DNA of 63,903 nucleotides, counting the filler, from Octopus bimaculoides (taxonomy: Eukaryota), in the NCBI RefSeq assembly GCF_001194135.2. It is 5 parts of 5 records of this genome, joined end to end, with 100 filler letters (N's around TTAATTAATTAA, not from the genome) between each part and the next. Parts side by side here need not be neighbours in the genome. Positions count along the whole stretch, not along the records: positions 30,573 to 55,349 come from NC_068982.1; 4 more parts are not named here. The stretch is one strand, 5' to 3'. Numbering within the stretch: the first letter of the stretch is position 1; each line of letters opens with the position of its first letter. The translations under genes and the position numbers were made by a program. This document shows positions 1 through 63,903 of this stretch, piece by piece. The notes under the pieces are model-generated. The model had not been told where the DNA came from. It was given only the letters and a program-made list of their open reading frames with translations, and searched no databases.

Positions 1-54
<54 letters not shown>

Positions 55-249
55 GGTCGGCCCGAGGCTATAGTAGAAGATATCTGCTCAAGTTCTCACG
101 GAACCATGTGGTTGGACAGCAAGCTCCTTACCACAAAGACACTCCTGCACCTGCGTATATCTATATCTACATATATGTGTGTGTGTGTTTTTGTGTGTGT
201 GTATGTGTATACATATGTGGTGGTTCTATATATATCTATATATCACTTT

Positions 250-610
250 AAATAAAACCCTTGATTCAATAACACTGTGTACAAACTCGATAAAGGGAAT
301 AACCAATTTTAAAGACTATTGGATTTTACTTATGAGGTATTGGAATCTTATATGTATACCATTCTGCCTAAATAATGCATTTACAAATACAATATCCCTG
401 CATATCTGACATCTCGTTTCGTTTCTCCAATTCACTTTCTATTTCGTATCTTATCTAAATTAACTATTGCTTAACCATATTCTCACACCGTCTCCGATGA
501 AGGGATTTAATAGATATCCTGGAAACAGCTGTAAGAACTTCTATTTCTAAATGTTCTTAAATGTACACAGCCTTGGTTTTTGTTTTTCATCTCATTACGA
601 AAAGTAAATC
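250..610 (+). mobile_element. Penelope-like (pLTR-type) fragment P2
   Basis: Carries a hammerhead motif, lies between TA/TATC microsatellites, and resembles 43185-43415. Confidence 0.45.
491..536 (+). ncRNA. Degenerate minimal hammerhead motif (family P2)
   Basis: TCT-CCGATGA-A-GGGAT-[9]-ATCCT-G-GAAAC-AGCT-GTA-AGA. Palindromic AGCT loop and GUA triplet, but core U4 is changed to C. Confidence 0.5.
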
Positions 611-617
611 TTTATAC

Positions 618-669
<52 letters not shown>

Positions 670-1509
670 ATATATATATANNNNNNNNNNNNNNNNNNNN
701 NNNNNNNNNNNNNNNNNNNNNNNNNNNNNNNNNNNNNNNNNNNNNNNNNNNNNNNNNNNNNNNNNNNNNNNNNNNNNNNNNNNNNNNNNNNNNNNNNNNN
801 NNNNNNNNNNNNNNNNNNNNNNNNNNNNNNNNNNNNNNNNNNNNNNNNNNNNNNNNNNNNNNNNNNNNNNNNNNNNNNNNNNNNNNNNNNNNNNNNNNNN
901 NNNNNNNNNNNNNNNNNNNNNNNNNNNNNNNNNNNNNNNNNNNNNNNNNNNNNNNNNNNNNNNNNNNNNNNNNNNNNNNNNNNNNNNNNNNNNNNNNNNN
1001 NNNNNNNNNNNNNNNNNNNNNNNNNNNNNNNNNNNNNNNNNNNNNNNNNNNNNNNNNNNNNNNNNNNNNNNNNNNNNNNNNNNNNNNNNNNNNNNNNNNN
1101 NNNNNNNNNNNNNNNNNNNNNNNNNNNNNNNNNNNNNNNNNNNNNNNNNNNNNNNNNNNNNNNNNNNNNNNNNNNNNNNNNATATATATATATATATATA
1201 TACTATATATGTACTTTTATACGTGTTTGGTAAGTGCCATGCGCGAAATTCACTATTCCCACTGATTTAATTTCTGCAGATTAACAAGAGGAACCACAAC
1301 AACAGAAACATCAGCAATAATAATAATTCTTTCTATTATAAGCACCAGGCCTGACATTTTAGAGGAGGTGGTAGTCGATTTATCGACACCAAAATTATAA
1401 AAGCCAAAATTGACCTCGGCAGAATTCGAACTTGAACGTAAAGATGGGCGAAATGCCGCTAAGCATTACTTCCACCGCGCTAGCGATTCTACCAGCTCCT
1501 CGCCTTAAG

Positions 1510-1715
1510 AACAACAACAACAATGACAACGACAACAACAACAACACCAACAACAACAGCAACAACAACAACAACAGCAACAACAACAACAATAATAATA
1601 ATGATAATGATGATAATAATAATATTCATAATAATAATTATTATCATTTTTCTTCTTCTTCTTCTTCTTCTTCTTCTTCTTCTTCTTCTTCTTCTTTTTC
1701 CTATTATTATTATCT
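1510..1715. repeat. Compound microsatellite (AAC)n(AAT/GAT)n(TTC)n(TAT)n
   Basis: Read directly from the sequence. Confidence 0.95.
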
Positions 1716-2714
1716 GTTATTTTATTAGCCACAATGGCCTAAGACACGGAAGGCAATATCAGAGAACGACTTACAACACATGAAAACATCGATTAAAGGG
1801 AGAACCTACAACATTAAGGGATGTAAAAATGGATGCATAAATAGAAATTAGAGAAATAAATAACAAATAAATGAAAGCACAGGGGCAGGAGTGGCTGTGT
1901 TGTAAGGAGCTTGCTTACCAACCTCATGGTTCCGGTTTCAATCCCACTGCATGGCATATTGTGGAAGTGTCTTCTACTATAGACTCGGACCGACCAAAGC
2001 TTTGTGAGTGGATTTGGCAAACGGAAACTAAAAGAAGCCTGTCGTATATTTATTTATCTATCTATCTATCTATTTATCCCTTTTGATCGAACTCCCCCCT
2101 TTTTTCCTTCTTACGATCCCTTTTGATCAACACCCACCTACTTTTCTTTTTCCCCTTCCCCTCCCAAAAAGAAAAGCTCTACTTTGTATTTGTCCCATCT
2201 TTGTTGAGCCCTGTGTGGCTAATAAATGAAACGTATCTATATCAACTTTTTCAAGTAGCACTTCAAAAGGATGGTGAGAGTCGAGAGGCAAGTGTTGTCT
2301 AATGAATGTTTCCAAAAAAGATGGGTGAATGTAGCAAGGATGGCACGTATAAATCATGAAGCCACCTTGAGCGTGATCCTATGAAACGAAAAAAATTTAA
2401 TGCAGAGAGTTACTTACCTTGTGTAATTAAATCTATTAACATGTTACATTATTGCCCGTGGTTATCGTGGTCTTTTCGTAGGTTTTCCTTTCCACGGAAA
2501 AACCTCCCCATTTCTTGGGAACTTTTTGTATATATTTATCTTTCTTGTACATACCCCAAACATTTTAGATTCCTTTTGATCGTTGTCCCTACATTTTTTT
2601 TCTTTTTCCCCCATTGAAAAGAAAAACTGTACATCGTATTTGTCCCATTTGTGTTCAGCCCTGTGTGGCTAATAAAAAAAGTTATCTATCAATCTGTTTG
2701 TCTGTCTGTCTATC

Positions 2715-2850
<136 letters not shown>

Positions 2851-3767
2851 TGTGTCATTGTGTGCATGTACATGTTTCTGTGTCTGTGTTTGTCCCTCCA
2901 CCATCACTTTACAACCGATGTTGATGTGTTTACGTCCCCGTAACTTAGCGGTTCGGCTAAAGAGACCGATTGGATAAGTAGTAGGCTTACAAATGATAAG
3001 TCCTGGGGTCGATTTGTTCGATTAAAAGCAGTGCTCTAGCATGGCCGCAGCCATATGACTGAAAGAATTAAAAGAGTAAAGGAGTAAATAATTAATTAAT
3101 AAATAAATAGAATTCCCAATAGCGGAGGTGTCCAGTAAGTGTAAGTCCAGGTTAAACCCCACGCAACAATCCCAGATTAAGCTGGTATCCACAAGGCATA
3201 GGAAGGTGTTAAACATTATACAATACACGTGTACAATTACAAATCAGCGCAGATAAAGAAAGCCTACTGTTCAGATCACCAGAATATGGTGTTTAAACCA
3301 ATGCTACACCTCGAAGTATACTTCCGGTGGGATCCTCACCGGAAGTCATTTCATTTACATATTATTTGCTGAAGAACATTCCGAAGCATTCTTGTATTCT
3401 CGCTAAAATCGTGAGTTAATACGATGTGCTGTGAAATCCTTCTAAATTTTCGAATTCGATCCAACTGTCTAATAAAATCATGATTGATGATTCCAGTGAT
3501 AATTTTTTTCTTGTGTGAAGACATATATTTTTTTTTTATTGTGAAATATATTTTGGAGACAAACTTCTGTGTTGCATTCATTATGCAAGCGTTACACATA
3601 GCAATTGCCATGGTAAATTCTCGTAATATTTCTCACAAGCTCAGTAAGCATTCAGCAGTGATTACACAATCTTTTACTATAGCTGTTCTGAAACATTGTA
3701 TAGCAAGACATAATTAAGAAACACCTGAAGCACAGAGTACATTTTATTTGAGGTCACAAATGGTAGC

Positions 3768-3826
3768 ATCAGGTGTCTTCGGGAAATTTCGAACCTGGGT
3801 TCTCATTCCTAAGGTATTTTTCGATG

Positions 3827-3866
<40 letters not shown>

Positions 3867-3902
3867 NNNNNNNNNNTCTCATTCCTAAGGTATTTTTCGA
3901 TG

Positions 3903-3966
<64 letters not shown>

Positions 3967-4160
3967 CAACAACATCTAAAAATACCTTCGGAATGAGAAC
4001 CCAGGTTCGAAATTTTCCCAAGACTCCTGATGAAGGCTGGAGAGTATATCAGCTGAAACGTTGTGGTAACAACAAACAAGATGAGGGCAAATATCCGTCA
4101 TATGTAAATAATGTAAATAATGTAAATAATGTACATAATTCCCCATCTCTTAAATATAGA
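3768..4160. mobile_element. Two head-to-head Penelope-like P1 copies sharing an (ATT)n tract
   Basis: AATACCTT(A/C)GGAATGAGAACCCAGGTTCGAAATT occurs on minus (about 3768-3910) and plus (about 3965-4160). The plus copy ends in ATGTAAATA repeats. Confidence 0.6.
4023..4066 (+). ncRNA. Minimal hammerhead motif (Penelope-like family P1), stem I partly mutated
   Basis: ACTC-CTGATGA-A-GGCTG-[10]-CAGCT-GAAAC-GTT-GTGG. Confidence 0.55.
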
Positions 4161-4172
4161 ACTGTATGTATT

Positions 4173-4206
<34 letters not shown>

Positions 4207-5336
4207 TGTATGTATGTATGTATGTGTGTATGTATGTATGTGTGTATATATGTGTGCATGTATAGGTGTGTCTGTATTTGTACCCCACAAGTTTTTGACA
4301 AACGGTGTTAGCGTGTCTATGTCCAAGTGACCTAGCAACTTCGGCAAAAGAATTCGGTGGAATAAGTACCAGAGTCAGAAAACTATAATCGATGGTGCTG
4401 ATTTTTTTACGTTAAAACTTATCAGGCGGTGCCACGGCATGGTCGCAGTCCAATGACTTAGACAAGTTAAATGATAAAGATATCCGTTGCTTAGCAGAAT
4501 AAATATGCTGTGTCGGAAAGAACGTCAGATTCAGAAATTTAATTGCTTCATTCCACTGCTCGCTATGTTTCTGTACTATATTTTACAATGGAGAATTTGG
4601 AACGGAGCCAAGAACATTATTGCGATATTTGAACGTAAAAACATCACCTTAAAAGACTTCTCCATCTCGGATTATTCATTGTATCAGCCGATTCCACTCT
4701 ATTCCATCGACGCTATCATACACACTCTAAGAGGAAGTATAGAAGAATTGATTTTAAATATTAATTTTAAGGTGACACGAAAATTTCCTTAGAAGACAAC
4801 TTCTCATGAATAAAATATTATATATCTATCAAATAACATATCTTCCTAATAAACTACAGTAACTATCAAATAATATAACACTTCCACTTGTTCAATCTCG
4901 TCGTCTGAACAGCCAGCCACATCTCCTTCAGATCTTATCATACAACCTTCAAACTTGCGCATACGCAATATATATTTACTAATGCAGTATCCAATATATT
5001 TTTTAAAAAAGGATGGGATTCTTGAGGAAGGAATGCTCTTGAACACTCACTCACACACACACACACACACATATTTCATCATGCTAAACCGTTAACCTCA
5101 ACGCATTTTTTTCTCTTTTTATTTCTTCTGTCTCTCTCCCATTTTCCCCTCTAATCCATTTTCTGTTGAAGAACTTGGGCTTCAAACGCCAAAGACTTCT
5201 CCATTCTTCCTGAACATCAAACCGATGCACCTCCATCTTGATTATTATCTTGTCTTTGTTTTGTTTTGTTTTCTTTCCATTTCATGTATCTCTGTATACA
5301 TACATACATGATTACACACACGCACGTTCACATATA

Positions 5337-5447
5337 TACGAGGGGATGTATGAAAAGTTTTGAGCCTTGAAATCTTGTACCTTCATCAGAAGTCTTGTAC
5401 TATGTTTTATTTTTCTATGGCTCAAGACTGTTCATACACACCTCGTA
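5337..5447. mobile_element. 107-bp mariner-type MITE with TA target duplication
   Basis: TA-CGAGGGGATGTATGAAAAGTTTTGAGCC ... GGCTCAAGACTGTTCATACACACCTCG-TA, imperfect TIRs of about 27 bp. Confidence 0.75.
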
Positions 5448-5756
5448 TAAAGGATAAAGAATTGCGAAACCGCCAGGAGTTTCCGGACTCTGACTGATGA
5501 GGACACCTGATGGGAATGCTCCGTGCATTTTGGTTTTGTCCTGTTTCTCGTTTCTTAACTCATCGTCTATTTTTCCGTATGCTGCTTTTTGTCGTGTTCT
5601 TTCTGCCCTACTCTTGATTTACACACACACACACACACACACGCACACCCACACACACATACACACACACAAACACACGCACACGCGCATGCGCACACAC
5701 ACAATGTTCGATCTGAACTAATGTCGGCTATAAAGTGTAATTATATATGTTATATT

Positions 5757-5952
5757 CAGTTTTATATCTAAGAGATGAGGAATTATGTAGATTATTTACA
5801 TTATTTACATTATTTACATTTGACGGATATGTGTCCTCATCTTGTTTGCTGTTAACACAACATTTCGGCTGATATACCTTCCAGCCTTCATCAGGTGCCT
5901 TGGGAAAATTTCGATACTGGGTTCTCATTCCTAAGGTATTTTTCAATGTTAT
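5757..5952 (-). mobile_element. Penelope-like P1 copy
   Basis: Same sequence as 3965-4160, reversed, with hammerhead motif and ATGTAAATA repeats. Confidence 0.6.
5855..5898 (-). ncRNA. Minimal hammerhead motif (family P1), C15.2 changed to T
   Basis: GCAC-CTGATGA-A-GGCTG-[10]-CAGCC-GAAAT-GTT-GTGT. Stems I and II pair. Confidence 0.55.
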
Positions 5953-5958
5953 TATTAA

Positions 5959-6021
<63 letters not shown>

Positions 6022-6046
6022 CATCATCATTATTATTATTATTATT

Positions 6047-6213
6047 CAGTAGTTTTATTTTTATAACGTGCTTTCACTTCACTACCGAGCGCAGCTCTGT
6101 GCGCCTTGGGTATGTGCTGTGGTTTGCTGTGGTGCTCTTATGTTTACTGTATTGAAAGTGTTTTGCGTAGAATGTGTGCAGTACCCAGTAGTGCAATTTT
6201 CTGTATGTTATAT
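6047..6213 (-). mobile_element. R4/Dong-clade non-LTR retrotransposon 3' end
   Basis: ORF end NIQKIALLGTAHILRKTLSIQ*, short 3' UTR, then an (AAT)n tract. The rest lies in the N gap. Confidence 0.75.
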
Positions 6214-7034
6214 NNNNNNNNNNNNNNNNNNNNNNNNNNNNNNNNNNNNNNNNNNNNNNNNNNNNNNNNNNNNNNNNNNNNNNNNNNNNNNNNNNNNNNN
6301 NNNNNNNNNNNNNNNNNNNNNNNNNNNNNNNNNNNNNNNNNNNNNNNNNNNNNNNNNNNNNNNNNNNNNNNNNNNNNNNNNNNNNNNNNNNNNNNNNNNN
6401 NNNNNNNNNNNNNNNNNNNNNNNNNNNNNNNNNNNNNNNNNNNNNNNNNNNNNNNNNNNNNNNNNNNNNNNNNNNNNNNNNNNNNNNNNNNNNNNNNNNN
6501 NNNNNNNNNNNNNNNNNNNNNNNNNNNNNNNNNNNNNNNNNNNNNNNNNNNNNNNNNNNNNNNNNNNNNNNNNNNNNNNNNNNNNNNNNNNNNNNNNNNN
6601 NNNNNNNNNNNNNNNNNNNNNNNNNNNNNNNNNNNNNNNNNNNNNNNNNNNNNNNNNNNNNNNNNNNNNNNNNNNNNNNNNNNNNNNNNNNNNNNNNNNN
6701 NNNNNNNNNNNNNNNNNNNNNNNNNNNNNNNNNNNNNNNNNNNNNNNNNNNNNNNNNNNNNNNNNNNNNNNNNNNNNNNNNNNNNNNNNNNNNNNNNNNN
6801 NNNNNNNNNNNNNNNNNNNNNNNNNNNNNNNNNNNNNNNNNNNNNNNNNNNNNNNNNNNNNNNNNNNNNNNNNNNNNNNNNNNNNNNNNNNNNNNNNNNN
6901 NNNNNNNNNNNNNNNNNNNNNNNNNNNNNNNNNNNNNNNNNNNNNNNNNNNNNNNNNNNNNNNNNNNNNNNNNNNNNNNNNNNNNNNNNNNNNNNNNNNN
7001 NNNNNNNNNNNNNNNNNNNNNNNNNNNNNNNNNN

Positions 7035-7198
<164 letters not shown>

Positions 7199-7276
7199 AT
7201 GCCAACGGGCATATGGTGTAGTGGTTAAGAGAAGCACCAAATACGCAGAAACGAGAGAAGACATTTCATGAAGACC

Positions 7277-7700
7277 AGGCGTGGTTGCGCGGAAAGAAGT
7301 TTGTTTCCCGACCACATGGTTCCGAGTTCGGGTCCACTGCATGGCACCTTGAGCAAGTGTCCTCTACTATAGCATCTAGTCGACCAAAGCCTTGACAGTG
7401 GATTTAGCTGGCGGAAACTTAACCAAGCTCATCGTATATGTATATAGATGTGTGTGTTTGTGTGTGTGTCTGTGTGTGAGGATCTGTTCGTGTGTTTTTT
7501 CCGTCCTACCGCTTGATAGACAACCAGTACTGGTGTGTTTACGGCCTCATATCATAGCGGTTGCACTAAGGATATCAATGAAATAAATACCAGACTTTAA
7601 AAAAATCACTGGGCTCGAGTCAGTCGACTTTAAATTCTTTAAGGTGGTACCCCAACATCGCCGCAGTTTAATGGTTCAAACACGTAAAAGAGAAGAGAAA
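7277..7700 (+). mobile_element. SINE-A, full length, diverged
   Basis: Head, TG microsatellite and tail all present. Confidence 0.8.
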
Positions 7701-8101
7701 GTTGGATGATCGCGCACCAAGGATATAAGATTTCTCGACCCAAAAGAACTTGAAATGACATAGTTTGGGCAGCTTAAGGGAGAGGATAATTATTAGGGAC
7801 GTGAGGTGACTTCATCCGACAAGGAAACGCTTTTTTGCCTCAATGTGGACATATCACAACCCGCGTTTTTTTTGCTTCTTTTTTTACCAGGGTGAGTGGA
7901 AGATTTTAGTGAGATCATTGATTTATGGCTTTAAATCAAGAACTGTGGAATAGCCCGACTGTGACATCAATTTTTTCTCTTCAAAGCCAGTAATTTCTCA
8001 CCTCTCCAGCGCTAAATTAGATATTGTCATAATAAAATAGACTAAAATTAAATGAAAATCGGAGGCAGTAGATTTATTACCTTAACTATCTATTTGGCTA
8101 T

Positions 8102-8201
8102 NNNNNNNNNNNNNNNNNNNNNNNNNNNNNNNNNNNNNNNNNNNNTTAATTAATTAANNNNNNNNNNNNNNNNNNNNNNNNNNNNNNNNNNNNNNNNNNN
8201 N
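8102..8201. other. Artificial assembly spacer N44-TTAATTAATTAA-N44
   Basis: Exactly 100 bp; the motif gives stop codons in all six frames. Confidence 0.95.
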
Positions 8202-8253
<52 letters not shown>

Positions 8254-11200
8254 AATGCATCTATTCAAATGTATCGTTTTCTGTTTAAGACTCACACGCA
8301 TAAGTGATGCTTTTCCTTCTAGTATATCTCGTTCCACCTGCATGTCTGTCTGTTCCATATATAGCTCAGGTGTATATTGCACACAGCAGCAGTAAAAGGA
8401 AATAACGAACAATACAAATAACAATAGCCATCTGGACAGACAAGTATTCACTGAAATCTGATACACAGACACACGTTGTTAGGGAAGGTATGCAACAACA
8501 ACAACAATCCTCGTTTCCTTCCATTAATTATAGCAGTAATCACGTAACTCTAATTATACCACACATCAACACAGCCAACAGTAGAAGGGTTATTCGATTT
8601 GCCAAATGGAGAAAACTAATTTCTCTCAGACGTCTAAGACAAGGATGTTTCTTGCTCATAGATTTGATAGGATGGTCACGGCTTAAATATCTTTGATAAT
8701 ATTTTTCAGCATCCGCCCCTTATATGCCTATCTATTATCCATCGCTCATTACTGCGTATTACTTAGAGCAGCATCTCTCCAGTGAAGAAACCTAATGGTG
8801 GTTGATCTGTCTGGTGGAAATAGCAACTAAAAGTCCCTCAAAATTAACTCTACCATCTTAGAGAAGGACACATTATTAATACTATCCTATATACAATTTA
8901 TTTGAATAAAAACAAATGCAAAATAAAAGTTATTCCGCATGATCACGAAATATTGGAATGCATTTTAATTATAGGTCTGCTCGATCAAAAATTTTGCGAG
9001 TTAAACACCAGCATCATCAACCTCTCCTCCACCACCACCATCATATGTACCAACATCACGACCATCAACACTAACATCACAACAACAATAAAACCAGCGC
9101 CAAGTTGTCAACCAACATCTCCAGCAACACCAGCATCGTCACTAAAACAACCAATATTCACAACATTACCACTGCCATAGCAAATAAGTCACACACAAAG
9201 CTTCCTAATTTCTCAATTCCGATTTTCGTGGTGGTGGTTGTAACTGATGTCACTAAGGTTACCTCTATTGTTGCTGTTGTTGTTTTGTTACAGTTGCTAA
9301 TATTATTGCTGCTGCTGCTGCTGCTGTTGTTGTTGTTGTTGTTGTTATGGTAACAATTGCTAAAATAGCTGTTTTCTATAAAATATTGTTGTTGATAAGG
9401 AGGCGAGCAAGCAGAATCGCGAGCATGCCAGACAAAATGCTTCACTGCATTTCTTCTGGCATTACTTTCTGAGTTCAAATTGCACCGAAGTTGACTTTTC
9501 CTTTCATTCTTTCGTAGTCAATGACATAAGTACCGGTCAAGTACTTGAGTCAACCTAATAGACTTTACCTCCCCCAATATGTTAGACCTTGCGTCTATAG
9601 TAGAAAAGATATGGTCATTGTTCAAGTAACTTATCTCATGACTATTGATCTTTTTCACAATATTTGTTGTTGTTTAGTCCATGCCGTCCTTGACGAACAA
9701 ATCCGATGAGAAACAATCCAGAAATGACCACTTATTCTTTTACGGATTCCTAGTCCTTCATTATTTAATGGCAGTGTATACACTTGAGAGTGTACTCTGT
9801 TATTCCTAACAAATCGAGTGACTATATCGCGCCTACAATTTTGTATGTGTTGTTACACATGTTGTCGTTGTTGAATAGCTCCAGGACAACCCTGATTGAG
9901 CAGACCTGTTATTAAAGGCGTTACCACCGTGACGTTTCTTCACTTAGTATTTGAGTATCCTGGACTATATCCATCCTCTATGTCCCTCACCAGTCAACTC
10001 AATCAAGTGTTATTCCAGGTTCCTTTGGCTGCTGTCTCTAGTAACTTCAGCAACCACAAAGTGAATTGCCCGTTGATCCCTGCTCTTTCTACAGGTAGCT
10101 GTTGTGGCAATTTTATTCATGTTTTATCGTTGTAATTGATTTGGCTTTTATTGCTATTGGCATTTTATTGTTATTGGTAACCATACTAAAGGTGTTTTTT
10201 GTGTTCTTATTCATAATTTTATGTTTAGAGTTACTGTTTTGTTGTAGTTGTTAATGTTACATTTGTTTGTGTTTATTGTCGTTCTTGTTGTTGTTGGTGG
10301 TGGTGTTGCTGTTGTTGTAGTTGTAGTTATAGTTACACAACCGGGCGAAATGCTTAGCGGCATTTCGTCAGTCTTTACGTTCTGGGTTCAAATTCCGCCA
10401 AGATCGACTTTACCTGTTATCATTTCGGGGCTGCAAAATTAAGTACCAGTTGACGACTGGGGCCGATATAATCGACTTACACTCTTCCCTGAACTTCCTC
10501 GCCTTATGCCAAATTTTAAACCATTCGTATTATTTTTGTTTACTTGCACTGCTTCTGTGACTTCTAATGATGTTGTTGCTAATGCTACTGTTCTTAGTGT
10601 TGTTGCTAATGTAAATGGATGTTATAGCTGTTAGTATTGTCGTTGCTGCTTTTGTTGTCTGTTGTTTTTACTCTTGCACTTGTTGCAGTTGTTTGTGTTG
10701 CTACTTTTGTGTTTTAATTATTTGTGTTATTGTTGTAGTTAGAGTAGTTGTTGCCTAGGAACAGGTTACCTTTGATCAAGTAGATATATGATCAAACAGT
10801 TCTACCCATGACTGTTCCATTCATTCTCGGACACTGTATCCAAAACTATATATTAAACGATGTGTTCATTGTCTATGATGTGTAGGTGTTCTTTGGAAGA
10901 AACTAGCTACTATTAAAAGCAATTCGAACAACTTTGTGGGATCCCCCTCAATTTTTTCCATGTTGCGTCTCTATTTCCCTGTTGTAGTTTTTTTTTCTTG
11001 TTACTGGTCGTTATTAATTGCGTTGCTAATTTTTGTGCAATGTCATTGCGAAATATTTTTTATTTTGTATGATGTTTGCTGATACAACGGTTGCTATCGA
11101 TGTCATTGCGCTGAGAACATACCATTGTTAATATCGCTGACGTTGTTATTTTTTTTGCTGTTATAAGTAGTGTTACAGCTGTCGTGTCGTTAATGTGTTC

Positions 11201-12069
11201 CACGTTCATTGTTTGTGTTGTTATTGCAGTGTTAATAGTGACGGTAGTGGCGATGTTATTGCAGTTGTTCATTTTATTATTGTAGCTGTTGTCATGATTT
11301 ATTGTAAACTTTCACGTTACTGATATTGATTTCTTAATTTCCTATGAGGCCAACAGTTTCTATAATAATAACATTTTTTGGCCACATGTGGCCATATATA
11401 CAAATAACAGTCGTACATGAAGTTTACAAGAGAATCATGTGACAATGGAGAGGACAAACAAGGAGAGTGGTTAGGACGATATACAATGTGGATATTAACA
11501 ATTTTATCTCAATTAAGAATATCGAATTATATAAAGAACACTGTTTTTACAGCGAGATATAAAACGTGAAACACATATTTAGTAATTCTCCCACTTGAAG
11601 GTTGCGGGAGAGAAACCTCAGCCTGTCAGAGCTTACCAAGACTGATATTTTCGTTTTATTTTTCTGGTTTCAAAAATACTCGTGAACAATCTTTGGGACC
11701 AAGACAGTCAAGAAACTCGCTACGTTTTTGATATGATTTGTGTAAATTTTCTGGGTAACATTGATTCAGAGCCTACAATTAATGTTCTATCATTGACAGG
11801 AATTGGAAACTATCTTATTATAAGTCTTCACCAAACAATTACTCAAATAGCAATGTAGATCCATTCTGGATTAGTTCACTTTGTGTCTGAGAAAGATTGT
11901 GAATTTTACATCATTAGAAGGAATGAGCATTGTTCCACTCTTTGGAGTCTGTTGGGGTGTATATTTTGGGAGTATTTTTGACATTTTTGCTGCCCGTTTT
12001 GCTGTTTCCACACCATTTGCTGTCATTCAATCTCACCTTCCACATATTTTTCTTTTATAACACCATTTC

Positions 12070-12943
12070 TTTTTGCGGAACGTTGGAGGACGAGAACTTG
12101 TAAGTGTGAAACATTATGTCCTTAGCGAATACAATGAAACCATTGAGATTAAAAGAAAATTACAAACAGTGGCAGCTAACTGAGGAACTGAGCACATGGT
12201 AGGGTATGGAATTACGTGGTCAATTCGAAAGACAAACAAAGGAAGTAAAAGCAGAATATTTATGAAATTGGCTAACAGCTGAAATAAGCACTGAATTTAA
12301 ACTCGATAAAGATTATGTATAACTTAGATGAAAAAATAAGTGTAGGCTATGTGAAAAAAAGGGGGGAAAGTGTAGCACGCATCGTGAATGCCTATCACGT
12401 GCTTGCGCAGAGAAAATATAAAGAGCGTCATGATGAAATGTGCTTGCACTTCCACTGGTTTTTATCCAAGAAATATATATCCAACCACTGAGAAATGGTA
12501 TTGGCACAAACTAGAGAAGTTTGAAACTCATACGGGACTTTACAATCCAAACAGATAGAGCTCTTAAACATACCAGGTTATACATAAGTTTGCTGGAGAA
12601 AGGTACTGTAACGAGGTGTCTGTTAATCGATGTAGCTTGCCCAGAAGATAATTACATCAATTATAAAGAAAACTAGAATCATGTAAAATATGCAGAATTG
12701 GAAATAGATTTCGAGAAAATATGGAATTTGAAAATAAGTGATTAGAGCTCTTGGATCCGTGACGAAAAGTCCTCAGAAACACCTTGACAGATTTGAAATT
12801 TCTACCAGCAGTATAACTTTGCAAAAGACACTTTTAGAGACAGAAAATATCCTGCGGAAATTAGTGTTATAACTTGATAAGGAGTCGGTTAAATGATCCA
12901 GCATTCACAAGGTCATTATTGTGCATATAAAGAAATAACAATT

Positions 12944-13016
<73 letters not shown>

Positions 13017-13260
13017 NNNNNNNNNNGAAGAAGAAGAAGAAGAAGAAGAAGAAGAAGAAGACGATGACCATAAATATTACTTTTAATATCACTTTTACTG
13101 TAATCCCTATGAGTACATAATCCCTTTATATCTTCTAGCCTCTTGAACACGCGAACACCCCACCCATTTCCTATCTAGAAAAAATTGAAGTATCACCAAA
13201 CACTTTCCAGAACTGATAAGAAACTCAGAAGATAAGCAACTGTCATTTTCACAAACTGCA
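12070..13260 (+). pseudogene. Degenerate R4/Dong-type ORF 3' region (CCHC finger and restriction-like endonuclease)
   Basis: Broken frames read GGRELVSVK, KCRLCEK..ESVARIV..HVLAQRKYKERHD, DFTIQTDRAL, LIDVACP. Confidence 0.65.
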
Positions 13261-14869
13261 CTGCACAATTACAAGAACCTTAATGCAAAACAAAACTTCA
13301 CTTAATGGTGGAAACAGAGAGAAAAAAAACACATCTTAAAACAGAACAAGGTGAGTCGGTTCTCTTCAAGCTCTCCTATCGTGCTCATTGATCGTTGTCA
13401 TTCTAAATATATTTGACCTCTGCATAGGTGTGTAACCGCTTTTTCGTCGAGCCCCTCACAGCATCTGTTTAACCTATTTGTTTAACCTATTTACAGACTG
13501 GTGATATCTGACTGTGTGCCCAACAAGCTGTATCTCTTTCTACTACTATCCCCTCCAACTTACATATTTATAACTATTTCAATTACAAGGCAAGATCTGA
13601 AGCTAATAACATTCAATAATACTACACAGTGGTACGAGCAAAGCCAGCAGACTTAACTTTGCTGTCCCAGGCTCTAACTCACAAGTAACTACAATAATAA
13701 TAATGGTTTCAAATTTTAGCACAAGGCCAGCAATTTCAGGGAGGGAACGAGTCGATTACATTGACCCCAGTTTTCAACTGTTAGTTAATTTATCGACACC
13801 GAAACGAAGAAAACAAAATCGATTTCGGCGGAATTTAAACTCAGAACGTAAAGACGCACGAAAAACCGATAAGATTTTTGTCCGGCGTGCTAAGGATTCT
13901 GTCAGCTAGTCGTTTGAACAACGATAATAATAATGGCTACACTGTTGTTATGGCTACAGAGAGTGGCCGCAGAGACAGAGACGGTGACAGTAGTAATGGC
14001 AAGCTGGTTTTCATTGTAACGGTAATAATGGTGGAGGAGTTAATAAGGGTATTTTCTGTTTCGCAGCCAGTTTTTAATGTCTTAAATTTTTGTTCCAATT
14101 AATTTCATATTTCGTGCGTTATCAACACAATGCTGATGCAGTTTTGTATTGTAATCATTGACAGGAAATTCCTTTTCGCCATAAGTCAATAAATACAGAG
14201 TTAATAGCTTTGAAATTTGCAAATTTCGGATAATTTTAGCCAGTCGAAAGCCACCACATATAGTTACCTGTTTCCATAGTAACGAGCCATCTGTTACTAA
14301 GCTGCTCACCCACGTGGTGATTTTTCGCTTATTAAATTCTTAACATGCATGAGATATAAGGTGGTCTTGAGATTGCTAAAAATAATAGCTAAATAGGCCT
14401 TAATGATGCACCAAAATAGGAGTGGTAGGAGTGCACAGTTGTATGAATTTCTGCGTGTAGAATACAAATTCGCAAAACTTTTCTGAAAATTTCAAAAACT
14501 GAGAAAATTATGAGGGGCTATATGTAATGCATCAAGCAGAATTCTGCTAATATTTCATTTAATTACAGTTGACATCACGTGCAGTGACACACAAAATGAC
14601 AACTTCCAAATCCAGTTTCCTCACAGGTTAAAAGTTATCAAATTTAAACCTGTGCAACTTTAAACAAATTGTTCTGGAGAAAAATGAATTAGCCCCCGAG
14701 ATTCAGTGTGTAAAATTACACCAATACACCAAATTTTAAAATTTTCACTAAACTTTAATATTTCCACATATGTATCCAAACAGAAAAGATTCAATGACAA
14801 TGGTAGTGATGATAATAACGGTTTCAACATTAGCTAAACAGGGTTCAGTAATAATAATATTGATGTAGC

Positions 14870-15787
14870 ACAAACATGCCTATGAAGCAAAAAGGAAAGT
14901 TATATCAGTACGCCCAATCGCTTGTCCCATTGTTAATCTGGATGTACTTGGCTCAGCCAGCCTGGTGTCAAAAACTCATTCACTGGCACAAATTATTCTC
15001 CAAATATAAACCTGGATGGCCACTTGAACGGGAATTATCATATCTGAAACCCTCCAAGTTTACCACAACAGCCACCACAGAAGGAACAGTGTAAGAGGAT
15101 CAAATGGATCCGGGAAGAGTATGAAGAAGTAATACATGCTTATTAGTATGCATTAGGTAGTCCACGAGAGACACACCGCAAAATCTTACAAGATATGGAG
15201 AGCATGAAATCATAACAGCAAGCTTTATTTGGATGAAAACAAGTTAGCAAATGTTAGGAGGGATATCTTTAGAAATAATACGCTCAGAATGAAATAATCA
15301 CGATCAAACACGCATCTGAAAACGGTCGATATTTATATATAGGAAAAATAGAAGAACGAGAGGAAGAGAGTAGCTCATCACATGTCTTAATTGAAAGATT
15401 GTCATCTGACCAAATTACGCAGAAAAAACCTGAAGTAACAAAAAATTCTAATGAACCAAAGAAATATATCCAGAAAAGTAGTAGTAAAGAAATAGTATTT
15501 AAAGACCACATATTTGCTGAAGAATAGAAAGACTTTCTGATGGAAATGAAGCAGGAAATCCTGAATAAACTTGCCTTTGTAACACATGCAAATATGAAGG
15601 AAACATAGAGAATCACTGCATAAACTCTTAAATACAAAGTAATATATTAAAAAAAAAAAAAAATGGCACCTCTGCAACAAAAATCATTGAAAAATTAACA
15701 CCTGATCTTACTGAGTTAGATGAAGTTATTTATGCATTTGCTTAAACAAAACAAACACGCACACGCACGCACGTGCACGCACGTGCA

Positions 15788-15857
<70 letters not shown>

Positions 15858-18800
15858 TATATATATATAATTTTTCTTAGTTTACATTTTACGTTTATAA
15901 TTTTAGCTTAACCTAAAACTTCGTTTAAATTGTATTTTACTCGAAAGATTCGTTACGATAAGATTTGCTTATAATATTTCTGTTAGTCTATATTGTTTCT
16001 TAGTCTTATTCCTTAGACTCTATAATTATTTAGGTTCTAACGTTCAATAAAATGTTTACAATATAGTTAATTGTTTTATTATGATTTAAGTTATATAAAG
16101 TTTAATTTTTCATTCAAGATTTTATAAATAAAGCTTTCATTCATGTTTTATATCTCTTTATTATATTCTTTTTCTTTACGAAATATCTTCATGCGACGTC
16201 TTTCAAATAGACGTTTTATTTCTGAGTTTAACGTTGAGGTAAGTATTACTTCTATCTTTATTAATATTGTTAAATGATTTTCTATCGTTGTTTGAAAAAA
16301 TATGCATTTTTATATTAATTCAATTGATATTCAATGTTAGCTGATACCTTATTTAACACTAAGTTAATAGTATTAAGTTTATCATCTTAGTTTAAACCAA
16401 AACTTCGATTAGATTAGGGTTGAAATTTTACCAATAATAGTGTTTAATATTTCTTTTTGATTTATGAGATAAATAAGTAGTTTTTTTATATAATTTCTTT
16501 GATTATTCGTTTATATTCTAATTAAAGTTAAGTCAATAGTACAACATTTATAATTTTATTTAAACTAAAGATTCGATTGGATAAATTTTGTATTACTTTT
16601 CAATAATTTTGTTAAATGTTTTTTCCTTTATTTAATGGTGAAATAATTGCTTTTATATATCAATTTATATAAATTAATTTTTTGTTAGTTTATATTTTAC
16701 GTTTATAATTTAAATTTAAACTAAAACTTCGTTTAAATTGTATTTTAAACGAAAGATTCGTTAAGATAAGATCTGCATATAATATTTCTCTTAGTTTATA
16801 TTATAATAAATGTGTAGTTAATTATGGCACGTTTACAATTTTTGATATTTTTAATAATATTGTTTAACATTTTTCTATCTTAATATAATAAGTATTTTCA
16901 TATACATTCATTCATTATTTATTGATAGTTCATATATATACATTCTTTTATTATTATTATTGTTGTATTTTGACCTGAAGATTAGCTATATTTTTGAATA
17001 GAATTGATTTTCGATCGATTTAAATACATTTTATTTTCAATTTGAAAACTTGGTTAAGAAACACGTGTAGTCGTTTTATTATCATTATCTTATGATTTTT
17101 ACTTGTATNNNNNNNNNNNNNNNNNNNNNNNNNNNNNNNNNNNNNNNNNNNNNNNNNNNNNNNNNNNNNNNNNNNNNNNNNNNNNNNNNNNNNNNNNNNN
17201 NNNNNNNNNNNNNNNNNNNNNNNNNNNNNNNNNNNNNNNNNNNNNNNNNNNNNNNNNNNNNNNNNNNNNNNNNNNNTATCTTCTTTTCCAGTGACATTCT
17301 TCACTGATATTGAAAAGGTGAAAACAAGCAATGTTAATTCTCTATATGTTAATTCTCTATATATATATATATATACCTGGAAAGAAGTTCAAACTGGAGA
17401 AGTAAAACTGAAAAAAAAGATGGAATTTATGAGAGAGAAAATATGAAGTAAACTAATCAAGTAAACTAATCTATGGAAATGATGTAAGGTGCAGATGAAG
17501 AAGGAAAATGAAGAGAAAATTTGAATTCTTACCAATAGAAACATTGAAATGAGATGTTCAAACAAAAGCTCAATGAATTTGAAGATCTGAGAAAAGAAAC
17601 AATTTTTACCAGCAAAATTATCTGTTCACATCCAATGCCAAAACATTTACGCGAGAAATAAGGAAGGAGAAAATAACTGTTGAAGATCTCTCCATTCATG
17701 AAAGAAGTTGAAGATATTTGAAAATAGAATTGAAGCAATGAAAAAACATACAAGGATAATACATATTGGATTAGACGCAAAGAAGGATCCTACCAAAATT
17801 TACAAGATCAAGCATGATAATAGCGGACCTAAGCATGACACTCACGAAGTCTCATAAGTGGAAATTCCCCTGTAAAGATAGGATGTCAAATTTCTACCCC
17901 CGTGTGCACTCATAAAGTTAGTTCAATGGTTCAAATAAATTATGAGAGAGTCTAAGAAAACGTCTGACTGGTTAACAAGTGATATTAATTACTTACTCAC
18001 AAAGAAGAATTAAACCAATTTTCCAAAACGCTATTGGCCCATAACCTATTTATCTACCACTTATACAATTTAATCATTCTTACTGGTGAAAAGAAACATT
18101 CGCATTTATGGAACAGAATGATATTTTCCCTACTAAACGAAAAAGGGTGCCGAGGAGTATCATATGGATTCAAAAATCAACTTGTGTTTAATCGCATGAT
18201 CCTTAACAACTGTCATAAGCGCAGAAATCTCAGTTCCGCAGGGATTGATTACAAAAAGGCCTTTTAATGCATACCGCTTTCATGATTTTGAAATCACCGA
18301 GCATCTGCAAAATTTCCCCTGTAATGTAAAACATTCCCAAACATAATATGTCAATTTTGTACACGAATCACTAATTATATCCCTTTAATAGAGTACAGGC
18401 TTCAAACAATATTAACATTAACTGTGGCTCTTTCGAAGGTCACTGAATTTCACCTTTAATTTTTTGCATAGCCTAGTACCCCTTACTAGTGAACTTTACC
18501 GAACAACCATGGGTATAAAATTGGCAGCAAAAAAATAAGCCATCTATTCTATATAGATGACTTAAAATTCTATGGCAGAGGTAATGATTAGCTTGAAGAC
18601 ATATTACCTACTATGAAAGCATTCAGTGATGATATCGGGACGGGGTATGGTCTTGATAAATGTGACAAGACTAATTTCCAGAAAGGGAAACTGAAGACCT
18701 CAATTTTAGTCGTGTTAGATGCTGACACAATTATAAAAGAAATTGAGCAGGACCAAATTTATACATAGGCGTAGGCGTGGTTGTTTAGTAAGAGGTTTGC

Positions 18801-20130
18801 CTCCAAACCGCACTTTTCCGGGTTCAGTCCCACTGCGTGACACCTTGGGCAAGTATCTTCACCTATAGCCTCGAGCCAACCAAAGCTTTGTAGGTGAATT
18901 TGGTTGACGGAAGCTGAAACAAGCCCGTCGTATAGATACAATGTTGGCTTGTTTACGTCCGTCCTCGTAACATAGAGGTCTGGGAAAAGAGAACGATAGA
19001 ATAAATACTAGGCTTACAAAGAATAAGTCCTGGGATCGATTTGTTTAACTAAACCCCCTTAAGGTGGTGCTCCAGTATGACTGCACTCAAGTGACTGAAA
19101 CGAGTAAAAGAATAACAAGATATCTAGGAATAATTGAAGATTCTGACGTCCAGCATTCAAGCCTGAAAGAGAACATTAGGAAAGAATGTTATAGGAGAGG
19201 TCGAGAAGTCATGAAATCTGAGCTAATTGCACATAAGGTGTTAGCCATAAATTCCTTAGCAGTTCCAGTTGCTATTAATAGCGCCAATGTGTTGAACTAG
19301 AATACCAGTGAAATAAAGAAAGTTGACAGGAAAATATGTTAACTACCGATGCACCATCTATTGAGTTCATGCGTGATACACAGGTTGAACAGTATGAAGG
19401 AAATGCAGTGGAAGCAGAAACCTGCATGGCAAATCTGTGGTCCGTAGCAAACAAGTTGATACTGACTAGAAGCACGCTCATCAGTGGCTACGGCACTCGT
19501 GGCTAAAGCAGGGAGCGAAGGCTTCATCTAAGCTGCTGAAAATTAAAGCTTATTGACCCAGAGCTATCGAGCTGATGTGACGAAGAACAGAGTAGATCCA
19601 AAGTGCCGACTCTGCAATGATGAGATTGAAACAATAGACCACCTAATCACTGGATGTAAAGTTTTAACACCAGTGAAGTATAAATCAAGACAATATAGAA
19701 TTGGCCAATATCTACATTTTAATATGTCGGCATAATAAAATCGAAATTGTTGTCAAGTGGTATAAGCGCCACCCTGTGGCTGCAACTGAGGGAGAAAATG
19801 TAGCGATTCTTTTCGAGTTTCCAATACACATAGATAAAACCATCAAAGCTAATAAACCGGGTATTGTGGTGAAAGACGACAGCAATAAAATCTGTTTATT
19901 GAATCGACATGAGCATATATTGTGATCATAATATCTCTCAAAAGAATTTGACAAGCCCCCAAAATATAAAGATTTGCTCAATGAAATCGGAAAAATGTGG
20001 CATCTCAAGGCGGTTACAATACCAGTGACACCAAGAGCACTTGGAACTGAAAATTATTTGAGTATGCAAGTAGTCCAAAAGATTGTTTTAACTGGTACGT
20101 CACACGTACTAAGATGCGATTTGTTGCTAT
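14870..20130 (+). mobile_element. Near full-length degenerate R4/Dong retrotransposon (RT + CCHC + REL) with nested insertions
   Basis: Fragments in order: KWIREEYEEVIHAY, KLANVRRDI, YWPITYLST, GCRGVSYG.KNQL, GIDYKKAF, HLFYIDDLK, DIGTGYGLDKC, RYLGI, DPKCRLCNDEIETIDHLITGCK, KANKPGIV, KYKDL, QKIVLTGTSHVLR. Many stops and frameshifts. Confidence 0.85.
18765..19112 (+). mobile_element. SINE-A nested in the R4/Dong RT region
   Basis: Interrupts EIEQDQ...RYLGII. Confidence 0.8.
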
Positions 20131-20385
20131 AAATTTTCTTTCCTTTTCTCCCCTTTATATTCTTAGGTCTTTTTTTTTCTCCTATTTTTTGTTTCTTCTT
20201 TCGTTTTTCCTTTCTCTCTTCACCTTTATTTTATCACATAACTTTGTAAATGAACAATCTGGTGTGTTTATGTTACTGATTTATCAATGTATACAGTGAA
20301 GTTTTTGCCCTAGGCATCGAGATGAGACTCGTCAAGAAATGGAAGCAAAATTGAAAGTAGGGAATGATGATGATGATGATGATGA

Positions 20386-20418
<33 letters not shown>

Positions 20419-21041
20419 TAGATGACGGGGTATTTATAATTTGCGCACAAGACTAGCAGTTTTCAGATTTAGGCGTTAGTCTATATTATTGACTTCAGTA
20501 TTTCACTGGTACATATTTCATGAACCCGAAGGGATGAAAGGTAAAGTCAACCTCGGCGGAATTTGAACGATGTTGAAATAATAAGCCAAGTTACTTCTGA
20601 ACCCTATTGGTAACAGCACAACTTGTTTCATGGTTATGTTGTCGGTTATGTTGTCGGTGACAACCACACGTTCCTTGTCTGCTGAGTAACACGAATAGAG
20701 ACCCATTCAGGCAAAGAACTCTATCTGTAGAAAAGACATACGAACTCATCTGTGAATCAATGACTAGTTGTGTACAACAAATCACATATGTTAATAATAT
20801 TGGAAGAAAGTAATCTCTGAAAGGCCTAGTGTTTACTACGGAAGCACCTGGATACTATATGACCGAAGAAATCTTGCTTCAGGTGCTGTAGATTCATTTA
20901 GCCCACAAGCTATCTACCGACAGATAAAGAACTTTTAGAAGCAAAAGCACCCATGTGTATTGCACGGGTACTTCTGATATAAAGCACTAGCGGTGCTCGG
21001 GGATTATTTCAATAGAAGTCTAACACAAGATCCTATAATAT

Positions 21042-24000
21042 TGTTATCGTGAAAATGGTACACCCCTTCCCACGTAAAAATGTGGCGTGACCAGCCACTA
21101 TAAAGTCAGAAAGCAAGTCGTTGTAGCACGTCAGTAGTAGTAGAGTAGTGATACGACTTCTCAGTTGGAAGCAATTACGTGATATAAACGAGTTCGAGCT
21201 ACCCTCAATGTAAATGTTTCAAAGTCATTGTTTTGCAGAGCTATGAGTGATAGACGAGTCAAAAATAATAAGACGCGGACTACCACCACAACATAATAGT
21301 TGTGTTAAGAATATTACAGTGTCGACAATACCATACAAATGGACAAGGATCCACATTATAACAGTGGTGGCGATGATATAAACAATTCACACGGACAACG
21401 TTGAATCTTTTTTTTTCACGAGAAAATAAACAATTCACGCGGTCGATGTTGAAAACTATTTTCAAGTGGAGAAATTAAAATCTCGACAGAGGAATAAAAA
21501 AAATTTTTGTTGTATATATTTTACGAAAAATCCGTAAAATTATGGAAAACTAGTTAAAGGGTCTAGTTGAGTTGCAAAAACATCAACAACTGAAAGAACA
21601 ACGAGAACAATAACAAATGTTACAGCAAAAAAATGCTACAACTAATGAAGTTGGTAACAAAACCTAAAAATACGTTTTCGCCAGACCATGTAGCAAATTC
21701 AATAAATGAATTTGAATACGATCCAGAAGAAGGTGTCATCTTCGAGGTATATTACCGAAGATTTGAACAAAATTTTGAAAAAGAATGCCAAGACTGGACG
21801 GGCGAAATGAAAACCCATCTAATTACGAGGAAACTGGCGACGATTAAGCACGAAAAACACTATAACTTTATATCGCCTAAAACATTTCTGACACATATTC
21901 TGACGGACACAATTGACATTTTATCTAGGATATTTAGTGAAAAAAACATTGTCGTTTAACATATGCTGGAAGAGTTTGAACACTAGAAAAGCGATGACGA
22001 AGACTTTACCACATATGTGGGTAGAGTGCACAGACTCGTTCAAGTGCTTGATTTTTATTCAGGGACTTACTGCTAAAAAGGACGCTGAAGTAAGGCACGA
22101 CACAGAAGAAATCCAACGCAGAGATTGTTTACAGATAAAACCATTGTGGAAGAGTCTGAAGACGGATAAAGTGTTTCACAAAAATCACCTGAGATAAACC
22201 CATGTACGGCATATGGTGGTAGGCACCCGAGAAAAAAACTTTCCGTTCAAAAAAACAAAGTATTTTTGTTGTGGGAACACAGGACATAAATAGTTTGTCA
22301 TCTGAGAAAAAAGCTTGCACAACGAACAGAAAATGCATCAAGGTGAGACTCAAAACCACTAGTATCAAAATGCAATTAGCCACGGGTAGTGATATTACTA
22401 TCATAAATGGAGAAACATGGCCTCAAATCAGTAAGCCGAAATTATTTAAATCAAATAAAGTAGCATATGATGTTACAGGATAGAAATTATAATTCATCGG
22501 CGAATGTATTTGCAATGTAACTTTTAGTGGTGAAATGAAAACGATAATCATTTATGTGTTGAAAAAATCACTAAACTTATTTGGCACAGAATGTATGGAG
22601 CTATTGAAAATGTGGGATACCTCCATTAGTATGCTCTGTGAAAATGCAGTTGGCACGGTCAAAAGTTCGAATGAAGTCGAACAACGTTGATAAAAAAATA
22701 AAAAATTATTTTCAAGTGGTTTTTGGGAAGGGTTACGCCGTTACACTTAAACAAAATCGAGGGTCGCGGTAAAAGAAAACGCAACACCGTTTATAGGCCC
22801 AAATGTTACGTGCCGTTTGCGGCGTTAGATCACGACAATAAAGAGCTAGAGAGACTAAAAAGTCTAACTATAATTGAAAAAGTCGACCATTCAGACTGAG
22901 CTGCCCCGACAGTTTAGGTAAAAAATAAAAAAAAATATTAATCTAAGTGTGTGTGCGGACTTCTCAACTGGAGTAGATGACTGTTTAGTCGAATACAATT
23001 ATCCATTACCAAGTCCAGAAGAAGTGTTCTCAAAACTAAATGAAACTAAAATGTTCCCGAAGTTAGACCTACTGGAGGCCTTTCTACAGATACAGGTAGA
23101 GGAAAATTGCGCACACGTTTTAACAATCAACACACACCGTGGATTGTATAAATTCAAGCGGAAAACAGTACTGGGAATAATGCAAAATTACAAAGTACAT
23201 AGGGAAAATGATGTACGGGATAAAAAGCAAAAAAGTTATTGAAAGACACAGAAACCAATTGAAGGAAAGATACATAGAAAATGAACCAGACAGGTTAGAA
23301 GAACTTATGAAATGGCTGTATGACACATTCTAGGAACCAACACCATTACAAGTGGTTGAAACCATGCGTACAAGTGGAAGATAAAGGAAGAACACAGAGT
23401 TCCTACAAATAGACGGCAATAAGGAGGGGTGATTAGAGTAAAATAAAATTACTTGCTTTCCAAAGAAAAAAAAACTAAAATGGCAGCTGTTGTAGTGAAA
23501 ATGGTATTCCCCTTCCCACGTGACAAAGTGGTATGACCAGCCACAATAAAGTCAGACAGTCACTGGTTGTAGCAAATCAGTAGTAGAATCGATGTACGAG
23601 TTCTCAGTTGGAGTCAGTGTCAATTACGTGATATATACGTGTTCGAGTTACCGTCACGGCAAACGATTCAAAGTCAGTGCCTTGAGGAGCTATCAGCGAT
23701 AGTACGGTAGATGTGCCAAGGATAATAAGACTCGGAATACCGACACAACATAATATTGGTCACATGAATATTACAGTGCTCACATTAACATACAGCTGGA
23801 CGAAGATCCTCACTGTGTTGTTGTTGGCACTCCGTCGCTTACGACGTCGAGGGTTCCAGTTGATCCGATCAACGGAACAGCCTGCTCTTGAAATTACCGT
23901 GCAAGTGACTGAACACTCCACAGACACGTGTACCCTTAACGTAGTTCTCGGGGATATTCAGCGTGACACAGAGTGACAAGGCTGACCCTTTGAATTACAG

Positions 24001-24220
24001 GCACAACAGAAACAGGAAGTAAGAGTGAGAGAAATTTGTGGTGGAAGAATACAGCAGGGTTCGCCACCATCCCCTGTCGGAGCCTCGTGGAGCTTTAGGT
24101 GTTTTCGCTCAATAAACACTCACAACGCCCGGTCTGGGAATCGAAACCTCGATCCTATGACCGCGAGTCCGCTGCCCTAACCACTGGGCCATTGCACCTC
24201 CACGGATCCTCACTATAACA
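21042..24220 (+). mobile_element. Degenerate, internally deleted Ty3/Gypsy LTR retrotransposon
   Basis: 5' LTR 21042-21363 (TG...CA). PBS-like TGGTGGCGATGA at 21365. Gag (FEYDPEEGVIFEVYYRRF), protease remnant (ATGSDITII) and partial RT (CADFSTG, YPLPSPEEVF, KLDL.EAFLQI). 3' LTR 23488-24220. Flanks AATAT/GATAT. Confidence 0.85.
23815..24204 (-). mobile_element. tRNA-derived SINE-C inserted in the Gypsy 3' LTR
   Basis: Head GTGGAGGTGCAATGGCCCAGTGGTTAGGGCAGCGG, (CAA)n tail, 10-bp TSD GATCCTCACT. Confidence 0.9.
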
Positions 24221-24859
24221 GATATAAAACCTGGAATTGGAATAGTTTCCGGTCATCCTGGTCTTGTTTGTGACTGGTTATTTAAAGAAGTTTACGTGTG
24301 TGTCTGTCGTATCAATGTGTGGTACTGTAATCTAATGAGGAGCAGATGTGAAATACAAGACAACGTTTATCTGAATAGAAAAGATAATCATGTATGTGTG
24401 TGTGTGTATGTGTGTATGTGTATAACCATGTGAATGCATGTGGTCATATTATGGGTGATGATAGAAGCCATATCTATGGCATAAAGCTGTCATAAGATTT
24501 ATGAAGTTTACGAATGTTGCTGCTGTAGTTGTTATTGTTGCTATTGTTGTTGTAGTTGTTGCAAGCAATGCATTAAGCAATTACATCCATAATTATTGAC
24601 GACGGAGTATCTAAAGAGCTCCAATGATACCGTTGGTGGTGCTACACCATAATTAGTATGTTTATTATTGATATTCAGTCTTTTACTTTACTTTTTTTGT
24701 TGTAGCTAATATTATAAAATGTAAATGCGTCGTGTAATTGTAGTTCGACATACATTTCTGTTGGTATTGGTGTGAGTGAAGGTCTGGTTGTTTACTGGAC
24801 ATAATGAAAGAGAAATATTTTTTTATGACATTGATTGACTACGTATGGTGCTGTAGTTA

Positions 24860-25900
24860 TTCACTTGTATAATATAGTGATGATGTTGGTTTACGTGGTG
24901 GTGTTAGCTGGTATGGTATAGTAATGGTCGCGTTGATTGGTGTCGGGAGAATGTCTTTGATTCAGGTAGTCTGGTGATGGTGGTGTTGATTGATGTGGTG
25001 TGGTGACTATGATGATGATTGGTAATGTATAATGATCGTGGTGTTGACTGATGGGGCGATGGTGCGATGATGTTATTGAATAACGTGGTGATGATGATGT
25101 TGATTAACGTGGTGGCATTGATTGATGTGATGTAGTGATGGTCGTGGTGATTGATGTGGTGAGGATAAGATGAAGTTGTTGATTCAGGTGGTGTGGTGTT
25201 GGTGCTGTTGATTAATGAAGCATAATGAAGGTGGTTTTGATTGTAGTGTGGGGATGGTGGAGTTGAATGATGTGATATAGTGATAGTAGTGTTGACTAAT
25301 ATGATGTGGTTTAATGATAGCGGCGTTGATTGTGGTGTGGGGATGATGGAATTGATTGATGGGACGTAGTGATAATGTTGTTGAGTGATGCGGTGTATTG
25401 ATGGTGGCGTTGAAAGATGTGGTGTGGTGATGGTGTTGATGATTCATGCGATGTGTCAGTAGTGTTGGCGATAGACTTGGAGAGATGACAGTGTTGTTTT
25501 TGCGAAGCCCCGAATCACTGATATCAAAGAGATTTATAATCAAATGCGAAATGTTGTCGTTTAGACAAAAATGTTTGAGTAGACCGTGGAGAAGTTCTTT
25601 TGTTGACGTCTTGTTATTGCTGCTACAGATGTTAAGATGTTAATGTTGGTGGTAGCGGAGTGATGGTGGTGGTGGTGTTAGTGCTACTGATCATGGAGGT
25701 AGTATGTTGTTGGCAGGGTTGGTGCTGATATTTGTGTTGGTGGTGGTGTTAGTGGTACTGATGCTGTTGTTGGTGGTGTTAGTGGTGGTGGTGGTGGTGG
25801 TGGCAGTGTTAAATGTACTAATCGTGTTGGTGGTACTGTCTGCAGTACTGATGTTGGTGGAAGTATTGGTGGTGTTATTGATAATTATGTGATGGTGGAA
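24860..25900. repeat. G/T-rich degenerate tandem repeat ((GGT/GAT/GTT)n and TTGATTGATGTGGTG-like units)
   Basis: Strong strand skew with recurring GTTGATTGATGTG. Confidence 0.75.
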
Positions 25901-28241
25901 TGCTGCAGTTGGATTAATGTTAGCGTTAGTAAATCTGATGTTAATAATACTAACGTTGTGTTGGTATTATCGATGACATTGTTACTAGATCTCAGGGAGC
26001 AGACCTATAACCTACGGCGTTCTAGCCTTGATTAGCCTTTTCATTTGTATTCTGAGACATATCATTTGAATTTTGTATTTAAGGCTATTCTAGATGATTT
26101 GATGGTATCTGGTTTCTATACAACTCGTTTGGTGATTATGGTACTGGATGATGTTCACGATCTTCGATGATTTTCTTAATCTGTTATCAAGGTGGAAAGC
26201 AAAGCCCTTAAACTTTTATAGGACCACCGAGAGCGGTGGGACGAGAAAAATACGAGGTGTCCTCAAATCATGGTCCTGGCCCAATGTATGCAACAAAGTG
26301 GGCTCCGCAATGGTACCCAATGTACCCCATGCTGATGTTAAACTAACTGACGGATTAAACCTATGACACAGGTAAGCCATGGTAGGATTTGAACTGAGAA
26401 CAAACAATGAACCGGGACAAAAAAATTCCAAGACGTTCGTTCTGACATTGAACGGTTCTTTCAGTCCATCATCTTCGATCAGTATAGATTCATCGACCCC
26501 GAAAGGATAAAGATAAAGTCAGGAAGGGCGGATTTTGTACTCACAAAGCAGTGTAACTGGACATATACCGCTAAGCATTCTGTACAAGACTCGAATAGAT
26601 CTGATAATGCGCCGATTTGTTCATAGTAGTGTGGTGTGGGTGATATGGGGAGGGTGATGGTGGTGGTGGTGATGGTGGTGATGGTGGTGATGGTGGTGAT
26701 GGTGGTGGTGTTGGTAGTGCTGGGGTTGTTGTTGGTGGTGTTGATGTTAGTGTTGTTCTTGGTAGTAGTGGTGCTGGTGGGCAGGTGGTAGTGACGGTAG
26801 CGGTGGTTATGGCTTTTAGAATGTTGCACTGGATTGGTGTTCGTGTGGTATTATTCGGGTGCTGATTCGGTGTCGTTTGATATGATTTGATGTTGGAGCC
26901 TTTGACATATTTTTAGTTAGGCCTCAGGTCAACATTTTTGAAACATTACAAGTTGATTCGAAGGATGTTTCACGAATTTTTTGCGGATAGTTTCACCAAG
27001 TTGAAATTCCTTTATTATAATGATGAAGATAATGATGATGATAATGAAGATAGCAATTTAATGCTTGTGGTGATGATGATGATGGTGGTGATTGTAGTGT
27101 GGAGTAGTGATGCAGTATTAGTGGAATTTTGGGGACGGGAGTGGCATGGTGGTGATGTGGGGTGACAATGGTTGTGGTGGTGTTGTAGTGGTGTCAATTG
27201 TATTGCTCTTTACAGTATTATAGATGATGACGTTTCGTTCCTTGTATTTATGATGCTGGTGTTGATGATGTGGGATTGATGCCAGTTGTTGTAATTGTTT
27301 TCGGTGGTGGTGGTGGTTGTGGAAGTGGTAATGGTGGTGACCATGACAAGGTTGCAAGATACAACATTCAATGCTAATGAGACAGATGTGTATCTGTAGG
27401 CAGATAACAGCTTTGCTCCTGGAGTAATTATTTTAATTAACACATGCCAATCACATGCATCTGTCGACTGCAGCAATTATAGCATGCTCTACTTATCTCA
27501 GCCTCTATCAATCACTTTCACTGTCTTCCTACGTATGTGCGAGTGCGCGCATATACACAAATCATGAGCGCATACATATACACGCACACAACGCACACAC
27601 ACACTGACACACACATACACACACACACATATATGATGAATTATATGCTTAGCGAAATTCTTTTCGGATGTCTGTTTCACGTGTTCAAATCCTGCCAAAG
27701 CTAAGTTTCCATTAACATTTCGATGACAATAAACAAAGTCTCAGTCGAAAGCTGTTTCAGGCCCTTAAAAAGATCCTTTTCCCCCGCATTTCTCACTGTA
27801 TGCATTTTTAGCCAACGATAGATCGGATTTGTCGTTTTTCAATTATACTTCTGTATCCCTCCTTTCCTCTACTCTTCTTTAAGTGTGATCGCTGGCAGTG
27901 AAGGGGAAACTTGCAGTCATTTTGCAACCACTCGTTCTCCATATGACAAAAGCCGCCCAGTTCCCTTGAGACGGCCTACCTGGGGACAGATGAATAGATT
28001 TACAAAACACAAAAAGCACACACACGTACAGCTATACACATACACACGCACATATGTGTGTGTGTATGTGTGTGTGTGTGTGTGTGTGGTTGTGTTGTAT
28101 AGAAGCTTGCTTCCCAACCACATTGTACTGGGTTCAGTCCCACTGTGTGGCACCTTGCACAAGTGTCTTCTACTGCAGCTTCGAGCCAACAAAAGCCTTG
28201 TGAGTGGATTTGGTAGACGGAATCTGAAAGAAGCCTGTCGT

Positions 28242-28276
<35 letters not shown>

Positions 28277-29301
28277 NNNNNNNNNNNNNNNNNNNNNNNN
28301 NNNNNNNNNNNNNNNNNNNNNNNNNNNNNNNNNNNNNNNNNNNNNNNNNNNNNNNNNNNNNNNNNNNNNNNNNNNNNNNNNNNNNNNNNNNNNNNNNNNN
28401 NNNNNNNNNNNNNNNNNNNNNNNNNNNNNNNNNNNNNNNNNNNNNNNNNNNNNNNNNNNNNNNNNNNNNNNNNNNNNNNNNNNNNNNNNNNNNNNNNNNN
28501 NNNNNNNNNNNNNNNNNNNNNNNNNNNNNNNNNNNNNNNNNNNNNNNNNNNNNNNNNNNNNNNNNNNNNNNNNNNNNNNNNNNNNNNNNNNNNNNNNNNN
28601 NNNNNNNNNNNNNNNNNNNNNNNNNNNNNNNNNNNNNNNNNNNNNNNNNNNNNNNNNNNNNNNNNNNNNNNNNNNNNNNNNNNNNNNNNNNNNNNNNNNN
28701 NNNNNNNNNNNNNNNNNNNNNNNNNNNNNNNNNNNNNNNNNNNNNNNNNNNNNNNNNNNNNNNNNNNNNNNNNNNNNNNNNNNNNNNNNNNNNNNNNNNN
28801 NNNNNNNNNNNNNNNNNNNNNNNNNNNNNNNNNNNNNNNNNNNNNNNNNNNNNNNNNNNNNNNNNNNNNNNNNNNNNNNNNNNNNNNNNNNNNNNNNNNN
28901 NNNNNNNNNNNNNNNNNNNNNNNNNNNNNNNNNNNNNNNNNNNNNNNNNNNNNNNNNNNNNNNNNNNNNNNNNNNNNNNNNNNNNNNNNNNNNNNNNNNN
29001 NNNNNNNNNNNNNNNNNNNNNNNNNNNNNNNNNNNNNNNNNNNNNNNNNNNNNNNNNNNNNNNNNNNNNNNNNNNNNNNNNNNNNNNNNNNNNNNNNNNN
29101 NNNNNNNNNNNNNNNNNNNNNNNNNNNNNNNNNNNNNNNNNNNNNNNNNNNNNNNNNNNNNNNNNNNNNNNNNNNNNNNNNNNNNNNNNNNNNNNNNNNN
29201 NNNNNNNNNNNNNNNNNNNNNNNNNNNNNNNNNNNNNNNNNNNNNNNNNNNNNNNNNNNNNNATATATAAACACATACACATATACACATGCATACATAC
29301 A

Positions 29302-30120
29302 CAGGGTGCGGTGAATAAACTATCGTCTAAATTACGCAAAAGTGAAAATAACACTGACATCTCATTTTGACAGATATGTTTACCAAAATTACGTAAAAAT
29401 ATCTCGAAATAACAAAGAGTAAATGTGTTCTATAAAATCACCATTGGCTTCAACCACGGCCTCCAGACGACTTTGGGATCAACTGCAACTCTTCTGAAAA
29501 ACCTCCTTGCTCAAGTTGGTGAATGCTGCCATAATCCTTGCCTTCAGTTAATCTTTGGTGTTACAAGGAATTTTGTTGGTCTCTCGCTCAACTCTGTCCC
29601 ACACAATAATGAATGGGGTTGCAGTCTGGGGTGGTGATGTCGCAGAAATTGTCTGACTCTTGTTTTGAGTCCTGTTACTGGAGATAGATTCTTTCAGTAG
29701 CCACCCTCTTGATCCATAGCAACACTACCTTCTCCAGGCATTTGATGTAGGCCTCCATGTTAAGTATGAAGCTGTGTGGGGAACAGCAACAGAGGCAAAA
29801 CTTCGCCATCACTAGCGATCACTCCAAACATCATGATGTTGACTGGTTGTTTGATTTTTCTCGCTCTCGGAACATGTCCTTAGAATTCACCTGTCCTCAG
29901 ATTGACAACCAAACACTCTGAAATTGGAGTTTGCTGCGCGATGCAGTAAAGTATGTCGTTTACGAATTTCTGACAGAGTGAATTGCGTCATAGTGCTGTT
30001 TTTTCTCGCAGACGCTACCCAACTGACTCTAATACAATTTGTAGTCGACAAAACCAAAATCATATGCATATGCACGAAATAAAAAGTATAAAAGGGCGAC
30101 AATTTACCCATCGCATGAAG
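29302..30120 (-). mobile_element. Internally deleted Tc1/mariner element
   Basis: Imperfect TIRs (CAGGGTGCGGTGAATAAACTATCG and reverse CTTCATGCGATGGGTAAATTGTCG), TA at the right end. Minus-strand remnants IMMFGVIASDG, AYIKCLEKVV, PDCNP, SRLEAVVEANGDFIE. Confidence 0.75.
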
Positions 30121-30364
30121 TATAAGTGTGTGTGTATATATGTGTATGTGTGTGTCTCTGTCTTTGTATCTGTGTTTGTCACCCCCACTATCGCTTTGCA
30201 ACCTATACTGGTGTGTTTGTGTGCCCGTACTTTAGCAGTTTGGCAAAAGGGAATGATAGAATAATTACCAGGTGCTTACATAGATTTCTCCGACTAAACC
30301 TCTTTAAGGCGGTGCTCTAGCATAGCCGCAGTCAAATGAATGAAACAAGTAAAAGAATAAAAGA

Positions 30365-30395
<31 letters not shown>

Positions 30396-30472
30396 CGTGT
30401 GTGTGTGCGTGTGTGTGTATATACATATATAAGTGTATATGTATATATAAATATATATATATGTATATATAT

Positions 30473-30572
30473 NNNNNNNNNNNNNNNNNNNNNNNNNNNN
30501 NNNNNNNNNNNNNNNNTTAATTAATTAANNNNNNNNNNNNNNNNNNNNNNNNNNNNNNNNNNNNNNNNNNNN
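30473..30572. other. Artificial assembly spacer
   Basis: Identical structure. Confidence 0.95.
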
Positions 30573-30669
30573 AAATCAAAATTTGTTTTTACATCATAAG
30601 AATTTAGAAACTTTGAGAGAACGTAAAATAATTTGTTTTTAACAGTTGAACAAAGCTATAAATATTAGC

Positions 30670-30705
<36 letters not shown>

Positions 30706-30709
30706 TATC

Positions 30710-30938
30710 TTAACTCTTAAGTATTCAGATTACTGTCAAATGTATTGCTTAGTTATTCACACTGTTTTGAATTAATTGTTCATTTGTTCATAGTTGTGAG
30801 ATTTCAATGAGGTGATTTTTTTTTATTTTTAGAATGACATTGCAGGGTAGGTATGACAGGGAAGATCTGGTTGGTTTAAACATAAAATAAGTAGAATATT
30901 CTGGCCGGGTATGATCATTTTAAATGCTAAAGGCTTAA
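30710..30938. mobile_element. piggyBac-type MITE, same family
   Basis: TTAA-flanked, colinear with 38706-38934. Confidence 0.7.
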
Positions 30939-31543
30939 AAAATCGTTTTGGATAGACAAAAGTTGAAGGCTGTCTGAAAGACGTTGAACCCCTATCTTTT
31001 GTAAACATGACAGAAATAGTCTTTGGCTTTTCCTATCCCAAGGGATTTTTTTACCCCAATATTTACATGCCATTATTTATAGCTTTATTTACTTTTGAGT
31101 TTGACCATTAAAAACAAATAATTTCAAAATTTATTCCTTCATAGCATGCAAATGCTAAAAAGAAATGAAGAAAAACAGCTGGAGCTATCACAAAAAATAG
31201 TAGAGATATTTTATGGAGATTACATGGAATAAATACTATTACGAAAATCAACAATTATTGGAAGGTTTAAGCAGAATCACTTCAATTCTCCGATCGTACT
31301 TTACAAAAGAGAGAGAGAAAGATGAAGAGTTAATATCAGAAATCTCTGAAAAATATACCTTTTTATAATGAAATTTTGCAGACATAGGTTTTTTATGGAG
31401 AATAAATTGTGATTATCTTCTTTTACTTATGGCAGTCATTAGACTGATATAATAAAAAACTAAAGTCAGAACGAAGGGAGCATTGTTGCAACAACAAAAA
31501 TATCAAAAAATTAAATAAATTGAAATTTAAAAGGTACACCTAC

Positions 31544-31642
31544 TTTAATAAATTCAATAAGTTTATTGTAAATGTGGGCCCCTTTTGGTAGGAAAAAGCA
31601 ACTTCCTGGACTTTGTTCATGAAAGAAAAACAGTTCTTGTTC
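31544..31642 (-). CDS. TARS1: ThrRS exon 10 [33 protein letters not shown] (last exon visible)
   Basis: tttcag acceptor, AAA/GTAGGT donor, 99 nt, phase 0-0. Confidence 0.96.
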
Positions 31643-34600
31643 CTGAAAAAGAGAATTGAAACAAATGGCAGGTTAAGTACAAGAAATCAAGATCCAGCGT
31701 TGATTTTCATTCTCTTTGATTCTTCCTAAACCCATTAAATATATATCCACAGCTATCACTTACAATCAAGTATGACTTTATGGCATGCACCATGCTTTCA
31801 CTACTTGTGTTACATACCTCTCTGTAGTTACAAATGGTTTGCTGCCCTCAAAATATCAAGGATATGACTGCTAGACTAAAAGGGGACTGTACTGGCAAGA
31901 AAATAACGCACCATCTAATCAAGGAACACAACTCACAACCTTATATTCATATGTGCCTTAACAAAGGGAAGTTAACACAACCAAAAACAAATTGACCATG
32001 GACAGCAATGGAACAAGAACCCACAACTGTTTGTCTCATTCCATCCGTAGCTTATCAAAAAGAAGGTTGTATTTCACAAAAAAACCTACAGGAATAAAGG
32101 TCAATTTTTTTATGTAATCAAGTTTCCTGTTACCTCCAAAATCACAATCACTCAACAGTGAAATAAGAATGAACTCTGTTGTCAGACTGCAGAAAACTGA
32201 GAATTCAGCACCAGTGCCAATAAGGGGAGGGAGGGGGTTTGTGAATTTGTCAGAACATCGGTTTGGAATCTGGAGAGCCAAAGAGGGGCCTATCTGTTGT
32301 ATCCTCAATTTCCTAAACAGGGCTCAGCCTCTTGAATTTTGAGAGGCTTCTGCCTCGATCCCTGAGGACTGTAAGTAGTTTTGATATGCCTTCCTAAAAT
32401 TCTCTTGGAGGCCTTGTCCAGAAGTATCACTTGAAAACCAGAACATTCAGTCACAGTATCATCATCATCATTTAACATCCACTTTTCTATGCTTGTATGG
32501 ATCAGACAGAATTTGTTGAGGTAGATACTTTTCAGCTGGATGCCCTTCCTGTTGCCAACCCTCATCTTTATTCAAACAAGGACGTTTTTCACAGAAGACT
32601 GGAAATGAACAACATCAGTTGTATGACAATAACACTTGTTTATGACAACACCTGGTGTCTAAAGAAGGCTACACAAAAACACATATATGACAGGTTTCTT
32701 TCAGTTTCCATCTATTAAATCCACTAACAGGGCTTCGGTCAGTCCAGAGCTAAATTAGAAGACACCCAAGGTGCCATACAGTAAGACTGAACCTAAGATC
32801 ACATTGTTGGGAAGCAAGCTTCTTAACCACATAGCCATGCACATGCCTATCTGAATAAAAGACAGATGATTGTGGAAGGAACATCTTTGACCATAATCGT
32901 CGCCACCACCACCACCACTATATTTCCATAAAGTTACCCCCACCCATGTTGTTGTTGTTGTTGGCACTCCGTCGCTTACGACGTCGAGGATTCCAGTTGA
33001 TCCGATCAACGGAACAGCCTGCTCGTGAAATTAACGTGCAAGTGGCTGAGCACTCCACAGACACATGTACCCTTAACGTAGTTCTCGGAGATATTCAGCG
33101 TGACACAGTGTGACAAGGCTGACCCTTTGAATTACAGGCACAACAGGAAGTAAGAGTGAGAGAAAGTTGTGGTGGAAGAATACAGCAGGGTTTGCCACCA
33201 TCCCCTGCCAGAGACTCGTGGAACTTTTAGGTGTTTTCGCTCAATAAACATTCACAACGTCCAGTCTGGGAATCGAAACCGCGATCCTATGACCGCGAGT
33301 CCGCTGCCCTAACCACTGGGCCATTGCACCTCCACCCCCACCCATGTTATACAGAAAAGAAACTAACCTTGCATCATAGAAGACAACAATGAAACATTCT
33401 ACTTACCCGGCCTATCTTACGATGGTCTCTCTTTGCTGCTTCCTCTTGCAAATGTTTCCATTCCTTCATTTGTTTTGGTTCTGGGAAGGATATACCATAT
33501 ATCCTGTTTAAAGATTCAGCCTCAGCCTTACCTTCCCAATAAGTGGAGGAATTCTACAGAAAAGAGAGAGGGGGGAGGAGAAAGAAAGTAGTATGTAAGT
33601 GGGAGGAAGATAAAAGAAAATGATGTATGGATAATTTATTCAGGAAAAAAATGATAATGTATGCGATGGGTACAAACTTTTAAAGGAGACTAGGTTAAGT
33701 CTGCCAGCTGCATTTTTGGCAGGAAAATACTACCATCACTCACTATCATGTAACTTTCTAATTATGACGTGTAGCTTTATAATTATTGACATGTAGCCTT
33801 TAACTATGATTACATGAAACTCCATAATTATGATACCATGTAGCTTATAGTTATGGCAACATCTAGCTTTACAATTATGACATGTAGCTTATAGTTATGA
33901 TAACATGTAGCTTTATAGTTATGATAACATGTAGATTTATAGTTATGATGACATATAGCTTTACAATGACAACATGCAAACCAAACAATAGAAATACATA
34001 AGTTTGTTTAGAGCAAAAAGTAATGTGACTTGACTAAGGATATATACATTGCAATGCCTGTAGCAGGGTTGGAACATATGCTTTTAATGAATGTCCAAGC
34101 CATTAGGCAGTAGAACATCAGGTGGTGTACTGTGATAAAATTAGGAAAAGTGAAAAGGGAAATAAAATATAAAAGAGAGAGTGAAAAAAAACCCCACTTT
34201 GAAAGTAAGTTTTTATAAAGGTGGTGAAAAACAAAATGAAAATTACCTTGGTAACAGCAAGAGCTTTCACTTTACCAGTGTGCCTTATGTGAGGCCCGCG
34301 ACACAAGTCAATCAGAGACCCACATCTGGTCAGAGAAGGAAAAATTTCATTTCAAAACAGTAAGAATTAAAATTATGTAGATTATTTTTCATATATCATC
34401 CTGTGATGCACCAAGATGCATCATCAGTGATGTTTCTTGGGGTCATCAGGTGTTTTGAATCTTTCAACATCAGATACACTGATTCCGGTTGACCCAGCCA
34501 AGGTTGATCAAACCCCAGCAAGTGTCCAGTTACCACTACCCTTGACAGCACTGCCTGCCCCTTCTAGGTTACCTCAAGAAAGCTGTGGATCAGGAGCTGT

Positions 34601-37600
34601 CTTGAGGTAATCTCCACTACCTCCACAGCCAACCTGATGACCTTCCTGCCTACTGGCTTGCAAACCCTCCGCATCTCACCTTAATGGAATACCACCTTGC
34701 TTCCCACTCATTGCTTTAGCATAGATCCACCAGCTTAACACATTTCCTCTTACTCTAGTACTAACAGATCCACCTGCTTGAATGCTTCTGAGATCAGCCC
34801 CACATCCAGCCTTAGTGATATCACTCTCCTCTCACTCTTATGAAATTATCTACCCTCTCCTTTTGCTCTTGATCCACTGTTTGTATTCTCTCATACTCCC
34901 CTCCTTGTACCGTGAAAGTTCATTTGGGTACTTCACCACCACCCTCTTTGTCTTTCTATCATACTTTAGCTTTGCAACAGCTGGCATAAGGTCACCTCCT
35001 CCTCTCTCAAGTATACTCTCCACACAGTGAAGAGGACTTTTTCTTTACTTTGTTTTGCAAATTATTTTACCTCATTAGTGCCAGGGGCATAAAAAGAAGC
35101 ACTCAATACAAAATGATTGGTGTTAGGAAGGGGTAGAAACCATGTCAAAACTGAGAGACTGGAGCTCAGTGCAGTTCTGCAAGCTGGTCAAATCCTGTCA
35201 ATCTGCCCAATCCATACCAACATAAAAAAATGAGTGAAGATGATGATGATAGTGGTGGTGATAATGATGATGATTTTTGAGTTCCCCCTATTTAGTTGGG
35301 GGGGCTTTTCTCCTTTTTCTGTCTTTCTGTTCTTTTATTGTGCAAGTTATGTGGCAACCTCACTAATGCTGGTGCCAGGAAAAAAGCATCCACTTCACTC
35401 TGTAAAGCAGCTTGGCATTAGGAAGAACATCCAGCTGTAGACACCATGCCAAACCTGATGCTGAAGCTTGATGTGGTCCTGCAACTTGCCCGGATCTTGT
35501 GAAACCATCCAACCCATGCCAGCATGGAAAACAGACAGTAAAGGATGATGATGATCATTAACTTTATCAAGCACTTGGAATCTTACCCACTTAATAATTA
35601 CATGTTTAGAAATATTGCTTGCTGTATGAGATTACATTTCAGATTATAACAATGTGTAATGAAGGAAACAAAATCTTGGAATGAATGAAGCTTTTTCTTT
35701 GTTTGTAGAGCAACCAAGTCTAAATAACTAATGATCAACAAGTCAGCTTTGATTGTAGACTCTTGAGTACCAATAAAAGGTTCGAGGGAAATGATTTTGT
35801 CCATCAATTTCACATATGTTTACGTAGGTAAATCATAAACATGATGAGATAAGAAAATCATGCTTTACTTACCGATATATCGTAGTTGTTGGCGTGGTGA
35901 CTTTCTCATTCAGAATTCTCTGCTTGAATTTGTTATACTAAAGAAAGAGAGGAAGAAAATTGGACAAAATTATCATTAATGCTATAATCCAGATTATTCT
36001 TAGGCTAGCAGGATTCTTTACAGGTCGTGATAAAACAATGAGCATCAGGCTGTAAAAATCCTTCCTCAAATGTTTTCTCATCTAACCTAATCAAGCATGG
36101 AAAAACAGACATCAAACAACAGAAAATCCAAAGAAATTACTGATGGAATAAATGATTTTGCTGTGAAGAAGAAAAGTCAGGCCCTTTACATAGAATCTTT
36201 TGTTGAGCAATTAAAATGTTAGACTTCACTTCCCCTAAAGCAAAGTAATTTATTCAATTTGAGAAATAAGTATATTAATCTAGTCAAAGTGAAAGTAGCT
36301 TTGTTCCAGCTGTAAATACCTTAAACATCTCTAAAAGATCTTCTTTCTTCACCTCTAATCTTTCAAAAGGTTGCTTCTCTTTCACTATTGACTTGACAGC
36401 AGTTTCAATGGCGTTATAATCATTACTCGATACTTGCCTGAAGCAAAAGATAGTATGTAATATAATGGAAGATGCGGAAACAGTTTGATGACTAAATAAA
36501 GGGATAAGTGAACTCGATACAGTAAAGTAAGAGAAAAAATGAAAGATCTTGTGTCAATTTCTATGTTTCAAGTGTAAAGTTATGGTGCAATAGAATGTAT
36601 ATTTTAAATGCGGATATCATAGCAAAATAGGTTTAATTTCAGAGTAGCCATCAGTCAGGAGCCTGCCCTGTGTCAAAGGGTCAGCCTGTTAAGACTCAGC
36701 AATTCCCTCTGTGCTGCATGCATACAATCAGTCAGGCTCTTGTTCCCAATCCATTCTTCCATGGTATCAGTCCACAAATGTCTTTAATGACCTCTTGGTC
36801 TCTTCCCCTCCACACTTTCTATCAGGATTGTAGGTAATGACTTGTGGTACATTGTTATGTCCAAAATACGACAACTTTGTGGACTTGATTCTTGACAAAA
36901 GGTGTCTTTAATTTTCAGCTTTTCTACTATTGTAGCATATGCTGCCCAGTTTTTCCAGCTTAATCTGTCCAATCTGCAAAAGATCTACAACTCAATGGTT
37001 TCCAGCTTTTTCTCCAACATAGTCCAAGTTCTTACCAAGTAGAGGACAATCAGCAAAATATAACAGTTTATTAGTCTCAATTTTAGGTGCAGTGTTCTGT
37101 CTTCTGACATGAAGGTCTTTTTCATACTTATAAATATTTTAGCCTTATTTATTAATTTCTTTTTCACAGTGACCTTCCTGATATATTATGTCCTAAAAAC
37201 TTGAAAGATTTTTTTAATTGTTCAAACTTCTGTCCATCTACCTCTACATTTGCCTCCTTTTGTTCTGTTTTACAAATAACTCACTATTGTCTTTGTCCTT
37301 TTTACATCCATATTCACCAATATTTAAATCTTCCCTATTACTGTGCTCCCTTACAACATGTAATTTCTCACTGCAGGGGTTGACTCACAAAGATTCAAGA
37401 GGAACAGTTTCGGCATCAATCTCATCAGATTAAGATCTGCAAAGGCCACGAGCAATGAGAGAGAGAGAGACACACACACACACACTGACAGAGCTCAGAG
37501 ACCTTGCAGTCTACCAATTTACTACCAGTGTTACACAGAAGAATAAAGAGAAATAATCTAATGCGTACAACTTTCTGTCCCCTATTTTGGCTTGGAGGTG

Positions 37601-40600
37601 GGGGAGGGGAGACATTAACAGTAACAAAAATACATACCCATCGTCAATGAACATGTCATAATAAAATCCTCCCTCAATTGGTGGTCCATAACAAAGGTGT
37701 CCACCATATTTCAGTTCCATGGCCTCTCCAAGAATATGTGCACTGGAATGCCAAAATACTTGTTTCCCTAGAATAAAAAAAAAAAAGAGTATATCAACTA
37801 AATATTGATTTCAAATCTTGGCATAAGGACAGCAAGTTCAGGGGAGGGGTAAGTCAATTACATCAACCCCAGTGCTCAATTGGTACTTATTTTATAGACC
37901 ACAAAAGGATAAAAAGCAAAGCTAACATCAACAGAATTTGAACTCAGAATCTAAAGATGGACAAAATGCCACTAAGCATTTTGCATGCTGTGCTAACGAT
38001 TCTGTCAGCTCACTACTTTATAGCAGTCAAATGTTAACATTACACATGATTGGCACGTGAAGCAGTGTCATGAAATAAACAAAACTTTTCCATAAGTTCA
38101 AATATCTTTGGGACATATTTGACCGGCATAGAGGCCACTTTCACTGCAGTTTGCCATGGAGAAAAATTCTTGCTTTAGACAAAAGCTTTAAGCACCAATG
38201 TCATTTCATAGCTACCACTATGAATTAATATATGCATTTCAAGCTACTTTGCATTCATTAGTATAAAATACCTAGCAGGACAACTAAGAAATGACTGAAA
38301 GATTTCGCTTCCTTATAAAAAAAATCAGTAGAAACCATTCACTGACTGTGTGCTGTGAACACCAAGCTGGGACAAAATATATGGGCCACATATGAAGTAG
38401 TCATCATCATCATCATTGTTTAACGTCCGCTTTCCATGCTAGCATGGGTTGGACGATTTGACTGAGGACTGGTGAAACCAGATAGCTACACCAGGCTCCA
38501 ATCTAATTTGGCAGAGTTTCTACAGCTGGATGCCCTTCCTAACGCCAACCACTCAGATAGTGTAGTGGGTGCTTTTACGTGTCACCCGCACAAAGGCTAG
38601 TCAGGCGGTACTGGCAACGGCCACGCTCAAAATGGTGCATTTTATGTGCCACCCGCACAAGAGCCAGTCCATGGGCACTGGCAACGATAAACAAGTTTTT
38701 TGTATTTAACCCTTTAGCAATCAGATTATTCTGTCAAAATGTAAAGCTTATTTATCCACATTGTTTTGAATCAATCATGCATTATCTCGTAGCTTTGAGA
38801 TGTCAATGATGTGACTATATACTTTTAGAATAACATTGTAGGGTAAGTGTAAGAGGCCAGACCTGGTTGGTTTGGACATAAAACAGGTAAAATATTTGGG
38901 TTGGATAAAGCCAGTTTAAATGTTAAAGGGTTAAATATTGTGACTACAGTGAAATTGTTTAGATAAATAAACCAGATATTTTTACCTTCATCATCATCAA
39001 ATTTTAAAAACTTGATGGTGCAATCTTTTTCCAGTGGGCGTTCGATATCCCACAATTCATCATTCACCTTGGATATCACAGTGTTATCAGCCAGTCCCTG
39101 ACTGAAAAATACAACAAACATTATCTTTAATATATATATATATATAATGTAGTTCCATGATGGTAAAATCAACAAAAAAATGTATTCCATCTGGTGAGAG
39201 ATAAATATTATATAATATACACGTGTTTATATATGTTACTAATAGTTTCAAGTTTTAGTTCATTATGATATGTAGTTTGTGTTTGATGAAAATGTTTGAG
39301 GTATTTCTCAACATATGAAACTACTAGTAGCCCACATAAACATAAACATGTATTGTGTATATTAAATAATATATATATATATATATGAGATGGCAGAATA
39401 TTTGCAGAATAGGAAAATGTCATGCATTATTAGATCAGTCCCCCACTATCACAGAGGATCTCTTCTACAAAAGCACATCCTTAAAACAGTTAAGATTATA
39501 TTCTGATAACTGACCCTTCTCTTCAGTGCCAGAAAGTACTTCAACACCCAAAGTTTACTGAAATTCTACAAAGCTCAGTACTGCTGTCACATTTGTGACA
39601 GGGCTGCTACTGTATACAAGACTGCTTTTAAAAAAAGGACTGACTGGCATGAAGGTGCCTAGCTTAGTGGTTAGGATGTTGAACTAATGATCGTAAGATT
39701 GTGATTTCGATTAATGAACTGGGCAATGCGTTGTGTTCTTGAACAAAACATTGAGCCAGCAAAAATGAGTATTCCAGTGATGGACCGTCTGTCCAGTGGG
39801 GAGTATAAATATACCAGAGAATCCAGAAAACCTGCCCTATGAGTCTATGTGACACAGAAAGGAGTGACTGGCATGACATTACTCACAGACAGCCTCCAGC
39901 TTCTGACCCACAGGCTTTTCTACTGCTGCTATAATGGCCTTGTAGCTGGCCAGGCTCATGTTACTCTCATACCACTAACCTCTTTCCCCCTTTCATTACC
40001 TTTATTGCATCCAACCCACAGGTTCCATGCTAACTGCTACACCTAGTTCTCCCTTTCCAGAATATCAGCCCTCTGGAAATCTCTCCCTGCTCATGTTGAC
40101 TTAAAAAAGGTTCAAGAGGAATATTAATGGTAAGGCCTATGAAGGCCAGGGACTATCTCCCACCTCCCTCCAGACCTGGCATTCATTATTTTAATGTCCA
40201 CTTTTCCATGCTTGCATGGGTCAGAAAATCTGTTGAGCCAAATTTTTTATGGCTGGATACTCTTCCTGTTGCCAACCTTCACCTCTTTCCAAATAAGGTT
40301 ATAATTTCTCATGACTGGACATGTTTCCATGGAAGATTGGAGACAAAGGACACTGTTTGCATGACAGTCATCTACAACTATCACATGAACTTAGGGCAAG
40401 GAGACAGTAATGCACACATATGCTTAAATTCTGTTTTTTTTTAAAGGATTTTTCGCATTTTGCATTAATGCAGGCATGTAAGTAATTTATTCATTATCAA
40501 ATATAATAGAATAAATTATTTACATGCTTTTAAGTTATGAAACAATTTGTCGTGATATTAGAATTTTCTTATTGTTAAATGAAGTTTCATCAAACTATTT

Positions 40601-40616
40601 TTCTGTCATTTGTGAC

Positions 40617-40657
<41 letters not shown>

Positions 40658-43600
40658 TTAGTAAATGGAGTAATACACATATGTTAAATGAATTCTTTTA
40701 TTTCAACATATGTTTCGAAGATTACAAATGGTTCCTTCTACAGGAATAGGTGATGTTGATAAAGATGTAATCTTCTCTTCAGGGAAATACATAGGAACCA
40801 GCTTAACCGTAAGACATTTTAACCGAATGTGATAACTGTAGGTAGAGAATATTGCTACGTANNNNNNNNNNNNNNNNNNNNNNNNNNNNNNNNNNNNNNN
40901 NNNNNNNNNNNNNNNNNNNNNNNNNNNNNNNNNNNNNNNNNNNNNNNNNNNNNNNNNNNNNNNNNNNNNNNNNNNNNNNNNNNNNNNNNNNNNNNNNNNN
41001 NNNNNNNNNNNNNNNNNNNNNNNNNNNNNNNNNNNNNNNNNNNNNNNNNNNNNNNNNNNNNNNNNNNNNNNNNNNNNNNNNNNNNNNNNNNNNNNNNNNN
41101 NNNNNNNNNNNNNNNNNNNNNNNNNNNNNNNNNNNNNNNNNNNNNNNNNNNNNNNNNNNNNNNNNNNNNNNNNNNNNNNNNNNNNNNNNNNNNNNNNNNN
41201 NNNNNNNNNNNNNNNNNNNNNNNNNNNNNNNNNNNNNNNNNNNNNNNNNNNNNNNNNNNNNNNNNNNNNNNNNNNNNNNNNNNNNNNNNNNNNNNNNNNN
41301 NNNNNNNNNNNNNNNNNNNNNNNNNNNNNNNNNNNNNNNNNNNNNNNNNNNNNNNNNNNNNNNNNNNNNNNNNNNNNNNNNNNNNNNNNNNNNNNNNNNN
41401 NNNNNNNNNNNNNNNNNNNNNNNNNNNNNNNNNNNNNNNNNNNNNNNNNNNNNNNNNNNNNNNNNNNNNNNNNNNNNNNNNNNNNNNNNNNNNNNNNNNN
41501 NNNNNNNNNNNNNNNNNNNNNNCGGGTGGCACATAAAAGACACCATTTCAAGCGTGGTCGTTGCCAGTATCGCCTGACTGGCCTTCGTGCAGGTGACACG
41601 TAAAAGCACCTACTACACTCTCTGAGTGGTTGGCGTTAGGAAGGGCATCCAGCTGTAGAAACTCTGCCAAATTTAGATTGGAGCCTGGTGTTGTCATCCG
41701 GTTTCACCAGTCCTCAGTCAAGTCATCCAACCCATGCTAGCATGGAAAGCGGACGTTAAACGATGATGATGATGATATATATATATGTTGTCTTCTTTCA
41801 GTTGCTGTCTACTAAATCCACTAACAAAGCTTTGGTTGGCCTTAGCTATAGTATAAAATAATTGCCCAATTCCACACAGTGGGACTGAATCCAAAAGCAT
41901 GTGAGTAAAAGCGAAAAAAAAAAAAAATAAAAAATAAAAAGCCAGTCCTTATTGAAGTTGAAATTCCAAGGTGTCCAAGCCAATCCTTACCTGATTCCTT
42001 TAGCAATCTCATAGGGAGTTGTGCGCCATGATTGACCTTTTACTTCTTTACCATCAGGCAACGTAATTGTAATATCTACACTTGGTTGAGCTGCCAACCA
42101 ATTATTGTAGGACTCCTTCCATTTATTCCACAAATCTAGTCGGGTTTGGATGTAATCAGGAGGTGGTTTTACCTGAAACAATGAATTTATTTTAATTATT
42201 TTATCTTTATATTAGATATTAACAAAACAAGGTCATAAATTCAAATCTTCTTACTGCTCTACCCCCCACTGCCTTTGTTTTTAATTAAGCTTGTAAATAA
42301 TGAAGAATTTAGTAAAATAACTCTGTTGTTATTAATCTGGTACTTGGAACATAAATATAGAATTCTGATAGAAAGTTTTGATTGGGCTAGTATCAAAAGG
42401 GTAAGTGGTGGAGGCGCAATGACTCAGTGGTTAGGGCAGCGGACTCGCGATCATAGGATCAGTTTCGATTCCCAGACCGGGCGTTGTGAGCGTTTATTGA
42501 GCGAAAACACCTAAAGCTCCACGAGGCTCTGGCAGGGGATGGTGGCGAACTCTGCTGTACTCTTTCACCACAACTTTCTCTCACTCTTACTTCCTGTTTC
42601 TATTGTACCTCTATTTCAAAGGGACCAGCCTCGTCACACTGTGTCACGCTGAATATCCCCGAGAACTATGTTAAGGGTACACCTGTCTGTGGAGTGCTCA
42701 GCCACTTGCACATTAATTTCATGAGCAGGCTGTTCCGTTGTTTGGATCAACTGGAACCCTCGACGTTGTGCCAACAACAACAACAACAACAACAAAAGGG
42801 TAAGTAGCTTTCCCTTCCTCATACATGTGAAGGAAGGGGCCAGTATTGTTGTTAGATGGTCACTGAAATAGATTACAAACATAGTGAGAGGCAGTGTAGA
42901 TGTTTAGAGGGAGGGACATGATTTTACTTAGAAATGAAATAGTTAAACCAAGTACAATCTTTTATTTGTTCCAGTCATTATACTGCAGTCGTGCTGGGGC
43001 ACCGCCTTGGAGAATTTTTAGTCAAATGAATTGACCCCAGTACTTACTATTATTCTTTTTTTAAGCCTGATATTTATTCTATCAGTCTCTTTTGCTGAAC
43101 TACTAAGTTACAGGGATCTAAACACACCAGTTGTCAAGTGGTAGTGGAGAACAAACAGACACAAAGACACACTATATATATATTGGATAATGGAACTGCA
43201 ACTATAACATCCAACATATTTTTATTTTTATTCTCTTAGTTCCTTTTATACTTCTTATTTCCATCCTTTTCTAAAATAACTCCTTATATTGAACTCTACT
43301 ATTTCCTCTATTTAACCATCTCACATCATCTCTGATGAAGGGATAAGACTTTCTCTTTTATAAATGTCCTGAAAATTCCGCACAGCTTTGGCATTGTTGT
43401 CTCATTTTATTTAACACACACACATACAGTGGACTTATTTCAGTTTATGTCTCACAAGGCTTTGGTCAGTGCAAAGCTATAGTAGAAGACTATAGCATGC
43501 TGTGGGACTGAACCTGAAACCATGTGGTTGGGAAGGAAGCTTCTTACCACACAGTCACTATATTTTAAACACATTTTCAATGTAAGTCTTTATCAGGATT

Positions 43601-43864
43601 AGAATGTGAGTTACACATTGTGTCATCAATGAACAGAAATAAAGACTGATGATGATGTCAAAATCTAACGTAATTTCAGTATTATAAATCCTAAACCACA
43701 CAGACACACTTGTGCCTATGCATATTAGCAGAATTCCCATCCAAGCTAAGAGGGTGGAAAAAAATTAATGTAAAATAAATATGAAATAATAAAAAAAGTT
43801 TACCTCTGAACAAGTGTTGTTCTTATTCTTATCCTCTTTTGATTTTTTCGTATTTTTAGATGCC

Positions 43865-43896
<32 letters not shown>

Positions 43897-46800
43897 CACT
43901 TCTATAATTATTTGCAGTAAAACAGTTCAAATAGGATATGGAAGAAATTTGATTAAAAAAATATCAAAAGAACAAAGACAAATCTCTTTTCCCTGTTTCA
44001 ACCTGAAACTCACTGAAACCAAAATATAACAACTGACTTGAGTCCAAGGACTAAGAGGGCTAGTTGTCCAATTGTCATGATATAAAACTGAGACCACAGC
44101 ATTTCCATCTGAACAGGGCGCCAGTCTGTTGCAGGGTTATTTATTTACAGTTGATTGGACTGGAGCAGTGTAAATGAAGTGTCTTTGCTCAAGAACACAA
44201 TACACTGCCTGGTCCAAGAATAGAAACAATCTGACAATCAACAGCCTAACCACATGCTTTCATATAAACTGTCAAGTATAGCAAGACTTTAACGAATAAA
44301 TAAATAAATAGAAAGAGAAAGAAAGAAACAAACAATAGCATTATTACACACCAGACTAAACTAATTGAACAATCACTACAAAGTGACCAAGTAAAACTGG
44401 AAAATTGAAGAAAAAATGCCTACTCATAGCTATGACAACTCCCTCAGATAACAGTATGTCTATGAAAGAGGTTCACATTTTAGTTAAGTATACAGAATAA
44501 CTAATAATAGAAATATCAAAAACTAAACAAATCCTGGTAACATGGAATGATATGACAGGGTGGAGTTTTTAGTATGCTGATGATTTGGCCTTATTGCCTG
44601 GACATTCAACATATTTTGGTAACAGTGCTTTTTGGCACTGAAGCCAAATGCACATACATACATGTATGACCTACCCACCACAACAGAATTGAGATCCTAA
44701 AACCAAGGTGCCATGTAAAAAGCACTGGTGTGGGTGCTGGTGCCTTGCAAAAATCACCCAATATGCTCTGTAAAGTGGTTGGCATTAGGAAGGGTATCTA
44801 GCTGTAGAAACGAAGCCAAAACAGATGATGGAATGTGGTGTTGCCCCTGGCCTGGTCAGTTCCTGTCAAGCCATCCAACCCATGGATGCAAGGAAAACGG
44901 ACATTATATGTTGATGATGATGATGTGAGAGAGAGAAAGAGTGTACACATGCAAACGTAACTAGATGCTCACAAACAGAGAGAGAAAGAGAAACATTACA
45001 ATTTATTAATTGAACATGACTGACATAAACAGTTTCCTTCTCCTCATCCACATAACATAAAGCGAAGTATGCTCATACACATAAACAGAGAAAGAGATGA
45101 AAGGAAAACAAGAGAAACATTAAAATGTCTGATGTCAAATAAGTCAGCATTGAATCAGTGATACTAAAATGGCTGAACTACTTATACTCCTAGTAGCAAT
45201 CAGTACAATGAGATAAAACATTCCTTTCTACTAGAGGCACAAGACCTGAAATTTTGCAGGAGGGATGGAATAGATGATTACATCAACCCCAGTGCTCAAC
45301 AGGTACTTATTTTATTCACCCCCGAAAGGATGAAAGGCCAGGTCAACTTTGGTGGAATTTGAATTCAGAATGTAAAGACAAACAAAATGCCACTAAGTAT
45401 TTTACCTGGCATGCTAATTATTCTGCCAGCTCACTGCTTTAACAGTCAGATAAAATATTAAAATTACAAATAACCCTAAGCTGCTAAGAACACAAAATAT
45501 TGTATTTACAATTGTCTACAGCAGTGGTTCACAACCAGGGTCCACATGACCCTTGGGGGAGTCTACACAAGATTTTATAATTAATGTTTACGTACGATAA
45601 ATTGGTTATACTTCTACAATGTAAAAAATATTTCAACAATTTTTTAAATACAATTTCTAGTGTTGTTGCTGTCACTTCTATCAACAAACCATTTGCTCAC
45701 TTCATGCTTTCAAAGATGCATGAGAAAAGGATCCCTTATTTTGGACAAAAAAAAAAAAAAATGTGAGGGTTAAGAGATAGAAAGGACAGCTCTCTGTAAA
45801 ACAGAGCTTCAATCATCATCATCATTTAACATCTACTTTCCATGCTGACATGGGTTAGATGGTTTGACAGGAGCTGGCAAGCTGAAGAGCTGCCTGGGCT
45901 CCATGTCTATTTTGGCATGGTTTCTGTGGCTGGATTCCCTTCCTAATGCCAACCACTTTACAGAGGGTACTGGGTGCTTTTATGCAGCACTGGCATGGTT
46001 GTTTATGTGGCACCGGTACAGATCCTTTTTATGTGGCACCAGCACCCACGAACCTGCAATATTAGGAATGCTCAGCTGGAGAGGAATGCAGGGGACATGC
46101 CTGTATGCAAGGACAACCATGCTTTTACTTAGCTTGATGTGTTTTCGCAAGCACAGCAAGCTGCCAGGAGTCTCGGTTCCCTGTCATCCCTTCTGAGAGT
46201 TCCAATGTTTGTAGATCCTTTCTTACCATATTTGTTTAACCCATGCTAGCATGGAAAAAAATGGATGTAAAAATGAATTAACAAAAGAGCACCAGGCTCT
46301 AAGAAAAGTTACTGCCATCATCATCATCATCGTTTAACGTCCGCTTTCCATGCTAGCATGGGTTGGACGATTTGACTGAGGACTGGTGAAACCGGATGGC
46401 AACACCAGGCTCCAGTCTGATTTGGCAGAGTTTCTACAGCTGGATGCCCTTCCTAACGCCAACCACTCAGAGAGTGTAGTGGGTGCTTTTACGTGTCACC
46501 CGCACGAAAACGGCCACGCTCGAAATGGTGTCTTTTATGTGCCACCCGCACAAGNNNNNNNNNNNNNNNNNNNNNNNNNNNNNNNNNNNNNNNNNNNNNN
46601 NNNNNNNNNNNNNNNNNNNNNNNNNNNNNNNNNNNNNNNNNNNNNNNNNNNNNNNNNNNNNNNNNNNNNNNNNNNNNNNNNNNNNNNNNNNNNNNNNNNN
46701 NNNNNNNNNNNNNNNNNNNNNNNNNNNNNNNNNNNNNNNNNNNNNNNNNNNNNNNNNNNNNNNNNNNNNNNNNNNNNNNNNNNNNNNNNNNNNNNNNNNN

Positions 46801-47249
46801 NNNNNNNNNNNNNNNNNNNNNNNNNNNNNNNNNNNNNNNNNNNNNNNNNNNNNNNNNNNNNNNNNNNNNNNNNNNNNNNNNNNNNNNNNNNNNNNNNNNN
46901 NNNNNNNNNNNNNNNNNNNNNNNNNNNNNNNNNNNNNNNNNNNNNNNNNNNNNNNNNNNNNNNNNNNNNNNNNNNNNNNNNNNNNNNNNNNNNNNNNNNN
47001 NNNNNNNNNNNNNNNNNNNNNNNNNNNNNNNNNNNNNNNNNNNNNNNNNNNNNNNNNNNNNNNNNNNNNNNNNNNNNNNNNNNNNNNNNNNNNNNNNNNN
47101 NNNNNNNNNNNNNNNNNNNNNNNNNNNNNNNNNNNNNNNNNNNNNNNNNNNNNNNNNNNNNNNNNNNNNNNNNNNNNNNNNNNNNNNNNNNNNNNNNNNN
47201 NNNNNNNNNNNNNNNNNNNNNNNNNNNNNNNNNNNNNNNNNNNNNNNNN

Positions 47250-47289
<40 letters not shown>

Positions 47290-50200
47290 CTGACACATAC
47301 ACACACACAGCTGTGTTTGAGTATACAGTAACAGCATGTCATAATCGAATTATTCAACTGTTGATGTACTATTTGCAATAATTTCTCACATTGGCAAAAG
47401 GCTAGATATTTATAAAGGACAGATAAACATAGCCATGGCTATATGGTTAGCAAGTCTGCTTTCTAACCTAATGCATGACATCTTGAACAAGTCACTTGTA
47501 CTACAACCTTGTGAATGGATTTGGCAGATGAAAACTGAAAGAAGCTTGTCATATATGAGCGTATGTATTTGTGACACCGTGTCTCCAGTTCATGGAACTC
47601 ATAACTGTTATGCAATGTTAAAGCAAGGACATAAACATATTCTTTTACTTGTTTCTGTCATTTGACTGCAGCCATGCTGGAGCACTGCCTTGGAGGGTTT
47701 TAAATGAACAAATTCAGCCCAGGACTTTTCTTTTTAAGCCTAGTACTCCTTTTGCTGAACCACTAAGTTATGGGGATGTAAACAGACCAACATACACACA
47801 CACATATATATATATATTTATACGTAATTAGGATAAGGTCATTATTTAACGATTTATTAGTGGCCAGCATACTAACAAGACCATAATGGTTAATTTATAT
47901 TTAAGTATAATTATAAGGGCATTGGAACGTGCTTCTTTCAGTTTTCATCTCTCATATACACTGACAAAGCTTTGGTCAGCCCAGAGATATACGAGTAGTA
48001 GAAGACATGTGCCCAAAATGATACACGGTGGAACCAATCCCACACCATGTGGTTGAGAAACAAACACCTTAACCATACAACTGCACCTATTTCTTTCTCT
48101 TATGAATGTTATCAACCCTTCTGAAACCCAACCCTGGTTCTAAGATACAACCTCCTCGATTTAAAATAATCTTAACCCATTACCTACCATAATTCTATTA
48201 ACTGGAATTTTTTTATGAAACTTTGATTTCTAGCATAAAACAGCCTTAGAAACACGCTGGAATGATCAAAATAACATTTTAAATAGAAATAAGCAAGATA
48301 TTGGGTGAAATTAGCAAACCTCATTTGAGTATCAGAGAAATATACCTTGTAGATATAGCAAAAAGGTTAGATATGTGTAAATATTGACAGATAATTACGA
48401 AATTTGTAATTTTTAAGTGATCTCATATGAGATCACTGGTAGGTAATGGGTTAATTACAACCACCCATCGAAATTTTAAGCTAATTAATGTCCTAAACAT
48501 CAGCTATTCTAACATTAGTTATTTTAATAAATTCTTTTATTTTCAATATTAATTAAAACAAAGACTGAGTGGTTAAGAAACTTGTTTTATAACCATATGG
48601 TTTCGGGTTCAGTTCCAATGTGCGACACCTTGAGCAAGTGCTTCCTACTATAGCAGAATTTGGTAGATGGAAACTAAAAGAAGCCCATCATGTGCATGTA
48701 TATGTGTGTCTGCAAATTCATGAGTGTGTGTTTGTGTGTACCCTTAGAATCATGCAAGAGATGTTTGTTTCTAGCCTTGTATGAAAAACATGTTTGGCCA
48801 AGGAGAAATATTACTTTGCTTGGAAATAGTTGAGGGTTAACAACAGTAGAAAACTTACCTCAACAAATTCCACCTGACTCATGCAAGCATGGAAAAGTGA
48901 TCATATGATGATGATGATGATAATTGCATGTATCAATTAGGATATGTGCTTTAATTTATTTTAAGAATCGTCAAGATTTTCTAAAGTTTCAAGAAAATAT
49001 TGGTTTCAAATTTTGGCACGAGGCCAGCAAGTTCATGACATTGAACTCCAGTACTCAGCTGGTACTTATTTTATCAACCCCGAAAGAACAAAAGGCAAAG
49101 TCAACCATGGCAGAATTTGAACCCAGAACATGTAGACAGATGAAATGCCACTTAAGCATTTTGCCCAGTGTGCGAGCAATTCTGCCAGCTTGTTGCCTTA
49201 GAGCTCAATAGTATATTACCTAACTGTTTGTTTTAGTTTAACAACCTGATGTTTGCAACAGCATGTGATCAGTGATAATGTGTGTGTGTTGGCACTCCAT
49301 CGCTTACGACGTCGAGGGTTCCAGTTGATCCAATCAACGGAGCAGCCTGCTCGTGAAATTAACGTGCAAGTGGATGAGCACTCCACAGACACGTGTACAC
49401 TTAACGTAGTTCTCAGAGATATTCAGCATGACACAGTGTGACAAGGCTGACCCTTTGAATTACAGGCACAACAGAAACAGGAAGTAAGAGTGAGAGAAAG
49501 TTGTGGTGGAAGAGTACACCAGGGTTCACCACCATCCCCTGCCAGAGCCTCGTGGAGCTTTTAGGTGTTTTCGCTCAATAAACACTCACAACGCCCGGTC
49601 TGGGAGTCGAAACTGCGATCCTATGACCGCGAGTCCGCTGCCCTAACCACTGGGCCATTGCGCCTCCACGATCAGTGACAATAAACACTAGCTAAAAACT
49701 ATGCCTCAACAGTATACTCATCAGAACCAAAAAGTACTTCACCTTGAGAAGTTGGCAATGTTCTACATAGTCAACATATTACAACTTAACTTTTTAGCAT
49801 TTAAACTGGCCATATTTTACCAAAAATATTCTACTGTTTTATGTTCAAACTGGCCAGATATGGCCTCTAACACCAAATCTACCATATCATTCTAAAAATT
49901 AAGTTACCTCATTGAAGTCTTAAAGCTACAAAATAATGCATGGTTGATAAAAAAACAATGTGAATAAATAAGCATTATGTTTGATAGAATAATGTGAATG
50001 CTAAAGGAGAAAGGGTGCTACATGGTCACTCAATGCTAGAAATAGCAGCAAAATACTTCTCAAACCACATCCTACCATCCTAAAAAAAGGAAGAGGACAA
50101 TGACATATTCTTTGATATATCTTGATACTAAACGAGTTAGTGTACAGCTAGAATATGTTTGATCACAGGGTTGTCTAATCACAGCTTATCTCAATAACAA

Positions 50201-53200
50201 TTGATGTGAAATATCTGAAAGTGACAAGATGTTTATAGTTTCTATAGCTGGACAACTTTACAGTGTGAACCAGGTGTTTTTTTCTTCTTTTTCATGATCC
50301 AATCATTCAAAAATTCATCACCAATTTTGAGTTCACCTCAAACTTCCCTGGAGATCATTCCAAGTATTCAAGACTCTCACAAAACGAATATTTCCTCATG
50401 TTCAGTTTCGATTAAAGTTTGTATATTTTTTTTTATCATACTGCTTTTTCTTCCTGTTCACAAATTTCTCTGACATAGATTTTGAGGGAACCCGTGGAAG
50501 AGGTAGGCCCAGGAAGACCTGGGCTGAGGTGGTGAGGCAAGACCTTCGTACATTGGGCCTCACCGAGGCGATGACTACTGACCGAGACCTTTGGAAATGT
50601 GCTGTGCGTGAGAAGACCCGGCAAGCCAAGTAAGATCGTTGCCAGTGCCCCTGGACTGGTTCTTGTGCGGGTGGCACATGAGATGCACCATTTTGAGCGT
50701 GGCCATTGCCAGAACCGCCTGACTGGCTCCCGTAGGATTTTCAAACGAGATCGTTGCCAGTGCCCCTGGACTGGCTTGTGCGGGTGGCACATAAAAGACA
50801 CCATTTCGAGCGTGGCCGTTTTCGTGCGGGTGACACGTAAAAGCACCCACTACACTCTCTGAGTGGTTGGCGTTAGGAAGGGCATCCAGCTGTAGAAACT
50901 CTGCCAAATCAGACTGGAGCCTGGTGTTGCCATCTGGTTTCACCAGTCCTCAGTCAAATCGTCCAACCCATGCTAGCATGGAAAGCGGACGTTAAACGAT
51001 GATGATGATGATGATGATGATGTTAAAACCTCTCATGGGCAAACTTTCATTTTATGATCTAGAAAGTGAAAACACTGAACTAGACAGAGAGCAGCACAAT
51101 AAAATGAAAGTAAAATAATGTTCAGTAGTATTTGATAAAAATCAGCAATAAAATAAAACTAAATGAATTCTCATGAAAAAGAAAATTATTTTGGCACCAC
51201 AAATACTGTTAATACCAAAAAAACTATTGGATTCTATCTGGAGTTAGTGGAATAGCAGAGTCTTAAATGTGTATCTTGTATGAAAGTATATCCAGTTTAT
51301 TGCTCATCATCACAAGGCATGCCCTGCCAGAGATCTGATCCGTAACTACCCTACAATATACCTTCCAACTATTGCTAAATTATTATCATCAACATTTAAC
51401 GTCTGTTTTCCATGCTGTGGCAGGGGTTGAACAGTTTTTGCCAGTATCACTCACTGATAAACTATGCAGCTTCACACGGAAACACCATAGAAGGGATAGG
51501 CAGTAAAATTGACTACAAACATTGTCATGAATGGGATAGGAGGCAATCTCTTTAACATCTATTTACAGGAATTTTGCTGATGTTGTTCTTTATAAACAGA
51601 ACACATTTATACATGAGTCTTATCCTCTCACAATTTGGTTTAATTTAAAATAAAATCTTATAAAGCATTACACATAAGTAAGTTTGGCTTATCTAATTTT
51701 TTGGGGGCTACTGCAGTTTCACACCTCACCTTGCAAAATGCATTTTTTTGAAAACATTTCTTCAGATTCCTAGGTTTTAGATGTCGGGATTACGAGTATG
51801 CAAAAAAAAAAAAATTCAAAATTTGGATTTTTGGAGGATATTGCAGAGCACAAAAAAGAAAAAAGGATTTCTTATTCCAGTTGATGATAGGAAAGAAAAA
51901 AACTTAGTTACCATTGAGCTGGGATCAATAACATATTCCAATAAATGGAGTTCGTATAAGAACATTGAAGAGAAGCTATGTTTCAAACATTATAATGTCA
52001 ACCATTCTAATAATTTCGTTGACCCCATTACTGGTTGCCATACAAACTCAGTAGAAGGTATGTATGCAAACGCTAAAGCCAAATTTAAACCAATAATGGA
52101 CCCACAGATAGACAACTAATTGACCTGCATTTACCTGAATTTATGTGGGCCCAGCGATTTATCATTTTTGGTGTTACATTGTCTCGTATATCTATAAATC
52201 GTAGATCGTATATTAGATATTTGTTTCACTTTCTATTTTTAATGTATTGTTGTATAGTGAAGAGAGGAAATGTCATTAGAGCAGGTATGTAAAGAGCACT
52301 TTCTATGTTCATATGGCTAAACAATAGAGATTGTTAAAATCCCGTATTTTTCCACGTAGATTAAAAAAAAAAAATTAGTAACATTTTGAAAACGTGTTTT
52401 TTTTTTTTTGCATATAAAATCTTATAAATAAAGCATCTAAAACCTAGGACAATATCAGTTGATAAAAATATTTTTGTTTACCCTAATTTATACAATAGAA
52501 ACATCAAAACTATATAATGTACACTCCCGTAAACATATTTGTGTAGAAAGTCATTTAAAAATATGTATTTCAAAAAGTGTTATGAGGAAAAACAGCCGGG
52601 AGGGTATTGAAAATTATCTGAAACTCCACTTAAAAATTTATTAACGTTACCGACAAAATCGTGACCTACGCCTTCGAAAACCTATCTACAAAATCTAATT
52701 AAATAATGCGCATTTTTGCAGACAGTTATGAGAAAACGGAGTCGGGTAGGGGCACCAAACTGCAGTTATGCTACAGAGGTATCACGAAGGGCCTGCGTGG
52801 AAGCCCAACCGAGTTCTTTTATAGGGCTTAGGAAAACCGAAGGACCACTGCAGTGTGTGAATCTGAGAGGAGGAATATGCTGAGCAAAATCATAATTAAC
52901 AGATATTCTCGTATTTTCCTTTTTCCAAAACCAGGAACTTTTCAGCACCCCTCGTGTATGTGTATTCTTTTATGTAGGTTTCCTTTTGTTTATGTTCCGA
53001 AATATATTTTCAGTTTCAAAGAAAACAATTCTTTCCCTTCGATTTTACTAACGAGTTTCCAGCTGGGGACAGTCTCTGCTGAGTACAGTGGGTTCATTTT
53101 CTGGATCGTAAAACAAAGACTACTTCTTTCATGTTTCCATAGAATCTGTAAATTGGTAAAAAAACCTGCTTCCTAAGCACTTCCTCATATACCACAAGCT

Positions 53201-54220
53201 CCGTAGATCTACATTGTACATTTTCTACCATTTCGATGTACTTTACGTTGTACGAGTGTCGTATTTCAGGTGCAGCCTTAACTAATACTGTGTACTATGT
53301 TTTAATGTCTTCGTTTAATGTGCTGAAAGACCCCTTTATAAGTCCCACCAACCTGTGGTTCTTTATATATTTTCTCTGGAGTTTAGGGAGAACTTGACGT
53401 AGGAAATGAATAGCGACCATTCCAGTTGTGTTTGGAATTCAATGTCTCTAACCTTAGTTCAATTCGATGAGGGGCGACCTTGGGGCTAAACAATAATGCC
53501 GGAATGTGACAGACTTCCCTTTAAGTCAAATATGTAAGACATAACTAAACATAATAGATATTTCGCTGACCTCAACATAAACCTGTCCACGTAAGTTAAA
53601 GAAAAACAAATCAATTGATCAATACATATAGAGAAAGAAAGAAAAAAACTTATAAAATTGATTTTTCGGTGCTTTTAGGTAGTAAATCGTTACAAGTTGG
53701 ACGTATTTCTTATTGCATTTTTTGCCTTGCTGTGTTTTTTTTTTTAAATATACATAATGAAATTAATATTTCGGGTACGATAAGAGAACGAATTATAACA
53801 GTATGAGGCGACGAATAAAGAAATGGTGGGAAGTAGCATCAAAATTATTATTAACCAAGCAAAACAGTTAGTTGAAATAACTAAATCTACTACAGGGATC
53901 ACACACAAATTAGAGTCGAGCAGAAAGGAGAGTGTATAACATATATATATATATATATGTACATAAATGTATGTAAAATCTAAGGAGGCAATATCAACAC
54001 ACACCGACTGAATGACGAGAAACTCACACACACCCTAGTTAAAGTCTTCGCGTATCGCAATCCTATTCTCTGCGACAACGAAGAAAGACGTGTCCAGGAA
54101 AGCATATTTGAGTTTTGCTAAATTAGTAAGAAGTGTAAAAGTTTACATAATCCTGCATGCCTTTTTCTCTCCGGAAACTTTCAACTCCTCCATCGGTTTC
54201 GTCAGCACTTCGTCAGCCAT
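31544..54220 (-). CDS. TARS1: Threonyl-tRNA synthetase (eukaryotic cytosolic-type ThrRS), 5' half only; 10 coding exons, 1056 nt = 352 codons
   Basis: Exons assembled by hand with AG/GT boundaries (first donor GC). Phases chain without a break and give the TGS domain (TLPDGK...[23 protein letters not shown]), editing domain ([33 protein letters not shown]) and start of the catalytic core ([30 protein letters not shown]). These match human TARS1 as I recall it. Confidence 0.97.
32951..33335 (-). mobile_element. SINE-C
   Basis: Same family; TSD CCCCACCCATGTT. Confidence 0.9.
33407..33553 (-). CDS. TARS1: ThrRS exon 9 [49 protein letters not shown]
   Basis: ctgtag acceptor, CGG/GTAAGT donor, 147 nt, phase 0-0. 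Confidence 0.97.
33762..33976. repeat. Degenerate 21-24 bp minisatellite (CATGTAGCTTTATAGTTATGATAA-like)
   Basis: About ten imperfect units in ThrRS intron 8. Confidence 0.85.
34247..34325 (-). CDS. TARS1: ThrRS exon 8 (R)[26 protein letters not shown]
   Basis: gaccag acceptor, AAG/GTAATT donor, 79 nt, phase 2-0. Contains the DLCRGPH editing motif. Confidence 0.97.
35873..35937 (-). CDS. TARS1: ThrRS exon 7 [21 protein letters not shown](R)
   Basis: ctttag acceptor, CG/GTAAGT donor, 65 nt, phase 0-2. Confidence 0.96.
36320..36437 (-). CDS. TARS1: ThrRS exon 6 (G)[39 protein letters not shown]
   Basis: cttcag acceptor, AAG/GTATTT donor, 118 nt, phase 2-0. Confidence 0.96.
36640..37170 (-). 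pseudogene. RTE-clade LINE ORF 3' fragment, degenerate
   Basis: LKLRLINCY...[11 protein letters not shown]...RLSW...SVEGKRPRG. Confidence 0.7.
37638..37767 (-). CDS. TARS1: ThrRS exon 5 (G)[42 protein letters not shown](G)
   Basis: ttctag acceptor, GG/GTATGT donor, 130 nt, phase 1-2. Contains the editing-domain HxxxH motif. Confidence 0.97.
38400..38690 (-). mobile_element. RTE 3' UTR copy
   Basis: Same family, with (CAT)n at the left end on the plus strand. Confidence 0.85.
38706..38934. mobile_element. piggyBac-type MITE
   Basis: TTAA-CCCTTTAGCA ... TGTTAAAGGG-TTAA. Confidence 0.8.
38986..39101 (-). CDS. TARS1: ThrRS exon 4 (S)[38 protein letters not shown](G)
   Basis: tttcag acceptor, G/GTAAAA donor, 116 nt, phase 2-1. 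Confidence 0.97.
40699..40789 (-). ncRNA. Type I minimal hammerhead ribozyme motif, sense within ThrRS intron 3
   Basis: Minus strand reads TATTTC-C-CTGAAGA-GAAGATTACA-[39 nt]-TGTAATCTTC-GAAAC-ATAT-GTT-GAAATA. Intact CUGANGA and GAAA cores, perfect 10-bp stem II, 6-bp stem I with one extra C, palindromic stem III loop. Confidence 0.75.
41523..41776 (+). mobile_element. RTE 3' UTR copy
   Basis: Same family, (GAT)n tail, emerges from the N gap. Confidence 0.85.
41991..42172 (-). CDS. TARS1: ThrRS exon 3 [15 protein letters not shown]...[12 protein letters not shown](S)
   Basis: tttcag acceptor, AG/GTAAGG donor, 182 nt, phase 0-2. Start of the TGS domain. Confidence 0.97.
42407..42792 (+). mobile_element. 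SINE-C
   Basis: Same family; TSD CAAAAGGGTAAGT. Confidence 0.9.
43185..43415 (+). mobile_element. Penelope-like fragment P2 nested in the central microsatellite of a SINE-A copy
   Basis: TCTCTGATGAAGGGATA...TGTCCTGAAA at 43329-43374. Splits a minus-strand SINE-A into two halves. Confidence 0.45.
43804..43863 (-). CDS. TARS1: ThrRS exon 2 [20 protein letters not shown]
   Basis: Long poly-T tract plus CAG acceptor, GAG/GTAAAC donor, 60 nt, phase 0-0. Lys-rich linker that joins exon 3 in frame. Confidence 0.85.
46316..46554 (-). mobile_element. RTE 3' UTR copy
   Basis: Nearly identical to the reverse complement of 50770-51010; runs into the N gap. Confidence 0.85.
49280..49669 (-). mobile_element. 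SINE-C
   Basis: Same family; TSD GATCAGTGA(T/C)AAT. Confidence 0.9.
49786..50008. mobile_element. piggyBac-type MITE, same family, reverse orientation
   Basis: Reverse complement of the 38706 family; right end degenerate. Confidence 0.6.
50484..51022 (+). mobile_element. 5'-truncated young RTE LINE (ORF C-terminus, repetitive 3' UTR, (GAT)n tail)
   Basis: [49 protein letters not shown] (stop 50631-50633). The GATCGTTGCCAGTGCCCCTGGACTGG unit is duplicated in the UTR. Confidence 0.85.
51705..52775 (+). mobile_element. Degenerate Merlin (IS1595/ISXO2-like) DNA transposon
   Basis: ORF remnant [12 protein letters not shown]...[24 protein letters not shown]. Inverted ACTGCAGTTT near both ends and inverted CCTAGGTTTTAGATG subterminal copies. 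Confidence 0.7.
54028..54105 (-). CDS. TARS1: ThrRS alternative exon 1b, putative mitochondrial targeting peptide [26 protein letters not shown]
   Basis: ATG at 54105-54103. 26 codons with 4 R + 1 K, no D/E, rich in S/T/L. Ends in phase 0 at a consensus GTGAGT donor (54027-54022), in frame with exon 2. Confidence 0.78.
54161..54220 (-). CDS. TARS1: ThrRS exon 1a (cytosolic-type start) [20 protein letters not shown]
   Basis: ATG at 54220-54218 in good context (caacATGG). 20 codons, acidic/Lys-rich. Phase-0 junction at AAG/GCATGC (GC donor). Confidence 0.75.
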
Positions 54221-54238
54221 GTTGTTACAAAGTACTAA

Positions 54239-54257
54239 TGCGCATGCGCTACCGGAA
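54239..54257. promoter_or_regulatory. ThrRS proximal promoter: NRF-1-type palindrome TGCGCATGCGC plus adjacent ETS-like ACCGGAA
   Basis: GCGCATGCGC at 54240-54249, about 20 bp upstream of the exon 1a ATG; ACCGGAA at 54251-54257. Motif match only. Confidence 0.6.
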
Positions 54258-54773
54258 CACTAGTTACTTGTAATATCAGTTAATAAAAAAATTAATCTGT
54301 GTAATAAACTGTATTAATTGCATCAGATTTACCTATTTTTAACCAAGTCGTCAATAAATAAGTAAAAATAAAAACAAACGCATTTACAGTTTTATAGGTT
54401 TTCAAGAACAATCTATTAAATAAGTATCAAGCTTTTAATATATGTTGTATTTAGTTGCTTGAGGTGAGTGCAAAACCTTTCATACTCAGAACATTAAATT
54501 GAAGTACAAATAATGTACAGCGAGGGGAAAACACGGAATTCATAAAATATTACATTCAAAGAAAAGCATAACAAATTAATAAAACGTATATGTAGTTCTT
54601 TTTCCTTCAGCTAGCACGGGAGAGAACTCTGAGCATATTTCGGTTTTATTCTGACTTCCTCGACACAGCAATGGCTTTTCCGTACTTACCAAAATAATGT
54701 AAAGAAACCACAAAATAAATGTACTTGATTGTACACTTTTTTTGTGTAGGAAAATAGAATTGATTAATAAAGT

Positions 54774-55349
54774 TGTGGTATTATGGGCTGTGATGAGCTG
54801 TGTGTTGTGGTGGAGAGGGGTGAGGCAAACAGAGGTGAAGCCAGACCGGAAGGGTCAGATCGGAAGTCGGCGACACGCGGTCGAAGGCTAGCACGTGGAG
54901 TCAGTCAGAAAACAGCGACGTTACGAGAAAGACGTGTTCTGATCAGGAGCGATCGTGTACTCCGCTGCGGTCGGCAAGGTAAGGTCCAACGTTTCATTCT
55001 GTCCTTTTGCTTCTTCCTCCATCTCACCCATAAGACAAAAAATTATGAGTGTAGTCCGGATTTCTAGTGATATAATTAAACCGTTTTGCGGCGACACGGA
55101 CGTGGTCGCATGGCTAAAGAAGATGAAGCTGGTCGCGAAACTCCAAGGGATATGCGACTTGGCAAGTTTTCTACCGCTCTACTTGGATGGTCCGGCGTTG
55201 GCGCTATTTTTAGAGATGGAAGAGAGGGACCAAGTTAGCGCGGAGAAAATAGAAATCCGCTTGATGGAGGCCTTCGCAGAAGGAATGTTTGAGGCGTACG
55301 CTCGCCTGGGGAGAGCGAAGTGGACCGGCGAACATGTTGACGTGTTTGC
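54774..55349 (+). mobile_element. LTR (54774-55037) plus gag-like ORF start (ATG 55045), truncated by the assembly spacer
   Basis: Segment bounded by TGT..TTATGGG / CCCATAA..ACA. Uninterrupted ORF MSVVRISSDIIKPFCGDTDVVAWLKK...PLYLDGPALALF...YARL resembles a retrotransposon gag. GC-rich with CpGs intact. Confidence 0.7.
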
Positions 55350-55449
55350 NNNNNNNNNNNNNNNNNNNNNNNNNNNNNNNNNNNNNNNNNNNNTTAATTA
55401 ATTAANNNNNNNNNNNNNNNNNNNNNNNNNNNNNNNNNNNNNNNNNNNN
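55350..55449. other. Artificial assembly spacer
   Basis: Identical structure. Confidence 0.95.
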
Positions 55450-55607
55450 ATATATATATATATATATATATACACAGACATTTCAATACACACACATACA
55501 CACACAATTTAATGATTTAATAAAAGCTAAGAAAAGAATTGGTAATTACAATAACTTAAAAGCTTCATGTTTCGGATCGTCAAATGGTAATGAAAGAAAC
55601 TGGATAT

Positions 55608-55656
<49 letters not shown>

Positions 55657-55770
55657 GTAAATGTAGGTGTGGCAGGAAAAGTAGGAGTGTTTTAGAGTAA
55701 CAAGAGGGGAGAGGCAAGTGAGTGTTGGGAAAAAAATGATTTAAATGACGAAGGGTAATGGAAGCTATAT

Positions 55771-55999
55771 TTAATCCATTAACATTTAGATTACTTTGTT
55801 AAATTTAATGCTTATTTATTCACATTGTTTTGAATTAACCATGCATTATCTCTATAGCTTTGAGGTTTCTATCATGGGGTTGGTTACTTTTAGCTTGACA
55901 TTGTAGGATAGGTGTGAGAGACTGTAGTTGGCCAGTTGGAACATAAAACAAACAGAATATTTTGACCGGATAAAGCTGGTTTGAATGTTAAAGGGTTAA
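55771..55999. mobile_element. piggyBac-type MITE, same family
   Basis: TTAA-flanked, colinear with 38706-38934. Confidence 0.7.
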
Positions 56000-57483
56000 T
56001 GAGGAAGAAATTGGTCAGTAATTGGTTCCGTTCTTATGTACAGATCCACACACACACATGTATATGTGGGTTTGTGGACTGGCTGAAGAAGTCACTTTGC
56101 AATGATGAGGAAGTGGGTTCTAATCTTCAGAGTAGTGTTTTGTGAATGAAGCTAGGTTGACAGAAAGAGCAAGAAATCCCTTGGTCAGTCTCTACATCAT
56201 TATCATCATCATCTTTTAATGTCTGTTTTCCATACTGGATGGTTTGACCTGACAAGCCAGAGAGGTTTGAGTCTGATTTGGCTTGGTTTCTAATAGCTGG
56301 GCGCCCTTTCCAATGCCAACCACTGTACAGAGTGTTCTGGGTGCTTTTAACATGGCACTGACCGGCATGAGCTCTTTTACATGGCATTTATTTCAAATTG
56401 CTGAGCTTACTTACCACACACTTTTGTGCTAATTCTGCCTGAGCATTGCATTAAGGGCATAAGAGTGGCACAAGTGTTTTAGGAATACTCAGCCACTTAC
56501 ATATGAGTGGGTGTGTACAGAAAGAAGGAAGTCGAAATAGAAATGTAATTATATAATTATAAGGCCCACCCACAACAGAATTGAGATCCTAATATGAAGG
56601 TGCAATGTAAAAATCATTGTCAGGGGTGCTGGTGCCAATTAAAAAGCATTGGTGGCACATAAAAAGCACCCAGTACCCTTTGTAAAGTGGTTGGTATTAG
56701 GAAAGGCATCCAGCTGTAAAAACCAAATTAGAAGAGACCATGAAGCCTGATGTGGCCCTGGCCTTGCCAGTTCCTGTCAAGCCAGAGAAGAAGACAAACA
56801 GACAGAGAGGAAGACAGACAGACAGGTAGGTAGACAGACTGACAGGCAGATTGATAGATAGAAGATAAACAGTAAATGTGAATCTTTCTTATCTTCAGAA
56901 GCTGTGAAAACAAATCAAGGAATGTTATTTGATGTGCTGGACAAAGCAGCAAAATATCTTCCTTGAAACACACACATGCACACAAAACCAAGGCCGGTTA
57001 AGCTGATAAAAAAATGTTTGGGTGTTATATAAAAGAAAACCAAACATTAATGAAATAATAGGGAAAAGAGATTTTTTTTTCTCTTTATCTAAAATCGACT
57101 GAAAATGAATGACAAATTGAAATTCTGCTGTGAAAGACTGCATCTGATATTTGTTGGTTTGGTTGTCTGTGAAGAAATTATGTATTGACCAAAATTGGAA
57201 ATTTATTAATGAAATTCTGATATCGTCAAAATACGATAAATGTAAAAAAGAAAAGGAAAAGAAAAAAAATTATGAAAATAATGATAAGAAACAGAATATT
57301 TTTATCATAATATTGTAGATTTATTGGCAATGTTGTCTGTGGATGGTAATCGCTTGTATAAATGAATGTTCTATACTTTGGTCTTAAATGACGTCAACTT
57401 CTAGTAAAGTAATATTGTGATGTGATTGTCCCCCCAGGTTTCTGTCAACTTCTGTACATGTGATGCACAAAAAGCAAGCAAAT

Positions 57484-57651
57484 AGGTGTAGGAGTGGCTG
57501 TGTGGTAAGTAGCTTGCTTACAAACCACATGGTTCTAGGTTCATTCCACTGTGTGGCACCTTGGGCAAGTGTCTACTATAGTCTCAGGCCGACCAAAGCC
57601 TTGTGAGTGGAATTGGTAGATGGAAACTTAAAAAAGCCCGTCGTATATATA

Positions 57652-57684
<33 letters not shown>

Positions 57685-58360
57685 TTGAGTGTGTGTGTGT
57701 GTGTATGTTTGTGTGTCTGTGTTTGTCCCCCCAACATCGCTTGACAACCGATGCTGGTGTGTTTACGTCCCCGTCACTTAGCAGTTCCGCAAAAGAGGCC
57801 GATAGAATAAGTACTAGGCTTACAAAGAATAAGTCCTGGGGTCGATTTGCTCGATTAAAGGCGGTGCTCCAGCATGGCCACAGTCAAATGACTGAAACAA
57901 GGAGTAAAAAAGAGATAAGACAGCAACCAATGTTTATATATTAAGTTATACATATATAGATGCAGGCATGGCTGTGTGGTAAGAAGCTTGCTTCCCAACC
58001 ACGTGGTTCCGGGTTCAGTCCCAGTGTGGCACCTTGGGCAAGTGTCTTCTACTATAACTTCAAGCCAAAGCCTTGAGAGTGGCTTTGGTAGATAGAAGCG
58101 AAAGGAAGTCTGTTGTGTATTTGTATGTATATTTGTGTTTGTTTGTCCCCCACATACACCACCACCATCACCTGACAACTGATATTGGTGTGTTTATGTC
58201 CCTGGAACTTAGCAGTTTGGCAAAAAAGACCGTTATAATAAGTACTAGGCTTACAAAGAATGAGTCTTGTGGCTGATTGCTTTGACTAAAAACCCTTTAA
58301 GGCAGTGCTCCAGCATGGCAACAGTCAAAATGACTGAAACAAGTAAAAGAATAAAAGAAT
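57484..58360 (+). mobile_element. Two tandem SINE-A copies (tRNA-like head, internal TA/TG microsatellite)
   Basis: GGCTGTGTGGTAAG..GCTTGC head with A/B-box-like motifs; tail GACTGAAACAAGTAAAAGAATA. Other copies or halves near 52, 1880, 2885, 4270, 7277, 18765, 28085, 30170, 32660, 41800, 42950-43560, 47640-48090, 48570, 63150. Confidence 0.85.
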
Positions 58361-58783
58361 ATATATTTCTTATTCATATCCAAAAATGTTGTTGACAGTA
58401 ACTTTGAAGTTTCAGGCATTTGACAATGGCTTAGCCTGCTGAAACTTTGAAGTCACTGTCAGCAACATTCTTGTATAAGAGTAATAAATTTGTACTCTAC
58501 AAAAGTACAGAGTAACCCATAAGATTAATGTAAAATTGTTTTTATCATAATTGAACTGGTAGAATTGTTAGCATGCTAGGCAAAATACTTCTGCCACTAC
58601 GTCCTGTGTTCAAATTCTGCTGAGGTCGACTTTGCCTTTCATCCTTTCGGGGTCGAAAAATTAAATACCAGTGAAACACTTGGATTGATGTAACTGACTA
58701 ATTCCCCCTCCCAAAATTTCAGGCCTTGTGCCTGTAGTTGGTAGAAAGGATTACAACCGAGCATGAAAACAATCATTAATATA

Positions 58784-58814
<31 letters not shown>

Positions 58815-58835
58815 TGCGTGCGTAAAATAGGTATT

Positions 58836-59228
58836 TTTTTCTTTTATTTTTTTACTTGTTTCAATCATTTGACTGCGGTCATGTTGGGGCACCACCTTTA
58901 GTCGAACAAATCGACCTCGGAACTTGTTCTTTGTAAGCGTAGTACTTATTCTATCAGGCTCTTTTGCTGAACCGCTAGGTTACGGGGACTTAAACACATC
59001 AACATCAGTTATCAAGCTATGGTGGGGCGGGGACTAACACACACACACACACACACACATTTATAACTGGCTTCCTTCAGTTTCCATCTACCTAATCCAC
59101 TCACAAGGCTTTGGTCTGCCATAGACTATAGTAGAAGACACTTGCCCAAGGTGTCACACAGTGGAACTGAACCCGGAACCATGTGGTTGGGAAGGAAGCT
59201 TCTTACCATGCAGCCATGCCTGCGCCTA
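58836..59228 (-). mobile_element. SINE-A, full length
   Basis: Reverse complement of the 57484 family. Confidence 0.85.
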
Positions 59229-59244
59229 GGTATATGTATATAAT

Positions 59245-59550
59245 AATGTGAAGGTGCATGGCCAAGTGGTTGAGGTGTTGCACTCATGAACGCAAGATCA
59301 TGGTTTCAATACCAAGACCAGGTGGTATGTTGCATTCTTGATCAAAACACTTCTTTTCACGTTGCCCCAGTTCATTCAGCTGTAAATGGGTAACCCAGTG
59401 ATGGACTGGCATCTCATTCAAGAGCAATGTTGGCCTGCACATCTAGCCAGCAAAGTGGTATCATTTGAAAGCTGCATCAATACAAGGAAGCGCATTGTGA
59501 CCAGTGATGTATAAAAATGTGATATAATCTGGTCGATACAGTTATATAAT
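59245..59550 (+). mobile_element. CORE-like tRNA SINE
   Basis: tRNA-like head followed by TTGCCCCAGTTCATTCAGCTGTAAATGGG. Related pieces near 39655 and 44050-44250. Confidence 0.55.
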
Positions 59551-60322
59551 AATAGCTGATATAAATGTTGTTTAGTCGGTTAGTTGAGGTCTCCAGTCAA
59601 GCTTTACATTGTATATAGAAAGAGTAAACAAGAGATACAGAGAGGGTCGACATAAGTGGTGCAAGATGAGTGCACATGCTTGGCTTGGAGGCAGGCAATG
59701 AGTAGAGGGATGTTATACTCAAAGTAAAGAAGGGGTAAATGATAGAGTAATTGTGAGAGAAATTGCACAAATGAGAAATTTGCTTTAATTTTAAGGAACC
59801 TCTTTTTTGTTTTTTGAAAAATTGTATTCCTTTCAGTATTGCTTATGGCTACTTCAATGTGGCTGTCCTCTAAGAGGAGGATGATACTGCCAATTAACCT
59901 TAGGAAGCAATCTCCAGCAAGTTTATTCAATGTGCTTCTTGCACCCGATATTTATTGCAAACGGGAGGTAACTTCTGCCACCCTAACTTCAAGACCACCA
60001 GATAACGTGGTTTCGATCTGTATTGACTCTCCTCAGTGGTGAGTACTCATTACCAGGCATGGCAGCAGTTTACCTCACTTGCAATATATAGAAAACACAG
60101 GGTCATCCAATCACTGATTTTGTAACTAGGAAACTAGTCCGTTAAATTTATAAATATATATAGTAGCGTGTATGTGTGTGCATACATACATTTATATGAT
60201 TAGTATGCATATCTATATATGTACACCACATACACACACGCCCATATGTACTTATATTTATATCAGTATCCATATTTATCAGTTTATTTATTGATCTATC
60301 CATATATTATATATATATACAC

Positions 60323-60353
<31 letters not shown>

Positions 60354-60777
60354 ACCTATATAGAAAAAATCAATCTAGCTTTATACATGTAAAATAAACT
60401 ATAGATACATGCATAAACTATATAAATACAAACCATTAAGCTTTATATCTATACACACACACACATATATATATATAAATGTATATACCTTAGTTGTAAG
60501 ATCAATGATAAAAAAAATACAAAAAAGAAACCAATGTTGAATAGAGAACAGAATGGTTTTATTCAACATCTTTAAAAAAATCAGTCAATATGTTATGACT
60601 ATCGTTTCATCAGAAAAGAACTAAAAGGAATAAGTTATTTTGCTTGTAATTTATCATTTATTAACAATAAAACATATCTTTATTTTAGTTTTCTCTTCTG
60701 AGACAAAAGCGGAAAAATACTGGACAATTATACACACACACACACACACACATATATATATTATACAGAGAGAAACA

Positions 60778-61646
60778 TACAAGGTGATTTCCAGACGTTT
60801 TAAGACTTTTTTGGGGGGAGAAGTGGTTATATGTCTTAGATTATTGTAATTTTAGTACATCATTACAATACATCTGATAAGTTGGCCTGCTAACTTTTGT
60901 TATTCCAGACTGAAGGATATGGCTGTAATAAGCACTTTAAACACACTCTACTAAGCACTGCTTGTCACAGCTGACTAGTTTACAGAATGCAGTCAGGCTG
61001 TGAAAACAATTTGGAAGCTTGCTATGCAATAAAGTTTTGTGTTAAACTGGGCAAAAACGTAACAGAAACTTATGAAATGCCAAAGACTGCTTAAGGATTA
61101 ACTTGTATGAGCTGAGCCAGTTTTTCGCTGGCACAAGTGGCCAAGTAAAGCAAGATCATTAGGAAGTACATGATAATCACTTTTTCCAATAACAAAGGCA
61201 TCATCTACATCCACTGGTTTCTTTCTGGTCAGATGGTTAACAAAGTGTACTTTGTGGAGGTTTTGAGGGAATTCGGGAAGAGATTTTGTCACAAAATGTT
61301 AGAGCACCTGCACCAGGGCAAAGCACCAGTCCGCAGTTTCATCCTAGTAGCCAACTACTTGACAGAGATGGGTATCAAAACTGATCCTCACCCTCCCTAC
61401 AATTCAAACCTTGCTACCTGTGACTTTTGGTTGTTCCCCAAACTGAAAGAGGCAATGACAAGGGTCTTGGACACCTTCACTTTGGAGAGCTTCTATGGAG
61501 GATTCATGAAGTGGCTGGAATGCTACTGTAATTGCATTTAAGTCAGAAGATCCTCCTTTGAAGGAGATTAGAGTTTTGTCCTTCTTTGAAATTAATAAAT
61601 GTCTTGCCTGAAATAGTCTGAAAACTTCTAGAATGAAGCCTCTGTA
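60778..61646 (+). mobile_element. Internally deleted mariner (DD34D-type) element
   Basis: KFCVKLGK..TETYEM, GIIYIHW, VNKVYFVEVL, PHPPYNSNLATCDFWLFPKLK. Imperfect TIRs with TA at both ends. Confidence 0.8.
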
Positions 61647-61809
61647 TGTATGTTATTATTCAAGTTTATTTCAGGATTTCTTGCCAATAGAGAAAGTGCC
61701 TGTTTCAAGGCTCCTTCATTGAAATTTCAACTGGGTATTTTTGTAGTCAATTTGTTCAACTAAACCCTTCAAGGCAGAGCTCCAGTATGGCCACAGTCCA
61801 ATGGACAAA

Positions 61810-62455
61810 ATCCTTGACATTTTGCTTGTCTTTACATTCTGAGTTCAAATTCCGCCAAGGTTGGTGTTGCCTTTTATCCTTTCAGGGCCAATGAAATGAG
61901 TACCAGTCACTGGGGTTGATGTTATCAACTTACCCCATCCACTCGAATTGCTGGCCTTGAGCCTAAATCTGAAATGATTATTATTACTATTATTATTATT
62001 ATAAAGACGGCCAGTTTGCAGAATCGTTTGCACTCCAGGTGAAATATTTAGTGGTATTTTGTCTGCCGCTATGCTCTGAGTTCAAATTCTGCTGAGGTCA
62101 ACTTTGCCTTTCATCCTTTCGGGGTTGATAAATTAAGTACCAACTGAACACTGGGGTTGATGTAACTGACTCATCCTCTCCACCAAAATTGCTGCCCTTG
62201 TGGCAAAATTTGAAACCATTTTTATCATTATTATTAAGGCAACGAGCTGGCAGAATTGTTAGCACGCTCAACGAAATGCTTAGCAGTATTTCGTCTGCCG
62301 CTACGTTCTGAGTTCAAATTCTGCTGAGGTCAACTTTGCCTTTCATCCTTTCGGGAGTCGATAAATCAAGTACCAATTCAACACTTGGGTCAATGTAATT
62401 GACTCAGTTCCTTGCCCGAAATTACTGCCGTTGTGTCAAAATTTGAAACCATTAT
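61810..62455 (+). mobile_element. Three tandem SINE-B copies separated by (ATT)n tails
   Basis: CTGAGTTCAAATTC(C/T)GC.GAGGTC.ACTTTGCCTTTCATCCTTTCGGGG core. Other copies near 1321, 9400, 10340, 13702, 20450, 26400, 37808, 45216, 48997, 58555. Confidence 0.85.
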
Positions 62456-62662
62456 TATCATTATTGAGGGTGGTGAGTATGCAGAATTGTTGGAGCATTG
62501 AATACAATGCTGTTAGTTTCTATGAGGAGGAGACTTCTAACTGGTTTATATCTCAGCCATTGTTGAAATGCCATGAATAGAGTAACAAAATATGTGAAAA
62601 GGAAACCAGGAAGGAGTGCAAAGGGTAAAGAATATACACAACAGGAAAATTTGTTGTCATTC

Positions 62663-62699
<37 letters not shown>

Positions 62700-62700
62700 A

Positions 62701-62800
62701 NNNNNNNNNNNNNNNNNNNNNNNNNNNNNNNNNNNNNNNNNNNNTTAATTAATTAANNNNNNNNNNNNNNNNNNNNNNNNNNNNNNNNNNNNNNNNNNNN
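62701..62800. other. Artificial assembly spacer
   Basis: Identical structure. Confidence 0.95.
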
Positions 62801-63903
62801 TTTTTTTTTTTTTTTTTTTTATTTCCCTAGCTAGCGGATCGGCAAACTTACTCTGATTCATTAAGTACCAGACTTACAAGAACTTTGTTCGATCTGATGC
62901 AACAAAAGCCTCAACGCGGTGCACAGAATAGCCACAGCCCAATGAGTGAATTACGAAACAGAGTGAAAGACTGTAACGACGCTACACTCCCTCAGACAGA
63001 TATACACATACACACAAACATGTCTATAAATACAAGCATACACACACACATNNNNNNNNNNTATATATATGTGTGTGTGTGTCTGTGTGTGTGTGTGTGT
63101 GTGTGTGTATAATATATATATATATGCGTGTGTGCATGTGTGTGTGTATGTCTGTCCTCCCAACGTCGCTTGACAACCGCTGCTGGTGTGTTTGCGTCCC
63201 CGTAACTTAGCGGTGCGGCAAAATAGACCGATAGAATAAGTGCTAGGCTTACGAAGAATAACTCCTGAGATTCGATTTGCTCGGCTAAAGGTGGTACCCC
63301 AGCATGGCCGCAGTCAAATGACTAAAGCAAATAAAAGGATACACACACACGCACACACATATATATATGTAAGTATGTATGAATGTTCGCACATGCACAA
63401 AAACGCACAGACAGTGCGTGCACAGGATGAGGCTTGGTCTGCAATATCTGCCGACGTGTATGTTTATCAAGGTCACGCCTCATTAGTCGAAGTATGCACT
63501 ATGTTCTTTATGAATGCACTATGTTCTTTATTGCTGGTGATGACCTTCCTGAATCACGAGTGTCAGCCATGGTGCCAAGTATATAAGCGCACAGCACCGC
63601 TGTTTTTTCAAGAAATTTACTTTTTAACCACGTGGTCTCGTACTCAGGACCACTGCGCTGCAAAATGCGTTCGCTAAGTTGTTTTTACTTTAGCTCCGGG
63701 CCATTTAAAACCGACCTTGTGAGTGAATTTGTAGACGGAAAATGTGCGGAATCTCTTCATCTATATATGCAGAACTTTTCGCTTGTAGCACTTGAACAAG
63801 TAAGCTATATATGCAAATATATGTGTTTCTGTGTGCGCGCCTCTATGTCTGCGCGTACGCATCATTACGGTTATCTTTCACTTCTTGATAAGTGGCGTTG
63901 TCT

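What the first reader, a model, noticed from the sequence alone, without database searches (positions are those of the whole stretch)
54028..54105. Hidden alternative first exon encoding a mitochondrial presequence: one ThrRS gene for two compartments
Seen: a 26-codon ORF below the ORF-track cutoff, [26 protein letters not shown]. Net charge +5, no acidic residues, S/T/L-rich, with candidate R-2/R-3 processing sites (LRY/A, RVC/AS). It ends at a perfect GTGAGT donor in phase 0, the same phase as the exon 2 acceptor, and lies 55 bp downstream of an acidic alternative first exon. Established: cleavable presequences have this composition, human KARS1 and GARS1 are dual-targeted, and as I recall Drosophila and C. 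elegans use one ThrRS gene for both compartments while vertebrates have a separate TARS2. Inference: this exon makes the mitochondrial ThrRS isoform.
Basis: partly seen in the sequence, partly recalled or inferred. Interest (0 to 1): 0.85.

Follow-up and report, generated by a model that had tools for sequence, protein, structure and literature searches.

The report
Mitochondrial leader exon in ThrRS gene
A tiny 24-26-codon exon just after the normal start of this animal's only visible threonyl-tRNA synthetase gene very probably adds a mitochondrial import signal; this is an expected solution also present in snails and sea slugs, not a new kind of system.

Summary
On the minus strand, ATG 54105 opens [26 protein letters not shown] (net +5, no acidic residue). 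It ends at GTGAGT in phase 0 and matches the phase-0 acceptor of exon 2 (43863) of a TARS1-type ThrRS gene.

Composition alone is weak evidence, because one other ORF in intron 1 looks similar. Comparison is decisive. Lymnaea, two Elysia species and four environmental animal contigs share one layout:
- a 19-20-codon acidic start exon ending AAAAAG|GCATG(A/C), a conserved GC donor;
- a stop 2-6 codons later;
- 26-55 nt further, a 23-25-codon basic ORF ending at a phase-0 GT donor.

Lymnaea and Elysia chlorotica gene models splice this ORF to exon 2. A full-length environmental cDNA carries the acidic ORF unspliced as an upstream ORF ahead of the presequence-ThrRS ORF.

The literature says non-vertebrate bilaterians lack a separate mitochondrial ThrRS gene.

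- exon 1a uses a GC donor;
- exon 1b has two tandem in-frame donors;
- the switch is more likely alternative 5' splice-site choice within one leader than a separate first exon.

No RNA or cephalopod data could be reached, and localisation is untested. This is a new member of a known kind (zebrafish hars and KARS1 logic).

The parts
54240..54249 (.). NRF-1-like palindrome GCGCATGCGC, 20 nt upstream of the exon 1a ATG; probable core-promoter element
   Evidence: the only match in the window, against 0.05 expected by chance. Its function is inferred from the known NRF-1 consensus (own knowledge).
54161..54220 (-). Exon 1a coding part: [20 protein letters not shown], the start of the cytosolic isoform. 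AUG context AACAACAUGG.
   Evidence: It resembles the conserved metazoan cytosolic ThrRS N-terminus (Elysia MAENVAEGVKKMDLSDNKK, fish MADQTVVEKMSEMQVD..KK).
54155..54160 (-). GC-type 5' splice site of exon 1a (AAG|GCATGC), phase 0
   Evidence: AAAAAG|GCATG is identical in all nine 1b-bearing loci compared. A GC donor at the same exon end (GCATGA in E. crispata, GCAAGA in Candidula) is used by their gene models. The in-phase GT alternatives inside exon 1a score very poorly.
54143..54145 (-). TAA that ends the exon 1a frame if the GC donor is not used, giving a 25-codon upstream ORF
   Evidence: A stop 2-6 codons after the GC donor is present in all nine loci.
54106..54142 (-). 37-nt spacer between the upstream-ORF stop and the exon 1b AUG
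   Evidence: the spacer is 26-55 nt across the nine loci.
54028..54105 (-). Exon 1b coding part: [24 protein letters not shown](VC), a presequence-like peptide. It ends at 54034 or 54028 depending on the donor used.
   Evidence: It is homologous to Lymnaea MFSSRISLLRIAKRLGSTYLRTKSM, Elysia MFSPRISFLRFAKRLGSTY[VL]RAHRM and L012 MLSRFALSPLHRRLGTKLSRFMGTR.
54022..54033 (-). Two tandem phase-0 GT donors: AGG|GTGTGT (54033..54028) and TGT|GTGAGT (54027..54022)
   Evidence: The upstream donor aligns with the L012 (CGG|GTGTGT) and gastropod (ATG|GTTTGT) donors. Which one is used is unknown.
43864..43896 (-). 29-T polypyrimidine tract plus ACAG acceptor of exon 2
43804..43863 (-). Exon 2: [20 protein letters not shown], the lysine-rich N-extension. 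Phase 0 at both ends and common to both isoforms.
   Evidence: Equivalent short K-rich exons occur in Lymnaea and L012.
41991..42172 (-). Exon 3: [15 protein letters not shown]...TLPDGKEV..., the start of the TGS domain
   Evidence: Pfam TGS, E = 5.6e-17.
31544..39101 (-). Exons 4-10 of the ThrRS gene: 39101..38986, 37767..37638, 36437..36320, 35937..35873, 34325..34247, 33553..33407, 31642..31544. All are GT-AG. The gene runs off the piece at 30573.
   Evidence: tRNA_SAD, E = 1.1e-10. The assembled protein is 69-72% identical to animal ThrRS.

Best explanation
The piece holds the 5' half of a TARS1-type threonyl-tRNA synthetase gene, which most likely makes two proteins from one leader region.

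Route 1 (inferred). Transcripts start near the NRF-1-like site. The weak but conserved GC donor at the end of exon 1a (54161|54160) is joined to exon 2 (43863). This gives the cytosolic enzyme, beginning [27 protein letters not shown]...

Route 2 (inferred here; seen as a cDNA in another animal). The GC donor is skipped and a GT donor 127-133 nt further on is used (54034|54033 or 54028|54027).
- In that mRNA the exon 1a ORF stops at TAA 54145..54143 and becomes a 25-codon upstream ORF.
- Ribosomes that reinitiate or scan past it start at AUG 54105.
- The product is [24 protein letters not shown](VC)-ASKNTKK...-ThrRS.
- Its basic, acid-free, amphipathic N-terminus acts as a cleavable matrix-targeting presequence. 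The enzyme would then charge mitochondrial tRNA-Thr.

The weak GC donor and the upstream ORF together would keep the mitochondrial form a minor product.

Shown: the sequence features, their phases, and their conservation in other animals.
Inferred: splicing in this organism, the mode of translation, import and cleavage.

Confidence is about 0.85 that exon 1b is a real coding exon for a mitochondrial isoform, and about 0.6 that the switch is alternative donor choice with exon 1a as an upstream ORF.
For: 1. Anatomy. Exons 1a, 1b and 2 are all phase 0. All other introns are GT-AG.

2. Exon 1a can only reach exon 2 through the GC donor. The in-phase GT sites inside it score -8.3 and -3.3. The GC site scores 3.9 without its +2 position. 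The gene's other donors score 0.1 to 8.2.

3. The same module occurs in Lymnaea stagnalis, Elysia crispata, E. chlorotica and environmental loci L012, L011, L004/L019 and L018. It consists of:
- exon 1a of 19-20 codons;
- AAAAAG|GCATG[AC];
- a stop within 2-6 codons;
- 26-55 nt to an AUG;
- a 23-25-codon ORF with net charge +4 to +7 and no acidic residue;
- a phase-0 GT donor in the eight genomic loci (in cDNA L018 the junction is already spliced).
The genomic frame offset between 1a and 1b varies (0, 1 or 2), so they are two independent ORFs.

4. Gene models use both routes.
- Lymnaea P0004 and E. chlorotica P0147 join 1b to exon 2 at exactly the predicted donor.
- E. crispata P0029 and Candidula P0010 join 1a to exon 2 through the GC donor.
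- The transcript-derived protein P0140 is the 1a form.

5. L018 is a full-length polyadenylated cDNA with adaptor ends. The complete 1a ORF, including the unspliced GC site, precedes the presequence-ThrRS ORF of 728 aa.

6. Coding-type constraint. Between E. chlorotica and E. crispata, 1b differs by three synonymous changes and one conservative change. Lymnaea and Elysia use CGG versus AGA for the same Arg.

7. The window's 1b is similar to its homologues beyond composition. The summed alignment score is 152; 0 of 2000 shuffles reach it, and it ranks top of 254 null ORFs.

8. Presequence properties. Net charge is +5, there is no D/E, and the hydrophobic moment is 0.56. That is comparable to the yeast COX4 presequence (quoted from memory) and exceeded by about 2% of random ORFs.

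9. Need. mt-ThrRS is absent in bilaterians except vertebrates (PMC4558845). One ThrRS gene is dual-localised in C. elegans (shown experimentally, PMC10196762) and in Drosophila (predicted, PMC4826098).

10. GC donors are enriched in first introns and in alternatively spliced genes (PMC7242645, PMC2490688).

11. Zebrafish hars uses the same logic: the cytosolic AUG is followed quickly by a stop in the mitochondrial mRNA (PMC5608375).
Against: - No RNA data for this organism could be reached, and no sequence from any cephalopod.
- The protein search lists only proteins up to about 1.75 times the query length, so full-length ThrRS entries were invisible.
- No trained predictor (TargetP, MitoFates) was available. 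The presequence call rests on simple physicochemical measures.
- The source organisms of L018, L011, L004/L019 and L012 are unknown.
- L018 is a single cDNA and could be a minor or incompletely processed species.
- The exon 1a AUG has a strong context (A at -3, G at +4). Translation of 1b from a leader that retains it would be inefficient.
- A transcription start inside or after exon 1a would avoid that problem and cannot be excluded.
- Candidula shows the GC donor but no recognisable 1b nearby.
- A second basic ORF with a phase-0 GT donor exists in intron 1 (53420..53349).
- The absence of a second ThrRS gene in this genome was taken from the literature, not tested.
Confidence: 0.7

Rival explanations
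1. Exon 1b is a true alternative first exon. A second transcription start lies between the exon 1a AUG (54220) and the 1b AUG (54105). Mitochondrial-isoform mRNAs therefore lack the 1a start codon, and no upstream ORF or reinitiation is involved. The protein outcome is the same; only the switch differs.
For: TATA-less promoters with NRF-1-type sites usually start over a broad zone (own knowledge). The strong AUG context of exon 1a would make a retained 1a ORF costly for 1b translation.
Against: Only 55 nt here, and 32-62 nt in the other loci, separate the GC donor from the 1b AUG, so any such start must lie inside exon 1a. The one full-length cDNA available (L018) starts 187 nt upstream of the 1a AUG and retains the whole 1a ORF. 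A stop is conserved just after the GC donor in all nine loci. That is expected if the 1a frame is read through in some mRNAs.
Confidence: 0.2
2. The ORF is a chance feature of intron 1 and is never part of an mRNA. The mitochondrial ThrRS is supplied in some other way, for example by another gene or another exon.
For: 26 open codons are not rare in AT-rich DNA. Another basic, acid-free ATG..|GT phase-0 ORF lies in the same intron at 53420..53349. There are no expression data for this organism.
Against: The position, length, phase, charge pattern and sequence are conserved in gastropods and other animals. Two gene models splice the homologous exon to exon 2. Substitutions between the Elysia species are of the synonymous type. 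The region is unique in the piece and is not a repeat.
Confidence: 0.05
3. Exon 1b is expressed, but its main role is not mitochondrial import. For example, the retained leader with its small ORFs could serve translational control of ThrRS, or the basic N-terminus could direct the enzyme elsewhere.
For: The leader holds two small upstream ORFs: the 1a ORF and the ATG inside GCATGC. Gastropod promoters carry a TGACGCAA-like motif that resembles amino-acid-response elements (resemblance from own knowledge). Localisation is untested.
Against: The peptide has no hydrophobic core of signal-peptide type, and it has the charge and amphipathicity of matrix presequences. Animals without a separate mt-ThrRS gene must import a ThrRS (PMC4558845). 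In C. elegans, N-terminal extensions of the same enzyme were shown to be functional mitochondrial targeting sequences (PMC10196762). The coral Porites lacks the module; cnidarian mitochondrial genomes do not encode tRNA-Thr (own knowledge).
Confidence: 0.05

Closest known systems
Zebrafish hars (single gene for cytosolic and mitochondrial HisRS; PMC5608375)
   Same: One gene serves both compartments. The upstream AUG gives the cytosolic form. In the mitochondrial mRNA that AUG is followed quickly by a stop, and a second AUG in the extra sequence starts the presequence-bearing protein. Both N-termini join the same body.
   Different: In zebrafish the extra sequence is a 300-bp cassette exon 2. 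Here it is an extension of exon 1, reached by skipping a conserved GC donor (alternative 5' splice site). The enzyme is also different (ThrRS).
Human KARS1 (alternative splicing of the first exons gives cytosolic and mitochondrial LysRS; cited in PMC10196762, original Tolkunova et al. 2000)
   Same: Dual localisation is achieved by alternative splicing at the 5' end of one aaRS gene, which swaps a short N-terminal peptide.
   Different: The exon arrangement differs and the enzyme is of another class. The details of KARS1 are recalled from the literature and were not tested here.
C. elegans tars-1 (PMC10196762)
   Same: It is the same enzyme and has the same need. A single ThrRS gene supplies both compartments, and the longer N-terminus is an experimentally proven mitochondrial targeting sequence.
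   Different: In the worm the presequence lies upstream of the cytosolic start in one ORF of one mRNA, so two AUGs are used. Here the order is reversed, the two starts are in separate ORFs with a stop between them, and splicing is required.
Drosophila ThrRS (CG5353, listed as C+M; PMC4826098) and other arthropod models with the presequence upstream of an internal Met (P0005, P0015, P0025, P0083)
   Same: A single gene gives two polypeptides, and the longer one is predicted to be mitochondrial.
   Different: The presequence precedes the cytosolic Met in the same reading frame. There is no GC-donor module.
Vertebrate TARS2
   Same: It performs the function that the 1b isoform is proposed to fill: a mitochondrial ThrRS derived from the cytosolic lineage (PMC4558845).
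   Different: It is a separate gene that arose by duplication in vertebrates, and it lacks the lysine-rich extension (own knowledge). Here one gene does both jobs and the mitochondrial form keeps the K-rich exon 2.

Membership tests
Eukaryotic TARS1-type threonyl-tRNA synthetase | N-terminal TGS domain followed by the editing-associated tRNA_SAD domain | tested here: met
   Pfam TGS E = 5.6e-17 and tRNA_SAD E = 1.1e-10, both above the curated cut-offs. The protein is 69-72% identical to animal ThrRS.
Eukaryotic TARS1-type threonyl-tRNA synthetase | Class II catalytic core and anticodon-binding domain | not testable with these tools
   The gene runs off the piece at 30573, after the residue equivalent to human TARS1 ~361.
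Dual-localised aaRS gene (one gene, cytosolic plus mitochondrial isoform) | Two alternative N-terminal coding segments, each joining the common body in frame | tested here: met
   Exons 1a and 1b end in phase 0 and exon 2 starts in phase 0. Both junction types appear in gene models of related species.
Dual-localised aaRS gene (one gene, cytosolic plus mitochondrial isoform) | One N-terminus has matrix-presequence properties and the other does not | tested here: met
   Exon 1b has net charge +5, no acidic residue and a hydrophobic moment of 0.56. Exon 1a has net charge -1 and five acidic residues. No trained predictor was available.
Dual-localised aaRS gene (one gene, cytosolic plus mitochondrial isoform) | Both mRNAs are expressed in this organism | not testable with these tools
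   No transcript data for the source organism were available. Indirect support comes only from other species (cDNA L018; gene models).
Dual-localised aaRS gene (one gene, cytosolic plus mitochondrial isoform) | No separate mitochondrial paralogue in the genome | not testable with these tools
   Only a 24.8-kb piece is available. The literature says mt-ThrRS is absent in bilaterians except vertebrates (PMC4558845).
Dual-localised aaRS gene (one gene, cytosolic plus mitochondrial isoform) | The long isoform localises to mitochondria | not testable with these tools
   This needs an experiment, such as a GFP fusion or cell fractionation.
Two-AUG, single-mRNA type (C. elegans tars-1, human GARS1) | The presequence and the cytosolic start lie in one continuous ORF, with the presequence upstream | tested here: not met
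   Exon 1a lies upstream of 1b, in a different frame, with TAA 54145..54143 between them. There is no in-frame extension upstream of the 1a ATG: a TAG lies 14 codons up, with no ATG before it.
Alternative-splicing type with the cytosolic AUG converted into a short upstream ORF (zebrafish hars) | In the mitochondrial mRNA the first AUG is followed quickly by a stop, and a downstream AUG opens the presequence ORF | tested here: met
   At the sequence level, the stop lies five codons after the GC donor and the 1b AUG lies 37 nt later. This arrangement was observed as RNA only in L018, not in this organism.
GC-AG intron | GC at intron positions +1 and +2, an otherwise good donor context, and an AG acceptor | tested here: met
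   The donor is AAG|GCATGC and the acceptor is T29-ACAG|. The donor is conserved in nine loci. A GC donor at the same exon end is used by the E. crispata and Candidula gene models. Its use in this organism is inferred.

The most novel reading that the evidence does not exclude
The exon 1a / GC donor / stop / presequence mini-exon arrangement may be an ancient, conserved splice-and-translation switch. It is shared by cephalopod-like and gastropod molluscs and by at least one more distant, unidentified animal lineage. A deliberately weak GC donor competes with a downstream GT donor, and the cytosolic start ORF is re-used as an upstream ORF. Together these would set a low, fixed ratio of mitochondrial to cytosolic ThrRS. 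This mechanism has not been described for ThrRS and differs from the worm and fly solutions.
Probability: 0.45. Interest if true: 0.5.

Novelty: new member of a known kind. Interest (0 to 1): 0.4.

Why it matters
Animals outside the vertebrates have lost the separate mitochondrial ThrRS gene, yet most still encode mitochondrial tRNA-Thr. Each lineage must therefore send part of its single ThrRS into mitochondria. How this is done has been shown experimentally only in C. elegans.

This locus and its gastropod counterparts show a second, splice-based solution with a conserved GC donor. Three practical consequences follow:
- **Annotation.** Automatic gene models pick one isoform or the other and rarely both. 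Exon 1b is unannotated in the Elysia crispata and Candidula models, and exon 1a is unannotated in the Lymnaea and E. chlorotica models.
- **Prediction.** It corrects predictions of which enzymes reach the mitochondria in molluscs.
- **Experiment.** It offers a compact natural case for studying competition between GC and GT donors, coupled to reinitiation after an upstream ORF.

It does not change any general principle.

Tried and rejected
- **Protein searches for cephalopod ThrRS N-termini.** None were found. All listed hits were at most about 1.75 times the query length (185, 627 and 430 aa).
- **Exact look-up of the L018 protein.** It is a singleton cluster with no name. The accession prefixes of the environmental contigs are not mentioned in any searchable paper. 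The source organisms therefore stay unknown. By similarity, L012 is closest to Lymnaea (76%), while L011 has no clear affinity.
- **Candidula.** The GC donor is present, but no 1b-like ORF lies near exon 1a and the back-translated KRLGSTY motif is absent. The exon may be lost, diverged or elsewhere in a large transposon-filled intron.
- **Zebrafish tars1 locus.** It is not on record, so I could not test whether vertebrates keep the GC donor.
- **GT donors inside exon 1a.** AAA|GTTTCC and GAA|GTGCTG are in phase but score very poorly and are not conserved. ...AT|GTAAAC is in the wrong phase and would run into a stop in exon 3 (reasoned).
- **Exon 1b as a cassette behind a 44-nt mini-intron (TTAG| at 54117).** It would be in frame but would bury the presequence internally, and the intron is implausibly short.
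- **Cleavage-site motifs (LRY|A, RVC|AS).** These are not conserved in the homologues, so no site is claimed.
- **Other contigs from the metagenome scan.** Eleven of the 16 pattern hits (L005-L010, L013-L017) gave no ThrRS-like first exon.
Full report
**What is in the sequence**

On the minus strand the piece carries the 5' half of a threonyl-tRNA synthetase gene. A tblastn with human TARS1 (sequence recalled from memory), followed by inspection of the splice sites, gives these exons:
- exon 2: 43863..43804
- exon 3: 42172..41991
- exon 4: 39101..38986
- exon 5: 37767..37638
- exon 6: 36437..36320
- exon 7: 35937..35873
- exon 8: 34325..34247
- exon 9: 33553..33407
- exon 10: 31642..31544

All are flanked by GT-AG. 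The gene runs off the piece at 30573. The assembled protein has TGS and tRNA_SAD domains. It is 69-72% identical to animal ThrRS.

The reported ORF is exactly as described:
- ATG at 54105 opens 26 codons, [26 protein letters not shown].
- It has four Arg, one Lys and no acidic residue.
- GTGAGT follows at 54027..54022, in phase 0.
- Exon 2 begins in phase 0 after a 29-T tract.

The acidic [23 protein letters not shown] (54220..54161) ends 55 nt upstream.

1. Exon 1a has no usable in-phase GT donor.
   - The only site that links it to exon 2 in frame with a reasonable context is a GC donor, AAG|GCATGC.
   - The two in-phase GT sites inside the exon score -8.3 and -3.3 on a simple donor matrix. 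The GC site scores 3.9 (its +2 position not counted), and the gene's other donors score 0.1 to 8.2.
   - If the GC donor is not used, the exon 1a frame stops at TAA 54145..54143.
2. Exon 1b has two tandem phase-0 donors 6 nt apart: AGG|GTGTGT and TGT|GTGAGT. The exon is therefore 24 or 26 codons long.

**Is it more than chance?**

By composition alone, only partly.
- Among 254 ATG-started 26-codon open stretches in the piece, this is the only one with net charge >=+5, no acidic residue and a helical hydrophobic moment >=0.56.
- However, intron 1 holds 132 phase-0 ATG..|GT candidates. One other (53420..53349) is similarly basic and acid-free.
- The promoter/1a/1b region is single-copy in the piece and is not part of a repeat.

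**Comparative evidence**

This is what settles the matter. The protein database returned no cephalopod sequence but did return gastropod models. I fetched their loci.

- **Lymnaea stagnalis (L001).**
  - The annotated first exon encodes ...MFSSRISLLRIAKRLGSTYLRTKSM|GTTTGT and is spliced to a K-rich exon 2.
  - Immediately upstream and unannotated lies ATGGCGGAGAAC...AATAAAAAG|GCATGA, encoding MAENVAEDIENMEISDNKK.
- **Elysia crispata (L002).** The model starts with MAENVAEGVKKMDLSDNKK and uses the GC donor AAG|GCATGA. Thirty-three nt later lies an unannotated ORF, MFSPRISFLRFAKRLGSTYVRAHRM|GTTTGT.
- **Elysia chlorotica (L020).**
  - The model P0147 uses that ORF spliced to exon 2. The acidic exon with its GC donor lies just upstream.
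  - The two Elysia 1b exons differ by three synonymous changes and one conservative change. Lymnaea and Elysia encode the same Arg with CGG versus AGA.

A pattern built from the exon 1a start and the GC donor found five more true ThrRS first exons in environmental assemblies: L012, L011, L004/L019 and L018.

A table of all nine loci shows the same module in each:

| Feature | Range across the nine loci |
|---|---|
| Exon 1a length | 19-20 codons |
| Exon 1a donor | AAAAAG\|GCATG[AC] |
| Stop after the donor | within 2-6 codons |
| Distance from that stop to the next AUG | 26-55 nt |
| Exon 1b length | 23-25 codons |
| Exon 1b net charge | +4 to +7, no acidic residue |
| Exon 1b donor | phase-0 GT in the eight genomic loci; already spliced in cDNA L018 |

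The genomic frame offset between 1a and 1b varies between 0, 1 and 2. L012's exon (MLSRFALSPLHRRLGTKLSRFMGTR|GTGTGT) even shares the first nine nucleotides and the ...ACT-NGG|GTGTGTG end with the window's exon.

The window peptide's summed alignment score to six homologues is 152. None of 2000 composition-preserving shuffles reaches it, and it tops the 254 null ORFs.

**RNA-level evidence**

This exists only outside the organism.
- L018 is a full-length cDNA of 5174 nt. It has a poly(A) tail and the same 12-mer, inverted, at both ends.
- Its leader contains the whole 1a ORF (MADDVAKGVSNLTMEDGKKAC*) with the GC site unspliced.
- This is followed by the main ORF MLLARAFGRISARPLVARCKRIM-SSEAKASGKGNKKKEKK... 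and a complete 728-aa ThrRS.
- In at least one animal, therefore, the presequence isoform comes from the same leader. Exon 1a serves as an upstream ORF: an alternative 5' splice site, not a separate promoter.
- A transcript-derived protein (P0140) shows the 1a form.

A coral (Porites lutea) has one continuous first exon with a GT donor and no 1b. This fits the fact, from my own knowledge, that cnidarian mitochondrial genomes do not encode tRNA-Thr. It is a single case.

**Literature**

- Lu et al. list Drosophila ThrRS as dual-localised, with two polypeptides (PMC4826098).
- Guo et al. show experimentally that C. elegans tars-1 makes both forms from two AUGs of one mRNA. They call it the first ThrRS case with a defined mechanism (PMC10196762).
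- Zebrafish hars works by the logic proposed here. In the mitochondrial mRNA the exon 1 AUG is followed quickly by a stop, and a second AUG starts the targeted protein (PMC5608375).
- GC donors are enriched in first introns and in alternatively spliced genes (PMC7242645; PMC2490688).

**Most likely mechanism**

1. Transcription starts near the unique NRF-1-like palindrome GCGCATGCGC, 20 nt upstream of the exon 1a ATG.
2. Use of the weak GC donor gives the cytosolic enzyme.
3. Skipping it and using the GT donor(s) 127-133 nt downstream gives an mRNA in which exon 1a is a 25-codon upstream ORF. AUG 54105 then opens the presequence-ThrRS precursor.
4. The precursor is imported and processed. The cleavage site is not determinable, because the candidate motifs are not conserved.

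I put about 0.85 on exon 1b being a real coding exon for a mitochondrial isoform. I put about 0.6 on the alternative-donor/upstream-ORF switch, as against an internal transcription start.

**Comparison and novelty**

- The locus works like zebrafish hars and human KARS1 (splice-based N-terminal swap). It does not work like C. elegans tars-1 or the arthropod models, where the presequence lies upstream in one ORF. That membership test fails here.
- Dual-localised aaRS genes are a known kind, and single-gene ThrRS in invertebrates is expected.
- The homologous exon is already used in two gastropod gene models, but never annotated together with the other isoform.
- The finding is therefore a new member of a known kind. 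The conserved GC-donor/stop/mini-exon module is the one feature that I did not find described.

**Limits**

- No RNA, no close relative and no trained targeting predictor were available.
- The absence of a second ThrRS gene rests on the literature.

Noticed in passing
window 54240-54249: A perfect NRF-1-type palindrome, GCGCATGCGC, lies 20 nt upstream of the exon 1a ATG. It is the only match in the window (0.05 expected by chance). It may be the core promoter element of the ThrRS gene.
   Followed up: partly
L001 ~9915-9925; L002 ~2960-2970; L003 ~2950-2960; L020 ~2880-2890: Gastropod ThrRS promoters carry a TGACGCA(A)/TTGCGTCA motif 20-40 nt upstream of the exon 1a ATG. It resembles C/EBP-ATF (amino-acid-response) composite sites. 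The window has the NRF-1-like site instead.
   Followed up: no
window 53349-53420 (minus strand): A second basic, acid-free ATG ORF lies in intron 1: [24 protein letters not shown], ending at a phase-0 TTG|GTGGGA. Its similarity to the conserved 1b peptides is weaker than that of 1b (summed score 115 against 152). It is probably chance.
   Followed up: partly
window 35367-35546, 38415-38688, 41523-41764, 44750-44906, 45821-45982, 46329-46554, 50560-51000: A SINE-like repeat family occurs in both orientations inside the ThrRS introns, at 72-99% identity. Two copies abut the assembly gaps. The copy at 50560-51000 contains an internal ~75-nt direct duplication.
   Followed up: partly
window 40862-41522 and 46555-47249: Runs of N (assembly gaps) lie inside intron 3 and intron 1. 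Anything hidden there, including further alternative exons, cannot be seen.
   Followed up: no
window 51781-52119 (+ strand): A 112-aa ORF in intron 1 gives a weak ISXO2-like transposase (DDE_Tnp_IS1595) match, E = 7e-4, below Pfam's cut-off. It is probably a transposon remnant.
   Followed up: partly
window 54955-55349 (+ strand, cut by the piece's edge): An ORF of more than 130 aa diverges from the ThrRS promoter, about 735 nt away: ...FCGDTDVVAWLKKMKLVAKLQGICDLASFLPLYLDGPALALFLEM... It has a retrotransposon-Gag-like motif pattern by eye but no Pfam hit.
   Followed up: partly
window 54156-54158 and the equivalent position in L001, L002, L011, L012, L018, L020: The conserved GC donor contains an ATG (GCATG). 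In Lymnaea it is in frame with 1b, and the gene model starts there. Elsewhere it opens a second tiny upstream ORF, such as [11 protein letters not shown] in the window. In six of the nine loci (Lymnaea, both Elysia, L011, L004/L019) GCATGA also supplies the TGA stop of the 1a frame.
   Followed up: partly
L003 (Candidula unifasciata) 2969-3030: The land snail keeps exon 1a and a GC donor (AAG|GCAAGA), but no 1b-like ORF was found in the next 3.5 kb and the motif was absent from the locus. The intron holds a reverse-transcriptase ORF (5503-6753). Exon 1b may have been lost or displaced.
   Followed up: partly
(tool behaviour): In all three protein searches no listed hit exceeded about 1.75 times the query length (185, 627 and 430 aa). 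Short queries therefore cannot retrieve full-length homologues. This probably hid any cephalopod ThrRS entries.
   Followed up: no

Follow-up and report, generated by a model that had tools for sequence, protein, structure and literature searches.

In non-vertebrate animals, one threonyl-tRNA synthetase (ThrRS) gene must serve both cytosolic and mitochondrial translation. The question raised by this locus is how what is probably a single octopus gene gives rise to an enzyme for each compartment. A preliminary description of the locus proposed that two competing 5' splice sites in the first exon choose between the isoforms, and we followed up this proposal here.

Two N-termini and two donors in the first exon

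The window, by which we mean the whole stretch of Octopus bimaculoides DNA that was analysed (63,903 nucleotides, filler included), contains on its minus strand the 5' part of the ThrRS gene. The exons in the window translate into a sequence identical to the O. bimaculoides ThrRS models, with approximately the first 356 residues of the protein encoded here, and homologues bear PF02824, PF07973, PF00587, and PF03129. The protein is a eukaryotic class II ThrRS of the TARS1-like type. The part of the gene downstream of exon 1 is arranged as follows.

31544 to 42172 (minus strand): exons 3–10 of ThrRS, encoding the TGS and second additional domains and the start of the catalytic core; all GT-AG
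42172–41991, 39101–38986, 37767–37638, 36437–36320 (minus strand): exons 3–6; translation identical to the public proteins
35937–35873, 34325–34247, 33553–33407, 31642–31544 (minus strand): exons 7–10; translation identical to the public proteins
43863–43804 (minus strand): exon 2; 20 residues, phase 0 at both ends
43896–43868 (minus strand): run of 29 T in the shared acceptor, followed by ...ACAG with the boundary at 43864/43863
43864 to 54027 (minus strand): intron 1 when the GT donor is used (its donor hexamer at 54028 to 54033 is listed separately below); the GC-donor intron begins at 54160

Intron 1 holds an N gap (46555–47249), repeats, and transposon debris, and a second N gap (40862–41522) lies inside intron 3. 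A protein search with a 602-residue chimera of the window sequence and the Lymnaea C-terminus returned one cephalopod ThrRS cluster per species among the best 120 matches.

The features in and around exon 1 are these.

54240 to 54257 (minus strand): candidate core promoter motifs read from the sequence, 20–37 nt upstream of ATG1
54161 to 54220 (minus strand): coding part of exon 1a; 20 codons including ATG1, the N-terminus of cytosolic ThrRS
54155 to 54160 (minus strand): upstream alternative 5' splice site of the GC type, AAG/GCATGC after codon 20 (last exon base 54161, phase 0)
54143 to 54145 (minus strand): TAA stop that terminates the 25-codon ORF from ATG1 when the GC donor is unused
54106 to 54142 (minus strand): spacer of 37 nt from this stop to ATG2
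54034 to 54105 (minus strand): coding part of exon 1b; 24 codons including ATG2, a mitochondrial presequence as judged by composition
54028 to 54033 (minus strand): downstream alternative 5' splice site of the GT type, AGG/GTGTGT after 54034; the donor of the public models
54022 to 54027 (minus strand): in-frame alternative donor TGT/GTGAGT, 6 nt beyond and after 54028

The two donors are 127 nt apart and both are joined to the acceptor at 43864/43863. Splicing from the GC donor (54161 to 43863) gives a translation identical at 352 of 352 residues to UniProt A0A0L8FLI0 from O. bimaculoides. When the GT donor is used (54034 to 43863), the translation is identical to A0A0L8FLF0/XP_014788792.1 (356/356 residues). 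Both spliced sequences also agree with the X1 and X2 models of O. vulgaris/sinensis. The public octopus isoforms thus correspond to a pair of mRNAs whose 5' ends are spliced differently and whose downstream exons are all shared.

The cytosolic form starts at ATG1 (54220–54218, context aacaacATGG). The exon 1a residues, 5 of which are acidic, match the first residues of both A0A0L8FLI0 and O. vulgaris XP_029655750.1 exactly, and ThrRS proteins of other phyla have homologous N-termini of the form MA[DE]NVA...KK. The proposal that exon 1a is joined to exon 2 at a GC donor is borne out by the public models of O. bimaculoides and O. vulgaris/sinensis and by RNA-seq contigs from another cephalopod and an oyster. 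In squid-like cephalopod contigs the exon 1a–exon 2 junction reads GATAAAAAG/TCTTCA, and in an oyster contig it reads TCTAAAAAG/AGTTCC where the oyster genome has AAAAAG/GCATGA. The intron has the ends GCATGC...TTTACAG. Donor and acceptor overlap in GCAT, and only register 0 of this overlap gives a legal GC-AG intron. With the junction present in public models and in RNA-seq contigs of relatives, this is a U2-type GC-AG intron.

The donors were scored with a position weight matrix (PWM) built from general metazoan frequencies, with no octopus training set behind it. On this matrix, which is not octopus-trained, the GC donor scores 1.1, the lowest value among all used donors of the gene. AAG/GCATGC (or A at the last position) agrees with the consensus at 5 of 9 positions, and a compensated AAG/GCAAGT would score 5.5. 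AAG/GCATGC is therefore an uncompensated weak GC donor.

The exon 1b residues are identical to the start of XP_014788792.1/A0A0L8FLF0. These 24 residues include 5 Lys and Arg and no Asp or Glu, their helical hydrophobic moment is high, and their profile is amphipathic. On this composition, exon 1b is predicted to encode a typical presequence, as had been suggested. The resulting junction TLTR/ASKN occurs in the models of O. bimaculoides, O. vulgaris, and Argonauta and in squid-like transcripts. The preliminary description had placed this junction at 54028 to 43863, which has to be corrected because the models use 54034 to 43863. The TGT/GTGAGT donor that corresponds to 54028 is used in no model and would add Val-Cys, which is absent from all cephalopod proteins seen. 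It had also been proposed that the weak GC donor competes with a strong GT donor. The weakness of the GC donor stands, and the C at its +2 position is conserved. The GT donor is not strong but weak as well. It scores 5.0–7.2 bits, with 7.2 for AGG/GTGTGT, in comparison with the nine downstream donors, which range from 5.6 to 11.6 bits on the same generic, not octopus-trained matrix.

Reading the sequence also confirmed what happens when the GC donor is skipped. The ORF from ATG1 is then 25 codons long, the first 20 of which are supplied by exon 1a, and ATG2 (54105–54103) follows in frame +1 relative to ATG1. The octopus TAA alone says little, since in AT-rich sequence one expects to meet a stop shortly after whatever donor is skipped.

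Conservation of the tandem donors in other animals

The tandem layout was found in genomic DNA of six other lineages, namely two gastropods (Elysia and Lymnaea), the oyster Crassostrea, the annelid Owenia, the sea urchin Diadema, and a metagenomic metazoan contig (L024). The orthologous donor is AAG/GCATGA in all six, and the octopus has GCATGC. Also common to the six are an ATG1 flanked by A at –3 and G at +4, a donor after 18–20 codons, a spacer of 26–55 nt, an acid-free presequence of 24–25 codons, a weak GT donor, and phase 0 throughout. In a six-species alignment of exon 1 (A1), AAAGGCATG is the longest and only long invariant run. Unlike the GC donor, the GT donor varies between species. 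Of the six genomic species aligned, five have a TGA as the stop, formed by donor positions +4 to +6, and so do L024 and the transcript contig L012. A pattern scan of metagenomes gave 28 matches. A single one comes from a genuine metazoan ThrRS, and the remaining 27 encode one and the same unrelated peptide on contigs of the gut-metagenome type and look like a bacterial gene. In land snails there are two ThrRS paralogs, each of which retains one of the two N-termini.

Transcripts bear on the same layout. In a squid-like cephalopod, both isoforms are present as RNA-seq contigs. Two contigs from two non-cephalopod species, L012 and L013, are mitochondrial-isoform mRNAs in which the unspliced GC donor (...AAAAAG-GCATGA or GCAGGG, the latter in L013) is followed by ATG2 and then exon 2. 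L012 begins 29 nt and L013 18 nt upstream of the donor, with AUG1 outside both contigs. Since both carry the unspliced GC donor together with the 3' part of exon 1a and the stop, the upstream ORF (uORF) is probably real there, at least in part. These read-through contigs support the original idea of alternative 5' splice sites within one first exon; exon 1b directly follows exon 1a in the genome, and the two form one exon in L012 and L013, which is not the structure of a cassette exon.

Because the GC donor is found at the orthologous place in six other genomic lineages and in two read-through transcripts, the layout is more than chance. Judging from these comparisons, the tandem-donor arrangement is ancient, being at least bilaterian in age. 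It is probably kept by selection, given that one gene must supply both compartments. Both octopus isoforms were already annotated, and the new part is the conservation of the GC donor from molluscs to sea urchins. Our literature search found no paper reporting a conserved tandem GC/GT donor switch in ThrRS.

We considered two other features that might be conserved here. A functional AUG inside GCAUGA would open an ORF of 5–11 codons in most species, variable in length and thus not conserved; in Elysia this AUG is out of frame and its ORF overlaps ATG2, and in Lymnaea it is in frame. We also rejected the idea that a conserved RNA fold masks or unmasks the donors, with minimum free energy z-scores of –0.3 to +0.9 for the region from ATG1 to donor 2 in six species. 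Donor accessibility in these six species had no consistent pattern.

Choice between the two mRNAs

We think it likely that the exon 1 of this probably single-copy ThrRS gene uses two alternative 5' splice sites to yield either a cytosolic mRNA or a mitochondrial mRNA bearing a uORF. Use of the upstream GC site removes exon 1b with the intron, and AUG1 starts the cytosolic enzyme. Use of the downstream GT site retains 127 nt more, so that AUG1, in its strong context, would open the 25-codon ORF and AUG2, 37 nt past the stop of this uORF, would start the presequence-bearing mitochondrial enzyme. Octopus mitochondrial mRNAs would begin upstream of AUG1, and the weakness of the GC donor would let a fraction of the transcripts take the downstream site. 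To be translated, the mitochondrial form would then depend on reinitiation after the short uORF or on leaky scanning, which may damp its output.

The region upstream of ATG1 contains the palindrome GCGCATGCGC (54249–54240) and TTCCGG (54257–54252, both on the minus strand), which by their consensus sequences are putative motifs of the NRF-1 type and the ETS/GABP type, respectively. A similar CATGCGCA lies upstream of the oyster ATG1 and also within the 5'UTR of a squid-like cytosolic transcript. A Pfam scan of a divergent upstream ORF gave no match.

At NRF-1/ETS-type promoters without a TATA box, transcription usually starts at scattered positions, and this favors a different account in which it also starts internally, either within exon 1a or somewhere from the GC donor to ATG2. 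Mitochondrial mRNAs would then lack the AUG1 uORF, the isoform ratio would come mainly from the choice of start site, and the GC donor would matter for upstream-started transcripts only. The squid-like mitochondrial contigs L003 and L004 fit such a start because they run into Illumina adapter at –23 and –49 relative to AUG2, still on the downstream side of the GC donor (roughly +8 and +34 from its boundary), and contig L011 begins inside the spacer. With the cephalopod mitochondrial contigs ending downstream of the GC donor, there is some room for an internal start. However, the adapter ends fall at two different places in two samples and look like low coverage, and L012 and L013 cross the unspliced GC donor into exon 1a. 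The start of L012 is approximately where a de Bruijn graph with k=31, presumably the value used for Logan contigs, would break at the branch to the cytosolic isoform. Also, a conserved GC donor with a stop just after it is easier to explain if read-through mRNAs matter. Taken together, we regard an internal start as the source of the mitochondrial mRNAs as rather unlikely, although it is the alternative that we take most seriously.

The sequence of the GC donor itself invites another explanation. GCAUG is the core RBFOX motif, and an RBFOX-type factor that binds the conserved GCAUG(A) could block U1 and shift splicing downstream in tissues with high mitochondrial demand, making the donor pair a regulated switch. 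This would account for the fact that six of the seven genomic lineages have the same ATGA at positions +3 to +6, despite its departure from the compensated GC consensus GCAAGT. It fits less well that the preceding base is G where U is preferred, that further GCAUG motifs are not clustered between –300 and +600 nt in any species, and that L013 has GCAGGG. We consider regulation by such a factor to be quite improbable. Somewhat less doubtful, but still speculative, is the broader idea that AAAG/GCAUG(A) has served as a regulatory element for over 500 million years. It would combine a crippled 5' splice site, the overlapping stop of the cytosolic reading frame, and an overlapping GCAUG protein-binding motif to tune, in animals with a single ThrRS gene, the ratio of mitochondrial to cytosolic ThrRS by tissue or stress in both splicing and translation, with vertebrates and land snails having escaped from it via duplication. 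Because GC donors are rare and there are assembly gaps in the window, one might also suspect that the GC junction is an artefact of annotation or assembly and that cytosolic ThrRS comes from another donor or a second gene. This is extremely improbable, because independent RNA-seq contigs as well as the gene models of many species contain the junction. Among the other possible donors of exon 1a, ATG/GCTGAC, GAA/GTGCTG, and AAA/GTTTCC are in phase 0 but have PWM scores of –8.4 to –0.4; AAA/GTTTCC, at –3.4, would remove the conserved LKVSGEKK. TAT/GTAAAC, which had been considered together with an unseen exon, has phase 2, and the reading frame that it sets ends at the beginning of exon 3. None of these four is used in any model. 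A second cephalopod ThrRS was not present among the best 120 matches, and in its first 140 residues the mitochondrial form lacks an internal Met from which a cytosolic enzyme that includes the TGS domain could start.

Comparison with known systems

Several aminoacyl-tRNA synthetase genes are known to serve both compartments. The zebrafish hars gene is alternatively spliced to supply HisRS to both the cytosol and mitochondria (Waldron et al., 2017; PMC5608375). As in the arrangement favored here for octopus, the cytosolic AUG lies in exon 1 and is soon followed by a stop in the mitochondrial mRNA, where a second AUG starts the form with the presequence. The enzyme differs, and so does the splicing, since hars uses a 309-nt cassette exon with ordinary splice sites whereas octopus ThrRS has a 127-nt extension of exon 1 and tandem donors. 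Human KARS1 has a cytosolic form made of exon 1 plus exon 3 and a mitochondrial form that includes exon 2 with the targeting signal (Tolkunova et al., 2000; PMC8251883). KARS1 is like octopus ThrRS in that one gene gives both forms, but it does so with a cassette exon rather than with alternative 5' splice sites; the likening of the octopus gene to KARS1 without the cassette exon was an apt one. To our knowledge, no GC donor has been reported for KARS1. Of these two systems, zebrafish hars is the closer to octopus ThrRS.

Other genes achieve dual localization by the choice of start codon. In Caenorhabditis elegans, the single ThrRS gene tars-1 supplies the cytosol and mitochondria by alternative initiation. 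Its authors state that no ThrRS had had its mechanism demonstrated before (Guo et al., 2023; PMC10196762), and alternative initiation is so far the only one demonstrated for this enzyme. There, one mRNA has the presequence first and two in-frame AUGs. Human GARS1 is dual-localized as well, and its mitochondrial/cytosolic output involves upstream ORFs and start-codon choice (Alexandrova et al., 2015, cited in PMC5608375 and PMC10196762); the alternative initiation occurs on mRNAs of one splice form. The octopus gene does not have the layout of either. Its cytosolic AUG1 is upstream, a stop lies between the two AUGs, the presequence AUG is in another frame, and splicing at one or the other donor would make the choice. 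Tandem donors in exon 1 would be a different solution from initiation in tars-1, and a much more widespread one.

As a comparison for the donor itself, fewer than 1% of all donors are of the GC type; these are found more often at alternatively spliced sites, and their conservation is usually poor (PMC2490688; PMC7242645). In intron 10 of C. elegans let-2, a conserved C at +2 keeps the donor weak, which allows alternative splicing, and a change to GT abolishes regulation (Farrer et al., 2002; PMC2490688). The let-2 case concerns mutually exclusive collagen exons under developmental control and involves no targeting signal. Most Caenorhabditis GC donors are not conserved between species, whereas the ThrRS GC donor is conserved across phyla. 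This is unusual because GC donors normally flip rapidly between GC and GT (PMC2490688), and it lets the ThrRS donor serve as a clean test, provided by nature, of whether weak GC donors are there to allow alternative splicing to be balanced. Changing C to T at +2, the stop, or AUG1 would provide a mutable handle on mitochondrial translation capacity in molluscs, annelids, and echinoderms. Annotation pipelines that bar GC donors would miss the cytosolic isoform of this essential enzyme.

The ThrRS gene and the two forms of its first exon in Octopus

The 5′ part of the threonyl-tRNA synthetase (ThrRS) gene is carried by the minus strand of positions 30573-55349. Exons 2-10 were placed with tblastn as a guide, followed by inspection of the splice sites, and the introns flanking them are all GT-AG. 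Exon 1 has two alternatives, exon 1a with the cytosolic start (ATG1) and exon 1b with the mitochondrial presequence (ATG2).

Features of the 5′ part of the ThrRS gene (exons 2-10 by tblastn and splice sites)
54220, minus: ATG1, context aacaacATGG
54220 to TAA at 54145-54143, minus: ORF1, 25 codons
54161, minus: last exon base before the GC donor AAG/GCATGC, directly after ORF1 codon 20
54105, minus: ATG2, 37 nt past the ORF1 stop, in a different frame from ATG1
54034, minus: last base before the GT donor AGG/GTGTGT, closing a 24-residue presequence segment
6 nt beyond the GT donor, minus: a further GTGAGT, in frame
43863-43804, minus: exon 2, phase 0 at both ends, preceded by a polypyrimidine tract of 29 unbroken T (43868-43896)
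42172-41991, minus: exon 3
39101-38986, minus: exon 4
37767-37638, minus: exon 5
36437-36320, minus: exon 6
35937-35873, minus: exon 7
34325-34247, minus: exon 8
33553-33407, minus: exon 9
31642-31544, minus: exon 10

Full-length homologues were found with a 602-residue query made of the window exons and the C-terminal part of the Lymnaea homologue. Translation from ATG2 to 54034 and on through exons 2-10 gave a product identical over its first 356 residues to O. bimaculoides XP_014788792.1 (UniProt A0A0L8FLF0). Translation from ATG1 to 54161 and through the same exons was identical over the first 352 residues to UniProt A0A0L8FLI0. The join of exon 1a to exon 2 at the GC donor in the preliminary description was the right splice model. 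GCAT begins both intron 1 and exon 2, and of the junction registers checked only register 0 leaves legal GC...AG ends. The same pair of N-termini occurs in O. vulgaris/sinensis RefSeq X1 (XP_029655742.1) and X2 (XP_029655750.1). Because both isoforms stand as public models, they and the GC junction are already known from annotation. The 25-codon ORF opened by skipping the GC donor, and an ATG2 in another frame 37 nt past its stop, were read directly in the sequence as first described. The presequence junction had been placed at 54028 to 43863, but all models use 54034 to 43863. The arrangement is real; that it acts on translation and sets the isoform ratio is what we hypothesize.

Several other observations were made around the gene. 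About 45 residues after ...EFIK are absent from the public O. bimaculoides models (656-672 aa; P0192, P0300, P0301, P0302) and kept in those of O. vulgaris (714/718 aa; P0179, P0297); the assembly or the models seem to lack at least one O. bimaculoides exon just downstream of the piece. Runs of 661 N (40862-41522, intron 3) and 695 N (46555-47249, intron 1) are assembly gaps in which small exons could sit, and the public protein models require none. Copies of an interspersed repeat, probably a SINE-like element, lie in the introns in both orientations (46334-46462, minus; 50867-50995, plus; 41630-41740, plus; 45833-45952, minus). An intron 1 ORF (51781-52119, plus) is weakly similar to the ISXO2/IS1595-type DDE transposase family PF12762, with E 7e-4 and 20 bits, below the Pfam cut-off of 27, and is probably transposon debris. 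A Pfam scan gave no match for a divergent ORF (54955-55349, plus) that spans at least 131 codons and runs off the edge of the piece; this ORF adjoins a CpG-rich stretch (54830-54990) approximately 600-750 nt upstream of ATG1. On the minus strand, a GTAAGT at about 54688 may mark an upstream non-coding ThrRS exon.

Conservation of the layout and of the GC donor

We compared genomic ThrRS loci from the gastropods Elysia crispata and Lymnaea stagnalis, the oyster Crassostrea angulata, the annelid Owenia fusiformis, and the sea urchin Diadema antillarum. The exon 1 plan was the same in all five fetched loci: an ATG1 with A at –3 and G at +4, an acidic MA[DE]NVA...KK peptide of 18-20 codons, a GC donor, a spacer of 26-55 nt, ATG2 with an amphipathic, acid-free presequence of 24-25 residues, and a weak phase 0 GT donor (GTGTGT, GTTTGT, GTTTGC or GTTAGT). 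In the five non-octopus loci the GC donor reads AAG/GCATGA, its +4 to +6 bases being an in-frame TGA. One further metazoan ThrRS came from scanning metagenome contigs for the pattern; it reads MADNVAAGVQKLAINDDKK/GCATGA, and its presequence ends at /GTTCGT. The other 27 scan matches (L014-L041 except L024, the metazoan contig) were rejected as ThrRS; all encode one unrelated peptide, starting MAENVARIKAYLAVNGGK, followed by GCATGA. These contigs are of gut-metagenome type, at least some from human gut, and appear to carry a bacterial gene that fits the pattern by coincidence.

The AUG1 context is strong in all seven genomic lineages, and six of the seven share an unchanged ATGA at +3 to +6 of the GC donor, whereas the partner GT donor drifts. 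A six-species alignment holds just one long invariant run, AAAGGCATG, which is the donor itself. Annotated proteins confirm use of this donor in Elysia (DNKK/KSGKG) and Owenia (EGQK/GNEGGG), and in Diadema the annotated junctions are DKPK/ETVAS for X2, from the GC donor, and RMSV/ETVAS for X1. Across phyla, the presequence (54034-54105; L001, L002, L008, L009, L010 and L024 in the other species) varies unusually little for a targeting signal, with the pattern ML/FSxR..L.R.xKR.G..Y/F.R in 24-25 residues, none acidic.

GC donors make up less than 1% of donors, are enriched at alternatively spliced sites, are usually compensated by an otherwise near-consensus sequence, and are poorly conserved, with C. 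elegans and C. briggsae sharing 5 of 26 (PMC2490688, PMC7242645). Because the ThrRS donor is neither compensated nor labile, its conservation is unusual. With a generic PWM based on general metazoan frequencies, so that scores are only a guide, the GC donor reached 1.1 bits versus 5.5 for a compensated AAG/GCAAGT. On the same approximate scale the nine constitutive donors of the gene scored 5.6-11.6 bits and exon 1b donors 1.9-7.2, which makes weak the GT donor initially called strong. Around the donors we found no conserved RNA structure (z-scores near 0), no conservation of an ORF opened by the AUG inside the donor, and no clustering of GCAUG motifs. The constraint on ATGA may come from the in-frame TGA, a GCAUG-binding protein, or fit to U6.

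Transcripts of relatives and the number of promoters

A squid-like cephalopod has both junctions among its Logan RNA-seq contigs, the cytosolic one as ...GATAAAAAG/TCTTCAAAA... in L005 and L006 and the mitochondrial one as ...ACAATAGG/TCTTCAAAA... in L003 and L004. An oyster RNA-seq contig (L007) reads TCTAAAAAG/AGTTCC where the oyster genome has AAAAAG/GCATGA. Contigs L012 and L013, from two non-cephalopod species, represent the mitochondrial isoform with the GC donor unspliced (AAAATATGGATATATCTTCAGAGAAAAAG-GCATGAAGAATTTTTTG...ATG2...exon 2 and GTTTCCGATGACAAAAAG-GCAGGGTG...ATG2..., respectively). Both are mature mRNAs in which the downstream donor was used and every later intron removed; hence at least some mitochondrial mRNAs carry exon 1a sequence and its stop. 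The start of L012, 29 nt upstream of the GC donor, is about where a Logan assembly graph with a presumed k = 31 would split between this isoform and the cytosolic one. New here are these read-through transcripts and the finding that an uncompensated GC donor is conserved across phyla.

Mitochondrial-isoform mRNAs of cephalopods could instead have an internal start site. The squid-like contigs L003 and L004 stop short of the GC donor, giving way to Illumina adapter 23 and 49 nt upstream of ATG2, but such ends may equally reflect thin 5′ coverage. By contrast, exon 1a is continuous with exon 1b across the unspliced donor in L012 and L013, although these are from other species. By homology, we infer a single promoter and a uORF in octopus as well. 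An NRF-1-type palindrome, GCGCATGCGC (54249-54240), and an ETS/GABP-type TTCCGG (54257-54252), both on the minus strand, are placed 20-37 nt before ATG1, and a related CATGCGCA occurs upstream of oyster ATG1 (L008, ~2970-2983) and within the 5′UTR of the squid-like cytosolic transcript (L006, 5-14). The motifs suggest a conserved TATA-less promoter.

A donor-competition model and known dual-localized synthetases

In the single-promoter model, transcription probably starts near these putative NRF-1- and ETS-type motifs, and two weak donors would compete for one strong acceptor. Use of the upstream GC site would give the cytosolic mRNA. Use of the downstream GT site would give an mRNA in which AUG1 opens the 25-codon uORF (19-21 codons in other species), ending shortly before AUG2. 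Most scanning ribosomes would translate this uORF because the AUG1 context is strong in all seven lineages, and the mitochondrial enzyme would be made at a reduced rate by reinitiation or leaky scanning, which would suit a smaller mitochondrial demand. With GT at +2, the upstream site would always win and the presequence exon would be lost from all mRNAs. In C. elegans let-2, GT in place of the GC donor would likewise let the upstream site always win (PMC2490688), and by analogy the conserved +2 C would be best explained in the same way.

Zebrafish hars follows the logic proposed for octopus ThrRS: the AUG of the cytosolic form stands first and opens a short uORF on the mitochondrial mRNA, there through a 309-nt cassette exon (PMC5608375). 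A cassette exon serves in human KARS1 as well (PMC8251883). In C. elegans tars-1 a single mRNA carries two AUGs in the same frame, and its report calls it the first ThrRS for which a mechanism was demonstrated (PMC10196762); dual localization of Drosophila ThrRS is listed as predicted only (PMC4826098). In literature mostly outside subscription journals, we found no description of a tandem-donor, GC-type ThrRS arrangement.

Stylommatophoran snails have two ThrRS paralogs, with MA[DE]NVA... at the start of the first and MFSxRIxLLHIAKRLG... at the start of the second, a lineage-specific duplication that splits the exon 1 alternatives in parallel to vertebrate TARS1/TARS2. With one N-terminus each, the paralogs are a natural experiment in support of how the two N-termini were assigned. 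The members of each pair are on different contigs (Bradybaena P0190/P0205, Arion P0199/P0219, Candidula P0065/P0226). Some ThrRS proteins, among them those of the sponge Amphimedon and of JGI/ENA sequences (P0011, P0016, P0019, P0074, P0086), have the opposite layout, with the presequence first and an in-frame second Met (MAD.../MAS...), consistent with alternative initiation of the C. elegans kind.
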